Positions 1-64,000 of a DNA stretch of 64,000 bases are shown piece by piece. The stretch's first letter is position 1. Each line of letters opens with the position of its first letter. Position numbers and translations under genes: made by a program. This DNA is from Parvibaculales bacterium (lineage in GTDB: Bacteria > Pseudomonadota > Alphaproteobacteria > RS24). Below the pieces are notes generated by a model. That model saw only the letters and a list, made by a program, of their open reading frames with translations, searched no databases and was not told the origin of the DNA. The stretch lies in NCBI GenBank assembly GCA_049597955.1, contig JBMYND010000006.1, positions 19,928 to 83,927 on the forward strand, given 5' to 3'.

Positions 1-12
1 ATTGTCACGCTA

Positions 13-1422
13 TTGCTGGCTGTGCTGGCGGCGGCGCAATTGGCGACGCTGTATTTGCTGGTCGGCGAAAAATTATTTATCGACCGCGCCCAGCAGCTAG
101 ACAATGCCGCCTATCAATTTGTCACTCTGGCGCATTTGCTGGACACAACGCCCGGCTATTTGCATGAGGAGATATTGCTGTCCAATAGTGACGGGCGGGC
201 GCAATTCAGCCTGTCCGAAAGCCGGCAGCTTGATGCGCCCTCGGATACCCGCTTGTCGGCAGAAATCAGCGCGCGGTTTTTTGCCTATCTCGACAAAATG
301 GATTACGGGCTTGGCGATGCGAGTTTTCGTCTGGCCAATGACGTATCAGATAAGGCGAGGGGGTTTTTCGGGCATCGGGCATCGGTTGAATGGCTGGAAA
401 TTGAAGCGCAAATGCCGTCGGGCAATTATCTTTCCGCCCGTTTCGGCCTGGCGCGTATTTCACTTTCCCTGCAAGGTCGGCTGCTGGCTATTTTATTGCT
501 CAGCCTCGCCTTGATAGCCCTGACCGGTATTGTGATTTCGGCCAATATCACGCGCCCGCTGGCCCGGCTGACACGTGCCTCGGCTGATTTTGGTGCGGGC
601 AAATCCGTGCCGGTGCTGACCGAGACCGGCCCGGCTGATATTCGCCAAGCAATTGCCGCCTTTAATGAAATGAATCTGCGGCTTCACGAAGCCATGCGCG
701 CGCAAAAGCAAATGCTGACCGCTATGGGCCATGATTTGCGCTCGCCGCTGACCAGTCTGCGGCTGCGTGCCGAAACTTTGCCCGACAGCGCGGCGCGCAC
801 AAAAATCATCGCCACGCTGGATGAAATGGCGGAAATGGTAAAGACGATATTGCAATATGCTGTCATGCAGGCCGGGGACGATATGGCCGAGGCGACGGCT
901 GCACAAACAATGCTTGATGTTACGGCATTAGTGTCGTCGCTGGTGGCTGATTATCAGGAGACCGGCCGGGCGTGTCATCTTGAAAGCATGCCGCCCGCGC
1001 CGGTCAGCATTATCGGCCATGATATTTCCCTGCGACGCGCTTTGCGCAATGTCATTGACAATGGGCTGTATTACGGGTCGCACGTCACCATTGCTGTTCA
1101 ACTGGCGCATGACCAGCTTGAAATTACCGTGCGCGATAACGGGCCGGGCATTGACGCCGCCCATATTGCCGAGGCCGTGCAACCCTTCTTCAGAGCCGAC
1201 AGCGCCCGCAGCCGGGAAGGCGCGGGCGGCAATGTTGGCCACGGATTTGGCATGGGAGCTGATATGGGGGTTGAGATGGGATTTGGCAAGCATATTGGGA
1301 TGGGGCTGGCCATTACCAATGCCATTATCACCGCCCATCATGGCACGCTTGAACTGGCCAATACCGGCTCCGGCCTGCAAGTGCGCCTGTGCCTGCCGCT
1401 TGCCACATCCGACAGTGTTTAG
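13..1422 (+). CDS. Sensor histidine kinase (TM-periplasmic-TM, HAMP, HisKA, HATPase_c). The frame is open to the window edge, so the true start may lie upstream.
   Basis: H-box MGHDLRSPLTSL, N-box RNVIDNGLYYG, G1 RDNGPGID, F-box FFRAD, G2-like GMGLAI. Hydrophobic segments at the N-terminus and at LLAILLLSLALIALTGIVI. Confidence 0.85.
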   Translation: MLAVLAAAQLATLYLLVGEKLFIDRAQQLDNAAYQFVTLAHLLDTTPGYLHEEILLSNSDGRAQFSLSESRQLDAPSDTRLSAEISARFFAYLDKMDYGLGDASFRLANDVSDKARGFFGHRASVEWLEIEAQMPSGNYLSARFGLARISLSLQGRLLAILLLSLALIALTGIVISANITRPLARLTRASADFGAGKSVPVLTETGPADIRQAIAAFNEMNLRLHEAMRAQKQMLTAMGHDLRSPLTSLRLRAETLPDSAARTKIIATLDEMAEMVKTILQYAVMQAGDDMAEATAAQTMLDVTALVSSLVADYQETGRACHLESMPPAPVSIIGHDISLRRALRNVIDNGLYYGSHVTIAVQLAHDQLEITVRDNGPGIDAAHIAEAVQPFFRADSARSREGAGGNVGHGFGMGADMGVEMGFGKHIGMGLAITNAIITAHHGTLELANTGSGLQVRLCLPLATSDSV

Positions 1423-2981
1423 ACAAATAACAAGACCAGCGCGCAGGTCAGCGCGGTCAAACCGGCAATGGCCAGCAGCAAGGGCCGGTCGGCCAAGGCA
1501 TGGGGAGGCGTATCGCGATAATGCTGCCACAGCAAATCGGGCTCCGGCGCGGGCGGCGGATCGACGAGGCTGACAAGCAACATAATGGCAAAGCACAAAA
1601 GCGCCATAGGCAGCGGCACAAACAGATAATGAATATCAATCCAATTCAGCACATTATTGCAAATAGCCGTCAAAATGGCCGCACCCAGCCCCAATACCAA
1701 CGTATAAAAGGCCGCGCGGGCCGTGGCGCGCGGCCAGAAAATACCGGTCAAATAGACCACCACAAAAGGCGTCACAGAATAAGACAAAACCCCCTGCACA
1801 TATTCAAATAATGAGCCGAAACTGCCAATATTGGGCGCCCAAAGCGCACTTACCAATATTGTTGTGACAATCACTATCCGTGCCACATAAATCAAAGTGC
1901 GGGCCGATGTTTCAGGCCGCAAGCGACGCACAAAATCCATGGTGAATATGGTCGAAGCGGCGTGCAGCGTGCTGTCTGTATTTGACATTAAGGCGGCGGT
2001 CAGCCCGGCCATGACCAATCCCATCGCGCCGACCGGCAAGAGCTCAGTCATCAACACCGGATATATCCGGTCAGGCTCGGTCATGCCGGGAAATAAAATC
2101 GCGGCAAACACGCCGGGCAACACAATAATGAACATGACCGGCAATTTCAGCAATCCGGCAAACAACACACCAAATTGCGCGTCGCGGGCGCTGCGCGCGC
2201 TCAACACCCATTGCACCATATTCTGATTGGTCAGCCAGAAATAGGCACATAAAACCGGAATGCCGGTCAACAGACCCGGCCATGGCACGGCGCGGTCATC
2301 TATTGGCCGGAACAGCGACAAGCTATTCTCAGGCAATTCGGCCTGCCAATCCGGCAGGGCACTGACCCGCAAAAAGGCGAAAACCGATATAACAAGCGCA
2401 CCGGCAATCACCACAATGGATTGCAGCGTGTCGGTTCGAGAAACAGCGCGCATGCCACCTGCAATGGAATATATGCCGGTGAAACTGACGACCAGAAAAA
2501 TCACCATGCTCGGTGACAATGAGGGAATAATCGAGCTTATCAACAGCCCGCCAACATAAAGCGCGCCGGCAAGGTCGATAAAAATCAGCAAAAAGACGAG
2601 AAATATCGAATAAATCACCATGCTGCGTTGGTCATAGCGACGGGCGAGAAACTCTGCCACGGTGAAAATCCGGCTGCCGCGCAGCACTTTGACCAATGCC
2701 AGCGCCATAAAAATCAGCGCAAATATCCCAACCCATTCATAATTGTAAATCGCCACACCGGTGAGATAGGCAGCACCGGTAATGCCAATCAGCGCCGAAG
2801 CAGAAAAATTTGTGGCAAACAGCGAGGCCCCAATGTGATACCAGCGCAAGGAACGACCGGCGAGGAAATAATCTTCCGCCGCATCATGGCGTCGCTTGCC
2901 GGTCAGGCCGAGCAGCAAAAACCCCGCGACAAGGCTTGTCAGCACCAGATAATCCAAACCGGCCATGAATATCGACTCCAA
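1419..2981 (-). CDS. Sodium:solute symporter family (SSF) transporter
   Basis: 520 aa, hydrophobic throughout. SSF-type N-terminal region EDYFLAGRSLRWYHIGASLFATNFSA. Convergent 4-nt stop overlap with the kinase gene. Confidence 0.85.
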   Translation of the reverse strand: MESIFMAGLDYLVLTSLVAGFLLLGLTGKRRHDAAEDYFLAGRSLRWYHIGASLFATNFSASALIGITGAAYLTGVAIYNYEWVGIFALIFMALALVKVLRGSRIFTVAEFLARRYDQRSMVIYSIFLVFLLIFIDLAGALYVGGLLISSIIPSLSPSMVIFLVVSFTGIYSIAGGMRAVSRTDTLQSIVVIAGALVISVFAFLRVSALPDWQAELPENSLSLFRPIDDRAVPWPGLLTGIPVLCAYFWLTNQNMVQWVLSARSARDAQFGVLFAGLLKLPVMFIIVLPGVFAAILFPGMTEPDRIYPVLMTELLPVGAMGLVMAGLTAALMSNTDSTLHAASTIFTMDFVRRLRPETSARTLIYVARIVIVTTILVSALWAPNIGSFGSLFEYVQGVLSYSVTPFVVVYLTGIFWPRATARAAFYTLVLGLGAAILTAICNNVLNWIDIHYLFVPLPMALLCFAIMLLVSLVDPPPAPEPDLLWQHYRDTPPHALADRPLLLAIAGLTALTCALVLLFV

Positions 2982-3070
2982 TTGCGCAGGCCCACCAAGA
3001 ACTGACTATAGGTTTTTTTGGCCGCCCGCCAAAGCGGATAGCGAGGTTATGGGAGAAACAAATAGAAGCA

Positions 3071-3116
3071 ATAAAAATGGGTGATACCGCTGGGGAGAAA
3101 AGAAGCAGTATCACCC
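3071..3116 (-). terminator. Terminator-like stem-loop inside the putative 5' leader of the 1419-2981 symporter gene (possible attenuator)
   Basis: Minus strand reads GGGTGATAC-loop-GTATCACCC followed by ATTTTTAT. Perfect 9-bp stem 3079-3087/3108-3116, extendable by 3 bp after one mismatch. Confidence 0.35.
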
Positions 3117-3144
3117 AAAATGGATACGCGCAGGTATCATGGTC

Positions 3145-3172
3145 TAAATAGCATATTGTCCAACATTGTCAA
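3145..3172 (-). promoter_or_regulatory. Candidate sigma70-type promoter for the symporter gene
   Basis: Minus strand TTGACA (3167-3172), 16-nt spacer, TATTTA (3145-3150). Confidence 0.35.
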
Positions 3173-3173
3173 T
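3155..3173. promoter_or_regulatory. Operator-like 19-mer ATTGTCCAACATTGTCAAT
   Basis: 18/19 identical to 13066-13084 upstream of the TBDR gene. Overlaps the -35/spacer of the candidate symporter promoter. Confidence 0.4.
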
Positions 3174-3179
3174 TTTTTT

Positions 3180-3196
3180 ATTGTCCTAAAGACAAT
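3180..3196. promoter_or_regulatory. Palindrome ATTGTC-N5-GACAAT just upstream of a perfect TATAAT (3208-3213)
   Basis: ATTGTCCTAAAGACAAT. The same 6-bp arms recur at 14512-14530 upstream of the GH3 gene. Confidence 0.4.
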
Positions 3197-3340
3197 TTTA
3201 TTTTGGGTATAATTTGATGGGATTTGACACATATTGAGGGATTGAATACATCACAGAATATCCTGTCGGCTTGGATAAGTTGAAAAGGATAAATCAAGCA
3301 TCCGGTTTGATTTTCAAACCGCAAGCAAAGCAGGGACAAT

Positions 3341-4048
3341 ATGTCTTCACAGCCATGCCAAGTGCAAAATGTCGGCAACAGCAAAACACCGGTTTTGGTG
3401 TTTGATGATTTTCATGAGAATTGCGCCGAGATTGCAGATTACGCCGTCAATAAAGCTGATTTCACCAATGCGCCGAGTGATGCCTTTCCCGGCTATAAAG
3501 CCGCCCTGCCGCAAGATTTGACTTTGGACATGCTGCGCGCCGTGCTGCCCGATATTTACACGCATTATGCCGTGCCGCGCGATTTGCGCATCAATGTAAT
3601 ATCGGCGTTTTTCGGGCTTGTTTCAGACCCTGACGACACGCTGGATGCCACGCAAAGCCGACCGCATTATGACCATGCCCTGCCCTGTTCTTTTGCGATT
3701 TTGCATTATGTCAATCCCGGGCAATTTGGCGGCACCGGCTTTTTCCGACATATGCCTTCCGGTTTTGAACTGATTACCGGCGACAATCAAAAAGACTATC
3801 ACCGCTCGGTTGACGGGTTTTTATCGGAACATGGCCTGCCGCAAGGCTATGATATGACGCAGCAAGACCATTACAAATTGCTTGATGCTGTCGATTATCA
3901 CACAAATCGCCTGCTGATTTATCCATCCGGGCTTTTGCATTCCGGACTGATAAACCCGCCGGAGGATTTAAGCCCAGACCCGGCGCTTGGTCGGCTGACC
4001 AGCTCGATTTTCATCAATTTTTACGCACCGGACGCCGCCGCATCCTGA
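3341..4048 (+). CDS. Conserved hypothetical protein, possibly a 2OG/Fe(II)-oxygenase-like fold (resembles proteins I recall as DUF6445; unverified)
   Basis: 235-aa ORF with no signal peptide. H-x-D in RPHYDH and a distal His in LLHSG. TATAAT at 3208-3213. Divergent from the symporter gene. Confidence 0.55.
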   Translation: MSSQPCQVQNVGNSKTPVLVFDDFHENCAEIADYAVNKADFTNAPSDAFPGYKAALPQDLTLDMLRAVLPDIYTHYAVPRDLRINVISAFFGLVSDPDDTLDATQSRPHYDHALPCSFAILHYVNPGQFGGTGFFRHMPSGFELITGDNQKDYHRSVDGFLSEHGLPQGYDMTQQDHYKLLDAVDYHTNRLLIYPSGLLHSGLINPPEDLSPDPALGRLTSSIFINFYAPDAAAS

Positions 4049-4058
4049 TTGGCGCATA

Positions 4059-5021
4059 TTAATTGCTGGAACGACACGCTTCGCCCGTGCCATCCGGGCA
4101 TTGATAGACGCGCACATAATCAACCACAACCGATTTCGGGAAATCCATGGAGAAAAAGCCGACATTATTGTTTTCTTCCGGCCATTTGCCGCCAATCGCC
4201 AGATTCAGAATAATGTGAAAACGTTGGTCAAAAGGCGCATTGGCGCTCTCAGTATTGGCGGCGGTGAACCAATCATCCTGCGTCAGGGTCGAAAAATGCT
4301 TGCCATCGACATACCAGCGCATTTGCGTCGGCTCCCATTCAATCGCGTAAGTATGAAAGCCGGTCACTGGCGCCGTTAAATGTGTTTCCCTGCTCGTATG
4401 GGTGTTTTTCGGCGGTGACTTACCGAAATGCAGCGTGCCATAGACACGATCTTCGCGCCCGCCCTCACATTCAGGGCAGTCCATACCGAGATTTATTGCT
4501 TCCATAATGTCAATTTCACCCGAAAGCGGCCAACCGCCATAAGCCCAATCGGTTGGCAGCATCCAAAAGGCCGGCCATGCGCCCTGCCCGGTCGGCAATT
4601 TCATGCGCGCCTCAAACCGGCCATATGTCCAGTCGCCCTTGGTTTTGGTGGTGATGCGACCGGAAGAAAATGGTCGCCTGACTTTTTCAAAACGCTGTTT
4701 GCCTCTGAGTTTCATGCCTTCTGTGCCGGCGCGCCAGCTTTTCGGCCAAGCATAGCCTTTGGTGGTTTTTTTCAGCGCGGTGATATTCAAAACCCCGTCT
4801 TTAACCGACACATTTTCCGTCTTGTCAGTATAGCATTGACGCTCATTATTGCCGCCGCCCCAGCAATCTTCTTCATAATTCCACTTGGTCGTGTCCAAGC
4901 TGTCGCCGTCAAACTCATCTGACCAGACAAGCTGCCAACTCTCTTTTGCGCTTGCCTTTTCAACAGCGCCGTAAAAACAACCAAAAATTAAACACAGCAG
5001 AACAGAGAAAGTGAATCGCAT
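4059..5021 (-). CDS. Glycoside hydrolase family 16 endo-beta-1,3-glucanase (laminarinase), secreted
   Basis: GH16 catalytic ExDxxE in GEIDIMEA, WPAFWMLP, N-terminal signal peptide. The start ATG overlaps the upstream stop (TAATG at 5019-5023). Confidence 0.9.
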   Translation of the reverse strand: MRFTFSVLLCLIFGCFYGAVEKASAKESWQLVWSDEFDGDSLDTTKWNYEEDCWGGGNNERQCYTDKTENVSVKDGVLNITALKKTTKGYAWPKSWRAGTEGMKLRGKQRFEKVRRPFSSGRITTKTKGDWTYGRFEARMKLPTGQGAWPAFWMLPTDWAYGGWPLSGEIDIMEAINLGMDCPECEGGREDRVYGTLHFGKSPPKNTHTSRETHLTAPVTGFHTYAIEWEPTQMRWYVDGKHFSTLTQDDWFTAANTESANAPFDQRFHIILNLAIGGKWPEENNNVGFFSMDFPKSVVVDYVRVYQCPDGTGEACRSSN

Positions 5022-6493
5022 TAATTGGCACCCATATATTTCATAAGATATTGCTCGTGGGTCGGCACGTCCCTTAATCTTTCTTCAATTGGCAGGTGAA
5101 GGCCGTCCAAAAAGGTTTTTAATTCATCATCCGACATTCGCGCCGTCAGTTGATGCCAACTTTCTGGCTTCAAGCCCTGACCCAACATGACCTGCACCCA
5201 ACTTTCCTCTTCAAAAAGCATATTATCTCGGTAAGGAACGGATCCTGTGGCAATAAACAGATCGACCGCAGCCTTCACCGAGGCTGGCACCTCAACCTTT
5301 TGACATTTCTGCCAAAATGGCTCCGGGCGATTATTGAGCAAATAATGAAGAATAATGAAATCTTTTGTTCTGTCCCAATCATCACAGGTTTTCTGATTAA
5401 ACAGGTTTACATTATCAGGCTTATGCTCAATTGATACTTGGTGACGGATAAACTTCAAAAGAGCTTCGTGAATAAAGAAAATGCTCGTGGATTCCAGCGG
5501 CTCCAAAAATCCGGCCGACAAGCCGACAGCCAAGCAATTGTTTTTCCAATGTTCGCGCCTCATTCCCGGGGTAAACCGAATATGATTCGGCTTGCTGATA
5601 ACCTCGCCATCTACGGATGATAAAAGTTTATCTAATGCTGCCTCATCATCCAGAAATGCTGAGGAATACACTATGCCATTGCCCGTCCGGCTATTCAGCG
5701 GTATCCGCCACTGCCAACCTGCCTCGTGGGCAATTGACCTTGTATATGGCACGGGCGCTTTAACTTTTTCGGTTTGGACTGCAATCGCCCGATCACAAAA
5801 CAAATGATGCGACCAGTCTTCGAATGGAACGCCCAACGCCTCGCCTATCAAAAGGGCACGAAAACCAGTGCAATCAATAAAGAAATCACCCGCGAAACTG
5901 CGCCCGTCACTTAACTCCAATGAAACAATGTCGCCCGATTCACTGTCTTGATTGACTTTAGATATTTTACCTTCCACACGCCGAACCCCTGCCCGCTCGC
6001 ATTTTTGACGAAGCAATTTGGCATAGGCGGCCGAGTCAAAATGATAGGCGTAAGTTATGCCGCAATCATGAGAAAAAACGCCGCGCTCTGCCGCCACAGC
6101 TTCGGCACTAAAGGTGTCATAAGGATAATCCAACCCCCTTTTTTCGGCTGACAACCAGTAATGTTGGAAGGACGCTGCCCAATGTTTCAAACCCGTCTCT
6201 CCAAAGGCATGATAGTAAGATGCGCCCTGTTCCTTCCAATTCTCAAATTTAATGCCAAGTTTGAAACTTGCATTAGTCGCGGACACAAATTGTGCCTCGT
6301 CAAGACCAAGAATGTGATGAAAAGTTTTTATTGGTGGTATGGTTGCTTCACCAACGCCAATTGTTCGAATCTCATCGGACTCAATCAACACAATATCCGC
6401 AACATGCTGCATAAACTTGCTTAGCACCGCGGCAGCCGACCATCCGGCGGTTCCTCCACCGGCAATAATGTATTTCTGTTTTTTTTCCGTCAT
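5021..6493 (-). CDS. Flavin-dependent halogenase family protein ('tryptophan halogenase' homologue), paralogue 1
   Basis: GxGxxG at IIAGGGTAGWSAA, WxWxIP signature GWQWRIP, GLSAGFLEPLESTSI. No signal peptide. Confidence 0.85.
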   Translation of the reverse strand: MTEKKQKYIIAGGGTAGWSAAAVLSKFMQHVADIVLIESDEIRTIGVGEATIPPIKTFHHILGLDEAQFVSATNASFKLGIKFENWKEQGASYYHAFGETGLKHWAASFQHYWLSAEKRGLDYPYDTFSAEAVAAERGVFSHDCGITYAYHFDSAAYAKLLRQKCERAGVRRVEGKISKVNQDSESGDIVSLELSDGRSFAGDFFIDCTGFRALLIGEALGVPFEDWSHHLFCDRAIAVQTEKVKAPVPYTRSIAHEAGWQWRIPLNSRTGNGIVYSSAFLDDEAALDKLLSSVDGEVISKPNHIRFTPGMRREHWKNNCLAVGLSAGFLEPLESTSIFFIHEALLKFIRHQVSIEHKPDNVNLFNQKTCDDWDRTKDFIILHYLLNNRPEPFWQKCQKVEVPASVKAAVDLFIATGSVPYRDNMLFEEESWVQVMLGQGLKPESWHQLTARMSDDELKTFLDGLHLPIEERLRDVPTHEQYLMKYMGAN

Positions 6494-6544
6494 CTGCTAT
6501 CTCATCTCATTTAACTGATACATCGCAATACCCGCACAACCCGG

Positions 6545-8023
6545 CTAGGCAACGCTCTCAAATTCGGCTTTAAGATAGTCCGAATGACCAGGCATCAGCC
6601 CTACCTTGCGACCAATGTCGCGTGAAATTTGTTCAAGAAGGCCCAAGATTTGGGTCTCTGACATATCATAAACCTTTGGGTGAACTGATTTTGGCATAAT
6701 CCCCTGCCCCAGCATGACTTGTATCCACGAGTTTTCAGTGAATAAATCCTCCAAATTCCTGAAAACAGAACCCGTTTGTTCGAATAAAGCTACGCGGTGA
6801 CGCAGGCTTTCGGGCACATTTAGGTTCTGGCATTCCTTCCAAAATGGATTGTCTTTTTGATTAACCCAATAATGCAGAAGCAAAAAATCTCGCGCTTGGA
6901 GAGCCTCTTTTTCCACCAAATTATTGTATTCTCGAATGCTCTCAGACGGTGTTTCGCCTAATGAGAGAAGCCGTATCAAGCGAGAAAGACTGAAATGAAT
7001 CAGATGAATACTCGTCGATTCCAATGGTTCCAAAAAGCCTGCTGATAGACCAATGGCAATACAATTTTTATACCATTGTTGTTTCCGAACACCTGTCCGA
7101 AACTTTATAAAATTAGGTTTGGAAATTGGCTCTTCGTTCAAATCACTGAAAAATTGATTATATGCGCTATCGTCATCCATAAAATGACTGCAATATATGA
7201 AGCCATTTCCTACCCTATGTTGCAAGGGAATTTGCCAGCGCCAACCTGCACTATGCGCGACAGACCGTGTAAAGGGAGGCTGTTCCCCCTTTAGTTCAGT
7301 TTGAAACGCAATTGCGCGGTCGCACATAAGCAGGTCAGACCAATCATCATAACCAATGCCGAGTGCTTCGCCGATTAGCAGCGCCCGAAAGCCAGTGCAG
7401 TCAATGAAAATATCTCCATTTACGAGCCTGCCATCGGTCAAATGCAGAGAGGCAATTTCTCCGGTTTGCGGGGCCAAATTCACTTTTTCTATTTTTCCTT
7501 CCAATCGCGCCACACCGCGTTTTTCTGAGAGGCTTCTGAGAAACTTTCCATATAATCCCGAGTCCAAATGATAGGCGTATGACAATCCATATTGCCGTGA
7601 AAATTTATTATGGGCAGCTGCAATACTTTCGAAACTGTAAATATGGTAGGGGTTTGGGTTGCCGAGACCCTTAGCACCAAGCCAAAAATGCTGAAAACCG
7701 GAGGACCAGTGATCTATGCCTGTTGTTCCAAAAGAGTGGAAATAATCGACACCTTCCTGAGACCAGTTTTCAAAATTAATACCCAACTTAAATGTGGCAT
7801 TGGTCGCGCGCATAAAGTCATCTTCATCAATGCCAGCCAATTCGTGAAATTTGCGAATGGTCGGAATTGTCGCCTCGCCGACGCCAACTGTCCCTATCTC
7901 ATCGGACTCAACAAGAATGATTTCAAAGACTTTGCCAAATAGATTACTCAATAGCGCCGCAGCAGACCAGCCAGCTGTGCCACCACCGGCAATGACAATT
8001 CGTTTTTGTCGTGATATCTGCAA
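6545..8023 (-). CDS. Flavin-dependent halogenase family protein ('tryptophan halogenase' homologue), paralogue 2
   Basis: VIAGGGTAGWSAA, GWRWQIP, GLSAGFLEPLESTSI. Collinear with paralogue 1 over the full length. Confidence 0.85.
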   Translation of the reverse strand: MQISRQKRIVIAGGGTAGWSAAALLSNLFGKVFEIILVESDEIGTVGVGEATIPTIRKFHELAGIDEDDFMRATNATFKLGINFENWSQEGVDYFHSFGTTGIDHWSSGFQHFWLGAKGLGNPNPYHIYSFESIAAAHNKFSRQYGLSYAYHLDSGLYGKFLRSLSEKRGVARLEGKIEKVNLAPQTGEIASLHLTDGRLVNGDIFIDCTGFRALLIGEALGIGYDDWSDLLMCDRAIAFQTELKGEQPPFTRSVAHSAGWRWQIPLQHRVGNGFIYCSHFMDDDSAYNQFFSDLNEEPISKPNFIKFRTGVRKQQWYKNCIAIGLSAGFLEPLESTSIHLIHFSLSRLIRLLSLGETPSESIREYNNLVEKEALQARDFLLLHYWVNQKDNPFWKECQNLNVPESLRHRVALFEQTGSVFRNLEDLFTENSWIQVMLGQGIMPKSVHPKVYDMSETQILGLLEQISRDIGRKVGLMPGHSDYLKAEFESVA

Positions 8024-8033
8024 AACAAACTCC

Positions 8034-9107
8034 CTATCTGACCAATTTAGTCTGCAAATACCGGCGCAAATAATTTCCGGTTCTCGGCGTCAATTTTTCA
8101 TGAATGCCCATCGCATTGCTTGGTATGTGTTCAAAAAGTTCAGGCCTATGATTGAACACATAGGAATCAAACATTTCTTTCCAAAAGTCTTTCTTATCTT
8201 GCGGTAAGTCCCTGATAGACCAAAGCGCATGCCAGAGGGCGTATTCGGGTTCGCCAAGAAAGGCACCGTCTTCGTGCCACCAATAATTCACCAATATGTT
8301 GAACTTTTGCAAACCCTCAACATGATGCCACCACATGCTTGGAATAAAAATCAGGTCGCCCGGTTCCAGCGTCGCCTGATAGGCCGTGGAAAGCGCCTCT
8401 GAAAATCTCGGATATTTTTCAAAATCCGGATTGGCGAAATCGACCATGCTGATAGCACGCCCTGCCGGCGTCTTGTGCATTGGCCCCAAATAGAGATTTT
8501 TATACTGGTCGGGCGGAAACAAAATGAAATGCCTTTGACCTGCGGCAACACAAGCAAAGTTATCTGTATAATCACTGTGTGCCGGAATGCGTGTTTTGGT
8601 TCCTGTCCATATGGAGCAGCGGACTGAATTGCGATCAAATTCGAAGGGATTGTCATCGACAAAACCGGGCAAATGTTTTCGCACCTCCAGCGAACCGGAA
8701 TAAATCATCGACTGACAAGCATCGAATTCAGAATTCTTCATATCCTCAAAAATTGAGGCCAGGTTTTCACTGGTTTCAATAAAGTTTAAGTCCATTTCAG
8801 AGGTATAAGTTACATAATTGCCCGCTTCAGGCTTACCTCTAAAGACACCGCAAGGGCGGCCTTCATAAAATGATAGTAGATAGCGGCGCGCGTCATCATT
8901 GGATTTTTGACTGGCTTTCACAAGGGGCCAATCAGAAACAATGCCTCGAACAATAAATGGCTTGCGCTCCCCAATGTGCTGGATAAGGTCACCCACATTG
9001 TCTACAGACTTGGTCTCAATACTATTCGGTATTTTTAGATTCGTAACTTCAGTCTCTGAACCAATTGGGCTTTTGTCATCAGGCCGCATCTGCTTCCTCC
9101 GCCTCAA
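8034..9107 (-). CDS. Cupin-like (JmjC / Cupin_8-type) domain protein, putative Fe(II)/2-oxoglutarate hydroxylase
   Basis: HxD in IPAHSDYTDNF, GQRHFILFPP, distal His in GDLIFIPSMWWHHVEG. Confidence 0.75.
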   Translation of the reverse strand: MRRRKQMRPDDKSPIGSETEVTNLKIPNSIETKSVDNVGDLIQHIGERKPFIVRGIVSDWPLVKASQKSNDDARRYLLSFYEGRPCGVFRGKPEAGNYVTYTSEMDLNFIETSENLASIFEDMKNSEFDACQSMIYSGSLEVRKHLPGFVDDNPFEFDRNSVRCSIWTGTKTRIPAHSDYTDNFACVAAGQRHFILFPPDQYKNLYLGPMHKTPAGRAISMVDFANPDFEKYPRFSEALSTAYQATLEPGDLIFIPSMWWHHVEGLQKFNILVNYWWHEDGAFLGEPEYALWHALWSIRDLPQDKKDFWKEMFDSYVFNHRPELFEHIPSNAMGIHEKLTPRTGNYLRRYLQTKLVR

Positions 9108-9119
9108 AATAATTTGAAA

Positions 9120-9845
9120 TTATTTATCAATAAGAGCGTTTTTTCGTTCAATTAAATCTCCAAGCCGAGCCAATGACGCAACGGCCAAATAACACGGCAT
9201 AAGATAGCCTTTATCACTCAGTTTTTTGAGCGACTGCGCGGGCAACTCGTTTAACCGCTCAACGTTCACGCCATAAAACCCGGTAATTGTTTTCTGCGTT
9301 TTATCTTTGAATTTTAAGTCTGCATTAAACGGTTCGAGCAGGTCGTAATCGCGCAGCATTTGGATGAAGCCTATTCCTTTTTTGCGACCGCTATAACATA
9401 GCTCCAATTGAGAAATACGGCCTTTTAAGAATTCAGTGTGTTGCCCATTTTCATCAAAGAGGGCCTCCCCCTCATCAGGGTCAGTCGTTAATCGACTGCT
9501 TGAAGTATCTATGAAAACACTACCCCTCTGGGGATCATTGGGATCCTCGCCCACCATGAAGGGACGAATTTTCATGGTCAAAGGAAATTGAGGATTGGGG
9601 TAGCCTTGAAGGTTAAGGAAGAGATTTTCATTCTGCTCCAGCCCCATCAATGCGACGCAAAGAAAATCATCGCCGTCGCTATCCACATTTTCCCGAAAAA
9701 TGAGCGGAAAGTGCCCGGAAAGCACGACAAACTCTTCCGGAAATGTGACAGCTGCCATGATGTTGTCACCAAAATCTGATGAAAAGCCCTGCTTCACCCT
9801 AAGGTTTGCATGCTTTACGGATGACAATATTTCGACGTTGCTCAC
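9120..9845 (-). CDS. SapC family protein
   Basis: 241 aa. N-terminal pattern SVKHANLRV...FPEEFVVLSGHFPLIF is typical of SapC. GTG start preceded by GGAGGTG. Confidence 0.75.
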   Translation of the reverse strand: MSNVEILSSVKHANLRVKQGFSSDFGDNIMAAVTFPEEFVVLSGHFPLIFRENVDSDGDDFLCVALMGLEQNENLFLNLQGYPNPQFPLTMKIRPFMVGEDPNDPQRGSVFIDTSSSRLTTDPDEGEALFDENGQHTEFLKGRISQLELCYSGRKKGIGFIQMLRDYDLLEPFNADLKFKDKTQKTITGFYGVNVERLNELPAQSLKKLSDKGYLMPCYLAVASLARLGDLIERKNALIDK

Positions 9846-9857
9846 GTTTTCACCTCC

Positions 9858-9913
9858 AAAAATAAAATGGGCAGCGCCTCTAAAACACTTTACGCATTTG
9901 AAAGGCGCTGCCC
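9858..9913 (-). terminator. Rho-independent terminator downstream of the TBDR gene
   Basis: 11-bp stem GGGCAGCGCCT (9869-9879) / AGGCGCTGCCC (9903-9913) followed on the minus strand by ATTTTATTTTT. Confidence 0.7.
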
Positions 9914-9932
9914 TTATATTATGGAAAAAGTT

Positions 9933-12900
9933 CTACATTTTCCAACGCAAACCAATATAGTGTTTTGCGTGACCTTGGCTAACCCAAGTTACATATGCTG
10001 GGTTATTCCGCTCAAATGTGCGACGGCCTTCCTCACCGAGGTTTATGCCATCATAGGTGATGGTAATCCCAGCTTCCGGAAACGAGTAACTCAAGTTGAC
10101 ATCAATAGACTCATACTCTTCCGTATAGCCAGATGATGTGCCGCTATAGTTCAAGAAACGGTCACGCCAGTTCCATGCAACCCTACCGCTAAAGTCACCT
10201 TGTTCATAGTAACCGATAAGGTTGGCACTGTCACTAATGCCGATAATGGCAAACTGACTGTCTGCTTGAGAATTCGGAACAGTATCATCATATTCTGCAT
10301 CAGTATCGACAAGGGTCATATTGGCAATAATGCCAAACCCTGAAAGATCCAGACCAAAAAGCGTTCTGTCGCTGAAATCATGTTGAATGGCAAGCTCGAG
10401 ACCTGACACGTCTTCCTCACGATCACTTACAGCAGGCAGTGCGTTTCTAAACAACACAAGCTCATTGGTATCATCGGCAAGGATTGATGAACCCGGCCCA
10501 GGATTGGTTACCGGTGTGCCATCGGCCAAGTAAGCCGGGTTACGGATGCCCTGGACATTAATATAACTAATTCCAGACCCAACGTAATTGCTCACGGTTT
10601 TTTGGAAGTAACCCAATGACGCATAACTTCTGTCACCATAGTAATATTCTGCTGAGACGTCATAGTTGATTGTCTCAAATGGTTCCAGCGCCGGATTACC
10701 CGATGAAGAATTACCGGTTTCACCCTGCGTGCCTTTTTGGGCACTCAACAGAGGATTAATGGCAACGCCACCGCGAAGGTTTCCATAGCCTTGCCGCGTA
10801 ATTGTCTTGCTGACAGCGGCACGGAGCTTCAATTCATCCGAATAGTCTATGTCAAAATCAATAGACGGCAACAGAACATCGTAGCTCCCTTGACCCGACG
10901 AGGCCACATTGTTACCCGATGGCGGAGCATTGATATCATCCGCACCATCAACCCAAGTAGGTTGACCATAAATAGGCACCAATGAGGATGAAGTCACGTC
11001 CGTTTCTTCATACCGCAAACCGACAACCACTGAAGCGGGCTTGTCCATCAGGTCAAAGTCTTTGTTTGCCTGAACATAGAATGAGGTTGTTTCCTCTTCG
11101 AAAGTATCGAAAGTGGTATAATCGGCTTTACAGTCAGCAATATCGGCGGTTCCGCAGATAAGAATACCAGCATCGCCAGGATTGTCTCTTTGGAAGCCTG
11201 AATATGCCTCAAAGTAACGGTCATAAGTTGACCTGACAAATTGCGGGAATATCAGATTGCTGCCACCCAGACGGTCAAAATATTGCCGTAAATCTGTGAG
11301 GCCAGATGCCCATATTGCCGTATCGTGACGTGATCCAACTTCGGCAGTGCCCCATTGTGGAGCCAAGCCACCCCAGTTACCGGCGGCAATTTCACCAAAC
11401 GCACTCTCGACCGTATTGGTATGAAGTGACACACCAAACTCAAGCGTGTCTACATAGTCCTCAAAATCACTGCCAGCCGCATCAAACACACCATTCACTT
11501 GGAGCTGCTCGATTTCAGCCATGTTACGGCTGTTAATGTTGGTCGCACCGGTAAAGAATGACTGAGTTGGCTGGATGACATCAGCCAACACTTGATCATC
11601 AAACCGCATGACGATGTTCGGAATCTCTTGGTCATAATTGACAGTCCAATTATTGGCCAAAGACCTGATAGCACCAATCGAAGCCGAAGAACCATAAGGG
11701 CTCAAAGGCAGAGATTCAGACTGGCTGTCATGATAGTCGAAAGCCAGAACAAGTCTTTCGGACGCGTCCCACTCAAGATTGAGGCCGACCGATTCCATCT
11801 CTGTAATATTGTTTTGATACATCATTGCAGAGTCGAGGTCGTCTGTGCCACGCCCGTTATCAAGGTCAGCAGGGTTGCCGTCGCGTCCCCATGTGTTCCA
11901 GGCCGCATGATTATAGGTCATGGAAATCGGAGTAGCCGGATTACCCGGGCCCCAAACAGTGTCCATGCCATATTGCTGCCAAGATGCATCCGATGACCAA
12001 ACAGTCAAACGAGATTCATTGACCTCATGCTCCAATTCCGCCGAAGTGTAATCCAGAGTCGCTGTCAGATTATCCATCAATTGTGCTTGGAATGTTATCT
12101 GATAGTTATTGCGGTCTTGGTCAATTTCGTCGACATAATAGCCTGCGCCATCATGAAGGTTTGCAATCAATACGCCATCAGCAGGCGCATTGGTGAGCGT
12201 ATCCCCATTGTAGAGACCTACTTCGTCATTGGCCTGAACTTTTATGTTAGAACCCATGGCCTCAAAGCCGCTGGCCCAGCTATGCCGGAATGAACCAACC
12301 GTGTGGTGCGTGCTGTTTTGAATAGCGGTAACGGCCACGCCAACCCGGTCATCCAAAAACGTTCCCATGGCGAGAAACGACACTTCATTGCCGTTTTCCG
12401 GATCTGAGTCGTCTTGGACTGATTTTACACCCACGGTTGCGCTAAAGCCAGGCGCATCCAAAGGCCGCGAAGTGCGAATATCAATGGTTGAGCCGACGCC
12501 ACCTGATGCGGTTTTGGCTTTGGCTGTTTTATAAATATCAACCCTTGAGACAGCTTCTGGCGCAAGATTGCCAAAATCGAATGACCGCGTGCTCGGCGCG
12601 CTGGCAAAGTTACCCAATGTGGAGGTCGGCATTGTCCGACCATTCAGCGTCACCAGATTGTAATCTGCGCCAAACCCGCGAACAGTGACATATTGACCTT
12701 CGCCCGACAGGGTTGAGCGGTCAATAGAGACGCCTGTTACACGCTGCAGTGATTCCGCCAAATTGGAATCAGGGAATTTACCCATATCTTCTGCAGAGAT
12801 TGAATCGACGATACCTTTAGCATTTCGCTTGATATCAACCGAACGCTCCAAACTGCCGCGAATGCCTTTTACGACAACTTCATCGACATTATCTGACGCT

Positions 12901-13001
12901 TCCTGCGCCAGAGTTGCGCTCGTTGTGAGAACAATTGCTGCGGCCGAAGCGCCGGTCAGCAATGCACCTTTCATGGTGCGGTTGGACGAATTGAATTTCA
13001 T
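9933..13001 (-). CDS. TonB-dependent receptor (glycan-type)
   Basis: 1022 aa. Signal peptide, TonB box/plug DEVVVKGIRGSLERS...GIVDSISAEDMGKFPDSNLAESLQRVTGVS, long beta-barrel region. Confidence 0.9.
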   Translation of the reverse strand: MKFNSSNRTMKGALLTGASAAAIVLTTSATLAQEASDNVDEVVVKGIRGSLERSVDIKRNAKGIVDSISAEDMGKFPDSNLAESLQRVTGVSIDRSTLSGEGQYVTVRGFGADYNLVTLNGRTMPTSTLGNFASAPSTRSFDFGNLAPEAVSRVDIYKTAKAKTASGGVGSTIDIRTSRPLDAPGFSATVGVKSVQDDSDPENGNEVSFLAMGTFLDDRVGVAVTAIQNSTHHTVGSFRHSWASGFEAMGSNIKVQANDEVGLYNGDTLTNAPADGVLIANLHDGAGYYVDEIDQDRNNYQITFQAQLMDNLTATLDYTSAELEHEVNESRLTVWSSDASWQQYGMDTVWGPGNPATPISMTYNHAAWNTWGRDGNPADLDNGRGTDDLDSAMMYQNNITEMESVGLNLEWDASERLVLAFDYHDSQSESLPLSPYGSSASIGAIRSLANNWTVNYDQEIPNIVMRFDDQVLADVIQPTQSFFTGATNINSRNMAEIEQLQVNGVFDAAGSDFEDYVDTLEFGVSLHTNTVESAFGEIAAGNWGGLAPQWGTAEVGSRHDTAIWASGLTDLRQYFDRLGGSNLIFPQFVRSTYDRYFEAYSGFQRDNPGDAGILICGTADIADCKADYTTFDTFEEETTSFYVQANKDFDLMDKPASVVVGLRYEETDVTSSSLVPIYGQPTWVDGADDINAPPSGNNVASSGQGSYDVLLPSIDFDIDYSDELKLRAAVSKTITRQGYGNLRGGVAINPLLSAQKGTQGETGNSSSGNPALEPFETINYDVSAEYYYGDRSYASLGYFQKTVSNYVGSGISYINVQGIRNPAYLADGTPVTNPGPGSSILADDTNELVLFRNALPAVSDREEDVSGLELAIQHDFSDRTLFGLDLSGFGIIANMTLVDTDAEYDDTVPNSQADSQFAIIGISDSANLIGYYEQGDFSGRVAWNWRDRFLNYSGTSSGYTEEYESIDVNLSYSFPEAGITITYDGINLGEEGRRTFERNNPAYVTWVSQGHAKHYIGLRWKM

Positions 13002-13065
13002 AGACTCCCTCCTTGAAAACCCAACTGATCTGGTCAGACGACCGGATGAAGGAGAAAAAAGCGTA

Positions 13066-13084
13066 ATTGTCCATCATTGTCAAT
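13066..13084. promoter_or_regulatory. Operator-like 19-mer ATTGTCCATCATTGTCAAT upstream of the TBDR gene
   Basis: 18/19 identical to 3155-3173. Extra GACAAT half-sites at 13102-13107 and 13169-13174. Confidence 0.4.
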
Positions 13085-13312
13085 AAAACTTTTAACGATA
13101 GGACAATAATACTGTCATCAATTGGCCACATTATTGGCACTGAGACAAAAATGTCACAGGCTGGAAAGGACAATAAAGCCCGGCTCAAAGGAGATAATTG
13201 GACAAATAGCCGGCGCGCGGCGGCCCGGCAGGTGCCGGTAAACCGTCAAGTCACGGCGTTAACGCATGACGTTAAATCAAGGCGTCAAGTCAGCAAGATT
13301 TTGGGATAGACG

Positions 13313-14365
13313 CTATCTGCCCGTGACAGCGGATGGCAAAGCCGCAGAAATTGGCGCATCCGCCGTTGATTGGCGCACATGCAGCTTATGCGGCAAAATG
13401 CGGATAATCGGGTCAAATTGGTCAAGCTCGGGATATTTGCCAAGCTGGTTGACCGCCTCAGCCGCAATATCCTCAAAGGGCTGCGAAACCGTGGTCAATT
13501 GCGGCCAAATCACTTTGGAAATATAGGAATCGTCAAAGCCGACAATCGACAAATCTTCCGGCACACGATAGCCCATGCGATTGGCAATCATCAGCGCGGC
13601 GGCGGCCATTTCATCATTGGCACAAAAAATGGCGGTTGGCCGCTGGTCTTCGGGCAGGGACAATAATTCTTCCGTGCAGCGCAGGGCCAGCTTAAAACTA
13701 AACCGCCCTTCGCGGGTTAAATCTTGTGGATTATAATTCAGTTTCGCCCGCAAAATCGCATCCTCAAAGCCCTGATAGCGCAACAGCGTGGCGACATGGC
13801 CCATATCGCCGGAAATATGGGCAATGCGCTTATGACCCAAATTAACCAGCAAATTGGTCACTTCCGTCGCCGCCTGCTTTTCATCAATCAGCACGGAAAC
13901 CGTTGACGGCACAGTCCGCGAGGGCGAAATCAGCACGAAATTAACATCATTGGCGCGCAATAAGGCATGCAATTCGGTAGAATCGCAAAGCGGCGGCACC
14001 AGCACCATGTTTTTTATTTTGGTGCGGGTCAGGAAAGAATCGACCTGGCTGGCCCAGTCACTGCTGGTTTCGTCAAATAATTCGACCACCAAATAACGCC
14101 GCGCTTTGGAGCAGGCGCTCAAAAAGGCGTGATTGAGGCTGGCTTGATAGCCACTGCTCGGATCGCCATATAACATGCCGATACTTAAGGAATCGCCGAG
14201 CCGCATTTGCCGCGCAATGGAACTTGGCGAATAATCAAGCTCATCAATCGCCGCCTGCACCTTGCTGCGCGTGCGCTGGCTGATATGCTTATAATTGTTC
14301 AAAACCCGCGAAACGGTTTTAATCGAAACGCCGGCTTTGGCAGCGACATCATGGATTGTGCTCAT
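13313..14365 (-). CDS. LacI family transcriptional regulator
   Basis: N-terminal HTH MSTIHDVAAKAGVSIKTVSRVLNN and a periplasmic-binding-protein-like sugar-binding core. Confidence 0.9.
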   Translation of the reverse strand: MSTIHDVAAKAGVSIKTVSRVLNNYKHISQRTRSKVQAAIDELDYSPSSIARQMRLGDSLSIGMLYGDPSSGYQASLNHAFLSACSKARRYLVVELFDETSSDWASQVDSFLTRTKIKNMVLVPPLCDSTELHALLRANDVNFVLISPSRTVPSTVSVLIDEKQAATEVTNLLVNLGHKRIAHISGDMGHVATLLRYQGFEDAILRAKLNYNPQDLTREGRFSFKLALRCTEELLSLPEDQRPTAIFCANDEMAAAALMIANRMGYRVPEDLSIVGFDDSYISKVIWPQLTTVSQPFEDIAAEAVNQLGKYPELDQFDPIIRILPHKLHVRQSTADAPISAALPSAVTGR

Positions 14366-14511
14366 ATGCTATTCTCACTTTTTCCATATGTTGCCCCAAA
14401 CCGGTTTACAAAGCCAGAAAATTTGCAACATAACTCTCTATATCAACAAAACCGCAAACCCATCATTTGCTCTAATGGTTTTGTCTTCAAAATGTCCCAT
14501 AAAATGTTGAC

Positions 14512-14530
14512 ATTGTCCAATAAAGACAAT
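14512..14530. promoter_or_regulatory. Palindrome ATTGTC-N7-GACAAT in the lacI/GH3 divergent promoter region
   Basis: ATTGTCCAATAAAGACAAT, immediately after TTGACA (14507-14512) and before CATAAT (14535-14540). Confidence 0.4.
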
Positions 14531-14561
14531 AACCCATAATCTTTGTCAATGGGAGGTCAAA

Positions 14562-17087
14562 ATGTTGTCAGTCAAAAAACGCCTGTTCGGCGAACGCACC
14601 AGCCAAAAATCCGGCGAAAAATTTTTTTCTCCCAGACGCGCTGTGCAGTCGGTGGTTTTTCTTTCCGCAGCCATGCTGCTGGCGGCTTGTGAGCCTGCCA
14701 AACAAAGTCAATTTGACGAAAAAGCCAAGGCCATATTGGCCAAAATGACTTTGGAAGAAAAAATTGGCCAAGTGCTGCAGGGCGATATTTCGGCAACAAC
14801 ACCGGAAGATGTCCGCAAATATAATCTCGGCTCAGTGCTGAATGGCGGCAATTCTGCGCCAAAAGGTGGCAAAACCGCCGACTGGCAAGAATGGGTCGAT
14901 TTGGCTGATGCTTATTGGCAGGCCTCAACCGATGCCTCTGATGGCGGTGTGGCGATTCCTTATATTTGGGGAACCGACGCGGTGCATGGCCATAATAATC
15001 TGCAAACAGCGACGATTTTCCCGCATAATATTGGTCTTGGCGCGGCCAATGATGCCGATTTGGTGCGCCGCATTGGGGAAGTCACAGCGCGCGAAGTGCG
15101 CGGCACCGGTCTTGACTGGACATTCGCGCCGACATTGGCGGTGGTGCAAGATGATCGCTGGGGCCGCAGCTATGAAGGCTATTCCGAAGACCCTGAAATT
15201 GTCTCGCGGCTGGGCGCGGCCATGCTGGTCGGGCTGCAAGGCGCGCCGAACAGCGATGCGTTTCTTGATGAATATCACGTTATTGCCACTGCTAAACATT
15301 TTGTTGGTGATGGCGGCACGCAATATGGCATTGACAAGGGCGATTTGATTGGCACGCCGGCAACTGTCCGCGCCACCCATGCCTATCCCTATGAAGCGGC
15401 AATAGGCAATGATGCGCAAACCGTCATGTCTTCTTTCTCCAGCGTCAATGGCGTGAAAATGCATGGCGCGAAGGATTTGCTGACCGGCCTGCTGCGCGAT
15501 GAGATGAAATTTGACGGCTTTGTGATTGGTGACTGGAACGGCCATGCCGAAATCCCAGGCTGCACCTCAACCGATTGCCCTGATGCCTTGCTGGCCGGTG
15601 TGGATATGTATATGGCACCTGATAGCTGGAAAGGGCTGTATGAGACATTGCTGGCACAAGCCAAATCGGGCGAACTGCCAATGGCACGCCTTGACGAAGC
15701 CGTGTTGCGTATTCTGGAAGTCAAATTGCGCGCCGGTGTGTTTGATGCCGGCCTGCCCTCCAAGCGCGTTGGCACAGATGAGACCGCGCTCGGCACTGAA
15801 GCCAACCGCGCCGTCGCCCGCGAAGCAGTGCGCAAATCGCTGGTATTGTTGAAAAATAATGATGCCACATTGCCGGTCAATCCGACCAAGCGGATTTTGG
15901 TGGTGGGTGATGCGGCCAATTCCATGCAGCAACAAACCGGCGGTTGGACATTATCATGGCAGGGCAATGACAATGCCAATGAAGAGTTCAAAACCGGCGA
16001 AACCATTTATCAGGGGCTGGCAACCGCCATTACCCAAGCCGGTGGCCAAATTGATTTTTCTGCCGATGGCAGTTTTGTTGAAAAGCCGGATATGGCGATT
16101 TTTGTGTTTGGCGAACAACCCTATGCCGAATTTGTTGGTGACCGCCAAGACACAGTCTATGAATTTGAAGATGGCGCGCATTTGGCAATGATTAACAAGC
16201 TGAAAGCGCAAGATATTCCTGTCGTGTCGGTTTTCATCACCGGTCGCCCGCTTTGGGTCAATCCGCACATCAATGCTTCCGACGCTTTTGTTGTGGCTTG
16301 GTTGCCCGGCACGGAAGCAGGCGGCGTGGCTGATGTGCTTGTCGCCGACAAACAGGGCAAGGCGCGCCATGACTTTGCCGGTCGCCTGTCCTTTTCTTGG
16401 CCCGGCGACGGCACAGGCATGCCGATAAATGGCGCTGAGGCGACCGGCGCACAATTCGCGCTGGGTTATGGCCTGAATTATACACAAGCCACGCAATTGG
16501 CTGCGTTTTCGGAAAATCCGGGCGTTGCCAAAGCCTCTGACGCCTTTACCGGGCAGATTATCGCGCGCGGCGCGGCGTCGACACCGCTAAGCATGTTCCT
16601 TGGCGACCAGACCAATGCCAATTCTCCGGCACCGGCCTTTAACACGGCCAGCCTTGGCGGCAGCATTACCTCATCCGGTGTTGACTATCGCGCGCAGGAA
16701 GATGCGCGGCGTCTGAGCTGGGCCGGTGACAATGAAGCCACCCTATCCGTGCGCGCACCGCGCCCTGTCGATTTTGCCCGTATCGGCGCGACCGACGAGC
16801 TGGCGCTTAAGTTGACCTTACGGGTTGATGCGGCAGGCAATGGCCCGATATTTGCCGGCATGGCTTGTGGTGATAATTGCGGCGCACGGCTTGATATGAC
16901 CAAGCTGTTGGGTGAAGGCGCGATTGGCGAATGGCGCGAAGCGGCAATTCCGCTTTCCTGCTTCACCAAAGCCGGTCTGGATGCCAGCAATGTCACCGTG
17001 CCGCTGGCCATGCAAACGGCCGCTCAATGGCAAATATCCGTGCATGATGCACGGCTCGGCACAGCCAAAGCCGCGCGCTGCCCATAA
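14562..17087 (+). CDS. Glycoside hydrolase family 3 beta-glucosidase / exo-beta-1,3-glucanase, probable lipoprotein
   Basis: 841 aa. GH3 nucleophile region FDGFVIGDWNGH. Lipobox-like LLAAC after a basic N-terminus. RBS GGGAGG. Confidence 0.9.
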   Translation: MLSVKKRLFGERTSQKSGEKFFSPRRAVQSVVFLSAAMLLAACEPAKQSQFDEKAKAILAKMTLEEKIGQVLQGDISATTPEDVRKYNLGSVLNGGNSAPKGGKTADWQEWVDLADAYWQASTDASDGGVAIPYIWGTDAVHGHNNLQTATIFPHNIGLGAANDADLVRRIGEVTAREVRGTGLDWTFAPTLAVVQDDRWGRSYEGYSEDPEIVSRLGAAMLVGLQGAPNSDAFLDEYHVIATAKHFVGDGGTQYGIDKGDLIGTPATVRATHAYPYEAAIGNDAQTVMSSFSSVNGVKMHGAKDLLTGLLRDEMKFDGFVIGDWNGHAEIPGCTSTDCPDALLAGVDMYMAPDSWKGLYETLLAQAKSGELPMARLDEAVLRILEVKLRAGVFDAGLPSKRVGTDETALGTEANRAVAREAVRKSLVLLKNNDATLPVNPTKRILVVGDAANSMQQQTGGWTLSWQGNDNANEEFKTGETIYQGLATAITQAGGQIDFSADGSFVEKPDMAIFVFGEQPYAEFVGDRQDTVYEFEDGAHLAMINKLKAQDIPVVSVFITGRPLWVNPHINASDAFVVAWLPGTEAGGVADVLVADKQGKARHDFAGRLSFSWPGDGTGMPINGAEATGAQFALGYGLNYTQATQLAAFSENPGVAKASDAFTGQIIARGAASTPLSMFLGDQTNANSPAPAFNTASLGGSITSSGVDYRAQEDARRLSWAGDNEATLSVRAPRPVDFARIGATDELALKLTLRVDAAGNGPIFAGMACGDNCGARLDMTKLLGEGAIGEWREAAIPLSCFTKAGLDASNVTVPLAMQTAAQWQISVHDARLGTAKAARCP

Positions 17088-17124
17088 GCCACAGCCCAAA
17101 ACATATTGGCCCCAAGCAGAAAAC

Positions 17125-17152
17125 AAAAGCCCGGCGCAAGCGCCGGGCTTTT
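17125..17152. terminator. Bidirectional rho-independent terminator between the convergent GH3 and GH16 genes
   Basis: AAAAGCCCGGCGC-AA-GCGCCGGGCTTTT, a perfect GC-rich stem flanked by A-run and T-run. Confidence 0.85.
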
Positions 17153-17178
17153 AATTTGCGAGAAAAATGCAAGGCTGG

Positions 17179-18729
17179 CTAATTGCCGCGACAGGCAATC
17201 GCCGTATCCGTATCGCCCTCACATTCATAGACGCGCACATAATCAACCAGCATTTGTTTGGGGAAGCCGGTCGAATCAATGCCGCGCTGATTGGCACCGG
17301 TTGGCCAGTCGCCGCCTATCGCCAGATTCAAAATCAGGTGAAACCGCTCATCAAATGGCGCATAGGCATTGCCCGATGCCGCATCAGAGCGCCATTGTGT
17401 GTTTGAACGGCGCACATATTCCTCACCGTCAACCAGCCAACGCATTTCGTCGCGATACCATTCCAGCGTGTAAGTATGGAAGGCATTAATATCATCCAAA
17501 TGGGTTGAGCCGCCCGTGCGTGCCTGACGCGGCCATTCACCGCCAAAATGAATCGTGCCATGCGCGCGGTCTTCAATGCCATTGTCACAGCTGCTGCAAC
17601 CGCCAGCGCCGAGATTGACCGTTTCCACAATGTCAATCTCGCCGGATGCAGCCCAGCCGCCATAGGCTTGCGCGGTCGGCAACATCCAAATAGCAGGCCA
17701 TGTGCCTTGCCCGGTCGGCATTTTGGCGCGAATTTCAAACTTGCCATAAGTCCAGTCACCCTTGCCGGATGATTGCACGCGACCCGATGTGTAGGTTCGC
17801 CCCTGCGCCAGACCGGTTTCCGGCCGCGCTGTCAGTACCAGATTGCCGTCAATAATAGATATATTATCAGCGCTGTCCGTATAGCATTGCGCTTCATTAT
17901 TGCCGCCGCCATAGCATTGTTCACGGCCCCAGCTGTCCGTGGTGCTCCATTTGGTCAAATCAAGGCTGTCGCCGTCAAATTCGTCAAACCACAACAGACG
18001 CCAATTGCTGGTCGGATTATCGCCACCGCCATTATTGCCGCCATTATCGCCACCGCCATTATTGCCGCCATTATCGCCACCGCCATTATTGCCGCCATTA
18101 TCACCGCCGCCATTATCGCCCGGTGCGGGTGGTTGCGGCGCGGGATTGGGGGTGCTGCCGCTGCCGCTGCCGCCACCGCCACCGCCACCGCCGCCGCCCA
18201 GAGCAAGGGCAACCAGCGCCAGCGTGCCGGCGGTTTTGACCATTGTGCCGCCAGCGGATTCGGCCACACCATAGCGGGGATAACCCGTCCAATGTCGCCA
18301 ATCGCTATAATCGCGATTTTGGCCGGCGCGCCAGCCCGACAGGGTGAATGTCAGCCCGACAAAGACATCATCGCGTCCAATATCATCATAATATGTTGTG
18401 CCAAGTTTCAGATTCAGCCCAAATGGCAAATCAGCCGACAGGCTGCGTGCATGGCCATTTTGCGCGCCGCCATGGGCAAACCGGCTGTGCCGGCTGAAGC
18501 TGCGATGGTGGTAAGTCACGCCGGGCAGCAAAGGCAGGGGCATGGCAATTTCCAGCGCCCCGCCGCGCTCATCATAATAGAGTTCTTGTAAATTGGCGGT
18601 CTGCAAAGCGGCAAAATGCGGGGCCAAGCGCCCCGCCTTTTCCGACGCCACCGAATGAGACCCGGCCAGAGCCGGGCTTGTCGCGAGGGCGGACAGTGCC
18701 GCCCCCGCCACCAAAGCGGATGTTTTCAT
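17179..18729 (-). CDS. GH16 endo-beta-1,3-glucanase with a long N-terminal extension (unknown domain + Gly/Asn-rich repeat linker)
   Basis: GEIDIVET catalytic motif, WPAIWMLP, collinear with the 4059-5021 protein from NWRLLWFDEFDGD onward. N-terminal signal peptide. Internal ATG at 18243. Confidence 0.85.
   Translation of the reverse strand: MKTSALVAGAALSALATSPALAGSHSVASEKAGRLAPHFAALQTANLQELYYDERGGALEIAMPLPLLPGVTYHHRSFSRHSRFAHGGAQNGHARSLSADLPFGLNLKLGTTYYDDIGRDDVFVGLTFTLSGWRAGQNRDYSDWRHWTGYPRYGVAESAGGTMVKTAGTLALVALALGGGGGGGGGGSGSGSTPNPAPQPPAPGDNGGGDNGGNNGGGDNGGNNGGGDNGGNNGGGDNPTSNWRLLWFDEFDGDSLDLTKWSTTDSWGREQCYGGGNNEAQCYTDSADNISIIDGNLVLTARPETGLAQGRTYTSGRVQSSGKGDWTYGKFEIRAKMPTGQGTWPAIWMLPTAQAYGGWAASGEIDIVETVNLGAGGCSSCDNGIEDRAHGTIHFGGEWPRQARTGGSTHLDDINAFHTYTLEWYRDEMRWLVDGEEYVRRSNTQWRSDAASGNAYAPFDERFHLILNLAIGGDWPTGANQRGIDSTGFPKQMLVDYVRVYECEGDTDTAIACRGN
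18016..18120. repeat. 27-bp tandem repeat (about 3.9 copies) inside the GH16 coding region
   Basis: ATTATCGCCACCGCCATTATTGCCGCC at 18016, 18043 and 18070, plus a diverged partial copy. Encodes the GGNNGGGDN repeats. Followed by a GCC/ACC-rich Gly tract at about 18155-18200. Confidence 0.9.
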
Positions 18730-18741
18730 CCGTATCGTCCT

Positions 18742-20355
18742 TTACCAGAACACCACATAAATCAGCGTCAGCAGGACAGCCACAGTAATCGCCAGCCGGT
18801 TGAATACAGGCGCGCTGTCAAAGCTGATGCCTTGCGTATCGACCACTTGCGACGCGGCCGACGGTGCGGTGCGGGTTGAAACCACAAAACCCACCACCAG
18901 ACAGGCGAGGAAAACAATCCAAATCCGGATGACAAAAGCCATATCCGGCGCGCCGATTTTCATGGCGATATTGGCCAGCACGGAGACAATCAGCATGGCA
19001 AAAGCGCCTGCCGCATTGCAACGCTGCCAGAACATGCCCAGCAAAAACACCGATACAATGCCCGGCGCGATAAAGCCGGTATATTCTTGAATGGTCTGAA
19101 ACGCGCTTTCCATGCCGCCGAGAAACGGGCGCGCCAGAATAACCGCAATGACAATAGCGGCGACAGCAGTTGCCCGCCCGACCATCACATAATGGCTCTC
19201 TGTGCGGTCTTTCGCCAGATAGTCACGATAAATATCCATGGTGAAAATGGTTGAAATGGAATTCATCATGGAAGCCAAAGATGACACAATAGCGGCAATC
19301 AAAGCGGCAAAAACCAGCCCGCGCAAACCTTCCGGCACCAGCGTCATCAGCACGCCATAAGTGGTGTCCGGGCTGGCCTGCAAGGCTGCCATATCCAGCT
19401 TGCCATTTTGCGCCAGCCACAAAGCGGCAATGCCCGGCAGCACCACAATCACCGGTATCAGCAATTTCAAAAACGCGGCAAAAGCCAGACCTTTTTGTGC
19501 CTCGGCCAGACTTTCCGCGCCCAAGGCACGCTGGATGATATATTGATTGAAACCCCAATAGGAGAAATGCAGCACCCAAAGACCGCCAAGCAATGTCCAA
19601 ATGCCGGGCAGATTATTATAGCTGGGATGGTCATCGGCCAGAATCATTTTGAAATGGCCGGGTATCTCGCTCATCAGCACACCAAGGCCGCCAAACATCC
19701 CGCTGCCCTGACCGACCAGCGCCAGCACAATGCCGGTAATGGCAAAACCACCGGCGACCAGCACCACGACTTGTATAATATCGGTCAGCGCAACCGCTTT
19801 CAGCCCGCCATAAAAGGAATAAAGAACGGCAAATAAAGCCAGCCCCATCATGGCATACATAACACTCCAGCCGGTCAGCGCATTAAGCGCCAGACCGCCC
19901 AGCCACAAAACAGCCGTCAGATTGACAGCAGTGTAAAGCACCACCCAGAAAACTGCCAAAATCGATTTGATTTGCGGGCCAAAGCGCAATTCGAGAAATT
20001 GCGGCATGGTGTAAATTTTCTTTTCCAGAAAAATCGGCAGGAAATATTTGGCGACAATAATCAGCACAATCGCGGCCTGCCATTCATAGGCGGCGATTGC
20101 CAGACCTACCACAAAACCCTGTCCCGATTGGCCGATAATCTGCTCGGCGGAAATATTGGCGGCAATCAGCGACGCGCCAATCGCCCACCAGGGCAGGCTT
20201 TTGCCGGCCAGAAAATAATCCTCACTGTTGATTTCATGGCCCGGCGTGGCGCGCGATACATAAAGCGCAACCGCCAGCAAAGTCAGCGCATAAAGCGCGA
20301 TAATGGTTAAATCAATTGATGTCAGCATTTTGCTGCCCCCTCCTGTTTGCCCCAA
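18742..20355 (-). CDS. Sodium/glucose cotransporter-like SSF transporter
   Basis: 537 aa with multiple hydrophobic helices. EDYFLAGKSLPWWAIGASLIAANISAEQ. 12-nt gap to the downstream GH16 gene. Confidence 0.85.
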   Translation of the reverse strand: MGQTGGGSKMLTSIDLTIIALYALTLLAVALYVSRATPGHEINSEDYFLAGKSLPWWAIGASLIAANISAEQIIGQSGQGFVVGLAIAAYEWQAAIVLIIVAKYFLPIFLEKKIYTMPQFLELRFGPQIKSILAVFWVVLYTAVNLTAVLWLGGLALNALTGWSVMYAMMGLALFAVLYSFYGGLKAVALTDIIQVVVLVAGGFAITGIVLALVGQGSGMFGGLGVLMSEIPGHFKMILADDHPSYNNLPGIWTLLGGLWVLHFSYWGFNQYIIQRALGAESLAEAQKGLAFAAFLKLLIPVIVVLPGIAALWLAQNGKLDMAALQASPDTTYGVLMTLVPEGLRGLVFAALIAAIVSSLASMMNSISTIFTMDIYRDYLAKDRTESHYVMVGRATAVAAIVIAVILARPFLGGMESAFQTIQEYTGFIAPGIVSVFLLGMFWQRCNAAGAFAMLIVSVLANIAMKIGAPDMAFVIRIWIVFLACLVVGFVVSTRTAPSAASQVVDTQGISFDSAPVFNRLAITVAVLLTLIYVVFW

Positions 20356-20429
20356 GCCTACCTTATATTTTCCGTAAACTTTAAGGTTTCCCTCACCGCA
20401 AATGCCGGATTTCCGGCAATCCGCCCTGA

Positions 20430-20458
20430 TTTTTAACCAGAGCTGACAACGATGTCAA
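20430..20458 (-). promoter_or_regulatory. Candidate promoter of the symporter-GH16 operon
   Basis: Minus strand TTGACA (20453-20458), 17-nt spacer, TAAAAA (20430-20435). Overlapped by the operator at 20444-20457. Confidence 0.35.
20444..20457. promoter_or_regulatory. LacI-type operator candidate TGACAACGATGTCA
   Basis: 14-bp near-palindrome with a central CG. 13/14 identical to 20503-20516. Confidence 0.5.
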
Positions 20459-20502
20459 TTTGTTATCACGCCATGCCCCCAGCCCGGTTAACGGTGCCGT
20501 TT

Positions 20503-20516
20503 TGACAACGGTGTCA
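20503..20516. promoter_or_regulatory. LacI-type operator candidate TGACAACGGTGTCA
   Basis: Second copy, 59 bp centre-to-centre from the first. Confidence 0.5.
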
Positions 20517-20535
20517 ACGTTTTCATGGGCTATTT

Positions 20536-21129
20536 TCAGCTTGTCCGGCGCGATTTCATGGCGGCGACCAGCGTGCCATCATCGAGATAATCCAATTCGC
20601 CACCAACCGGCACGCCATGTGCCAACCGCGAAACGGTCAAGCCGCGCCCGTCCAGCATATCGGTGATATAATGCGCCGTTGTTTGTCCCTCGACTGTCGC
20701 ATTTGTCGCCAAAATCACTTCTTGCACGCCGCCTGCCGCAACCCTTGTTTGCAAGCCTGCCATATTCAGCTCTTCGGGCCCGACACCATCCAGCGCCGAC
20801 AGCGTGCCGCCCAGCACATGATATGTCCCGCGCAAGGCTTGGGCGCGCTCCAAAGCCCATAAATCGCCAACATCTTCAACCACGCAAATTACGCTTGAAT
20901 CGCGGCGCGGGTCGGCGCAAATCGCGCAAGGGTCAATCGTGTCAATATTGCCGCAAATCTGGCAGGTTTTTATCGCCTCACGCGCCGCCAGCAGCGCATC
21001 GGTCAACGGGTTGAGCAATGTCTCGCGCCGCCGCATGAGTTGCAGCACAGCACGGCGCGCCGAGCGCGGCCCCAGCCCCGGCAGACGGGCGAGATATTTG
21101 ACCAATTCCTCAATTTCCTGCCCCGCCAT
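20536..21129 (-). CDS. recR: Recombination protein RecR
   Basis: [14 protein letters not shown] helix-hairpin-helix, C4 zinc finger [16 protein letters not shown], Toprim region VCVVEDVGD. Confidence 0.95.
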
Positions 21130-21134
21130 GCCGC

Positions 21135-23201
21135 CTATGCGTCCATATCGGTTTCGGCATCATCGCTTTCGGCCAAATTATCGGTGCTGTCATCGCCCAT
21201 CTCGCCATTCGCATCCGCCTGCATGTCAAAATCGGTTATCGACACAATTTCGGCACCGGGAAACGCCGCCATGGCGGCTTGCACATGCGGGTCGGCCAGG
21301 GCTGATTGCTGGCGCCGGTCGGCCGCTTCCTGACGCGTGCTTTCAATGGTTTGCGCCCCGGCTGCCTGCGACAGTGACACCACCCAATGCTGCCCTGTCC
21401 AGTCGCGCAATTTGCGGGTCAGTTCTTGCGCCAACCCGTCATAAGCGCCATTCAGGCGAATTTCGAGCCGTCCCTGCCGGTCGCCGCGCGCCGCTTCAAA
21501 ATTGACCAAATGCACGCCGCTTTCCAGCGCATGTTTCAGCGAAATATCGCGCTTTTCAGCGGCCAGCGCCACAATATCGGCAAAATTGTTGAGCTGCGGC
21601 GCAATAGCGACAGGCGCTTCGGGCATGGGCGCGGCTTGGGCGACCGGCCCCGCAGTGCCGCCGGATGCGGAGGCGGGCCTTGCGGCCTGTGCGCTTACCG
21701 CTTGCGCTGTTTGACCGCTTGGCGGCGCTTCCGGCGCGGCGGTAGAAGGCACGGAAGGCGCGGCAGAGCCGCTATTTTGGGCCGCTTCCCATTGTTTCAG
21801 CAATTCTTCCGGCGTCGGCACATCGGATAAATGCGCCAGTCTTATCAGCACCATTTCAGCAGCCGCTTTCGGATTGCTCGCATTGAGTGTTTCCTGATGG
21901 CCATGCAGCAAAGCCTGCCAGACACGCGACAATATGCGGGTCGAGAGTTTTTCGGCCGCCGCCAGGCCGCGCGCGCGCATATCCGCCGAATAAGTGACAT
22001 CGGCACCGGCATCGGCGACAAATTTCAGCCGCGTCAGCCAATGGGTCAATTCAGCCAGCGAGGCAATAATCATGGACGGGTCGGCACCAAGCGCATATTG
22101 CGCGTCAAACTCGGCCAGCGCACCGGCCACATCGCCGGACAGGGTGAGGTCGAATAAATCAAAGCCGCGCCCGCGATCGGCCAGCCCCAGCAAGGCGCGC
22201 ATGGTTTCCCCGTCAATCGCCGCATCTGCCGCGCCTGCACCGGAAGCACCTGCGCCATGCGCCAGCGCCCGGTCAAGAAGCGACAGCGCATCGCGGGCCG
22301 AGCCATCGGCGGCGCGCGCAATCAGCGTCAAAGCTTCTTCCGGCAAGGAAACCTGCTCGGCGGCGCAGACTTTCTGCAACAGGCTTATCGCTTCGCTCTG
22401 GTCGAGCCGTTTCAGGTCAAAACGCTGGCAGCGCGACAAAACGGTTACCGGCACTTGCCGGATTTCCGTGGTTGCAAAAATAAATTTCACATGTTCGGGC
22501 GGCTCTTCCAGCGTCTTCAGCAGGCCGTTAAAGGCCGCTTTGGAGAGCATGTGAACCTCGTCAATAATATAGACTTTATAGCGCGCCGAAGACGGCATAT
22601 AGCGCACATTTTCGATAATCTCACGAATATCGCCAATGCCAGTGCGCGAGGCCGCATCCATCTCAATCACATCGACATGTGTGCCTTCCATAATCGCCTG
22701 ACAATGCACACCAAGCGCATCAAGCGCGACCGAAGGGGCGCTGACCGTTTCGGTTTGGTAATTCAGCGCGCGCGCCAATATGCGCGCCGTGGTGGTTTTG
22801 CCGACACCGCGCACACCGGTCAGCATAAAGGCATGGGCAATGCGCGCCGTTTCAAACGCATTGGTCAATGTGCGCACCATTGCATCTTGGCCGATAAGGT
22901 CATTGAAATTGGTCGGACGATATTTACGCGCCAGCACTTTATAGCTGCCGCCATTATCATCGCTGTCGCCAATGCCGGTTTCAGCCTTTGGTGCTGCAAC
23001 AGGCGCATCAACAGCTTCACTGGCGGCTTCATTGGCCGCATCAGCCTCACCCAGCATATCAAAACCGGGCGCGTCATCGGAGAAAACCGGCGGCTCCGGC
23101 TCGGCCATATCCGTGCCATGCGATTGATTATCTGTTTGCGACAGCGTGTCTTCGGGTCGGGCGGCGGGGTCGTTCGGGTCTGCCATATTGTTACCGGTCA
23201 T
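21135..23201 (-). CDS. dnaX: DNA polymerase III subunit gamma/tau
   Basis: [20 protein letters not shown], Walker [24 protein letters not shown]. Start trimmed to M25 (or M30 at 23186) because the longer ORF overlaps the SRP RNA. Confidence 0.9.
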
Positions 23202-23244
23202 ATTCCTGATTTGCTTGCCTGTCGCGCCGATTCCGACGGGAATC

Positions 23245-23346
23245 GGGTGGGAAACTGGACAGGCAACCCGCACCGAACTCGTTAGGGCTGCTTCCTTCCG
23301 GACCTGACCCGGTTGGCGAGGGATGCGTCTGCCGCCAGTTTCCCAA
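23245..23346 (-). ncRNA. ffs: Signal recognition particle RNA (small/4.5S type)
   Basis: Minus strand contains the conserved domain IV core GGUCAGGUCCGGAAGGAAGCAGCC. Terminal helix GGGAAACUGG / CCAGUUUCCC. TATATT -10 at 23351-23356. Lies directly upstream of dnaX, an arrangement I recall as common in alphaproteobacteria. Confidence 0.9.
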
Positions 23347-23469
23347 TCGCAATATAGCAGGCCAAGCCCGTCCGCACACCCCCGCCATGCAGATTATTTC
23401 GGGGACGAAATTTCCGCCGCCAAAATTCATTTCTGGTATAGTCGGCCATTCATTTCAACGAGGTTCACC

Positions 23470-24411
23470 ATGCCCCTGCCCGAAAGCCCTATCATGTTCG
23501 CCAATAATCCGCTCGACCGCGCCGGTCATTTGCGCGGTAATCCGGACTGGCTGGCGGCGCAATTTGCCGATGACAGCGCCCTGTTTGTGCCGCTTTGGCA
23601 TTTGCAGCCCTTGATTTTGCCGGAGCTGAACCGCGGCGACGGGCGTGATGTTGGCTGGCTGCCGCGCGCCGCGCTGGGCGCGGCCCTGCACCCGGACAGC
23701 CTGTCGGTTTTTCTTGGCATGAACCGGCGCAATAAGCCGCTTTTTGCGGTCGATGTCAGCCGATTATCCAGCCCCGAAGATATTGGCCCGTTTAAGGGCA
23801 TGGGGCATTTTGAGGATTTGCGGTCACTGGCCGCCGCCGGCGATATGGCGCGCACCGAGCTGGCCATTCTGGCGCAAGCCAAGGCCATGCTGGACTGGCA
23901 TTTGCGGCATGGCTTTTGCGCCGTATGCGGTGCGCCTTCGCAAATGGGCGAAGGTGGTTACAAGCGGGTTTGCCCGTCTTGCGGGGCGGAGCATTTTCCG
24001 CGCACCGACCCGGTGGTTATCATGCTGGCCACGCATGGCGATAAATGCCTGCTCGGTCGGCAAAAGGGTTGGCCGGAGGGCATGTATTCGGCGCTGGCCG
24101 GATTTATGGAGCCGGGCGAGACGATTGAGGAGGCGGTTGCGCGCGAATTGCACGAGGAAGCCGGTATTCACGTTTCCGCCGTGCGCTATTATGGCGGCCA
24201 GCCCTGGCCTTTCCCTGCTTCTTTGATGATTGGCTGTCTGGCCGATGCTGACAGCACGGAAATCATTCTTGACGATGTTGAGCTGGAAGACGCCAAATGG
24301 GTGGCGCGCGGTGATGTGCAGGCCGCGTTTAATGGCGCGGGCGGGGTTGCCATACCGCCGGAAATGGCGATAGCGCATCAGCTTATGCGGGCTTTTGCGG
24401 ACGGCAATTAG
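23470..24411 (+). CDS. nudC: NAD+ diphosphatase (NADH pyrophosphatase), Nudix family
   Basis: Zinc ribbon CAVCG...CPSCG. Nudix box GFMEPGETIEEAVARELHEEAGI. Start moved to M50 to clear the SRP RNA. Confidence 0.85.
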   Translation: MPLPESPIMFANNPLDRAGHLRGNPDWLAAQFADDSALFVPLWHLQPLILPELNRGDGRDVGWLPRAALGAALHPDSLSVFLGMNRRNKPLFAVDVSRLSSPEDIGPFKGMGHFEDLRSLAAAGDMARTELAILAQAKAMLDWHLRHGFCAVCGAPSQMGEGGYKRVCPSCGAEHFPRTDPVVIMLATHGDKCLLGRQKGWPEGMYSALAGFMEPGETIEEAVARELHEEAGIHVSAVRYYGGQPWPFPASLMIGCLADADSTEIILDDVELEDAKWVARGDVQAAFNGAGGVAIPPEMAIAHQLMRAFADGN

Positions 24412-24422
24412 GCCAAACCGGC

Positions 24423-25265
24423 TCAATCGCTTTTCAGGGTTTTGCGCTCCGGTGCCGCTTTGTAAACGCCCAAAACATCCATCTCCGAGCAATAGAAATT
24501 CAGCTCTTCCAGCGCCAGTCGCACCGGGCGGCTGTCGGGATGGCCTTCAATATCAGCATAGAATTGCGTCGCCATAAATCCGTCCGGCTGATAGCTTTCC
24601 AGCTTGGTCATATTCACCCCATTAGTGGCAAAGCCGCCCAAAGCCTTGTAAAGCGCCGCCGGCACATTGCGCACCCGAAAGATGAAGCTGGTTATCACAT
24701 CACCGGCATCCGGCTCGGCATCGTCCGGCTTGGCCGACATGATAAGAAAGCGCGTTGTGTTGCGCTGGCTGTCCTCGATATTCTCGCGCACCACATCCAA
24801 CCCGTAAATCTCTGCCGCCAGCTGGCTGGCAATGGCCGCATGTCCGGCTTCGGCGCGGTCGGCCAATTCGCGCGCCGCACCGGCCGTATCAGCCGCCACA
24901 ATAGGCTGCAAGCCCATTTCATCAATCAGCTTGCGGCATTGTCCAAGCGCCATTTCATGGCTGTGAACATGGGTTAACGCACTGGCATCCGCGCCTTTCA
25001 GCGCCAGCAGGCAATGGTTTACCCGCATGAAATGTTCGCCAATAATGTAAAGACCGGAGCCGGGCAGCAGCCGGTGAATATCAGCCACGCGACCGGCCAC
25101 CGTATTTTCCACCGGTATCATCGCCAAAGCAGCCGCGCCGGAAGCCAAAGCCTCAAACGCATCGTCAAACCGTGTGCAGGGCAGTATTTCCATATCCGGA
25201 TACAGCGTGTTGCAGGCAATATGCGAATTGGCCCCCGGCTCACCCTGAAATGCTATTTTGACCAT
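24423..25265 (-). CDS. pheA: Prephenate dehydratase
   Basis: KIAFQGEPGANSH, IPVENTVAGRV, C-terminal ACT region TSFIFRVRNVPAALYKALGGFA. Confidence 0.9.
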   Translation of the reverse strand: MVKIAFQGEPGANSHIACNTLYPDMEILPCTRFDDAFEALASGAAALAMIPVENTVAGRVADIHRLLPGSGLYIIGEHFMRVNHCLLALKGADASALTHVHSHEMALGQCRKLIDEMGLQPIVAADTAGAARELADRAEAGHAAIASQLAAEIYGLDVVRENIEDSQRNTTRFLIMSAKPDDAEPDAGDVITSFIFRVRNVPAALYKALGGFATNGVNMTKLESYQPDGFMATQFYADIEGHPDSRPVRLALEELNFYCSEMDVLGVYKAAPERKTLKSD

Positions 25266-25281
25266 TGCTCCCTCTCTTGCT

Positions 25282-26037
25282 TCAAGCCGGATTATCCTGC
25301 CCGCTCAGCATGGCATCCGCAAGTGCCAGATCATCGGGCGTATCAACGCCGACCGGCACAGTATCGACACAGGCCACTGCCATTTCCATACCGGCCTCAA
25401 GCGCGCGCAATTGCTCCAGCTTTTCGCGGGCTTCCAAGGGCGAAGGCGGCAGAGCAACAAACCGCGCCAAGGCTTCGCGCCAATAGGCATACAGCCCGAT
25501 ATGATGATACAGCGCGCCGTCGCCATAAGGGGCGGTCGCACGGGTGAAATACAGCGCGCGCGCCGGTTCGGGCGGTGTCCGCATGGATAAAACCGCTTTC
25601 ACGACATTCGGATTGTCGCGCTCTTCGGCTTGGCTAATTTCCGCCGCCAGCGTGGCAATATCGCCATAGGGCAGGCAAGCCAGCGCCGCGCCAATCAGCG
25701 ATGGGTCAAGCGTCGGTAAATCGCCTTGCAAATTGACAATCGCATCATGGCTGCCGGACGGGTCAATTTGCTGCAAAGCGGCGAAAATACGGTCGGAGCC
25801 GGAGGGTAAATCAGCATCGGTCAGCACCGCTTCACCGCCTTCGGCGCGCACCGCTTCCGCGATTTCCGGCTCTGCGGCGGCGACCACCACACGGGCGCAA
25901 TCGGCCTCGCATGCACGCCGCCAGACCTGCACAATCATCGGCGCGCCACCGCACAAAGCCAAGGGCTTATTGGGCAGGCGCGTTGAAGCCATGCGGGCGG
26001 GAATCAATATCACCGGATTGTCAATTTTGCGCGCCAT
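25282..26037 (-). CDS. kdsB: 3-deoxy-manno-octulosonate cytidylyltransferase
   Basis: [18 protein letters not shown], 251 aa, typical KdsB length and motifs. Confidence 0.9.
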
Positions 26038-26220
26038 GGCGGCACCCTCAATGCTTGCGACTCAACTGTTCATTTCCTAGTCTGTGCGACGCTACGCCGC
26101 AAGTCTTAATCGCCGATAAGATTGTAGGTTGCACTCGCTAAGCAGGGCATTGACCCGCCCGCAATTTATGGCCATAAGCGAGCTGGCAGGCGCATATGCC
26201 GGCAGGTTAAAGAGGGTGAC

Positions 26221-26742
26221 ATGGATAGTTTTGAACTCAATAAAATTGCCGGTGCGGTGCTTTTTACCCTGCTGGTCTATCTCGGCGTTCAAAATCTGGG
26301 CGACATATTGTTTCACAGCGAACCGGCCAATCCGCAAGCCTATATTGTCGAAGGCGTGATTGAAGAAGGCGCAAGCATTGACAGCGCCGCCGCCGCCGAG
26401 GAAACCGTCAGCATTGCCGAATTGCTGCAAACCGCCTCCGTCGACAAAGGCATGAAAGTGGCCAAGAAATGTATTTCCTGCCACAGTTTCGAGCAGGGCG
26501 GCGCCAATAAAATCGGCCCGGCTTTGTGGGGCATTGTTGACCGCAAAATTGCCGATGATGCCAGCTTTAAGTATTCCGGCGCTTTATCCGGCCTTGGTGG
26601 CAATTGGGATTATGAGCAGTTAAACGGCTTTCTTGAAAATCCGAAAAAATATGCCGCCGGCACCAATATGGCCTTTGCCGGTCTGCGCAAGGCCAAAGAC
26701 CGCGCCAATATTATCAGCTATCTTGACAGTCTGAAAGACTAG
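26221..26742 (+). CDS. Membrane-anchored class I c-type cytochrome
   Basis: N-terminal hydrophobic anchor, haem motif CISCH, downstream axial Met region GTNMAFAGL. Confidence 0.85.
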   Translation: MDSFELNKIAGAVLFTLLVYLGVQNLGDILFHSEPANPQAYIVEGVIEEGASIDSAAAAEETVSIAELLQTASVDKGMKVAKKCISCHSFEQGGANKIGPALWGIVDRKIADDASFKYSGALSGLGGNWDYEQLNGFLENPKKYAAGTNMAFAGLRKAKDRANIISYLDSLKD

Positions 26743-26864
26743 CCGCCTGCCACTTGACCGGAGAATGAGGCGGGCCGGAAGGCAAGGCGGGCCGCTTGCT
26801 TGCGCCGCCCATCTCTGCTTCACTTGCCCGATTGGTATCGTGGCCTCACTGACGGGAGAAGCCC

Positions 26865-28697
26865 ATGCAGCGTGTAATTTTGCGACAATATAGTCTGTGG
26901 GTGGCTGTTTTCAGCCTTACATTAGGGGCCATTGCGCCTGCCCTTGCAGAACAAAGCCCTGTTGAACGCCATGGCATATCGCTGTTTGGCACACCGGCTT
27001 TGCCGAAAGGTTTTGCGCATTTTCCCTATGTCAATCCGCAAGCCCCCAAAGGCGGCACGCTGAATGTGGCGGCAATTGGCACATTTGACAGTGTGAACCG
27101 GTTTTCCATTAAGGGAAATCCGGCCGAGGGCCTGCCATTGGTGCATGACACGCTGATGGTCGCCAATCTTGACGAAGCCGGTTCCGGCTATGGGCTGATT
27201 GCGCAGACGGTCAGCCATCCGGCTGATTATTCATCCGTCACCTTTACTTTACGCAAAACGGCGCGGTTTTCCGATAACAGCCCGATTACCGCCAATGATG
27301 TCGCCTATTCACTCGATGCGCTGCGCCAAGCGCATCCGTTTTATCGCGCCTATTATAATGATGTCGAAAACACCGAAATTTTAGGCCCGCATAAAATTCG
27401 CTTTGTCTTTTCACAGACCGGCAATCGGGAATTACCGCTTATTCTCGGCCAATTGCCAGTGCTGTCGAAAGCCTGGTGGACGACAGGGGGGCGCGGCCTT
27501 GACAAGACCACTTTGGAACTGCCTGTGACCTCCGGCGCTTATCGCATTGCCGCGCTTGAGCCGGGACGCAGCATCACCTATCAACGGCTTGCCGATTATT
27601 GGGGTCGCGATTTGAACGTCAATATCGGCATGCATAATTTCGATACAATAAAATATCTGTCTTTTGGCGATGACACAGTGGCGTTTGAGGCGCTGAAAGC
27701 GGGCGAAGTGCATTATCGGCGCGAATATTCCTCGCGCGTTTGGGCGACCGGCTATGATTTGCCATCGGTTGAGAAAGGCCAATTGCAGCGCGAAACCGTG
27801 GCGCTTGAAAACAGCCACGGCATGCAAGCCTTTGTGATGAATACGCGCCGCGCGCCCTTCAACAATATCTATGTCCGCGAAGCACTGAATTGGGCGTTTG
27901 ACTTTGAATGGACGAATAAAAACCTGTTTTACGGGCAATATGCCCGCACTGGCTCATTTTTTGAAAATTCCGAATTGGCGGCCACCGGCAAGCCAAGCGC
28001 GGCCGAGCTTGAGGTGTTACTGCCCTTGCGTGACCAGTTGCCGCCGGCTGTGTTTGACGCGCCGCCCGCCAATCCGGTGACCGATGGCAGCGGCAATATA
28101 CGCACGCATTTGCGCAAGGCCCGTGCCCTGCTGCAACAGGCGGGCTGGACAATAGAAAATGGCAAATTGCAGAAAAACGGCACGCCGATGGAAATCGAAT
28201 TTCTGTTGGTGCAACCGGCTTTTGAGCGCATTGTCGGTGCCTATATCCGCAATTTGGAAAGGCTTGGCATTGATGCGCGCATGCGCACCATTGACCCGAC
28301 GCAATATCAAAACCGGCTGACCAATTATGATTTTGATATTTCGGTCTATAGTTTTCGCCAATCGCTGTCGCCGGGCAATGAGCAACGCGATTTTTGGTCA
28401 AGCGCCGCCGCCGACCGGCCGGGCGGGCGCAATTTGATTGGCATTAAAAACAAGGCAGTGGATATTTTGGTCGAAAAGCTGATATTTGCCCCCTCACGCG
28501 ACCGGCTTGTCGCGGCCAGCCGGGCGCTTGACCGCGTCTTGCGCGCCAATCATTATGTGGTGCCGCAATGGCATGCACCGCATGAGCGTCTGGCTTATTG
28601 GCAAGGCATTGCCCATGCTGCCCGCCTGCCCAAATATGGGCTGGGCTTTCCATCTGTCTGGTATCGCACCGCACCGCATATTGGGCCGCAACCCTAA
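26865..28697 (+). CDS. yejA: ABC transporter substrate-binding protein, family 5 (YejA-like, peptide-type)
   Basis: 610 aa with a signal peptide. First gene of a yejA-B-E-F-type operon. Confidence 0.8.
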   Translation: MQRVILRQYSLWVAVFSLTLGAIAPALAEQSPVERHGISLFGTPALPKGFAHFPYVNPQAPKGGTLNVAAIGTFDSVNRFSIKGNPAEGLPLVHDTLMVANLDEAGSGYGLIAQTVSHPADYSSVTFTLRKTARFSDNSPITANDVAYSLDALRQAHPFYRAYYNDVENTEILGPHKIRFVFSQTGNRELPLILGQLPVLSKAWWTTGGRGLDKTTLELPVTSGAYRIAALEPGRSITYQRLADYWGRDLNVNIGMHNFDTIKYLSFGDDTVAFEALKAGEVHYRREYSSRVWATGYDLPSVEKGQLQRETVALENSHGMQAFVMNTRRAPFNNIYVREALNWAFDFEWTNKNLFYGQYARTGSFFENSELAATGKPSAAELEVLLPLRDQLPPAVFDAPPANPVTDGSGNIRTHLRKARALLQQAGWTIENGKLQKNGTPMEIEFLLVQPAFERIVGAYIRNLERLGIDARMRTIDPTQYQNRLTNYDFDISVYSFRQSLSPGNEQRDFWSSAAADRPGGRNLIGIKNKAVDILVEKLIFAPSRDRLVAASRALDRVLRANHYVVPQWHAPHERLAYWQGIAHAARLPKYGLGFPSVWYRTAPHIGPQP

Positions 28698-28814
28698 GCC
28701 ACAGACCACGCGCTATGCGCGCCATCATGCCCCTTGCCGGAGCCTCCCCATATCGGCATACTGACGGCGTTCCTGGCCATTTTCACCGGCTATTTCAAGG
28801 AGAACCAAGCCGCC

Positions 28815-29915
28815 ATGTCAGCCTATATTTTGCGCCGATTGCTGCTGATGATTCCGACGATTTTCGGGGTCATGGCGATAAGCTTTGCGTTGGTGCAATT
28901 CGCGCCGGGCGGGCCGGTTGAGCGCATTATTGCACAATTGCAGGGCCATGATGTCGGGGCGACAGCGCGTTTCACCTCTCTGCAAGAAGGTGCGATGAGT
29001 GGCACGGGCGCGGCGTCCGCCATGGCCAGCAAATATCGCGGCGCGCAAGGGCTTGACCCGGAATTTATTGCCGAATTGGAAGCCCAATTCGGCTTTGACA
29101 AACCGATGCATGAACGTTTTGTCAAAATGCTGGCTGACTATCTCCGCTTTGATTTCGGCCAAAGCTATTATCGCGATATTGCGGTGATTGACCTGATTGC
29201 GGAAAAACTGCCGGTTTCCATCACGCTTGGCCTGTGGTCAACCTTGCTCACCTATTTAATATCGATTCCGCTTGGCATTGCCAAAGCGCGCCGCGACGGT
29301 ACAGCTTTCGATATGTGGACATCGGCAGTGATTATTGTCAGCTATGCCATTCCCGGCTTTTTATTCGCCGTGGCGCTCATTGTGCTGTTTGCCGGCGGCA
29401 GCTATTTTAACTGGTTCCCCTTGCGTGGCCTGACTTCCGACAATTTCAGCGAGTTGAGCTTTATCGGACAAGTCGCCGATTATCTCTGGCATATTTTCCT
29501 GCCGGTTCTGGCATTGACCATTGGCGGTTTTGCCACCACCTCGCTATTGACCAAAAACGCCTTTCTCGACGAAATTCGCAAACAATATGTGATGACCGCG
29601 CGCGCCAAAGGGCTGGATGAAAAACAAGTGCTGTATGGCCATGTTTTCCGCAATGCCATGCTGATTGTAATTGCCGGTTTTCCCGGTGCCTTTATCGGAG
29701 CATTTTTCACCGGCTCGCTGTTGATTGAGACAATTTTCTCGCTCGACGGGCTGGGGCTGCTCTCCTATGAAAGCATTGTCAATCGCGACTATCCGGTGGT
29801 TTTCGCTTCGCTGTATATTTTCGGGCTTATCGGGCTTGTCGTCACCCTATTGTCGGATTTGACCTATATGTTGGTTGACCCGCGTATCGACTTTGAAGCA
29901 CGCGGGAGGGGTTAG
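28815..29915 (+). CDS. yejB: ABC transporter permease YejB-like
   Basis: [19 protein letters not shown] matches the YejB-type N-terminus. RBS AAGGAGA upstream of the ATG at 28815. Confidence 0.85.
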
Positions 29916-29919
29916 CTGC

Positions 29920-30960
29920 ATGGCCAAACGCTTTTCCCTGTCGCCGCTCAATCAACGCCGCTGGCGCAATTTCAAAGCCAATAAGCGCGGGTTAATATCG
30001 CTTTACCTATTCGCTGTTTTATTCACCCTGACCTTATTTGCCGAATTTCTGGCCAATGACAAACCGCTGCTCATCCTGCTCGACGGGCAGGCTTATGTGC
30101 CGGTCTTGCAAGCCTATCCGGAAACCGAATTTGGCGGGGACTTTGCGACAGAGGCTGATTACCGCGACCCATTTGTTGTGTCGTTGATTGAAGATAAGGG
30201 CGGGCGCATAGTCTGGCCGATTTTGCGCTACAGCTATGACACGATAAATCTTGACCTTGAGCGCCCCGCGCCTGCGCCGCCCAGCGCCGCCAATTGGCTT
30301 GGCACGGATGACCAGGGCCGCGACGTGCTGGCCCGGCTGATTTACGGGTTTCGCATTTCTATCCTGTTTGGCCTGACCCTGACATTGGCTTCCTCGCTGG
30401 TCGGGATTTGCGCCGGTGCGGTGCAGGGCTATTTTGGCGGCTGGGTGGATTTGGGCATGCAGCGTTTCATCGAAATATGGACATCCGTGCCATCGCTTTA
30501 TTTGCTGATTATCATCGCCGCCGTGATTGAGCCGGGCTTTTGGATTTTGCTCGGCATTTTGCTTTTATTTTCATGGGTGGCGCTGGTCGGCGTGGTGCGC
30601 GCGGAGTTTTTGCGGGCGCGCAATTTTGAATATATTGAGGCCGCCCGCGCGCTCGGCATTGGCAATGTCACCATTATGTATCGCCATATTCTGCCCAATG
30701 CGATGGTTGCCACACTGACTTTCATGCCCTTTATTTTGAATGCCTCCATCACCACTTTGACCTCGCTTGATTTTCTGGGCTTCGGCCTGCCGCCCGGCTC
30801 GCCCTCTTTGGGGGAATTGCTGGCGCAGGGCAAAGCCAATTTGCAAGCCCCCTGGCTTGGCCTGTCCGGCTTTTTCACCATTGCCATTATGCTGTCCATG
30901 CTGGTCTTTATCGGCGAAGCGGTGCGCGATGCGTTTGACCCGCGCAAAACCCTCGGATAG
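29920..30960 (+). CDS. yejE: ABC transporter permease YejE-like
   Basis: MAKRFSLSPLNQRRWRNFKANKRG resembles the YejE N-terminus. RBS GGGAGGGG. Starts 5 nt after the yejB stop. Confidence 0.85.
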   Translation: MAKRFSLSPLNQRRWRNFKANKRGLISLYLFAVLFTLTLFAEFLANDKPLLILLDGQAYVPVLQAYPETEFGGDFATEADYRDPFVVSLIEDKGGRIVWPILRYSYDTINLDLERPAPAPPSAANWLGTDDQGRDVLARLIYGFRISILFGLTLTLASSLVGICAGAVQGYFGGWVDLGMQRFIEIWTSVPSLYLLIIIAAVIEPGFWILLGILLLFSWVALVGVVRAEFLRARNFEYIEAARALGIGNVTIMYRHILPNAMVATLTFMPFILNASITTLTSLDFLGFGLPPGSPSLGELLAQGKANLQAPWLGLSGFFTIAIMLSMLVFIGEAVRDAFDPRKTLG

Positions 30961-30969
30961 GCCAGACCC

Positions 30970-32583
30970 ATGACGCCGATTGAAGAACCCAAAGATAAAT
31001 TACTGATGGTCGAAAGGCTGCATGTCGGCTTTCGCAGCGATGGCCAAGATATTGATGCGGTGGATGATGTTTCTTTCGACCTCAATGTCGGCGAAACATT
31101 GGGGCTGGTCGGCGAAAGCGGCTCCGGCAAATCGGTTTCCGCTTTGTCAATTTTGCAATTGCTTCCCTATCCGACCGCCTTTCACCGGCGCGGCACGATA
31201 TTGTTTAATGGTGAGGATATCAGCATGGCGACGCAAGACCGGATTCGCCAATTGCGCGGCAATGATATTTCAATGGTGTTTCAAGAGCCCATGTCTTCGC
31301 TCAACCCGCTGCATGCGATTGGCCGACAAATCAGCGAGGTGATTTTGCTGCACCGTCCGGTATCAGCCAAAGCCGCCATGCATGAGGCGGTTCAATTGCT
31401 GCACCGTGTCGGCCTGCCCGATGCCGAGCAGAAATATAATGCGCTGCCGCATGAGCTTTCCGGCGGGCAAAGACAGCGCGTTGTGATTGCCATGGCGCTG
31501 GCCAATCGCCCGAAATTGCTGATTGCCGACGAGCCGACCACGGCGTTGGATGTGACTATTCAAAAGCAGATTCTCGAATTGCTGAAACAATTGCAGGCCG
31601 AAACCGGCATGGCGATTTTGCTGATTACCCATGATTTGGGCATTGTGAAAAAAATGGCTGACCGGGTTTGTGTGATGCAAAATGGCAAAATTGTCGAACA
31701 GGGGCCGGTTCGTCAGGTGATTGAAACCCCGCAACATGAATATACGCAAAAGCTGGTTGACGCCGAGCCGAAAGGCGCGCCTGTCGCCTCGCCCTCTTTG
31801 ACCTCGATAATGTCGGTCAATGATTTGAAAGTCTGGTTTCCGCTGAAACGCGGCCTGATGCGGCGCACTTATGATTATGTGCGGGCGGTGGATGATGTTT
31901 CCTTCACCATTGCCGAGGGGCGCACTTTGGGCATTGTCGGGGAAAGCGGCTCGGGTAAAACCAGCCTAGGCCGCGCCCTGCTTGGCCTGCTGCCGGCGCG
32001 CGGTCGGGTGGTGTTTGACGCGCGCGATGTGCTGGAAGCGACCGCCGCCCAGCGCCGTGCCATGCGTCGGCATTTGCAAATCGTTTTTCAAGACCCGTTT
32101 GGCGCGCTTTCCCCGCGCATGCCGGTTAATGAGATTATTGCCGAGGGGCTGAAACTGCACGAACCCGACTTATTGCCGGAAGCGCGCGCCCGTCGGGTTG
32201 GCGATATTTTGCGCGAGGTTGAACTTGACCCGGCAATTGCCAATCGCTATCCGCATGAGTTTTCCGGCGGCCAGCGCCAACGGATTGCGATTGCCCGTGC
32301 GCTGATATTACAGCCGAAATTTCTGGTGCTGGATGAGCCAACAAGCGCGCTTGACCGTCCCGTGCAGGCACAAATTATTGACTTGCTGCGCCGTCTGCAA
32401 AATGAAAAAGGGCTGACCTATCTGTTCATCAGCCATGATTTGAAAGTGGTGCGCGCACTGGCCCATCATATTATGGTGATGAAGGATGGAAAATGTGTTG
32501 AGACCGGCCCAACCGAGTCAATTTTCACCCGACCGCGCAATCTCTATACGCATGAATTACTGCAAGCGGCGCTGGATAATTAA
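30970..32583 (+). CDS. yejF: ABC transporter ATP-binding protein with duplicated ATPase domains (YejF-like)
   Basis: Two Walker A motifs (GESGSGKS, GESGSGKT) and two signature motifs (LSGGQRQR, FSGGQRQR). Confidence 0.9.
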   Translation: MTPIEEPKDKLLMVERLHVGFRSDGQDIDAVDDVSFDLNVGETLGLVGESGSGKSVSALSILQLLPYPTAFHRRGTILFNGEDISMATQDRIRQLRGNDISMVFQEPMSSLNPLHAIGRQISEVILLHRPVSAKAAMHEAVQLLHRVGLPDAEQKYNALPHELSGGQRQRVVIAMALANRPKLLIADEPTTALDVTIQKQILELLKQLQAETGMAILLITHDLGIVKKMADRVCVMQNGKIVEQGPVRQVIETPQHEYTQKLVDAEPKGAPVASPSLTSIMSVNDLKVWFPLKRGLMRRTYDYVRAVDDVSFTIAEGRTLGIVGESGSGKTSLGRALLGLLPARGRVVFDARDVLEATAAQRRAMRRHLQIVFQDPFGALSPRMPVNEIIAEGLKLHEPDLLPEARARRVGDILREVELDPAIANRYPHEFSGGQRQRIAIARALILQPKFLVLDEPTSALDRPVQAQIIDLLRRLQNEKGLTYLFISHDLKVVRALAHHIMVMKDGKCVETGPTESIFTRPRNLYTHELLQAALDN

Positions 32584-33482
32584 CCGCCATTTTGGTGCAG
32601 TCGTTTAATGCAGCGCAGCGGGCCATCGGTTTTTTCAATACGCGCGCAGGCTTCGGCAAAATCTTCCTCGACAACGCGCATATGGGTGGCATTGGCGTGA
32701 ATCAGCCGGTCAGGCGCGGCCAACAGGCCGACATGGCCTTTCCAGAAAACCAAATCACCGGCTTCGCCCGTCGCCACTTCCTTGCCCAGCACCGCTTCTT
32801 GCATATCGCTGTCGCGCGGACAGGCCATGCCGCATTGGCGCAGCGCAATTTGCACAAGGCCGGAACAATCCAGCCCCAAGCTTTCCCGCCCACCCCATAA
32901 ATAAGGTGTGCCGATAAAATGTCGGGCAATCGCTATCGGGTCATTGGCGGTTTGCGACAATGGGGCAATATCATCAGCAATGATAAATGCCCCATCCGCC
33001 AATTCGGCAAAGCGGCCCTGCATGGCACGCACGGCCAGCCTTGCACCCATGGACAGCGCCATAAGCGGGCGCGATTTAATATCGGCATCAGTATATACGA
33101 AACTGCGCAAGACGCTCAGTTGATGGGTTGGGGTTTCAACCGGCCCCAAATCTTCCAGCAGCGCATAGCCGACATAATCATCCTCGCGCGATTGGCCCCA
33201 AGCAAAAGCGCCGCGCCGTTCATAAACGCGAAAATGCTCACCATGCAAAAGCTGGCTGTCCATTAAGGCGCCATGCGCCGGTGCGCGCCGCAGCGCCGTG
33301 ACCGGCGCAATCACACTGTAATCTTGCCCGCTGACATATTGGCGTGCCTCAACCTCGCCGCGCAAATGCGCCGCCGCCAAATCATCGCGCCAAGGATTAA
33401 TGCGCGGGTCGGGCTTTTGCGCAAAACCGGCGGCGCGACCAAGCGGCCTATTGCCGCGATTTTCACCGCCCGCCTCAGCCAT
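32580..33482 (-). CDS. NlpC/P60 (C40) family peptidase with N-terminal SH3-like region and no signal peptide
   Basis: GTPYLWGGRESLGLDCSGLV catalytic Cys, GHVGLL His. Start set at MAEAGG (33482), giving an 8-nt overlap with the upstream gene end. Confidence 0.8.
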   Translation of the reverse strand: MAEAGGENRGNRPLGRAAGFAQKPDPRINPWRDDLAAAHLRGEVEARQYVSGQDYSVIAPVTALRRAPAHGALMDSQLLHGEHFRVYERRGAFAWGQSREDDYVGYALLEDLGPVETPTHQLSVLRSFVYTDADIKSRPLMALSMGARLAVRAMQGRFAELADGAFIIADDIAPLSQTANDPIAIARHFIGTPYLWGGRESLGLDCSGLVQIALRQCGMACPRDSDMQEAVLGKEVATGEAGDLVFWKGHVGLLAAPDRLIHANATHMRVVEEDFAEACARIEKTDGPLRCIKRLHQNGG

Positions 33483-34923
33483 CGCCGCCCTGCCCAAAAC
33501 GTTGTTCCAGCACTTGCAAAACCGCGCGGATCGATTGCGCCTCACCACCGACCGGACGGCCGGGACGCGATTTGGCATTCCACGCATAAACATCAACATG
33601 CATCCAGCTTGGCGTGGCCTTGACAAAACGGGCAAGAAACAGCGCGGCGGTGATTGAGCCGCCCATGGGCGAGCTGCCAATATGGCTGACATCGGCAATC
33701 TGGCTGTCGAGCCAGCCATCATAGCCCGGCCAAAGCGGCATACGCCACATCGGGTCATGCACGCCGGCACCGGCCTGCATAATTTCTTCGGCCAGCGCGT
33801 CATCATGGGTGTAAAAGGGAATGACTTCCGGCCCCATAGCGACCCGCGCCGCGCCGGTCAGCGTGGCAAAATCGACCATAATCTCAGGCGCTTCGCCATC
33901 GGCTTCGGCCAGCATATCGGCCAGCACCAAGCGTCCTTCGGCATCGGTATTGCCGATTTCAACGCTCATACCATTGCGGCTGGCCAAGACATCGCCGGGC
34001 CGGAAAGCGCCCGGGCCAATGGCATTTTCCACCGCGCCGACCAGCACGCGCAGGCGGACATCCATATTGGCCGCCATTATCGCATCGGCCAGCGCGAGGC
34101 ATAAAGCCGCCCCGCCCATATCCTTTTTCATCAAATCCATATAATTGCCGGTTTTGAGATTTAGCCCGCCCGTATCGAAACACACACCCTTGCCGATTAA
34201 TGTGACGCGCGGCGCGTCTTGGCGGCCCCAACGCAAATCGAGCAGGCGCGGCGCTTGTGTGGCCGCCCGCCCGACCGCGTGGATCATCGGATAGTTTTCA
34301 GCCAGCAAATCATCGCCGACAATGGCCGAAAAATCAGCGCCATGCGTATCAGCCAGCGATTGCATCACCTGATGCAAGGCTTCCGGCCCCATATCCTCAG
34401 CCGGTGTGTTGATAAGATTGCGCGCCAGAAACACTGCGCGGTTCAAACGGGTGATGGCGGCCAAATCAGCCTTAGCAGGCACAACAAGACGCGCCATGTC
34501 TTCGGCTTTGGCATTATTGGCGGCGGCGGCATGGCTGCGATAGGCGGTGAAACGGTAATGACCGAGCGCCCAGGCCAAAGGTGCCATTTTGGCCAATGGC
34601 GGCGGGCAGGAACTGTCGAGCCGATAATGGCCCGGCGGCAATTGGCGCGGCAAGCTGGCCAGCGCGAAAGGGTCGGCCTTGCGCCCCAGCCCCAGCAACA
34701 CAGCAGACAGACCGCCGGCACTGTCGGGCAGCAAAAGCACTTCATTGGCTGCCGCCTTGAAATTTGTGGTCTCAACCCATGCCAAATGCTGGCCGCTATT
34801 GGCTTGTTTCCAAATCTCAAGCTGTTTTGGGTCAAGCGCGTAAATCAGGCAGGCCGGTTTACCCTTGTCCACGAGATACAGGCCATTGAGACAGGCCATG
34901 CCATTTTCAACCGGGTCAGACAT
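33475..34923 (-). CDS. Leucyl aminopeptidase family (M17) protein
   Basis: VCFDTGGLNLK, NTDAEGRLVLAD, TLTGAA motifs. Confidence 0.85.
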   Translation of the reverse strand: MSDPVENGMACLNGLYLVDKGKPACLIYALDPKQLEIWKQANSGQHLAWVETTNFKAAANEVLLLPDSAGGLSAVLLGLGRKADPFALASLPRQLPPGHYRLDSSCPPPLAKMAPLAWALGHYRFTAYRSHAAAANNAKAEDMARLVVPAKADLAAITRLNRAVFLARNLINTPAEDMGPEALHQVMQSLADTHGADFSAIVGDDLLAENYPMIHAVGRAATQAPRLLDLRWGRQDAPRVTLIGKGVCFDTGGLNLKTGNYMDLMKKDMGGAALCLALADAIMAANMDVRLRVLVGAVENAIGPGAFRPGDVLASRNGMSVEIGNTDAEGRLVLADMLAEADGEAPEIMVDFATLTGAARVAMGPEVIPFYTHDDALAEEIMQAGAGVHDPMWRMPLWPGYDGWLDSQIADVSHIGSSPMGGSITAALFLARFVKATPSWMHVDVYAWNAKSRPGRPVGGEAQSIRAVLQVLEQRFGQGGDG

Positions 34924-34962
34924 TGCCGCCTCTCATGCACAGATTGTTACGCTGATTCTACC

Positions 34963-35778
34963 CTAGCGGGCGGTTTGGCCGTAATCAACCACCAGTTCGG
35001 CGGCATTGACATAGGATGAGGCATCGGAAGCGAGAAACACGACAACGCCGGCAATTTCTTGCGGCTGACCGGCGCGTCCGCCCGGCACGCTGACCGCGCT
35101 CAATGCGTGTAAGTCAATCCGATTGGCACCTTCGGCCATTAAATCAGGGTTTTGTTCGGCAATGGCAGCGATTTCCTTGCCCCATATCTCTGTATCAATC
35201 AGCCCCGGATGCACGGAATTGGCGCGAATGTTCAATTCGCCCTGCGCACATTCCATCGCTGTCGCCTTGGTGAACAGGCGCACACCGCCCTTGCTGGCGC
35301 AATAGCCGGCCAAACCGGATGCGCCGACCAGGCCGGCAATTGAGGAGATATTGATGATTGAGCCCGCCCCGCTTTCGGCCATCAGGGGCAGCGCATATTT
35401 GGTGGCCAGAAATACGCCATCCAGATTGACCGCATTTTGCCGCCGCCAATCTTCCAGCGTCATGTCGACAATCGTGCCGCCAACCGCGATACCGGCATTA
35501 TTGACCAGCACATTCAGCTTGCCTTCATGGGCGCGAATATCGGCAATGGTTTGCTGCCAAACCGCTTCATCGGTGACGTCCTGCACCAGGGCGCGGGCTG
35601 TGCCGCCCTTATCGGTGATGGATTTGGCCGCTTCATGGATGCGGGTTTCATCAATATCGCTGACGACCACATGGGCGCCGGCTTCGGCCAGCGCGCTTGC
35701 ACAGGCCAGCCCAATGCCGGTCGCCGCGCCGGAAACCAGCGCGACTTTACCTGTGCAATCATTTAATTGTGCGTTCAT
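34963..35778 (-). CDS. SDR family oxidoreductase
   Basis: TGxxxGxG (VSGAATGIG), NNAG, catalytic YCASK. Confidence 0.85.
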   Translation of the reverse strand: MNAQLNDCTGKVALVSGAATGIGLACASALAEAGAHVVVSDIDETRIHEAAKSITDKGGTARALVQDVTDEAVWQQTIADIRAHEGKLNVLVNNAGIAVGGTIVDMTLEDWRRQNAVNLDGVFLATKYALPLMAESGAGSIINISSIAGLVGASGLAGYCASKGGVRLFTKATAMECAQGELNIRANSVHPGLIDTEIWGKEIAAIAEQNPDLMAEGANRIDLHALSAVSVPGGRAGQPQEIAGVVVFLASDASSYVNAAELVVDYGQTAR

Positions 35779-35806
35779 TGCCCTGATAAATCCAGTCGCG
35801 GCAATT

Positions 35807-37084
35807 CTAGTCGCGGCAAATCACGCTCATATGGGTGTAGCCTTTGACAAAATTGGAAATGCTCCGCGTCGGCTCTTTAACCACTTCGATTTTCGAGAAG
35901 CGTTTCAGCATTTCATCCCACAGAATTTGCAATTGCAATTCGGCCAGACGATTGCCGAAGCAACGGTGAATCCCGAAACCAAAAGCAATATGATTGCGGG
36001 CATTGGCGCGCTCAAAGTCAATCACATCGGGATTGTCAAATTTGCGCGGGTCACGATTGCCCGATGCATACCACATAGCAATCTTGTCGCCTTTTTTAAT
36101 CGTCTTGCCGTGCATTTCCACATCTTCCAGCGCGGTGCGGCGCATATAGGAAAGCGGTGTCTGCCAGCGAATGATTTCGGCAACCGCATTGGGGATGAGG
36201 TCACGATTGGCGCGCACTTTTTCCCATTCGGAGGGGAACAGATTGGAGCCCCAAATCGAACCGGACATGGAATTGCGCGTGGTGTCATTGCCGCCGACAA
36301 TCAGCAAAACCAGATTGCCGAGATATTCCATTGTGTCCATATTTTTGGTCTCTTCGCCATTGGCCAGCATGGTAATCAGGTCAAAGCCTTGCTTGCCCTG
36401 CCTTTGCTGCCACAGCCCCATAAAATATTCGACACATTCCATCAGCTCGGCGCGGCGTTGGTCGTCGCTTTCAACAATGCCGCTTTCCGGCCCGGCAGTT
36501 GCCACATCCGACCAACGGGTCAGCTTGCGGCGGTCTTCAAACGGGAAATCGAACAAAGTGGCGAGCATCATGGTGGTCAGCTCAATCGACACAGTATCAA
36601 CCCAGTCAAACTCTTCATTGACCGGCAGCGTATCAAGCAGATTTTGCGTTCTCTCACGGATAAGCGTTGACATATCGGCCAAGCTCATGGGCGAGACAAT
36701 CGGGGCAACGGTTTTGCGCTGCACATCATGTTTCGGCTGGTCCATGGCGATAAACATGGGCAGGGTAAAATCTTCCGCCGGATTGGGCAGCACAATGGCC
36801 GGCTCAGAGGAAAAGCGTTTATGGTCAGTATCCACCGCCATAATATCATCATAGCGGGTAATCGCCCAATAGGGGCCAATCGGCTCGGTATCTTCGGGGC
36901 GGAACTCGGATTCCCAAGCATTTTCGACATAATGAATCGGGTCTTCATCGCGCAAACGCTCAAAAACCGGCCAATAGGCTTCATTCGGCCATAAATCCAG
37001 ATTTGACGGATCCAGCTCCTTCAAAGGCGTGTTATAGGCATAATCCTCGCCCGGACGCGTTTCGTGTTTGATTGCCTCGCTCAT
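35807..37084 (-). CDS. Cytochrome P450, CYP153-like
   Basis: I-helix LLIVGGNDTTRNS, haem loop FGFGIHRCFGNRLAE. Start at MSEAIKH (37084) preceded by AGGAGG. Confidence 0.85.
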   Translation of the reverse strand: MSEAIKHETRPGEDYAYNTPLKELDPSNLDLWPNEAYWPVFERLRDEDPIHYVENAWESEFRPEDTEPIGPYWAITRYDDIMAVDTDHKRFSSEPAIVLPNPAEDFTLPMFIAMDQPKHDVQRKTVAPIVSPMSLADMSTLIRERTQNLLDTLPVNEEFDWVDTVSIELTTMMLATLFDFPFEDRRKLTRWSDVATAGPESGIVESDDQRRAELMECVEYFMGLWQQRQGKQGFDLITMLANGEETKNMDTMEYLGNLVLLIVGGNDTTRNSMSGSIWGSNLFPSEWEKVRANRDLIPNAVAEIIRWQTPLSYMRRTALEDVEMHGKTIKKGDKIAMWYASGNRDPRKFDNPDVIDFERANARNHIAFGFGIHRCFGNRLAELQLQILWDEMLKRFSKIEVVKEPTRSISNFVKGYTHMSVICRD

Positions 37085-37118
37085 GGTTTTCCTCCTGGTT
37101 CTTTCTCGGAACCCAAAT

Positions 37119-37136
37119 AATGACGCCTGCGTCATT
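37119..37136. promoter_or_regulatory. Perfect palindromic operator AATGACGC-CT-GCGTCATT upstream of the first P450 gene
   Basis: 8-bp arms, 35-52 nt upstream of the start codon. 17/18 identical to 38575-38592. Confidence 0.6.
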
Positions 37137-37212
37137 GATTGTAAGCATGGCTCAAAATTCAAATCAAGCGGTTTTTAGGCGCGCGGCTTTGGCGGCGTGA
37201 CCCCAGGCGCGC

Positions 37213-38553
37213 TCAGCCAATTCCCAAATCAACTTCCAAATGCGAAATCGCATTGACGAAATTATTCGGCGCATGCGCCTGTTGGCCGGTCCATTGCACA
37301 TTGGGAAAACGCTCCAATATGCGTCGATAGGCGGTTTCCAACTGCATGGTGGCAATGCGCTGGCCAAGACACACATGCGGGCCAGTGCCAAAGGCCAAAT
37401 GGTCGCCGGCATTATTGCGGTGAATATCCATCCGGTCAGGGTCGTGAAACACTTCCGGGTCACGATTGGCCGCGCCATACCACATCACCACTTTCTCGCC
37501 CGGCATGATTTTCTGGCCGGAAAATTCCGCCTCGGCCAGCGCCGTGCGGCGCATATACATAACCGGCGAGACCAGCCGCAAGGCTTCCGGCACCAGCTTG
37601 GGTATCAATTGCGGGTCATCGAGCAGCATTTGTTTCTGGTCGGGAAATTGCGACAAAAGCCGCATCGTGCCGGACAAGGAATTGCGCGTCGTGTCATTGC
37701 CGGCAAAAATGATAAGCAGCCATGAGCCGTCAAGGTAAGACTGGTCCATCGGCTCGCCATCAACCTCGGTGGTGGCAATCACGGTCAATAAATCATCGCG
37801 CGGATTTTTGCGCCGCTCTTCGAGGATTTTCTGCCCGAAGCGGAACATTTGCCGGATATTCCACATAAATTTCATCACGAAAAGCGGCGATATTTTAGCG
37901 TCCGGGTCGGTGGTGATATATTGCGCCAGCTCCAAATAATGCATCCAGCGGACGATTTTCGGGCGGTCTTTTTCATCAATGCCGAGCATTTCGCACAGGG
38001 TAAACATGGGCAGCCATTCGGAAAAATTGGTCACCATATCAACCTTGCCGTCATTCTTTTTGGCCTTGGCTTCCATGCCGTCAAGCAGCCGGTCGACTTC
38101 CGCCGCCACGCTTTGTTGCAGGCGGGCAATATAATCGGGCGTGAAAAACGGCCGATGCGCCATGCGCAGCGGGATGTGGAAGGGCTGGTCCATATTTATC
38201 ATACTGTTGAGCGCGGCGGCGCTCAGCCGTTTGGGGCCGCGCGATTCAGCCGAATAACCCATTAAAATGCCGCCCGTGCCGGAAGAAAAAGTCTTGGCGT
38301 TCAAATCGCACGCTTTCACATCCTCATAGCGCGACAGCGACCAAAAACCGGCCACATCTGTGGTTGCGGGTGGCTGCCACCAAGAAACCGGCGCGGCCTC
38401 CCGCAGGCGGTGGAAATAGTCATAGGGCTGGCCATGGTCACGAAAGGCCATAATATCAAGCAGGTCAAAGCCATCCGGCGTGGCGTATTTTATGCCTTGC
38501 GGCGGCCGGTATCCATTGTCTTCCGGCTGGATGATTTCGGACAGCGCTTCCAT
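37213..38553 (-). CDS. Cytochrome P450 (divergent CYP153-like)
   Basis: LLIIFAGNDTTRNS, haem loop FGTGPHVCLGQRIA. Start at MEALSE (38553) with a GGGAGA RBS. The longer ORF runs antisense through the tRNA gene. Confidence 0.85.
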   Translation of the reverse strand: MEALSEIIQPEDNGYRPPQGIKYATPDGFDLLDIMAFRDHGQPYDYFHRLREAAPVSWWQPPATTDVAGFWSLSRYEDVKACDLNAKTFSSGTGGILMGYSAESRGPKRLSAAALNSMINMDQPFHIPLRMAHRPFFTPDYIARLQQSVAAEVDRLLDGMEAKAKKNDGKVDMVTNFSEWLPMFTLCEMLGIDEKDRPKIVRWMHYLELAQYITTDPDAKISPLFVMKFMWNIRQMFRFGQKILEERRKNPRDDLLTVIATTEVDGEPMDQSYLDGSWLLIIFAGNDTTRNSLSGTMRLLSQFPDQKQMLLDDPQLIPKLVPEALRLVSPVMYMRRTALAEAEFSGQKIMPGEKVVMWYGAANRDPEVFHDPDRMDIHRNNAGDHLAFGTGPHVCLGQRIATMQLETAYRRILERFPNVQWTGQQAHAPNNFVNAISHLEVDLGIG

Positions 38554-38574
38554 GCATTTCTCCCGTTCAAACAA

Positions 38575-38592
38575 AATGACGCCTGTGTCATT
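38575..38592. promoter_or_regulatory. Palindromic operator AATGACGC-CT-GTGTCATT upstream of the second P450 gene
   Basis: Same motif as 37119-37136 with one substitution. Arms extend to AAAATGAC/GTCATTTT (38573-38594). 22-39 nt upstream of the start. Confidence 0.6.
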
Positions 38593-38675
38593 TTGATAAT
38601 ATATCTGCAAAACGGCGCGCTTCAAGGGCCGAGATAGGGCGTTAAGTTTGCGGTTCATCGCCCCCAATACGCCTC

Positions 38676-38703
38676 TTGAAATTATGGTCATGCAGGATAT
38701 AAC
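38676..38703 (+). promoter_or_regulatory. Candidate promoter of tRNA-Ser
   Basis: TTGAAA (38676-38681), 16-nt spacer, TATAAC (38698-38703), 11 nt before the tRNA 5' end. Confidence 0.45.
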
Positions 38704-38714
38704 ACACGCCATGC

Positions 38715-38804
38715 GGAGAGGTGCCGGAGTGGTCGAACGGGGCGGTCTCGAAAACCGTTGTGCCTTTGCGGGTACCGAGGGTTCGAATCCCTCTCTCTCC
38801 GCCA
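38715..38804 (+). tRNA. tRNA-Ser (anticodon CGA), class II with a long variable arm, encoded CCA
   Basis: Hand-folded. Acceptor GGAGAGG/UCUCUCC, anticodon stem GCGGU/ACCGU, loop CUCGAAA, T arm GAGGG-UUCGAAU-CCCUC, terminal GCCA. Confidence 0.95.
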
Positions 38805-38838
38805 TACATTCTTTTAAGTTATTGTTTTATATTGTAAA

Positions 38839-39276
38839 TTAGCTGGCGCACCAGGGTTTTTTGCCGGGCTTATAAAGCCGCGCCAAATCCGCCCCCATCA
38901 GCGCACCGGCCAAATCGCCCTTGCCGCTTTGCACCGCCGCCAGCAAGCGGCCATAACGCCCGCGCCCGCGCACGTCCAGCATGACCGGCGGCACGGAAAG
39001 CCAATCGGCGGCAAAGGCTTTGGCGGCGCGCGCAAGGCGCTTTTCGCGGTCGCATTTGCCCCGCAATTCCGGCGTATCAATATCGGCCAGGCGCACGCGC
39101 ACATGAAAACCCTGCCCGTCAGCCAGCGCCAGAACAGCATCAAATGTGTCACCGTCAATCACCCGAATATCGCTCACCTGCACTTGCAAACCGCGATTTT
39201 TCCAATCGGCGGCATGGACATTGGCGCTCATATGGGCCGGTGCGAGCATGAGCAACACAAATATAAAATATCGCAT
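38839..39276 (-). CDS. Thermonuclease (staphylococcal nuclease-like) family protein, secreted
   Basis: VIDGDTFD...VRLADIDTPE motif. Signal peptide MRYFIFVLLMLAPAHMSANVHA. Start at M11 of the ORF. Confidence 0.8.
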   Translation of the reverse strand: MRYFIFVLLMLAPAHMSANVHAADWKNRGLQVQVSDIRVIDGDTFDAVLALADGQGFHVRVRLADIDTPELRGKCDREKRLARAAKAFAADWLSVPPVMLDVRGRGRYGRLLAAVQSGKGDLAGALMGADLARLYKPGKKPWCAS

Positions 39277-39333
39277 TCCTACTCCCTGACCCCGCGCCAC
39301 TGCCAACAGGGCAGCAGCGCGAGTGCCGGGGCG

Positions 39334-39461
39334 TTGAAAACCGACACGTTCATCGGCGCGACGTATTCGCGTAAAGCATTATTCCGCCACCGCCCCGACA
39401 GGGCGGCGAGGTGTTATTTAAGAAACGGCCCTCCACCGTTTCGAACGTGTTGGGTTTTCAA
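39334..39461. other. Structured about 128-nt intergenic element: a long-range inverted repeat enclosing three local hairpins
   Basis: TTGAAAACC-G-ACACGTTC (39334-39351) pairs with GAACGTGT-TG-GGTTTTCAA (39443-39461), 17 bp. Inner hairpins at 39357-39371, 39390-39406 and 39422-39442. Confidence 0.45.
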
Positions 39462-39566
39462 GCCCGGTGCAATATGCACGTTCACACATTGCCATGCTTC
39501 TCACCCTTTTGGCCAATTTTTTCCGCGCGGGTTTTAGGCATGGCGGGTTTGACAGGACGCGGCGCC

Positions 39567-40706
39567 CTATGGCCGGTCGAGCGGCAGCTTATACAGCAAT
39601 TCGCGGCGACCTTGGTCATTGATGACGGCAAAGCGCATTTCGGCGGCCCTTGGGTCAATCTCAATCAGCGAAAAACTGCCGGTTTTGACGTAAAGCGGTG
39701 AGATTTGCAGCGCGTCTTGCTCATTCGCCGACCTCCAGGGCGCATTGGCCGAGCCGACCGTCAATTCGGTGAATTGCTCTTGCGTGCCATCGGCACGGGT
39801 GACCGGTTCGGAGCGGTAAAAGGCACTGATATGCCGGTCGCCGGAAACAAAGGCCGCAACACCGCCCTTGCGCGCCGCCACAGCCTGCAAAAGCCGCCTG
39901 CGCTCCAACGGAAAATTGTGCCATTTTTCAAAACCGTGGTCGCGCGCCAGCACTTGAATGGAAGACACAATCAGCCGCACATCCGCCGGTTGCGCCAATT
40001 CCTGCTTCAGCCATTGCCATTGCGCCTTGCCGAGCATGCTGGCGGCGGCATCCATATTAACGGCATAGCGGAGGCCGCGCACCACGCGGTCATAAAAGCT
40101 GGCGCGGGTCAACGGCGCACGAAACCAGCGCGTATCAAGCATAATGACTTGCACATCAACCCCGCCAATCCGCCGACGGAAACTGTGATACAGGCCGGGG
40201 CGGAAGCGGCGCGGGTCATTATCGGCCACATTGAAATGCTCAAGAAACAGCGCCTTTGCCGCCTGTTTATGCGGATAATCAGCCCCGCCATCATTGCGGC
40301 CATAATCATGGTCATCCCAAATCGCCTCAATTTCGGCAAAGGCTGACAGGTTAAACTTGCTGGCCGCCATGCGATAGGCGGCTTTAAGATTGGCCAAATC
40401 AGCCGTTTCACTGTCGCCATAAACATTGTCGCCGAGCATCAGCAAAAGCGAGGGGTAAGTGTTGGCGATTTGCGAAACAATCGACGCATCGCGCTTTTGG
40501 TCAAAGCAGGAAACCAATGCCATTGTAAAAGGCGCCATTGAGGGGGGAGTGTCGGCGGCAATCAACCCACCGGCCAAAGTCTCGCGCATGACCGGCGCAG
40601 GCAGCGCGCCCTCGCTTTGGGCATGGGCGGCAGTGGCCATGAAGCCGGCCAGCATCAGGCAAAGCAGCCATGTGTATGTTGAATTCATCATGCTTGATTG
40701 TGTCAT
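39567..40706 (-). CDS. PhoD-like alkaline phosphatase/phosphodiesterase (metallophosphatase), secreted
   Basis: LLMLGDNVYGD, IWDDHDYGRNDGG, VSGDRH. N-terminal signal peptide ending AHAQ. Confidence 0.8.
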   Translation of the reverse strand: MTQSSMMNSTYTWLLCLMLAGFMATAAHAQSEGALPAPVMRETLAGGLIAADTPPSMAPFTMALVSCFDQKRDASIVSQIANTYPSLLLMLGDNVYGDSETADLANLKAAYRMAASKFNLSAFAEIEAIWDDHDYGRNDGGADYPHKQAAKALFLEHFNVADNDPRRFRPGLYHSFRRRIGGVDVQVIMLDTRWFRAPLTRASFYDRVVRGLRYAVNMDAAASMLGKAQWQWLKQELAQPADVRLIVSSIQVLARDHGFEKWHNFPLERRRLLQAVAARKGGVAAFVSGDRHISAFYRSEPVTRADGTQEQFTELTVGSANAPWRSANEQDALQISPLYVKTGSFSLIEIDPRAAEMRFAVINDQGRRELLYKLPLDRP

Positions 40707-40730
40707 GACTTATTGTGCCAAAGCTGAGCA

Positions 40731-40769
40731 TAAAATGAAAGGCGGCCTGTCAAATTGTGACAGGCCGCC
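40731..40769 (-). terminator. Rho-independent terminator downstream of the 40794-43982 TBDR gene
   Basis: 12-bp perfect stem GGCGGCCTGTCA (40741-40752) / TGACAGGCCGCC (40758-40769), then TTTCATTTTA on the minus strand. Confidence 0.75.
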
Positions 40770-40793
40770 CTGAACATTTTTGCGAGCAAAGGC

Positions 40794-43700
40794 TCAGAAG
40801 CGATATTTTACACCCAGCTTCACTGCCCACAAAGATACATCTGAATTAACCGAAGACACGGTTGGCGTGCTGAGATTTGAATAGGTGATGGTTGTGCCAT
40901 CATCGCTTAAATCGCCGTCAACCACATTTATCATGCGCGGAAAACCGGGTTCATCCAACACACCCCAATCGCTGTTCAGGAAATTGGTCAGATTTTTCAT
41001 CACGAAATAGGCTGATGCTTGGCCATAGCGGTCATCTTTATACAATTCCTGCTCGGCATAGAGATCAATTTTGAAGAAATCGCTGCCCTCAAGCGAATTG
41101 CGGGGCAAAACCTGACCCGCATAGGCCATTGCACCAACTTCGCGCAAATAGTCGAAGAAACGCTCTGTCTGCGCAGCATTCGTGGCCGCATCATCACTGA
41201 AGTTGAAATTGACCAACGGGTCATTTGCCCCGGTAGGAATATACATCAGCTTGGAAGATGTCCGGAAAATTTGGTTGAGACCAAATGAACTTCCGCGGTC
41301 ATATTTATAAGTCAGGCTATAGGGACGCCCCGTATTGCCATTGCCCGACAGCGAGAATTTCGTTTTGCGGTTGGGCATGAACTCAGTTTCATAACGAACA
41401 CGGAATGTGTAGCGATTTTCGACGCTGAAATTGGTGCGCGACAAATTGCGGGCTTCCGGGTCGTTAAAAGCACTATTCATATAGTTGGAAAAAGCTACTG
41501 AACTGGTCATGGAATGTGTGTCTTCAGCGTCCACATGAGCGTAGGAGACAACCCAGCTTAACCCATTATCATATTCGCGACCAAGGCTTGCCGACAAAGT
41601 CAGGCTTTTGCTTTCACCAGAATTGGTCAGCACCCAAGCATCGGGGCTTGCGACATCATCATAGGTTGGGAACAAACCGCCAAGAGCTGTGCCACTGGCC
41701 TGTGCTTCGGAGGCCACAATTCCGGCCTGATCGTCCGATTGTGAAATCAGCAGGTCGAAATTAAGCACATATTCACCCAGCAATTGCGTGCCGCCAATGG
41801 CATATTTCCATTCAGTCGGTATGTCGAAATTCGGATCAAGCACATTCATTTCAAAACCCGGCGAACCGGTGCCGGCCACAAGCGCATTATAAAGGTCGGT
41901 TGGTGTGCCATAGCCCGGGCAGGGTGCCGTCTGACCGCCACGACAATTTGACCAGGCAATGTCAAACAATGTGTTATCCGCCGCAAAGTCTCGCTGGCTG
42001 GGTTGCAATTGGGTCAGGAAATCGCCGGTCATATTATTGGAAATCCAGACTGTCGGATTACCGCCCCCAAATTGACCAATACCACCCCGCAAAGTGAGCA
42101 CATCTGACATGTCATAGGTCACGCCAAGGCGCGGCAAGAGAAGGCTTTTACCATCCAGATTGGCAGTATTTGCATAGCCATAGGCATCAACAAAATCACT
42201 GTTGAGCTGCGGCGTGTCATCCATTTCATACCACTCATAACGCAGGCCCGCGACAAGCTCCAATTTGTCCATAACCATTGTGTTCTGCACAAAGGCCGTA
42301 TTCACTGTATAGCCCCAATCAGCAGCAGCATCGGCGACATTGCCTGACGGTGCATTGCCGTAATACAGAACATTGGCAATACCGGCTTCAAAATCGGCAA
42401 TTGAGTCAAAGCGGGTTTCCGTCAAATTATGTTGCACAAAAATATTGTAAATGTCAGACGCCTCACGCTCATAACCGAACAGCAATTGGCCATATGCGCT
42501 GTCGTAAAACGCTTTGGCCGACAAGGTGGTCGTGTCATAGGCCATGCTGTTGGCGTGGCGGCTGTCATCCGAGCCAATATAGACAGTTGCCTCATCATTA
42601 TTGGCATTGGCCACATCAATTTGCATTTCGCCGAACACCAGACCATCTTTTGAAATCTGACGGTTTTTCAGGTCAAAAAAGCTGTAATTAAATTCGGTCG
42701 ATAATTTGTCCGACCATTGTGACTTCAGTGAAGCGCGATACGAAGTCATTTCCGCGCCGCGCTCATAGAGATGTTTGTCAAATTCAAACTCATTCGCATC
42801 ACCGTCGGATTCAGAAATATTGAAGCCATCATTATAATTATAGACCAAACCAATTTGGTGGCGGTCATCGAGCAAATAATCAAGTTTGATGAGATATTTT
42901 GTGTCATCGACAGGCACTGAAGCTGGCGTGCCGCCGACATCATAACCATATACGTCACGCGCAATACGGATAATGTCATTATAATTGGCTTGCGTCAGAC
43001 CGGCGACCGGCTCTGCAGCTCCTGACGTCTCGTGACCGCGCTTGAAAATATCCTCGCCGGAAAAGCTTTCATAATTAATATAGAAAAACGCCTTGTCCTT
43101 GATGATTGGGCCTCCGAAAGAAAAGCCCATTTTATCTTCCGAATAAGAAGCGATATTGACCGACTGGCCCTGCAACTCATCGCCTTGCAGGCTGTCACTG
43201 GCCATTTCAAAAAAGAATGAACCGCCGAATTCATTGGTGCCGGACTTGGTTACCGCATTGATGTTACAACCGGAAAAGCCACCATATTGAACATCGAAAG
43301 GGGCCAACTCAACAGCAATAGTTTGCAAGGAATCATAAGAGAAAGGCATGCGTTGTGTGGGATAGCCATTGGAATTCAGACCAAAGCCATCATTCATGCG
43401 AACGCCGTCAACCGTTGTGCTGTTAAAGCGCGGGCTGGCACCGGCACATTGAACGGAGTTGACAAAACCCTCATCCACCCAAAGACGTGGGTCAGATTTA
43501 ATCATATCGACCAAATCCCGATTATAGGCAGCTGCCGTATCCAAATCCTCTTCCGAGAAAACGGCGGACGGGCCGGTTGCCAATTGCGCAATTGAAATCG
43601 CTTCGGCCTGCACAACCACCTCATCTGTGGCTGATGCCGGTTGCAGCGTAATATCGGCGGAGGCGGTTTCACCGAGACTGAGGAAAATGCCAGTCACTGT

Positions 43701-43982
43701 GCGGGCGCGATAATCTGCGTCGGCCACAATGACTTCATAAGGGCCACCAATGTTCAAATTTGGCAGTGTCACCAAACCATCTGCATTGGTGCGGCCACGC
43801 CGGGTCGCGCCTGTTCGCGTATCGCGAATAACGACTTCAATATTCGCGCCGGGCTGGCCAGCATTATCCAGCAAACGGGCGCGAAATGCCGAAGATGTGT
43901 CTTGCGCCATGACCGATGGTGCGGCCATGGTCAGTGCAAGAGCAATTGAAACTTTAGGTAAAAACTTGTTCAGAGGGGCCAT
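40794..43982 (-). CDS. TonB-dependent receptor with N-terminal carboxypeptidase-regulatory-like domain (Oar-like)
   Basis: 1062 aa. Signal peptide, then RARLLDNAGQPGANIEVVIRDTRTG...DGLVTLPNLNIGGPYEVIV. C-terminal GVKYRF. Confidence 0.85.
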   Translation of the reverse strand: MAPLNKFLPKVSIALALTMAAPSVMAQDTSSAFRARLLDNAGQPGANIEVVIRDTRTGATRRGRTNADGLVTLPNLNIGGPYEVIVADADYRARTVTGIFLSLGETASADITLQPASATDEVVVQAEAISIAQLATGPSAVFSEEDLDTAAAYNRDLVDMIKSDPRLWVDEGFVNSVQCAGASPRFNSTTVDGVRMNDGFGLNSNGYPTQRMPFSYDSLQTIAVELAPFDVQYGGFSGCNINAVTKSGTNEFGGSFFFEMASDSLQGDELQGQSVNIASYSEDKMGFSFGGPIIKDKAFFYINYESFSGEDIFKRGHETSGAAEPVAGLTQANYNDIIRIARDVYGYDVGGTPASVPVDDTKYLIKLDYLLDDRHQIGLVYNYNDGFNISESDGDANEFEFDKHLYERGAEMTSYRASLKSQWSDKLSTEFNYSFFDLKNRQISKDGLVFGEMQIDVANANNDEATVYIGSDDSRHANSMAYDTTTLSAKAFYDSAYGQLLFGYEREASDIYNIFVQHNLTETRFDSIADFEAGIANVLYYGNAPSGNVADAAADWGYTVNTAFVQNTMVMDKLELVAGLRYEWYEMDDTPQLNSDFVDAYGYANTANLDGKSLLLPRLGVTYDMSDVLTLRGGIGQFGGGNPTVWISNNMTGDFLTQLQPSQRDFAADNTLFDIAWSNCRGGQTAPCPGYGTPTDLYNALVAGTGSPGFEMNVLDPNFDIPTEWKYAIGGTQLLGEYVLNFDLLISQSDDQAGIVASEAQASGTALGGLFPTYDDVASPDAWVLTNSGESKSLTLSASLGREYDNGLSWVVSYAHVDAEDTHSMTSSVAFSNYMNSAFNDPEARNLSRTNFSVENRYTFRVRYETEFMPNRKTKFSLSGNGNTGRPYSLTYKYDRGSSFGLNQIFRTSSKLMYIPTGANDPLVNFNFSDDAATNAAQTERFFDYLREVGAMAYAGQVLPRNSLEGSDFFKIDLYAEQELYKDDRYGQASAYFVMKNLTNFLNSDWGVLDEPGFPRMINVVDGDLSDDGTTITYSNLSTPTVSSVNSDVSLWAVKLGVKYRF

Positions 43983-44020
43983 AATTTACTCCTGTCATGG
44001 GTCAGTATGTAAAACCACCC

Positions 44021-44042
44021 AAACGCGACAAAAACGCGACAA
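44021..44042. promoter_or_regulatory. Two perfect tandem 11-bp direct repeats (AAACGCGACAA x2) in the TBDR / S1-P1 nuclease divergent promoter region
   Basis: Read directly. The minus strand reads TTGTCGCGTTT TTGTCGCGTTT. The 11-bp phasing is typical of winged-helix response-regulator sites. Confidence 0.4.
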
Positions 44043-44124
44043 TACTGTTGACTTATTGTGATTTAGAAAAATTTCATACAATTCAAGTGGATTTTTATTC
44101 ATTTAGATATTTATCTAAATAGAG

Positions 44125-44934
44125 ATGAAAATTATTTTTCGAAACAAAATTTCGGTATTGATAATGTTGGCAGCTATGGCCGCGCCGGCACCGGCATGGG
44201 CGTGGGGTAAAACCGGCCATAGGGTCACGGCCGCAATAGCTGAAGATTTGCTCAATGCCTCGGCCAGGGCAGAAATTCGTCGCCTTTTGGGCCGCGAAAC
44301 CCTCAGTGAGGCCGCCGTTTGGCCAGATTTCATGCGATCCGACCCGTCTCCCTTCTGGCAGAAAACATCATCGCCTTTGCATTATGTCACTATTCCGGAC
44401 AATCGCCGCTACAGGGAAACCAAGCCGCCGGTTAAGGGTGATGCCATGACGGCGCTGGCGAAATTTACCTCTGATTTGCAAGACGCGCAGGCCAAACAAG
44501 CTGATAAGGCGCTGGCGCTCAAATTTATTATTCACATTATTGGCGATTTACACCAACCCTTGCATGTTGGCCGCCCCGGCGATGCTGGCGGTAATTTAAT
44601 AAATGTGACCTATTTTGGCACGCGCACCAATTTGCACCGGTTGTGGGACAGCGATATGATTGACGGCGAAAAACTCTCTTTCAGCGAATATGCCACTTTG
44701 TTGAAACAGAGTTACATGCCGCAAGAGGCGGCCGCACTGGCCGGGCTTATGGTCACTGACCCTCATGTCTGGATAAACGAAAGCCAGGCAATACGTGCCG
44801 AACTTTATCCCAAAAGCGACACCAAACTTGGCTATGACTATTTTTTTTCCCATCGCGACACGCTGCGCCAGCGTCTGTGGCAGGCTGGGGTGCGCATTGC
44901 CGCCTATCTCAATATGATATATGACGCGCCGTAA
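44125..44934 (+). CDS. S1/P1 nuclease family protein, secreted
   Basis: Mature N-terminus WGKTGHRVTAAIAE after the signal peptide. HIIGDLHQPLH. WDSDMI. Confidence 0.85.
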   Translation: MKIIFRNKISVLIMLAAMAAPAPAWAWGKTGHRVTAAIAEDLLNASARAEIRRLLGRETLSEAAVWPDFMRSDPSPFWQKTSSPLHYVTIPDNRRYRETKPPVKGDAMTALAKFTSDLQDAQAKQADKALALKFIIHIIGDLHQPLHVGRPGDAGGNLINVTYFGTRTNLHRLWDSDMIDGEKLSFSEYATLLKQSYMPQEAAALAGLMVTDPHVWINESQAIRAELYPKSDTKLGYDYFFSHRDTLRQRLWQAGVRIAAYLNMIYDAP

Positions 44935-44935
44935 G

Positions 44936-45355
44936 TCAGGTGACGACTTTGTCAATATGCAGCGCCTTGTAAATACCCAATTCTGTCCAGTATTTTTCAT
45001 TCATTTCATTGGCTTCAATAATACGTATTGTCAGGCTTCTGACCAGCGCCCGCAAAACCGGGTCAGCCTCGGCCATGCGTGCTTTCATGGAGGCCGCGCT
45101 CAACACATTAATCACACAATCCGTGGCCGCAACCGCACTGGCCGAACGGTGATGTTCACTCAGCACAGAGGCCATTTCCCCGAATAATTCGCCTTCGCCC
45201 ATTTCAGACAGTTTCAGCCCTTCGCGGGACATAATATGCACCGTGCCGGAATGTATCAGGTAAATCTCATCGCCGTCTGTATCAATGTCGAAAATTACAT
45301 TGCCGGCCTTATAGGCGACAGTTTTTACATTTTTTGCCAGTGCTTTTTCGCTCAT
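44936..45355 (-). CDS. Stand-alone cyclic nucleotide-binding domain protein
   Basis: 139 aa. Phosphate-binding cassette GELFGEMA...RSASAVA. No additional domain. Confidence 0.8.
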   Translation of the reverse strand: MSEKALAKNVKTVAYKAGNVIFDIDTDGDEIYLIHSGTVHIMSREGLKLSEMGEGELFGEMASVLSEHHRSASAVAATDCVINVLSAASMKARMAEADPVLRALVRSLTIRIIEANEMNEKYWTELGIYKALHIDKVVT

Positions 45356-45449
45356 GCCGCAACTCCATAGACTTTTAACCTAGCACATAACTGGTTACGA
45401 CGGAAAAGCCGGTATTGTTAATGCGCCACCAGGCAAGACCGGCAAAGCG

Positions 45450-46760
45450 TTAAGAGGCGGAATTGCGCTTTTCTTCGGCCAAACGCCGCTCAATTGACCG
45501 AATCCAACGAAACGCATCCTTGGCCACATCATCATCATCACCAGCTTTGCGAAACGCTTTAATCGCTTCATCATAGGCTTCAATGCGGGTGCGGGCTATG
45601 CCGAGCAAAAGCCAAGTATTGGCCTCATTGTCAAGCCCGCCCTTATCCAGCGCCTTTTCAAGCGCAGTGCTGGCTTGTTTCCATTTTTCATCCTGCAAAT
45701 AGGATTGGCCCAATTGCTCATAAAATGTGCCTTTGTCGGATTTTTCAGCAGCAATGGTCAGCGGCTTGACGGCTTTTTTCCACTCGCGCGAATGCATGAA
45801 GCTATTGGCCAAAAGCTCGTAATTTTTCTCGGTTTTTTCAATTGTGCCGTCTTCCAGACCTTTTTCAAGAATCTGCGCCGCCTTAATCGGTACGCCATGA
45901 TAGAGATAAAGCTGCGCCATGCTGGACAGTTCTTTTGAGCTGGTCAACATGCCCTGCACAAACATGGCCTGTTGCGCCACAAACGCCATTTTCTCGTCAT
46001 CGGCGTCATAATAAATAACAGTCAATTGCTGCCAGAAGATTTTTTCGCCCGGCCAACGCTCAACCGCATCTTCCAGCACGGGACGCGCATCCTTATATCT
46101 TTCCTGCTGCAACAAAATGGACAGCAAAATCCGCGTCCAATTCTTTTTCGGTGCCTCAACCATGGAAAGCGCCTGGCGGATGGCTTGCTCGGATTTCGGC
46201 AAATCTTCAAGTATCAGATGAATCTGCGCTTTCAGGCCATAAGCATCAGCCGGTGGCTCGCCCTCGAAATTGGCAAACCATTGCTCAAGCAATTGCAGTG
46301 CCTTGCGATTATTGCCTTCGGCCAGATTGAGTTGCGCCAGATTATAGGTCAAATCATTGACCACGCGGGGCGGCAATGCACCCGTCGCAATAGCGCGCTC
46401 AAATGTTTGCAAGGTCATTTTATAATCACCCTGCCCGGCATAAATAAAGCCCATTGTCTGAATCGCGACGGCTTTTTCATAAGGTTTGAATTTATCGCTG
46501 TCGATGACCGCCTGCAATGGCACCATAGCCTCGGCATATTTTTCCTCACCCATCAGAATCTGGGCTTCTTCAATCCGCTTAAATGCGGCTTTGCCCAATA
46601 CTTCCGAACGCCGTGTCTGTGGTTTGGAGGGTTTTTCCTTTTTCTTTTCTTCCTGCGCCTGCGCTTCGGCCATATGCGGCGCGATAACCGGCAGGGCTAA
46701 TAAACCACCAAAACCAAGAGCCGTGGCAAGGGCAAATTGCAAAGCAAGCTGGCGACGCAT
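45450..46760 (-). CDS. Tetratricopeptide repeat protein (TtpD-like member of the TonB2-type cluster)
   Basis: Signal peptide and multiple TPR-like helical repeats. Last gene of the DUF3450-MotA/TolQ-ExbB-ExbD-TonB string. Confidence 0.75.
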   Translation of the reverse strand: MRRQLALQFALATALGFGGLLALPVIAPHMAEAQAQEEKKKEKPSKPQTRRSEVLGKAAFKRIEEAQILMGEEKYAEAMVPLQAVIDSDKFKPYEKAVAIQTMGFIYAGQGDYKMTLQTFERAIATGALPPRVVNDLTYNLAQLNLAEGNNRKALQLLEQWFANFEGEPPADAYGLKAQIHLILEDLPKSEQAIRQALSMVEAPKKNWTRILLSILLQQERYKDARPVLEDAVERWPGEKIFWQQLTVIYYDADDEKMAFVAQQAMFVQGMLTSSKELSSMAQLYLYHGVPIKAAQILEKGLEDGTIEKTEKNYELLANSFMHSREWKKAVKPLTIAAEKSDKGTFYEQLGQSYLQDEKWKQASTALEKALDKGGLDNEANTWLLLGIARTRIEAYDEAIKAFRKAGDDDDVAKDAFRWIRSIERRLAEEKRNSAS

Positions 46761-46777
46761 TCTATCCTCCTGCCGAG

Positions 46778-47392
46778 CTAATCGGCTATCTCAAAACTGA
46801 TAAGTTGGCGCACACCATAACGGGTTTGCGCGCGGCCATCTTCAACCATAGGTTTATATTTCCACCGCTTCACCGCATTAATCGCCGAACGGTTGAAAAT
46901 ATTGGGTGGATCGGCCTCAACGACAATCGGGTCAATCGCCAGACCAAGCTCACTAATGGCAAATTCCAGCAACACCCAGCCTTCAATACCGCGCGACAGG
47001 GCGCGGGTCGGGTAGCGCGGCAAAACCCGCACAATGGCCAGCGCATCGCCATCCACCGGCGCGTCGAGATTCATGCCGCCAAGGTCAAACTGGCCCAAAT
47101 CGGCCGACATGGATGCATTATTGGCATTGGGGCGGCTGACATCATTCAGCTTGGGCGGCGGCGGCGGCTCGTCAGGCTGTTCTTTTGACGGACGCTTGGG
47201 CGCACGGCTTTTGGTGTTCACATCTTCATCGCGCTCAACCCGCACAAAATCAATGCCAAGGCTGGCAATTTCTTCTTCAATTTCATAATCGCGCCCGGTG
47301 ACCAGCACTTTCATGGTCAAAAACAGCACCATGGTGGCGACCAGCGCCGAGCCATAGACAATCAGCATACGCGGGGCGATAAAGGCGGGCAT
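46778..47392 (-). CDS. tonB: Energy transducer TonB
   Basis: N-terminal TM helix, Pro-rich spacer KEQPDEPPPPPK, C-terminal TonB_C-like YPTRALSRGIEGWVLLEF. Confidence 0.85.
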   Translation of the reverse strand: MPAFIAPRMLIVYGSALVATMVLFLTMKVLVTGRDYEIEEEIASLGIDFVRVERDEDVNTKSRAPKRPSKEQPDEPPPPPKLNDVSRPNANNASMSADLGQFDLGGMNLDAPVDGDALAIVRVLPRYPTRALSRGIEGWVLLEFAISELGLAIDPIVVEADPPNIFNRSAINAVKRWKYKPMVEDGRAQTRYGVRQLISFEIAD

Positions 47393-47395
47393 TGG

Positions 47396-47797
47396 CTATT
47401 TTTCCTCCGCCGCAATTGAAATGGCACCGACACCGGCCAGTCGCACCTGATCCATAATTTCGACCAGCACGCCGGTTTGCGCGCCTTTATCAGCCTGAAT
47501 CACAGCCCCGCCTTGCGGGTTTTCCGCATGCAGGCGCTCCACATTGGCACGCACAGCCGCCAAATCAACCTGACGGCGATTAATCCAAACCTCATTATTG
47601 TCGCGAATGGCAATCAGAATACCGACGCGCGATTGTTTGACGGCGGTTTCAGCATCCGGTCGCGTCACATCAATACCGCTTTCCTTGACGAAAGTGGCGG
47701 TGACAATGAAGAAAATCAGCATGATAAACACAATGTCCAACATGGGTGTCATGTCGATGGCTGTGTCATCTTCCTGTTTGGCATGTCTACGACGCAT
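47396..47797 (-). CDS. exbD: Biopolymer transporter ExbD
   Basis: IDMTPMLDIVFIMLIFFIV. Start chosen at the second Met (47797; AAAGGGGA RBS). An alternative start is at 47833. Confidence 0.85.
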   Translation of the reverse strand: MRRRHAKQEDDTAIDMTPMLDIVFIMLIFFIVTATFVKESGIDVTRPDAETAVKQSRVGILIAIRDNNEVWINRRQVDLAAVRANVERLHAENPQGGAVIQADKGAQTGVLVEIMDQVRLAGVGAISIAAEEK

Positions 47798-47843
47798 AAT
47801 ATCCCCTTTTGCCGGCCCGGCGGGCCGTTTCATCCCTTAAAGA

Positions 47844-48395
47844 CTAACCCAAATCCAAGTCGTCTTCCAATTGTTCCACCGACCGACCGGCCATACGTTC
47901 GAGTGTCGAGGTGAAAAACAGCCCCGACAACGCCACCACCATGCCTGCCATAGTCGGCAAAGTGGCCTTTGAAATGCCCGATGCCATAGCGCGGGCATTG
48001 CCCGAGCCGGTCACCGCCATCACGTCAAAAACCTCGACCATGCCGGTCACAGTGCCCAACAGCCCCAGAAATGGCGCCAGCGCGACCAATGTCTTGATAT
48101 AGCCAAGATTGGCCTGTGCCTTGACCCGCGCATCGGAAATAATCATTTCCCGAATCCGGTGGGCATGCCAGCTTTTATGCTCCGGACGCTGCTGCCATTC
48201 GGCAATGCGGGCTTCAGCCAGCCGCTTGAAATCGCCGCGAAAATAGCTGAAGCGTTCAAAAATAAGCAACCACAGCACCAGCGTTTCCAGCATAATCAGC
48301 ATCAGCACGTCGCCACCCATTTCGAGGAAATCGCGCACGCCGCGAATGGCCTCGAAAGGGTTCACAAACATCCAGATGATATCGTTGAATTCCAT
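47844..48395 (-). CDS. exbB: MotA/TolQ/ExbB proton channel protein
   Basis: APFLGLLGTVTGMVEVF signature. Three hydrophobic helices. Confidence 0.85.
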   Translation of the reverse strand: MEFNDIIWMFVNPFEAIRGVRDFLEMGGDVLMLIMLETLVLWLLIFERFSYFRGDFKRLAEARIAEWQQRPEHKSWHAHRIREMIISDARVKAQANLGYIKTLVALAPFLGLLGTVTGMVEVFDVMAVTGSGNARAMASGISKATLPTMAGMVVALSGLFFTSTLERMAGRSVEQLEDDLDLG

Positions 48396-48407
48396 CTGAC
48401 CGACGCC

Positions 48408-49793
48408 CTATTTGCTCTCTGCATGTTGGGCAATCATGCCCGCAGCCTGTTCTTCGAGAATTTGCACAATCTCTCTTGAACGCGCCGAGGCGACTGAATG
48501 CAGCAACAAAATCGGAATGGCAACCACCAGCCCCAAAACCGTTGTTATCAGAGCTTGCGAAATACCACCGGCCATCAGCTTGGGGTCCCCCGTGCCGAAC
48601 AGCGTAATTGCCTGGAAGGTCAAAATCATACCGGTCACCGTGCCGAGCAGACCCATCAGAGGCGCGACACCCGACAGGAGTTTCAGCAAGGCGAGATATT
48701 TTTCCAGCGCCGGCATTTCCTTCAAAATAGCATCATCAAGCTTAAGCTCCAGCGTCTCGACATCGGCCGAACTATTGGACTGGTATGCCGCCCAAACGCG
48801 CCCCAAGGGTGTATCACCACTGGCCTGACCGCTTTTCAACTGCTTGCGCACTTGACGCGATGTCAGGGTCAGGCGGGTAATCCGCTCCAGCGCGACAGCG
48901 ACGCCAAACAGGCCGAGCCCTATAATAATATAGCCGACCAAACCGCCCTGATTGATGCGCTCAACAAGGGTTGGCATTTGCAAGAACAGGTTCAAAATCG
49001 CCCCGCGTGACGGGTCAACCGGCGCGGCAACAATCTCGCCGGCATCGCCATCAAGCAAATCATCGGCAGCGTCACCAAAACGTGCCGGTGGCTGGCGACC
49101 CAAATCGGCAAACCGGTTATTGCCGGCATAGCGGACAAATTGCCCGTCAGCCAAAGCGGTGAACGGGCCAACGCGCAGCACTTCGCTTTCGCGCACTGTG
49201 CCGTCAAGGTTGACCACTTCACCGGCAAAGCGTTTCACCTCGCCTTGGGCAGTCATTTCCTGTTGCAGAGCAAACCAGAGATATTCAAGCTGCTCCATTG
49301 CGGGCAGACCCTTGGTCTGGGCCAGCTTGGCCAGCGGCTCCGAACGGCCTTTAATTTCGCCGGAAATCACGCTTTCATCGACTTGCGCCCGTGTCTCCCC
49401 GGCAACTTGGCGGACAATGCCGAACAATTCGCCAAACACGCCCAAACGCTCATTCAGCAAGCCTTCCAATTCGGCCAGCTTGAGCTCATTTTCGTTAAAC
49501 TCGCCTTCGAGGCGCTCACTGCGCGCTTCCTCGCGGGAAATCGCCCTTTGCGTCTGTGTCAGCAGGGCTTTTTGACGGTCGCGATTTTTGCGGAACTCCG
49601 CTTCGCGCTGCTCGAAGAAAGAATTATCGGTCACCCGGCCATTGCGCACTTGGTCAAGCAATTGTTGCAGGGTTTTGGCATCCGCATCGCCGGATGGGCC
49701 AGCCTCTTGCGCCATTGCCGGCGGCAGGCTTGCCGCCAAGCCAAAAGCGACGAGCAGACAGACAGTTGAAATCAGTTTGGTCAATTTGGTCAT
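48408..49793 (-). CDS. Large MotA/TolQ/ExbB family protein with periplasmic N-terminal extension (TtpC-like)
   Basis: 461 aa. Signal peptide, coiled-coil N-domain, C-terminal APLMGLLGTVTGMILTF channel motif. Confidence 0.8.
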   Translation of the reverse strand: MTKLTKLISTVCLLVAFGLAASLPPAMAQEAGPSGDADAKTLQQLLDQVRNGRVTDNSFFEQREAEFRKNRDRQKALLTQTQRAISREEARSERLEGEFNENELKLAELEGLLNERLGVFGELFGIVRQVAGETRAQVDESVISGEIKGRSEPLAKLAQTKGLPAMEQLEYLWFALQQEMTAQGEVKRFAGEVVNLDGTVRESEVLRVGPFTALADGQFVRYAGNNRFADLGRQPPARFGDAADDLLDGDAGEIVAAPVDPSRGAILNLFLQMPTLVERINQGGLVGYIIIGLGLFGVAVALERITRLTLTSRQVRKQLKSGQASGDTPLGRVWAAYQSNSSADVETLELKLDDAILKEMPALEKYLALLKLLSGVAPLMGLLGTVTGMILTFQAITLFGTGDPKLMAGGISQALITTVLGLVVAIPILLLHSVASARSREIVQILEEQAAGMIAQHAESK

Positions 49794-49805
49794 GTCCGCG
49801 TCCCC

Positions 49806-50561
49806 TTATTTAACCGTTACCGGCACGACCATCAGGTCAGGCGCCGCTTGTTGTTTGGCGATACGCAGCGCACTGCGCAAATCGCTGTTAAAGGCGCCGT
49901 CAAGGTCAACAAAACTCTTGCTGTCCTGGCTCCAAACGCCGCTTTTGGCGCCATCCAATGTTTGATAAATCAGCGCAACACGGCCAATCCGCAGGAAAGA
50001 CACGGTGCGCGCCGCGCCGTCAATTTCCATTTCGCCTTCATAGGCTTCAATCGTGCGGCCATATTCATTTTCAATTTCATAAGCTTCGAGGATTTTGCGA
50101 TATTTCTCAGCCGGATTGGCATCCGAGCGATCCATCAAGGCCGACAAATTGGCGACCCGCGCCTTGCGCTCATCCAACATGAATGGCACATCAAGCGAGA
50201 CAAACACCTCAAGCGCCTCAATCATCCGAAACATAAGCGGCATGATGGAGCGGTCAACATTGGTGACATCTTCAATTTGCTGGCGAATGGAGACCATTTC
50301 CGCCTTTTGTGCGCCAATCAACTTTTCAAGCTGGGCATTATATTCGCGCAAGGAAGCCAATTGCTTCAACGCGGCGCGATATTCGCGCACCAAACCATCG
50401 GTTTCGTCATCCAATTGGTCAATCCGTCCTTGCGAAGCGACGCCTTCGCTGGTGCCGGATTGGGCAATTTGGACAACATTGTTCAGCTTCTGCGCATGTG
50501 CCAAGGAAACAGAAACAGCAATAGCGCAGCTCGCCATTAAAAGGCGGTGATAAAAAGTCAT
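49806..50561 (-). CDS. DUF3450-like periplasmic coiled-coil protein (TtpB-like)
   Basis: Signal peptide MTFYHRLLMASCAIAVSVSLAHA, coiled-coil region. First gene of the TonB2-type cluster. Start at M42 of the ORF. Confidence 0.7.
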   Translation of the reverse strand: MTFYHRLLMASCAIAVSVSLAHAQKLNNVVQIAQSGTSEGVASQGRIDQLDDETDGLVREYRAALKQLASLREYNAQLEKLIGAQKAEMVSIRQQIEDVTNVDRSIMPLMFRMIEALEVFVSLDVPFMLDERKARVANLSALMDRSDANPAEKYRKILEAYEIENEYGRTIEAYEGEMEIDGAARTVSFLRIGRVALIYQTLDGAKSGVWSQDSKSFVDLDGAFNSDLRSALRIAKQQAAPDLMVVPVTVK

Positions 50562-50729
50562 TGAACCCCCCACAGGTTTGGTCAGCAATGTGTTACAGAC
50601 GGAACCCTCCCCGACACTCACCGCAGGGTGCGGGTGAATTGCCAATTTCAGAAAGGGTCTGACGTTTTCGCACACTAGCGGCACTTAACATCCAATTCAA
50701 GAGCCGACTTATGAAAATCATGAAAATGT

Positions 50730-50758
50730 AAAAAAAGGGGCGACCCAAAGGCCGCCCC
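50730..50758 (-). terminator. Rho-independent terminator downstream of the 50782-53916 TBDR gene
   Basis: GGGGCGACC-CAAA-GGCCGCCCC stem (one mismatch) followed on the minus strand by TTTTTTT. Confidence 0.75.
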
Positions 50759-50781
50759 TTCAAGATTTACTGAAGTTCAGC

Positions 50782-53700
50782 TTAGAAGCTGTGTTTCAGA
50801 CCCAGCTTGACCATGCGGCCAAACGGATTGTGCGTATATGGGTCATAGCTCAAATCGCGACGCACCATTGGCGGATCTTCATCGGCAATATTATAAACCG
50901 ACAAATACAGCGCCGACCCGTCAGAGTTCAACATGTCGCTGACATCTACATTATAATGCAGGTCATATGTTGTGTGCTCCTCAATCATACGGGCAACCAG
51001 CGGAATACCGACAATCGACTCGGAGTCCTTATAGCTGTCAGTATAATTCATCACCAGATTGACCACATGGCGGTCTAATGCGTAGCGCGCACCCAGCTTG
51101 GCTTTCCATTCGACAATCGGACGCAGGAAGCTCATATCGTCGTTCAGACGACCGACAGCGTCACCGCCATATTGCGTCAGGGCGCTCGGCAAAGCCCCCT
51201 CGGCAACATCATAGCTCATGACCTGCGTTGCATTGGCGCTGATTTCGGCGCGGCCATCAAACAGGTCAAAGCCATATTTGACGGCAATGTCGAGACCATC
51301 CGTGTCAATGTCCGGGCCATTAATGATTTTCACATTAATCCGCGACAGAGTTGCGACGCTCAGACCGTCACAACCGCCCGTGCCACAGGTAATCCGATTA
51401 TAATAATCGGCAGCAGCAGAGCCAACATTGCCGGGGAAGACATTGGAAACGATTGAATTAAAGTTCTCTTTAATAATCGGATCCTTGAAGTTGAAGCTCC
51501 AATAGTCAACTGATGCGAAAATGCTGTCATTCTCACGCAGCGCATCTTCCATTTGGAAAATTGCCCCGACATTGAATGTATTGGCACTTTCAGGCTCCAA
51601 ATCCGGATTGCCATCCGTGTCAACAGCCTTAAATGTGCCAAGCGCATTGACATAGGACAGGCTGGTGCCACGACCGCTCAATTGGTTCAGCGTCGGACCA
51701 CGGAAAGTCGTTGATGCAGAACCCCGCAGCGTGATGCTGTCTGCCAACTGGTAGCGAACAGCAACTTTCGGATCGAAAGAACTGCCGATTGAACTGCCAT
51801 AATCCTCATATCTGGCTGACAATTGGATATCCAGCTCATCACTTGGCGAAATAGCCAACTCACCAAACAGCGCGGTAATATCTTGGCTTTGCGACGAAGG
51901 CGTCGTGCCGGCCAAGAAGATATAACGACCAGCACCCTGATAATCATCAGCAGCGCCAGCGCCACCAAAGATACCATCTGCCCCCGCACAATTATCTGTG
52001 CCCTGGGCATTGGAATAGGTGCGTCCAGAATTTCTGAACTCGGTATTTTCCGCATCCGTGCGGCACGGATATTGGTTCAAATCCGTTGTCGCCAGCGGCG
52101 CAATATCATAATTCTCGGAACGCAGTTGGATACCTGCCGCCCAAGAGACCATGTCGGAAAAACCGGGGCCCGTAAAGACCGCATCAAACACTGTCAGTTC
52201 ACTGTCCACCTTTGAACCAAGCGGCTCGGTCATCCAGGGAATCAAGACATCTGTGTTATTGGCCACATCAGCATTGTAATTCGGATTGGGATTGCCAGCA
52301 GTATACGAGGTGTATTTTTGCTGCCCATACTGAATTGCATTGGTGAACGGGTTGTAATAATAGCAATCGCCTGCGCCGGGTGTGCCGGTCGCACGGTCAC
52401 AATTGGGCCCGCCAAGACCTTCAATCGCAGCCGACCAACGCTCGGTAATCGTGTCATAAGAGCGGTTATTGCCTTCCGACGTCGAATAGGTAAATGACGT
52501 GGTGTAATCAATGTCACCACGCGACCCATCCAATGCCAGAACCAGACGATTGGTCTTGTAATTACGCGAACCGCGCGTTTCGCCCGGGCCGGAAGCCCCG
52601 AACGGACGCCCTCGGTAATACAAGCAATCAGCATCAGTGCCCAAGGCGCAATTGGCATTCACATAAGTCGCCAAAGCGCTGTCTGGAAATTCCGCCAACA
52701 TGTCAACCAAACCCGGGTGGTCAGACTTGACCACACGCGAAATCCGCGGGTCAGTGTCATAGTCTGTCTGCGGCGGATAAGTCGGCGATGTATACCAATT
52801 TGGCACATCTGTTTCCGCCATCAGCAATTCACCTGACAGGGTCATATCACCGAGTTGGTGCTCGAATTCGACAAATGCATTTGTGCGCTCTTCTTCTTCG
52901 ATAAGATTATCGAAGTAAGTGTAGTTATATGTGCACCGGCTGGAATTGGTCGCCGCCGAAGCACCGGTCGCTGCCGTGGGGTCACCCGAACCGGAAGCCA
53001 ATGGCGTGTCCAGCAAGCCGACACCCGCATAGGCCAGATAGGCAGGCACATTAATGTTGGAGAAGTGGTGCAATGGGAAATAACCCACAACATTGGCACA
53101 ATCAGGGTCAATATATTTGGTTGCCTCTATTGGCAGACCATTGGCATCTACGCCAACATAAGAACCCGGGTGTGGCGAACTGGAATAGCCGGTGAAATTG
53201 CCGTTTTCGGCCCTTTCATGGATGGCCCAATCGCGATCTTTCACCATTAGTTGCGAGCGTGTATTCATGCCAAAACTGGCCACGATACGCGTATTTCCGC
53301 CATTCAGGCTGGTGCCGTAAATCAGGCCGAAATCCTGGTCACCGTCACTGCCGTCAATGCTTTTGTGGCTGGCGGTGACTTCCAAACCCTCGAAATCAGA
53401 GCGGGTAATAAAGTTAACCACACCGGAAATCGCGTCCGAACCATAGGTCGCGGCTGCACCGTCTTTCAGCGTTTCAACACGCTGAATGGCGATTGAGGGA
53501 ATATTATTGGTGTTCACAAAAAGCTGTGCCTGCTCGGCAATCGCATAAGGGTGAAACACATTACGCCGGCCGTTCAACAATACAAGGTTCCGGCCAGAGC
53601 CAAGACCCCTGAGGTTAATGTTGGATGTGCCTTCCAGACCATTTGACTGGAACTGGTTGGTTTCACCATCCGTGCCGGAACTGGTATTCATCGATTTAAT

Positions 53701-53916
53701 CATCTCGGTAATTGATGGGCTACCGACATCAAATAAATCCTGATCGTTCATAACATCCACCGGCAATGGCGCATCGCCTGGTGTCTGCTTGATATAGGAA
53801 CCGGTTACCACCACTTCCTCGACAGCCCCGTCCTGTGCCAGTGCCGAGGTCGATGCCATCAGCACCGCCGCGAGACCGACCAGACCGGTTCGTCTAACCT
53901 GTCTTAAAATATCCAT
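50782..53916 (-). CDS. TonB-dependent receptor
   Basis: Signal peptide, TonB box EEVVVTGSY, plug NINLRGLGSGRNLVLLNGRR, C-terminal GLKHSF. Start at M65 (GGGAGGA RBS). Confidence 0.9.
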   Translation of the reverse strand: MDILRQVRRTGLVGLAAVLMASTSALAQDGAVEEVVVTGSYIKQTPGDAPLPVDVMNDQDLFDVGSPSITEMIKSMNTSSGTDGETNQFQSNGLEGTSNINLRGLGSGRNLVLLNGRRNVFHPYAIAEQAQLFVNTNNIPSIAIQRVETLKDGAAATYGSDAISGVVNFITRSDFEGLEVTASHKSIDGSDGDQDFGLIYGTSLNGGNTRIVASFGMNTRSQLMVKDRDWAIHERAENGNFTGYSSSPHPGSYVGVDANGLPIEATKYIDPDCANVVGYFPLHHFSNINVPAYLAYAGVGLLDTPLASGSGDPTAATGASAATNSSRCTYNYTYFDNLIEEEERTNAFVEFEHQLGDMTLSGELLMAETDVPNWYTSPTYPPQTDYDTDPRISRVVKSDHPGLVDMLAEFPDSALATYVNANCALGTDADCLYYRGRPFGASGPGETRGSRNYKTNRLVLALDGSRGDIDYTTSFTYSTSEGNNRSYDTITERWSAAIEGLGGPNCDRATGTPGAGDCYYYNPFTNAIQYGQQKYTSYTAGNPNPNYNADVANNTDVLIPWMTEPLGSKVDSELTVFDAVFTGPGFSDMVSWAAGIQLRSENYDIAPLATTDLNQYPCRTDAENTEFRNSGRTYSNAQGTDNCAGADGIFGGAGAADDYQGAGRYIFLAGTTPSSQSQDITALFGELAISPSDELDIQLSARYEDYGSSIGSSFDPKVAVRYQLADSITLRGSASTTFRGPTLNQLSGRGTSLSYVNALGTFKAVDTDGNPDLEPESANTFNVGAIFQMEDALRENDSIFASVDYWSFNFKDPIIKENFNSIVSNVFPGNVGSAAADYYNRITCGTGGCDGLSVATLSRINVKIINGPDIDTDGLDIAVKYGFDLFDGRAEISANATQVMSYDVAEGALPSALTQYGGDAVGRLNDDMSFLRPIVEWKAKLGARYALDRHVVNLVMNYTDSYKDSESIVGIPLVARMIEEHTTYDLHYNVDVSDMLNSDGSALYLSVYNIADEDPPMVRRDLSYDPYTHNPFGRMVKLGLKHSF

Positions 53917-54040
53917 TATTTCTAATGTCCTCCCTAAAATGCGGGTCGGCGAAAAACCGACCTGCACAACTCTAGCTTTCAAAAATCTGATAACACAATT
54001 AGGGGTTGAGTATTTTTCGCGCCATTCCCATCGGTGTGAT

Positions 54041-54061
54041 GCATTTTTGCAACAAAAATGC
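54041..54061. promoter_or_regulatory. Palindrome GCATTTTTG-CAA-CAAAAATGC in the TBDR/oxidoreductase divergent intergenic region
   Basis: 9-bp perfect arms, followed by direct repeats CATAAATC (54062-54069, 54072-54079). Confidence 0.3.
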
Positions 54062-54166
54062 CATAAATCTTCATAAATCATGGCATTATGCTGGTCAGCC
54101 ATTGCCAAAATCGCGTCAATTCAGACCAGCACCCGCCATGAAGCGAGGAAAATGAGAGGAAACCGC

Positions 54167-55144
54167 ATGCGCGCCTTACAAGTTACCGATTTGCTGCCCG
54201 ATTTTGCCGGTTGCCAACTGGCCGAAACCGCCATGCCGGAGATTGGCGCCAATGATGTGCTGGTTAAAATTCGCGCCGCCGCATTGGGCTTTCCCGATTT
54301 GCTGATGACGCATGGCGGCTACCAGCACAAGCCTGACTTGCCGTTTGTGCCGGGGGCAGAATTTGCCGGCGAGCTGGTCGCTTGCGGCGATGCGGTGCGC
54401 GGTTTTGCTGTCGGTGACCGCGTGGTGACCGGACGGCTTGGCGGCTTTGCCGAATATGCCGCCTGCCCGGCCGATATGGTGCGCCATGTGCCGGATAATA
54501 TGAGCTATGCCGAAGCAGCGGCCACCGGTGCGGCTTATTTGACCGCCTATGTATCGCTGGTGCGGCGCGGCCATTTGCAGGCCGGTGAATGGCTGCTGGT
54601 GCATGGCGCAGCCGGCGGGGTTGGGCTGGCGGCGGTTGATTTGGCGCGGCATTTGGGTGCGAAAATCATTGTTACCGCCTCAAGCGCAGAAAAATTGGCC
54701 ATTATCCAAGAAAAATACGCGCCAGAAGCCGCCTTAAACGTCAATGACGGCTTCCGGGAGCAGGTGAAGGAAATCACCGGCGGCGGGGCGGATGTGATTT
54801 ATGACCCGGTGGGCGGCGATGTATTTGATGAAAGCGTGCGCTGCATTGCTTGGGGCGGGCGTTTGCTGGTGGTCGGCTTTGCTTCCGGGCGCATTCCCGC
54901 CATCACCGCCAATATGCCCTTGATAAAAGGGTTTTCCGTGGTTGGTGTGCGGGCCGGTGAGTTTGGCCGCAAAGACCCTGAAAAGGGGCGCGAAAACACC
55001 GAAGCCATATGGCGATTGGCGGCGCAAGGGGCGATAAGCCCGCATGTGCATGATATTGTGCCGCTTGCCGCTTGGCGCGACGCATTTGAGGCGATGCGCG
55101 CGCGGCAAATTGTCGGGCGCATTGTCATTGACCCAAGCCGCTGA
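54167..55144 (+). CDS. NADPH:quinone oxidoreductase / zinc-type alcohol dehydrogenase superfamily (MDR)
   Basis: MRALQV start, GFPDLLMTHGGYQ, nucleotide-binding VHGAAGGVGLAAV. Confidence 0.8.
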   Translation: MRALQVTDLLPDFAGCQLAETAMPEIGANDVLVKIRAAALGFPDLLMTHGGYQHKPDLPFVPGAEFAGELVACGDAVRGFAVGDRVVTGRLGGFAEYAACPADMVRHVPDNMSYAEAAATGAAYLTAYVSLVRRGHLQAGEWLLVHGAAGGVGLAAVDLARHLGAKIIVTASSAEKLAIIQEKYAPEAALNVNDGFREQVKEITGGGADVIYDPVGGDVFDESVRCIAWGGRLLVVGFASGRIPAITANMPLIKGFSVVGVRAGEFGRKDPEKGRENTEAIWRLAAQGAISPHVHDIVPLAAWRDAFEAMRARQIVGRIVIDPSR

Positions 55145-55220
55145 AACAGCCGGTAAAACCCCCTGTCGCGCTGGCGCGCAAGGCCATTGAAAATTGCCCG
55201 GTTTTGCCCCCCATTTTCGC

Positions 55221-55248
55221 TTGACTTGGGGCTTTGCGGCGGTATATT
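55221..55248 (+). promoter_or_regulatory. Candidate sigma70 promoter of rplU-rpmA
   Basis: TTGACT (55221-55226), 16-nt spacer, TATATT (55243-55248). Confidence 0.5.
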
Positions 55249-55334
55249 CGCCGCTCATTCGCCGCAGCTTGCTCGCGGCGGTTTTCACGCGGGGTTTGCC
55301 CGCCAGGAATGACCACCCGACAGGGATGAAGACA

Positions 55335-55721
55335 ATGTTTGCAGTTATCCGCACAGGCGGTAAACAATATAAAGTCAGCAAGGATGACATTATCACGGTT
55401 GAGCGCCTTGAGGCCAAAGCCGGTGAGAAAGTCACATTTGATGATGTTTTAATGCTGGGCGAGAACGGCAAAGAGCCGAAAATCGGCGAGCCGACAATAT
55501 CCGGCGCCAGCGTGGTCGCTGAAGTGGTTGACCAAGGACGCGCCGACAAGGTGACGGTCATTAAATTCCGTCGCCGCAAAAATTATCACCGCACCAAAGG
55601 CCATAAGCAGCACCAGACGGTTTTGAAAATCACCGATATTGCTGCCAAAGCGGCCAAAAAGGCGGCAGCAAAAGCCGAAGCACCGGCAGAAGATGCGGCT
55701 GAAAGCGGCAGCGAGGAGTAA
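55335..55721 (+). CDS. rplU: 50S ribosomal protein L21 with Ala/Lys-rich C-terminal extension
   Basis: MFAVIRTGGKQYKV. Confidence 0.95.
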   Translation: MFAVIRTGGKQYKVSKDDIITVERLEAKAGEKVTFDDVLMLGENGKEPKIGEPTISGASVVAEVVDQGRADKVTVIKFRRRKNYHRTKGHKQHQTVLKITDIAAKAAKKAAAKAEAPAEDAAESGSEE

Positions 55722-55724
55722 GAG

Positions 55725-55994
55725 ATGGCACATAAAAAGGCAGGCGGTTCATCCCGTAACGGGCGCGACAGTGAAGGTCGCCGCCTCGGCGTCAAGAAAT
55801 TCGGCGGCGAGCATGTGATTCCGGGCAATATTATTGTCCGCCAGCGCGGCACAAAATGGCACCCCGGCGACAATGTCGGTATTGGCAAAGACCATACAAT
55901 TTTTGCCACGGTGGAAGGCAATGTGCAATTTTCCGTCGCCCGCGGCGGACGCTCATTGGTTTCGGTAACGCCATTGGCCGACGCGGCAGAATAG
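55725..55994 (+). CDS. rpmA: 50S ribosomal protein L27
   Basis: [24 protein letters not shown]. Confidence 0.97.
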
Positions 55995-56034
55995 GCCGAC
56001 ACGCGGCCTGCAGCGAACGGGCCGATAAATATCA

Positions 56035-56063
56035 GGGAGATGGCCCGCCATCTCCCTTTTTTT
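56035..56063 (+). terminator. Rho-independent terminator after rpmA
   Basis: GGGAGATGG-CCCG-CCATCTCCC followed by TTTTTTT. Confidence 0.9.
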
Positions 56064-56150
56064 ATGCCGGCAGATAAAGCTGTTGGCAGGCAAATGGCGG
56101 ATAGCTCTAGGCAGAGGCGCGCAAAGCCCGTAAATTAGCTTGGCGCATGA

Positions 56151-57239
<1,089 letters not shown>

Positions 57240-57243
57240 GCAG

Positions 57244-58377
57244 ATGCATAAGGAAATTACTGAAGCCCGCCTGATTGTCATTAAAATCGGCTCATCCTTG
57301 CTGATTGACAAAAATCGGTTGCATATGGGGTGGCTGGCCGCCATGGCGCAAGATATCGCCGCCTTGCGCGCCAATGGCGCGCGGGTGGTGGTGGTGTCGT
57401 CCGGCGCGGTCGGGCTGGGCGCGGGACAATTGGGTCTGGCGCGCGCCACCATGACGCTGGAACAAAGCCAAGCCGCCGCCGCAATCGGCCAAATCGCTTT
57501 GGCGCGCGGCTGGCAAGAAGCCTTGGCCGGGCTGGATATACCGATTGCCCAAATCTTGCTGACCATTGAAGACACAGAGCAGAGACGGCGTTATCTCAAT
57601 GCCCGCAACACCATTCACGCGCTGCTCGATTTGGGTGCCGTGCCAATTATCAATGAAAATGACACAGTGGCGACGCAAGAATTACGCTATGGCGATAATG
57701 ACCGGCTGGCGGCGCGTGTCGCCGGAATGGTATCGGCTGATTGCCTGTTGCTGCTGTCCGATATTGACGGCTTTTACACCAGCAATCCCGACACGGACAC
57801 GCAAGGCGCGGCGGAGCTGATTGAGCAAGTCAGCGAAATGACCCCGCAATTGCGCGCCATGGCCGGTGGCACGGGCAGCAGCTATGGCTCCGGCGGCATG
57901 GTGACCAAACTTGAAGCCGCCGATATTGCCATGCGCGCCGGCTGTCACATGGTATTGACCACGGGGCGGCCTCTGCGTCCGCTGCAAGCCCTCCAAAATG
58001 GCGGGCGCTCAACCCTGTTTCGCGCCGCCGACAATCCCTATGGCGCGCGCAAAAATTGGATTGCCGGCAGTCTGCAACCTTCCGGCAGCCTGCATATTGA
58101 TGCCGGTGCGCTGGATGCGCTGCATCAGGGCAAATCGCTTTTGCCGGTCGGCATTAAATCGGTTGAGGGCCAATTTGAGCGCGGTGATTGTGTGCATATT
58201 ATCGGGCCGGATGGCGCAATGATTGGGCGCGGGCTGAGCGCCTATGCCAGCGCCGATGCGCTGCTTATTATCGGGCGGCCAAGCGGCGAAATCAGCGATG
58301 TTCTCGGCTTTCAGGGACGCGCCGAAATGGTGCATCGCGACGACCTTGTTATGCAAATCGGCGAAAACCCGTTATAA
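57244..58377 (+). CDS. proB: Glutamate 5-kinase
   Basis: [19 protein letters not shown]-terminal PUA-like region. Confidence 0.93.
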
Positions 58378-58417
58378 ACTTATGAGCCGGGACGCGCCGC
58401 AAACAGGAGACACAAAC

Positions 58418-59686
58418 ATGTCCGACAAGCTGACAGAAATTATGAACGCGCTGGGCGCCAATGCGCGCCGCGCCGCACGCACGCTGGGTGTGGCGTCAAC
58501 CGCGCTGAAAAATCAGGCTTTGCAGGCCGCTGCCGATGAATTGCGCAAAGACAGCACAGCGATTTTGCAAGCCAATCAGGAAGATTTGAAGCTGGCCGAG
58601 GCTGAGGGCGTCAACAAGGCGCGGCTTGACCGCATCATGCTTGATGAGGCGCGCCTTGAAGGCATTGCCAAGGCGCTTGAAGCGATTATTGCCCTGCCCG
58701 ATCCGGTCGGCGAAAGCATGGCGCGCTGGCAAGTGCCAAGCGGGTTGGATATTGACCGCGTGCGTGTGCCTTTGGGGGTGATTGGCGTGATTTATGAAAG
58801 CCGCCCCAATGTTACCGCCGATGCGGCGGGGCTGTGCCTGAAATCGGGCAATGCGGTTATTTTGCGCGGCAGTTCGGAAATCCAAAATTCGGCAAAGCTG
58901 ATACATGGCTGTTTTGCCCGCGCGCTGGAAAGCGTTGGGCTTGACCGCGATTGCGTCCAAATTGTGCCGAGTGCCGACCGCGCCGCTGTTGGCCTGATGC
59001 TGGCCGGTTTGGACGGGGCGATTGATGTGATTGTGCCGCGCGGCGGCAAAGGTCTGGTCGGGCGTGTGCAGGATGAAGCGCGCGTGCCGGTGTTTGCCCA
59101 TCTTGACGGCGTCTGCCATGTCTATGTGCATGATGCGGCTGATTTGGACATGGCCAAGCAGGTTTTGGTCAATGCCAAAATGCGCCGCACCGGTATTTGC
59201 GGGGCCGCCGAAACCTTACTGGTCGATGCCGCTTGCGCCGACAGCCATTTGGCCCCGCTGATTGGCGCATTGATTGACGCCGATTGCGCCGTGCGCGGCG
59301 ATGCTGCTGCTTGCGCCGCCGATGCGCGGGTGACACAAGCGCAGGAAGATGATTGGTATGAGGAATATCTCGACGCCATTATCGCCGTGCGTGTGGTGCC
59401 GGATATAGAGGCCGCCATGGCGCATATCACCCAATATGGCTCCGGCCATACAGAAGCGATTGTGACCGGCGATGCTGAAGCGGCGGAGACTTTTCTCAAT
59501 AATGTGGACAGTGCGATTGTCATGCATAATGCCTCGACGCAATTTGCCGATGGCGGTGAATTTGGCATGGGCGCGGAAATCGGCATTGCCACCGGGCGGT
59601 TTCACGCGCGCGGGCCGGTCGGGTTGGAGCAATTGACCAGTTTCAAATATAAAGTGCGCGGCCATGGTGAAACGCGCCCCAAATAG
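58418..59686 (+). CDS. proA: Glutamate-5-semialdehyde dehydrogenase
   Basis: IYESRPNVT, catalytic Cys in [27 protein letters not shown]. Start at the ATG preceded by AGGAGA. Confidence 0.93.
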
Positions 59687-59691
59687 CCAAG

Positions 59692-60300
59692 ATGAGTCAG
59701 CATGTCAGACATTATCCGCGCGGCCTGACCATTGGTCTGTTTGGCGGCAGTTTCGACCCGCCCCATGACGGCCATCGGCAAGTCTCACTGGCGGCGCTGA
59801 AGGCGCTCGGCCTTGATTATGTCTGGTGGCTGGTCAGCCCGCAAAACCCGCTCAAAACGCGCGCGCCCGACACAATGGCTGGCCGGCTGGCGGCGGCGCG
59901 AAAACTGGCCGCGCATCCGCATATCCATGTTTCCGACCCGGAAACCGCGCTTGGCACGCGCTATGCCATAGACACGGTGCGCGCCTTGAAAGCACGCAAT
60001 CCCGGCGTCCATTTTATCTGGCTGATGGGGGCTGATAATTTTGCAAGCCTGCACCATTGGCGCGACTGGCAAGGCTTGATGGCGGAAGTGCCAATAGCGG
60101 TTTATCCGCGCCCCGGCCATACGCTGCGCGCCATGACCGGCATGGCGGCCATACGCTTTGCCCAATATCGCCACGCCACGCAAATGGCAGGCGCTTTCAA
60201 ACATTTCCGCGCGCCGGGCTGGGTTTTGCTGCAAGGCCGGTTGAACCCTGCCTCATCAACCGCCCTGCGACACAATCGAGACAGGCAAAAAGCCGATTGA
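59692..60300 (+). CDS. nadD: Nicotinate-nucleotide adenylyltransferase
   Basis: GLFGGSFDPPHDGH nucleotidyltransferase motif. Confidence 0.9.
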   Translation: MSQHVRHYPRGLTIGLFGGSFDPPHDGHRQVSLAALKALGLDYVWWLVSPQNPLKTRAPDTMAGRLAAARKLAAHPHIHVSDPETALGTRYAIDTVRALKARNPGVHFIWLMGADNFASLHHWRDWQGLMAEVPIAVYPRPGHTLRAMTGMAAIRFAQYRHATQMAGAFKHFRAPGWVLLQGRLNPASSTALRHNRDRQKAD

Positions 60301-60416
60301 AATATGTAACAAAGCAGGGTTACACTCAGCCTCAAGGGTCGGATGACCTTTACGCTTTGTCTTTATGCTTTGTCTTTGGACAGAAATGGGGAAACGCTCT
60401 GAGCGACAAAACGCCA

Positions 60417-60836
60417 TTGGCACAATCACAGAGACCCGATCAGTGGGACGGCTCTCTGCATAATTTGGTTCTGGACAGCCTTGATGATGATTTGGCGCAG
60501 GACATCACATCAATTGACCTGAGCGGCAAATCGGCGATTGCCGACCATATGGTGATTGCGACTGGACGCTCGCAACGCCATGTTGGTGCGCTGGCCGACC
60601 ATTTGCTGCGCAAATTGAAAGCGGTCGGGTGCAAAAATGTCCGCACGGAAGGACAAAATGCCTGCGATTGGGTGTTGGTTGACGCCGGCGATGTGGTGGT
60701 TCACATTTTCCGCGCCGAAGTGCGCGCCTTTTACGGGCTTGAAAAAATGTGGGGCTCTGAATTGCCGGAAGAAACCGCCCTGTCGCATGAGGCCGACACA
60801 AATGACAGGACGGGTCAGGCCGGACTGGGCGCATAG
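60417..60836 (+). CDS. rsfS: Ribosomal silencing factor RsfS (start uncertain: in-frame TTG at 60417 or 60297, no in-frame ATG)
   Basis: LDDDLAQDITSIDLSGKSAIADHMVIATGRSQRHVGALADHL...DWVLVDAGDVVVHIF. Confidence 0.75.
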   Translation: MAQSQRPDQWDGSLHNLVLDSLDDDLAQDITSIDLSGKSAIADHMVIATGRSQRHVGALADHLLRKLKAVGCKNVRTEGQNACDWVLVDAGDVVVHIFRAEVRAFYGLEKMWGSELPEETALSHEADTNDRTGQAGLGA

Positions 60837-60851
60837 GGCGGCGACGCCGAT

Positions 60852-61337
60852 ATGCTGCTGAAAATTGTCGCCATAGGGCAGATGCGCGGCACAGCGGAAG
60901 CCGATTTATTTGACACTTATCGCAGCCGCGCCGCAGCCGCCGGCCGGGCGATTGGCCTTGGCGGCCCTGAACTCATTGAATTGCGCGACCGCAATAAATC
61001 TGCCGGTGACGCCCGACAAGCACAGGAAAATGACTTGCTGACCCGCACCAAAGAACAGCAGGAAGGTATCGCCATTATGCTGGATGAACGCGGCAAAAAC
61101 CTGACCAGCCGCGCCTTTGCCGAAAAGCTGGGCGGCTGGCGCGATAATGGCGCTGCCCAAGCGACATTTTATTTGGGCGGCGCGGACGGGTTGACGCCGG
61201 ATTTGCGCGCACAGGGCGATTTGCTTTTATCGTTGGGGGCGATGACATGGCCGCATATGCTGGCACGGGTGATGCTGGCTGAGCAGATTTGGCGCGCCGT
61301 CTCCATTCTCTCAAACCACCCTTATCATCGGGATTGA
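60852..61337 (+). CDS. rlmH: 23S rRNA (pseudouridine1915-N3)-methyltransferase RlmH
   Basis: 161 aa SPOUT-type protein, C-terminal EQIWRAVSILSNHPYH. Position after rsfS. Confidence 0.9.
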   Translation: MLLKIVAIGQMRGTAEADLFDTYRSRAAAAGRAIGLGGPELIELRDRNKSAGDARQAQENDLLTRTKEQQEGIAIMLDERGKNLTSRAFAEKLGGWRDNGAAQATFYLGGADGLTPDLRAQGDLLLSLGAMTWPHMLARVMLAEQIWRAVSILSNHPYHRD

Positions 61338-61339
61338 CC

Positions 61340-62539
61340 ATGTTGCGCTTTGCCTGTCCGGCCAGAATATATGCCCCTGCCATGCCGACCGGATTTGCAC
61401 TCTGGCTTGCGCTTGCGCTTTTGCTTGGGCCTGATTTGGCAAAGGCGCAATCTGCCCGAAACGGGCTTGACGCGATTAACAGCGAGATTAAAAACCGCGA
61501 GCAGCGCGCCGCCGAATTGCAAGCGCAGGCCGATGCGGTGCAAGCGCAACGCAAGCAATTGCAAAAACGCATTATCGCGCTGGCAGCCGATTTGCGGGCG
61601 ATTGATATTGAACGCACGCGGCTGGAAGACAGGCTTGGCGATTTGGCTTTGGCCGAGAGCCAGCTTGATGCCCGCTTGCAGGCCGACCGCGCCGCCCTGT
61701 CGCGCACTTTGGCCGGACTGCAGGCCATGCAAGTGCAACCGCCGCCCGCCTTTGCCGTGCATCCCGATGACGCATTGGCCGCCGTCCAGGGTGCGCTGGT
61801 CATGACCTCCATTGTGCCGACCATGCAAATGCGGGCCGATGATTTAAGCGACCGACTGACCGAATTATCGGCCATTCGCCGCCGCATTGACAAGCAATCA
61901 GCCGCTTTGGTGACTGCCGAGCAAGATGCCCAATCCGCCCGCGCCGAATTGGATATTGCTTTGGCCGGTAAAGCCGAGGCCGAAAAGGCGTTGCGCGCGC
62001 GCGCCGAAAAGGAAGCACGCGTCATTGCAAGGCTGGTGCGCGAAGCGCGCTCCTTGCGCGAATTGTCGCAGAAACTGGCAGAAAGACGTCGCCGCAATGC
62101 GCCGCCCGAGGCCAAATCCGGCTTTGCTTCGGCGCGCGGCCTGCTGCCCTTGCCGGTAAATGGCGAGATTATCTCTGATTATGGCAGCAATGGTGACACT
62201 GGCGTGCGGCAGCAAGGCATGACGATTGCCGCGCGCGCCGGGGCGCAAATCACCGCCCCCTATGATGGGCGGATTCTTTATGCCGGGCCATTCCGCCAAT
62301 ATGGCAGTATCATTATCTTGTCTTTCGACACCAGCTATCAGATGATATTGGCGGGGATGGACAAAACCCGTGCCTATGTCGGCCAGCAAGTGCTGACCGG
62401 TGAGCCGGTCGGTGAACTTCCGGTTGCCAATGGTCTGGTCAGCACAGATTTGGACACGCGGCGGCAACTCTATATGGAATTGCGATATGATGGCAGCCCC
62501 ATTGACCCGTCGCCCTGGTTGCGGGATATAAGCGGGTAG
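61340..62539 (+). CDS. Murein hydrolase activator EnvC-like (coiled coil + degenerate LytM/M23 domain)
   Basis: Signal peptide, long Ala/Gln/Arg coiled coil. The C-terminal M23-like fold lacks the metal-binding His residues (APYDGRILYAG...IIILSF). Confidence 0.8.
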   Translation: MLRFACPARIYAPAMPTGFALWLALALLLGPDLAKAQSARNGLDAINSEIKNREQRAAELQAQADAVQAQRKQLQKRIIALAADLRAIDIERTRLEDRLGDLALAESQLDARLQADRAALSRTLAGLQAMQVQPPPAFAVHPDDALAAVQGALVMTSIVPTMQMRADDLSDRLTELSAIRRRIDKQSAALVTAEQDAQSARAELDIALAGKAEAEKALRARAEKEARVIARLVREARSLRELSQKLAERRRRNAPPEAKSGFASARGLLPLPVNGEIISDYGSNGDTGVRQQGMTIAARAGAQITAPYDGRILYAGPFRQYGSIIILSFDTSYQMILAGMDKTRAYVGQQVLTGEPVGELPVANGLVSTDLDTRRQLYMELRYDGSPIDPSPWLRDISG

Positions 62540-62547
62540 AGTGAACA

Positions 62548-63975
62548 ATGTTTGGAGCGCATAACATGGCAAGAAAACCACATAATACAGGCAAAAATAC
62601 ATGGCAGGCCGTGGCATCTTCCCTGCATGTCTTGATAATGGCGGGCGCTTTGCTGCTGGCCGCGCCAATCACCGCACGCGCCGCCGATAATGACGGAGAA
62701 ACCGACAATAGTGAGCTTTACCGGCAATTGACCCTGTTCGGCGATGTGCTGGAACAGGTGCGGCAAAATTATGTCGATGCGCCCGGCGATGAGGAACTTA
62801 TCGAGGCCGCATTGACCGGCATGTTATCCTCGCTTGACCCGCATTCGGCTTATTTGCCGCCCAAGGGTTTTGAGGATATGCAAGTGCAGACCAAAGGCGA
62901 GTTTGGCGGGCTTGGCATTGAAGTGACGATGGAAAAAGGGTTGGTCAAAGTGATTGCCCCGATTGATGACACACCGGCCCAGCGCGCCGGTATGCGCCCC
63001 AATGATTTGATTTCGCATCTTGATGGCGAAGCGATTATGGGCCTGACACTGGCCGATGCGGTTGAGCTTATGCGCGGCGAAAAGGGCAAACCCATTACGC
63101 TGACCGTTTTGCGCGAAGGCGAGGATGAGCCGCTCGACATCACCATTATCCGCGACATTATCAAAATCCGCGCCGTGCGCAGCCGGGTTGAGGGGGCGGA
63201 TGAAAATATCGCCTATATTCGCATCACCACATTTAATGCGCAGACCACGCGCAATTTGAAAAAAGCCCTGTCCGAATTGCCGGCGCAAATCGGCAGTGCC
63301 AAGCTGGCCGGTTTCATTATCGACTTGCGCAATAATCCCGGCGGGCTGTTGAGCCAGGCGGTGAAAGTGGCCGACACGCTGCTTGATTATGGCGAGATTG
63401 TCTCAACACGCGGACGCCATCCCGATGACAGTTCGCGCTATTCGGCACGGCGCGGCGACATGGCGCGCGGCCATCCGGTGGTGGTGATGATAAATGGCGG
63501 CTCGGCCTCGGCATCAGAAATTGTCGCCGGTGCGCTGCAAGACCATCACCGCGCCATTGTGCTAGGCACGCAAAGTTTCGGCAAAGGCTCGGTGCAGACG
63601 ATTGTGCCATTGCCCAATAATGGGGCGGTGCGGATGACAACGGCGCGCTATTTCACCCCGTCGGGACGCTCTATTCAGGCGCTTGGCATTACGCCGGATA
63701 TTGTTGCCGAACAAGTGCTGCCGGAAGATTTGCAAAAGCGCGAAGGCCGCAGCGAAGCCGATTTGCGCGGCTCGCTGGATGGTGTTGACATTGACGGGTC
63801 GAGCAATGAGACCGAGCAGAAAAAACGCAAGCGTCCGGTCGCTTATATTCCGCGCGAGCCGGAAGAAGACGCGCAATTACAAACCGCCATTCAATTGCTG
63901 ACCACGCTGAAAAAGGCCGAAAGCGCGGGCCTTGATGCGGTGCAGGAAGATTTGGCCAAATTGGGCAATCTATGA
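62548..63975 (+). CDS. ctpA: Carboxy-terminal processing peptidase (S41)
   Basis: PDZ region GIEVTMEKGLVKVIAPIDDTPAQRAG, nucleophile region INGGSASASEIVAGALQD, SFGKGSVQT. Confidence 0.9.
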   Translation: MFGAHNMARKPHNTGKNTWQAVASSLHVLIMAGALLLAAPITARAADNDGETDNSELYRQLTLFGDVLEQVRQNYVDAPGDEELIEAALTGMLSSLDPHSAYLPPKGFEDMQVQTKGEFGGLGIEVTMEKGLVKVIAPIDDTPAQRAGMRPNDLISHLDGEAIMGLTLADAVELMRGEKGKPITLTVLREGEDEPLDITIIRDIIKIRAVRSRVEGADENIAYIRITTFNAQTTRNLKKALSELPAQIGSAKLAGFIIDLRNNPGGLLSQAVKVADTLLDYGEIVSTRGRHPDDSSRYSARRGDMARGHPVVVMINGGSASASEIVAGALQDHHRAIVLGTQSFGKGSVQTIVPLPNNGAVRMTTARYFTPSGRSIQALGITPDIVAEQVLPEDLQKREGRSEADLRGSLDGVDIDGSSNETEQKKRKRPVAYIPREPEEDAQLQTAIQLLTTLKKAESAGLDAVQEDLAKLGNL

Positions 63976-64000
63976 ACGGGCCAATGCAAGCAGATAGCAC

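Follow-up and report, generated by a model that had tools for sequence, protein, structure and literature searches.

The window, the 64,000-nucleotide stretch of DNA that we analysed, carries between positions 38839 and 44934 four genes, which encode an SNase-type nuclease, a short PhoD-family phosphoesterase, a 1062-residue Oar-type TonB-dependent transporter (TBDT) and, divergently transcribed, an S1/P1 nuclease. These genes and families had been proposed in an initial sequence-only reading, and they stand at the positions given there: each family is backed by Pfam, the motifs quoted occur in the translations, and catalytic or transporter motifs are intact in all four proteins. The signal peptides reported on all four also hold up; judged by eye, every N-terminus looks like a Sec type I signal peptide, with neither a lipobox nor a twin-arginine motif.

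The SNase-type (thermonuclease-family) gene (38839..39276, minus strand; PF00565, 33.6 bits against a cutoff of 21) adjoins a tRNA-Ser(CGA) gene (38715-38804). Its mechanically called open reading frame runs to 39306 (38839-39306(-)), and the true start is likely the ATG at 39276, which matches public gene calls and gives a protein of 145 residues with a Sec signal peptide (…NVHA/AD). The catalytic residues are kept, with D21, R35, D40, T41, E43 and Y85-G-R87 matching S. aureus nuclease in alignment, and against PHROG the protein hits an endonuclease family (phrog_452, E=6.7e-19). The PhoD-like protein (39567..40706, minus strand, 379 residues; PF09423, 62.5 bits against a cutoff of 27) lacks the PhoD_N domain, and its signal peptide is Sec rather than Tat. 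A profile built from 39 of its homologues matches Bacillus subtilis PhoD (PDB 2YEQ), to which the SC, GDNVY, WDDHD and GDRH motifs, all invariant, can be aligned. One homologue with 55% identity belongs to a PhoD-PhoX-S1/P1 cluster; behind this cluster come ABC-transporter genes, one of them with a phosphonate-binding domain.

The S1/P1-family zinc nuclease/3'-nucleotidase (44125..44934, plus strand, 269 residues; PF02265, 202 bits) has its signal peptide cut before W27, so that mature W1 directly follows an AWA signal-peptidase site. Nine zinc-ligand positions are invariant in 34 homologues. The best solved relative is SmNuc1 of Stenotrophomonas maltophilia (PDB 8qjl; E=7.6e-37, 130.5 bits), to which the HxxGDxHQPxH block aligns; it too is bacterial, carries a signal peptide and is a three-zinc enzyme. 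SmNuc1 prefers RNA and has very high 3'-nucleotidase activity, although the paper leaves its biological role and genomic context aside (PMC11705217). Such activity would complement the products of the SNase. The family had been described in the sequence-only reading as mainly eukaryotic and patchy in bacteria, but among 6111 candidates scored we found 2930 homologues at E<=0.001, and since those with names are bacterial (Sphingomonas, Marinicauda, Woeseiaceae) it is not rare there.

The TBDT (40794..43982, minus strand; CarboxypepD_reg 46 bits, OMP_b-brl_4 81.8 bits, Plug 23.5 bits, slightly below its cutoff of 23.9) consists of a signal peptide, a CarboxypepD_reg N-terminal extension, a TonB-box-like DEVVVQA (consensus EEIVVTA across the alignment), a plug, a large beta-barrel and a C-terminal Phe. 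It has 5200 homologues in the protein collection, of which the best non-self match is only 46% identical, and nothing above that value occurs there even though the assemblies of close relatives are included. The protein is an equidistant outlier, with about 45% identity to all homologues against a mutual median of 52% among them, so transfer of function from the homologues is uncertain. An AF2 model (pLDDT 77, pTM 0.76) matches TBDT structures in Foldseek, best of all FusA (4zgv, E=3e-27) and YddB (6ofr). Both translocate large substrates, but they are only 10-12% identical to the window protein, lack the CarboxypepD_reg extension and take ferredoxin-type proteins. Next to the S1/P1 gene is a Ton energising cluster (44936..54108, minus strand), recognised from its open reading frames and from Pfam matches obtained for its genes on identical contigs (L001-L004). 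It comprises a TonB-dependent receptor (TBDR; 50782-54108), DUF3450, two ExbB, ExbD, TonB, a TPR protein and a cNMP-binding protein (44936-45355); it is kept in relatives and could energise the TBDT.

The locus is not one operon but has at least three transcription units, because the S1/P1 gene is divergent from the TBDT gene (with 142 bp of AT-rich spacer between them), PhoD and SNase are 260 bp apart, and a hairpin stands after the stop codon of the TBDT and before the start of PhoD. This intrinsic-terminator-like hairpin (40739..40771, minus strand; inverted repeat I10) has a 14-bp stem with 9 G-C pairs, followed by the T-rich tail TTTCATTTT, and the ATG of PhoD comes only 32 nt beyond it (40707-40738). 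The coordinated route that had been envisaged thus keeps its enzymes and transporter, which are real and apparently functional, and loses the single operon. The placing of degradation outside the cell was an assumption only, because every signal peptide is type I; the enzymes may be periplasmic.

Comparison with the closest genomes showed that the locus has a mosaic origin. By blastn against relatives (L007-L010) and alignment of the junctions, we found that the TBDT and S1/P1 genes occupy a 4.27-kb presence/absence segment (40665..44934). Relatives with about 91% DNA identity have the PhoD-SNase pair at the same site (PhoD 92% identical) without this segment; in them, a terminator stretch of about 100 bp stands between PhoD and the cNMP-binding gene. 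The TBDT and S1/P1 genes are therefore an indel beside a conserved PhoD-SNase pair, and the four-gene set is a recent mosaic. The four-gene linkage is not conserved, which speaks in part against the coordinated route: the arrangement is confined to contigs of the same population, and in the loci compared the linkage of SNase has no support beyond close relatives. What does recur elsewhere is pairs of the genes. The divergent S1/P1-TBDT layout is also present in Microbulbifer (L025, L070), TBDT-PhoD in Marinicauda and Oceanicaulis, and PhoD-S1/P1 in locus L011, and a metagenome locus (L133) has TBDT, PhoD and S1/P1 in one direction. In the reverse test, of 47 S1/P1 loci for which 6 kb or more was available, only 3 had such a TBDT.

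Enzymes of several unrelated folds, namely nucleases, nucleotidases and phosphatases, recur beside homologues of the TBDT. Scoring three genes on either side in 74 loci of the closest homologues (41-46% identity) from species-representative genomes, we found such an enzyme in 37, although related genera (Idiomarina/Pseudidiomarina, Woeseiaceae) inflate these numbers and the gene calls are home-made. The enzymes are EEP type A (21) and type B (9), which are not necessarily nucleases, 5'-nucleotidase (6), e(P4)/class-B acid phosphatase (5), S1/P1 (4) and PhoD (3). Also nearby are PpnN, a nucleotide nucleosidase, in 4 loci, AMP nucleosidase in L135 and L141, and in 3 loci a cytosine/purine permease. 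The esterase-bearing loci show several distinct gene arrangements across Alpha- and Gammaproteobacteria, many of them in marine bacteria, and many of the EEP, 5'-nucleotidase and e(P4) proteins have lipoboxes, which gives a PUL-like layout.

The homologues are also associated with phosphate regulation. A sense-oriented Pho box is present at the 5' end of the TBDT gene in 27 of 77 gene-called loci, compared to 37 of 904 other genes (odds ratio 12.7, p=1.4e-15). Several loci have three phased repeats, the Brevundimonas homologue (L027) has tandem boxes, and in 8 loci phoB is within three genes of the TBDT. In the window, none of the three upstream regions contains a consensus Pho box (CTGTCAT-N4-CTGTCAT), and none of the relatives has a Pho-box-like site at PhoD and SNase. 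There is, 39-60 nt upstream of the TBDT ATG (44021..44042, minus strand), a perfect 11-bp tandem direct repeat of TTGTCGCGTTT, which has the Pho-box architecture of a 7-mer and a 4-nt spacer, with TACATA 9 nt further on. It ranks 55 of about 128,000 positions by a PWM whose origin is circular, being drawn from Pho-box-like sites upstream of the TBDT homologues; with about 0.18 such matches expected in the region, the repeat is mildly unusual and, alone, weakly distinct. Because it has more than three mismatches to the consensus, we regard it only as a candidate PhoB site.

Transporters with comparable neighbours are known in other bacteria. The ddbABCDEF locus of Bacteroides thetaiotaomicron is a TBDT-based DNA-utilisation locus with secreted and periplasmic nucleases beside the TBDT, for which cutting of DNA and import of fragments by a PUL-like logic have been proposed (PMC12478041). 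It differs from our locus in belonging to Bacteroidota, in combining a SusC-type DdbC and the lid lipoprotein DdbD (the window has no SusD/DdbD-like gene), in using other nuclease families with no phosphatase, in the type I (SPI, not SPII) signal peptides of the window enzymes, and in being tied so far to nucleobase production rather than phosphate stress (PMC12478041). In Flavobacterium, the PusCD transporters of PUS I-III are induced by Pi starvation and lie beside phosphodi- and monoesterases, and their presumed role is to scavenge phosphodiesters, nucleic acids included; the Pi-induced pf13620 TBDT Fjoh_3841 shares the CarboxypepD_reg domain of the window TBDT (PMC8115612). These are Bacteroidota SusCD-like pairs, however, and their induction was measured whereas ours is only inferred. 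The PhoB regulon of Caulobacter crescentus, an alphaproteobacterium, includes several TBDRs, exonucleases, phosphatases and a phosphodiesterase, the TBDRs "likely mediating uptake of alternative phosphate donors" (PMC11208175); the likeness lies in the regulon, and the paper gives no substrate or gene-neighbourhood logic. The belief that no TBDT for nucleic-acid-derived substrates had been characterised is weakened by Ddb, although for Proteobacteria we found none in the literature searched.

Our preferred reading, to which we give a probability of about 0.5, is that the four genes form a mosaic locus for scavenging phosphorus from phosphoesters that derive from nucleic acids, with TonB-driven import. 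Under phosphate limitation the cell would make two Sec-exported nucleases, an SNase yielding 3'-phosphorylated products and an S1/P1 enzyme yielding 5'-mononucleotides and also stripping 3'-phosphates, together with the PhoD-family phosphodi/monoesterase. The TBDT, powered by the neighbouring ExbB-ExbD-TonB, would then bring across the outer membrane nucleotides or short oligonucleotides whose size or low concentration makes porins inadequate, to be trimmed in the periplasm to nucleosides and phosphate. Cargo, transport direction, enzyme location and Pho control in this organism are the parts that we infer. The scavenging role first suggested fits the linkage of TBDT homologues to nucleases, nucleotidases, phosphatases, Pho boxes and phoB.

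A possible, if doubtful, alternative is that the genes are co-regulated but mechanistically separate, the TBDT importing some other scarce compound (an organophosphate such as phytate or lipid head groups, polyphosphate, a peptide or a metal chelate) while the nucleases and PhoD act alone and their products enter by porins. Vibrio cholerae provides a model for this, freeing phosphate from extracellular DNA under Pho control with the secreted nucleases Xds and Dns and the periplasmic nucleotidases and phosphatases UshA, CpdB and PhoX, although its genes are dispersed, its enzyme families differ and the paper names no dedicated outer-membrane TBDT (PMC4714964). The Pho boxes and phoB tie the clade to phosphate stress and not to nucleic acids specifically, and the Caulobacter authors go no further than "alternative phosphate donors" (PMC11208175). 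In half of the homologue loci the three genes on either side include no esterase, those of Hyphomonadaceae having instead the order PMT_2-TBDT-PAD_porph, and in the window the terminator behind the TBDT and the separate units also suit independent action. Against this, the great majority of the informative neighbours are enzymes that act on nucleic acids or nucleotides and belong to several unrelated folds; nucleotide nucleosidases and a nucleobase permease are also present, and no phytases, lipases or peptidase sets were seen near the homologues.

That a horizontally moved TBDT-S1/P1 segment simply landed beside an unrelated PhoD-SNase pair and tRNA, with no joint function, we regard as unlikely. 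The indel, the separate units, an SNase that is unlinked outside close relatives, has phage- and plasmid-type relatives and adjoins a tRNA, and two relatives of the PhoD-like protein (about 40-47% identity) in unrelated contexts would all follow from chance. It does not predict the independent recurrence of TBDT-PhoD and TBDT-PhoD-S1/P1 adjacency (L015, L016, L063, L133) or of PhoD-S1/P1 in L011; immediate adjacency of single-copy-type genes occurs in 7 of 80 loci, where by a rough estimate about 0.05 is expected.

It is rather improbable that the TBDT works outward, taking PhoD, the nuclease(s) or both from the periplasm through the outer membrane. The model would be Oar of Myxococcus xanthus, which has the same architecture (signal peptide, CarboxypepD_reg extension, TonB box, plug and large barrel) and a Ton system nearby, but exports the protease PopC in development with no link to phosphate or nucleases (PMC6434023); the Ton cluster beside our TBDT resembles the oar-exbBD neighbourhood (PMC11658791). 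Export would equally well predict the adjacency of enzymes and TBDT, agrees with the protein-translocating FusA and YddB as closest folds, and would supply the route out that three enzymes with only type I signal peptides require. In the homologue loci, however, the neighbouring enzymes are often lipoproteins, for which a channel is unneeded, and the downstream nucleotide enzymes of periplasm and cytoplasm and the inner-membrane nucleobase permease fit inward flow. PhoD and SNase are also kept in relatives without this TBDT, and to our knowledge Oar-type export is known for one protein only.

Least probable of all is a non-nutritional role of the nucleases with an unrelated TBDT, whether in remodelling of biofilm DNA, competition or degradation of signalling nucleotides: SmNuc1 does cleave c-di-GMP, the role of bacterial S1/P1 enzymes is called unresolved (PMC11705217) and extracellular nucleases serve several known functions (PMC6085458), but nutrient scavenging is favoured by the association with Pho boxes and phoB and by the phosphatases and nucleotidases that neighbour the TBDT throughout the clade.

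On our preferred reading of phosphorus scavenging from nucleic acids, the Ddb locus and the Pho-induced TBDTs (PMC8115612, PMC11208175) make a scavenging TBDT less unprecedented than was first thought. By analogy, the locus is likeliest to be a proteobacterial counterpart of the Ddb and Pus loci of Bacteroidota.

The ORF list and Pfam scans of the window confirmed all four adjacent genes described in the sequence-only reading, and no NCBIfam model at the equivalog level gave a name to any of them. The SNase-family nuclease is encoded at 38839-39306 on the minus strand, with a probable start at 39276 that gives a protein of 145 aa, as in public gene calls; its Pfam match (PF00565) spans 78 of the 107 model positions. 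By BLASTP against the S. aureus nuclease A sequence, it conserves D21, R35, D40, T41, E43 and YGR87. We take D21, D40 and T41 of the staphylococcal enzyme to be Ca2+ ligands, and R35, E43 and R87 to be catalytic. The S1/P1 nuclease (44125-44934, plus strand; PF02265) aligns with the bacterial enzyme SmNuc1 (PDB 8qjl) at E = 7.6e-37, and its W27, directly after an AWA cleavage site, aligns to residue 1 of SmNuc1 (predicted mature Trp1). In an alignment of 34 S1/P1 homologues, W14 is nearly invariant (>=90%) and H19, D55, H73, H124, D128, H134, H158 and D162 are invariant (256-aa numbering); the protein appears to have the nine ligands of the trinuclear zinc site, with a putative correspondence to P1 numbering that we drew from their spacing.

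The PhoD-family phosphoesterase (39567-40706, minus strand, by Pfam) has all the core PhoD metal-ligand motifs (Cys, GDxxY, WDDH[ED] and GDxH). A profile alignment of its family to B. subtilis PhoD (2YEQ) keeps SC, GDNVY, WDDHD and GDRH, and these are invariant in 39 homologues. B. subtilis PhoD has a PhoD_N domain and is exported by the Tat (twin-arginine) pathway, whereas the window protein has no PF16655 (PhoD_N) match by Pfam and no RR motif at its N-terminus. It also differs in this respect from the canonical PhoDs that adjoin TBDT homologues at loci L006 and L133, which have PhoD_N and, in L133, an RR motif as well. We therefore regard it as best called a short PhoD-like subfamily, of putative specificity. 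Judged from their sequences, the active sites of the SNase, the S1/P1 and the PhoD-like protein look intact. All four N-termini read by eye as type-I Sec signal peptides, which upholds the earlier assignment of signal peptides to all four proteins, so export to the periplasm is likely; release of the enzymes outside the cell is an assumption.

The TonB-dependent transporter (TBDT; 40794-43982, minus strand, 1062 aa, by the ORF list and Pfam) has a barrel that matches OMP_b-brl_4 (81.8 bits), a borderline Plug match (23.5 bits against a cutoff of 23.9), and an N-terminal extension at residues 36-114 that belongs to the CarboxypepD_reg family (PF13620; 46 bits against a cutoff of 32.3). Like the window TBDT, Oar of Myxococcus has a CarboxypepD_reg extension fused to a TBDT barrel (PMC6434023). 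The AlphaFold (AF2) model has a pLDDT of 77 and a pTM of 0.76, and a Foldseek search with it hit 310 PDB chains at E <= 0.001; the top matches listed are all TBDTs, the best being the protein importers FusA (E = 3e-27) and YddB. The model is consistent with a 22-stranded beta-barrel closed by an N-terminal plug, the plug being the weaker half of the assignment because its Pfam match is below the cutoff and its residues 183-214 are modelled with low confidence. After the N-terminal extension comes DEVVVQA (column consensus EEIVVTA in 30 homologues), a candidate TonB box near the N-terminus of the plug, and TonB dependence is putative. Two plug-region cysteines, residues 179 and 239 (QCAG and GCNINAV), are invariant across the 30 homologues, which suggests a conserved plug disulfide in this clade. 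The window TBDT is an equidistant outlier, with about 45% identity to all homologues compared to a median of 52% among the others, and is only 29% identical to the TBDT of L133, a metagenome locus found from its S1/P1. Single-sequence PDB searches with the SNase, the PhoD-like protein, the TBDT and the EEP-family neighbours of its homologues gave no matches; finding structural relatives needed a profile for the PhoD-like protein and a fold search for the TBDT.

The four genes do not form one operon. The S1/P1 gene is divergent from the TBDT gene across a 142-bp spacer, a hairpin with a 14-bp stem and a T-rich tail lies 3' of the TBDT stop and 32 nt before the PhoD start, and a 260-bp gap separates PhoD from SNase, which is adjoined by a tRNA-Ser(CGA) gene (38715-38804). 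Directly upstream, on the same strand, is a Ton energising cluster (TBDR, DUF3450, ExbB, ExbB, ExbD, TonB, TPR protein and cNMP-binding protein). The S1/P1 and cNMP-binding genes converge at 44934-44936, where their stop codons lie 1 nt apart and have no terminator between them; in close relatives (L007-L010) the cNMP-binding gene is followed by a hairpin terminator of its own, which in the window was removed or replaced by an indel. The exact 12-mer CACAATAAGTCA occurs twice on the minus strand, at 40706-40717, where it abuts the PhoD start codon, and at 44049-44060, just 5' of a candidate Pho box in front of the TBDT gene; chance alone would give about 0.6 exact 12-mer pairs in 4.5 kb, and the two copies could be a shared promoter element or a coincidence. 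An Rfam scan yielded the tRNA and an antisense artefact only, with no riboswitch or leader. The artefact, a match to 'Plastid-psbl-rps4 3'UTR' at 38750-38801 on the minus strand (51 bits against a gathering score of 68), is antisense to tRNA-Ser and almost certainly arises from tRNA-like structure.

The remainder of the window is ordinary chromosome, including a beta-glucan utilisation cluster, dnaX, obg and opp-type ABC genes; the C-terminal domain of DnaX and the best hits point to a marine alphaproteobacterium as the probable source. The beta-glucan/laminarin-type cluster (1419-20355) has two GH16 genes, GH3, LacI and two SSF symporters, together with a TBDR (9933-13001), after which come SapC, Cupin_8 and two tryptophan-halogenase-like genes; we take this TBDR-SapC-cupin-halogenase cassette to be recurrent and functionally unexplained. 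Two cytochrome P450 genes and an SDR gene lie at 34963-38805, and one of the P450s scores 430 bits against the solanimycin SolI model (cutoff 850). A mechanical ORF at 37213-38805 overruns the tRNA-Ser(CGA) gene, so the true start of that P450 is later (public calls give 446 aa).

The four-gene set has a mosaic origin. We found the identical arrangement only in contigs of the same population; the conservation of the four-gene neighbourhood that the sequence-only reading had looked to is thus absent beyond this population, and it is the pairwise links that recur elsewhere. In the close relatives, which come from reef metagenomes (flanking DNA about 91% identical, PhoD 92% identical), the gene order is cNMP-binding gene, about 100 bp containing a terminator, PhoD, SNase, tRNA and P450 genes, and the 4.27 kb at 40665-44934 that carries the TBDT and S1/P1 genes in the window is absent. 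The best non-self TBDT in a collection of 5.8 billion proteins is only 46% identical, and because the relatives' assemblies are included in this collection, they have no TBDT orthologue, at least as assembled. The 4.27-kb difference is either a gain or a loss. A search for flanking repeats or mobile-element scars around the segment found only short, chance-level repeats, and we rejected GC content as a sign of horizontal transfer (0.45-0.51 in the segment, and the same in the neighbouring conserved Ton/TPR region). In two long-read relatives (L009 and L010) the TBDR, P450, TonB and PhoD genes are split into fragments, probably by uncorrected indel errors rather than as pseudogenes.

Using an alignment of 30 homologues, we retrieved 80 loci from species-representative genomes, all with a TBDT 41-46% identical to that of the window. 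Genes were called by home-made codon-usage scoring, longest-ORF calling having mis-called antisense ORFs in GC-rich loci. We made an unbiased Pfam count of the immediate neighbours at 74 loci, followed by clustering and labelling. Within +-3 genes of the TBDT there are EEP-family proteins of two types (21 and 9 loci), UshA/CpdB-like 5'-nucleotidases (6), e(P4)-like class-B acid phosphatases (5), S1/P1 (4) and PhoD (3), and one or more of these is present at 37 of the 74 loci, counts that depend on our gene calls and come from phylogenetically non-independent loci. The nucleotide nucleosidase PpnN (4 loci) and a cytosine/purine permease (3 loci) occur in the same interval. EEP neighbours are not necessarily nucleases, and at half of the loci the neighbours are of other kinds, such as PMT_2 and PAD_porph in Hyphomonadaceae. 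With our own HMMs we found S1/P1 immediately beside the TBDT at four loci: two in Microbulbifer (L025 and L070), where it is divergent as in the window, one in a Halieaceae MAG (L034), and one in Kordiimonas gwangyangensis (L060). PhoD is immediately beside it in Marinicauda and Oceanicaulis (L015 and L016) and, in the short form, in Kordiimonas sediminis (L063).

A reverse survey starting from S1/P1 in metagenomes found such a TBDT at only 3 of 47 usable loci, so S1/P1 is not generally TBDT-linked. In L133 the genes TBDT-PhoD-S1/P1 run in one direction, and in two further metagenome loci (L135 and L141) an AMP nucleosidase gene lies between S1/P1 and TBDT. A PhoD-like gene whose product is 55% identical to that of the window belongs to a PhoD-PhoX-S1/P1 cluster; ABC-transporter genes come next, and one of them encodes a phosphonate-binding domain. 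At two PhoD-like loci of more distant relationship, the surroundings are unrelated and show no sign of P scavenging. The SNase link does not recur outside the close relatives.

Many of the EEP, 5'-nucleotidase and e(P4) neighbours have lipoboxes, with lipoprotein nucleases and nucleotidases in Woeseiaceae and Cellvibrionales loci, and the homologue loci therefore resemble Bacteroidota utilisation loci in their logic. PUL, Pus and Ddb loci combine a TBDT with a surface lipoprotein and surface-anchored SPII hydrolases, whereas in the window all four proteins have SPI-type signals and, by the ORF list and Pfam, there is no gene for a SusD/DdbD-like surface substrate-binding lipoprotein at 38.8-45.4 kb. 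Any functional likeness of the window to these loci is at most an analogy.

Seven Woeseiaceae loci (L028, L030, L039, L061, L080, L092 and L093) share a compact arrangement in which a lipoprotein EEP precedes the Oar-type TBDT (7/7) and an unannotated 366-aa protein is encoded upstream in four (L039, L061, L092 and L093). An e(P4)-like lipoprotein phosphatase, a 5'-nucleotidase and a cytosine/purine permease are each downstream in some of them, and several have Pho-box-like sites. These gene sets would make up a nearly complete outside-to-cytoplasm nucleotide route. The Maricaulales/Hyphomonadaceae loci L014-L076 have a conserved synteny of PMT_2 (ArnT-like glycosyltransferase), TBDT, PAD_porph (agmatine deiminase-like) and CN_hydrolase; a Pho box often precedes the TBDT, and PhoD follows it only in Marinicauda and Oceanicaulis.

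The mark of the Pho regulon is a PhoB-binding Pho box, composed of 7-bp direct repeats in 11-bp phase, in place of the -35 region. We searched for sense-oriented CTGTCAT-N4-CTGTCAT with <=3 mismatches, and found matches at the 5' end of the TBDT in 27 of 77 loci, compared to 37 of 904 other genes of the same loci (odds ratio 12.7, Fisher p = 1.4e-15). Several of the sites have three 11-bp-phased repeats, and Pho boxes accompany EEP-TBDT pairs in Marinimicrobium/Gilvimarinus and Idiomarina. At eight loci phoB itself (362 bits to TIGR02154, cutoff 296) is two or three genes away from the homologous TBDT. Five of these loci are from Pseudidiomarina and the remainder from Pseudoteredinibacter and unclassified Gammaproteobacteria MAGs (together L035, L045, L051, L077, L078, L086, L089 and L091), and six have a phoB-EEP-TBDT(-TBDT) neighbourhood. 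In the window the same consensus has eight matches, none of them near the four-gene locus. A perfect tandem repeat of TTGTCGCGTTT, 39-60 nt upstream of the TBDT ATG, has Pho-box geometry with TACATA 9 nt downstream, and ranks 55th of about 128,000 positions by a PWM built from the homologue sites, a ranking that is circular in origin; as a candidate Pho box of the TBDT it is suggestive only. The regions upstream of PhoD and SNase, in the window and in its relatives, have background PWM scores. There is no room for a separate Pho box between the terminator and the PhoD start, and PhoD may be read through from upstream.

The best-supported reading of these gene families, TBDT fold, mosaic origin and comparative associations is a phosphate-stress scavenging locus for nucleic-acid-derived phosphoesters, for which we infer the cargo, the direction of transport, the location of the enzymes and the regulation. 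The nucleases would generate oligonucleotides and nucleotides, with SNase making 3'-phosphates and S1/P1 making 5'-NMPs; by analogy with SmNuc1, S1/P1 may also remove 3'-phosphates efficiently (PMC11705217). With energy from the Ton system encoded next to it, the TBDT would import the oligonucleotides or nucleotides, and the PhoD-like and S1/P1 activities would release phosphate in the periplasm. More broadly, we tentatively propose, with a probability of roughly 0.4, that a widespread Oar-type TBDT clade of marine Alpha- and Gammaproteobacteria is a Pho-regulated nucleotide/oligonucleotide importer whose partner enzymes are interchangeable: nucleases (EEP, S1/P1, SNase) together with nucleotidases or phosphatases (PhoD, UshA-like, e(P4)-like).

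One alternative is that the cargo of the TBDT is a different compound and that only its regulation is shared with the enzymes. The nucleases may also serve biofilm or signalling roles. Alternatively, the TBDT may work outwards and carry the enzymes across the outer membrane, in the way that PopC is exported by Oar (PMC6434023); import is favoured by what homologue loci encode, namely lipoprotein neighbours and downstream nucleotide enzymes of the periplasm and cytoplasm. A chance juxtaposition of the four genes may also be the explanation, but this reading is weakened by the independent recurrence of each of the pairs TBDT-PhoD, TBDT-S1/P1 and PhoD-S1/P1.

Dissolved DNA, RNA and nucleotides are a large share of the labile organic phosphorus in the sea. 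To our knowledge, the passage of nucleic-acid breakdown products at nanomolar concentrations across the Gram-negative outer membrane is poorly defined, and the only genetically characterised TBDT-nuclease system is the Ddb locus of Bacteroides. The sequence-only reading had been aware of no characterised TBDT for nucleic-acid-derived substrates; this was too broad, since TBDT-based DNA utilisation by Bacteroides ddbABCDEF has been shown genetically (PMC12478041), but it holds for proteobacteria in that our full-text literature searches found no description of a TBDT-nuclease association there. Pseudomonadota are described as taking up DNA via pilus-based systems (PMC12478041), and Flavobacterium has Pi-induced TBDT/phosphoesterase loci, one with a pf13620 TBDT (PMC8115612). 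The gene categories of the Caulobacter PhoB regulon are reported to include TonB-dependent receptors (PMC11208175), which like the Pho-induced ones of Flavobacterium are of unknown cargo. A review from 2024 has neither nucleotides nor DNA among the TBDT substrates that it lists (PMC11658791). The proteobacterial Oar-type version and the clade-wide pattern appear to be undescribed, the concept itself existing already, and the window is one rather atypical instance of the pattern.

The comparative pattern singles out a specific and widely distributed clade of proteobacterial TBDTs, present in culturable genera (Microbulbifer, Marinimicrobium, Gilvimarinus, Idiomarina, Kordiimonas, Brevundimonas and Marinicauda) in which the cargo is directly testable. 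For the bacterial S1/P1 nucleases, whose biological role is described in the literature as unresolved (PMC11705217), the pattern suggests one. If the proposal is true, the clade would be the first among proteobacterial TBDTs to have a cargo derived from nucleic acids, its loci would constitute a PUL-like 'nucleic-acid utilisation locus' outside Bacteroidota, and its transport activity would supply a missing step in the cycling of marine dissolved organic phosphorus.
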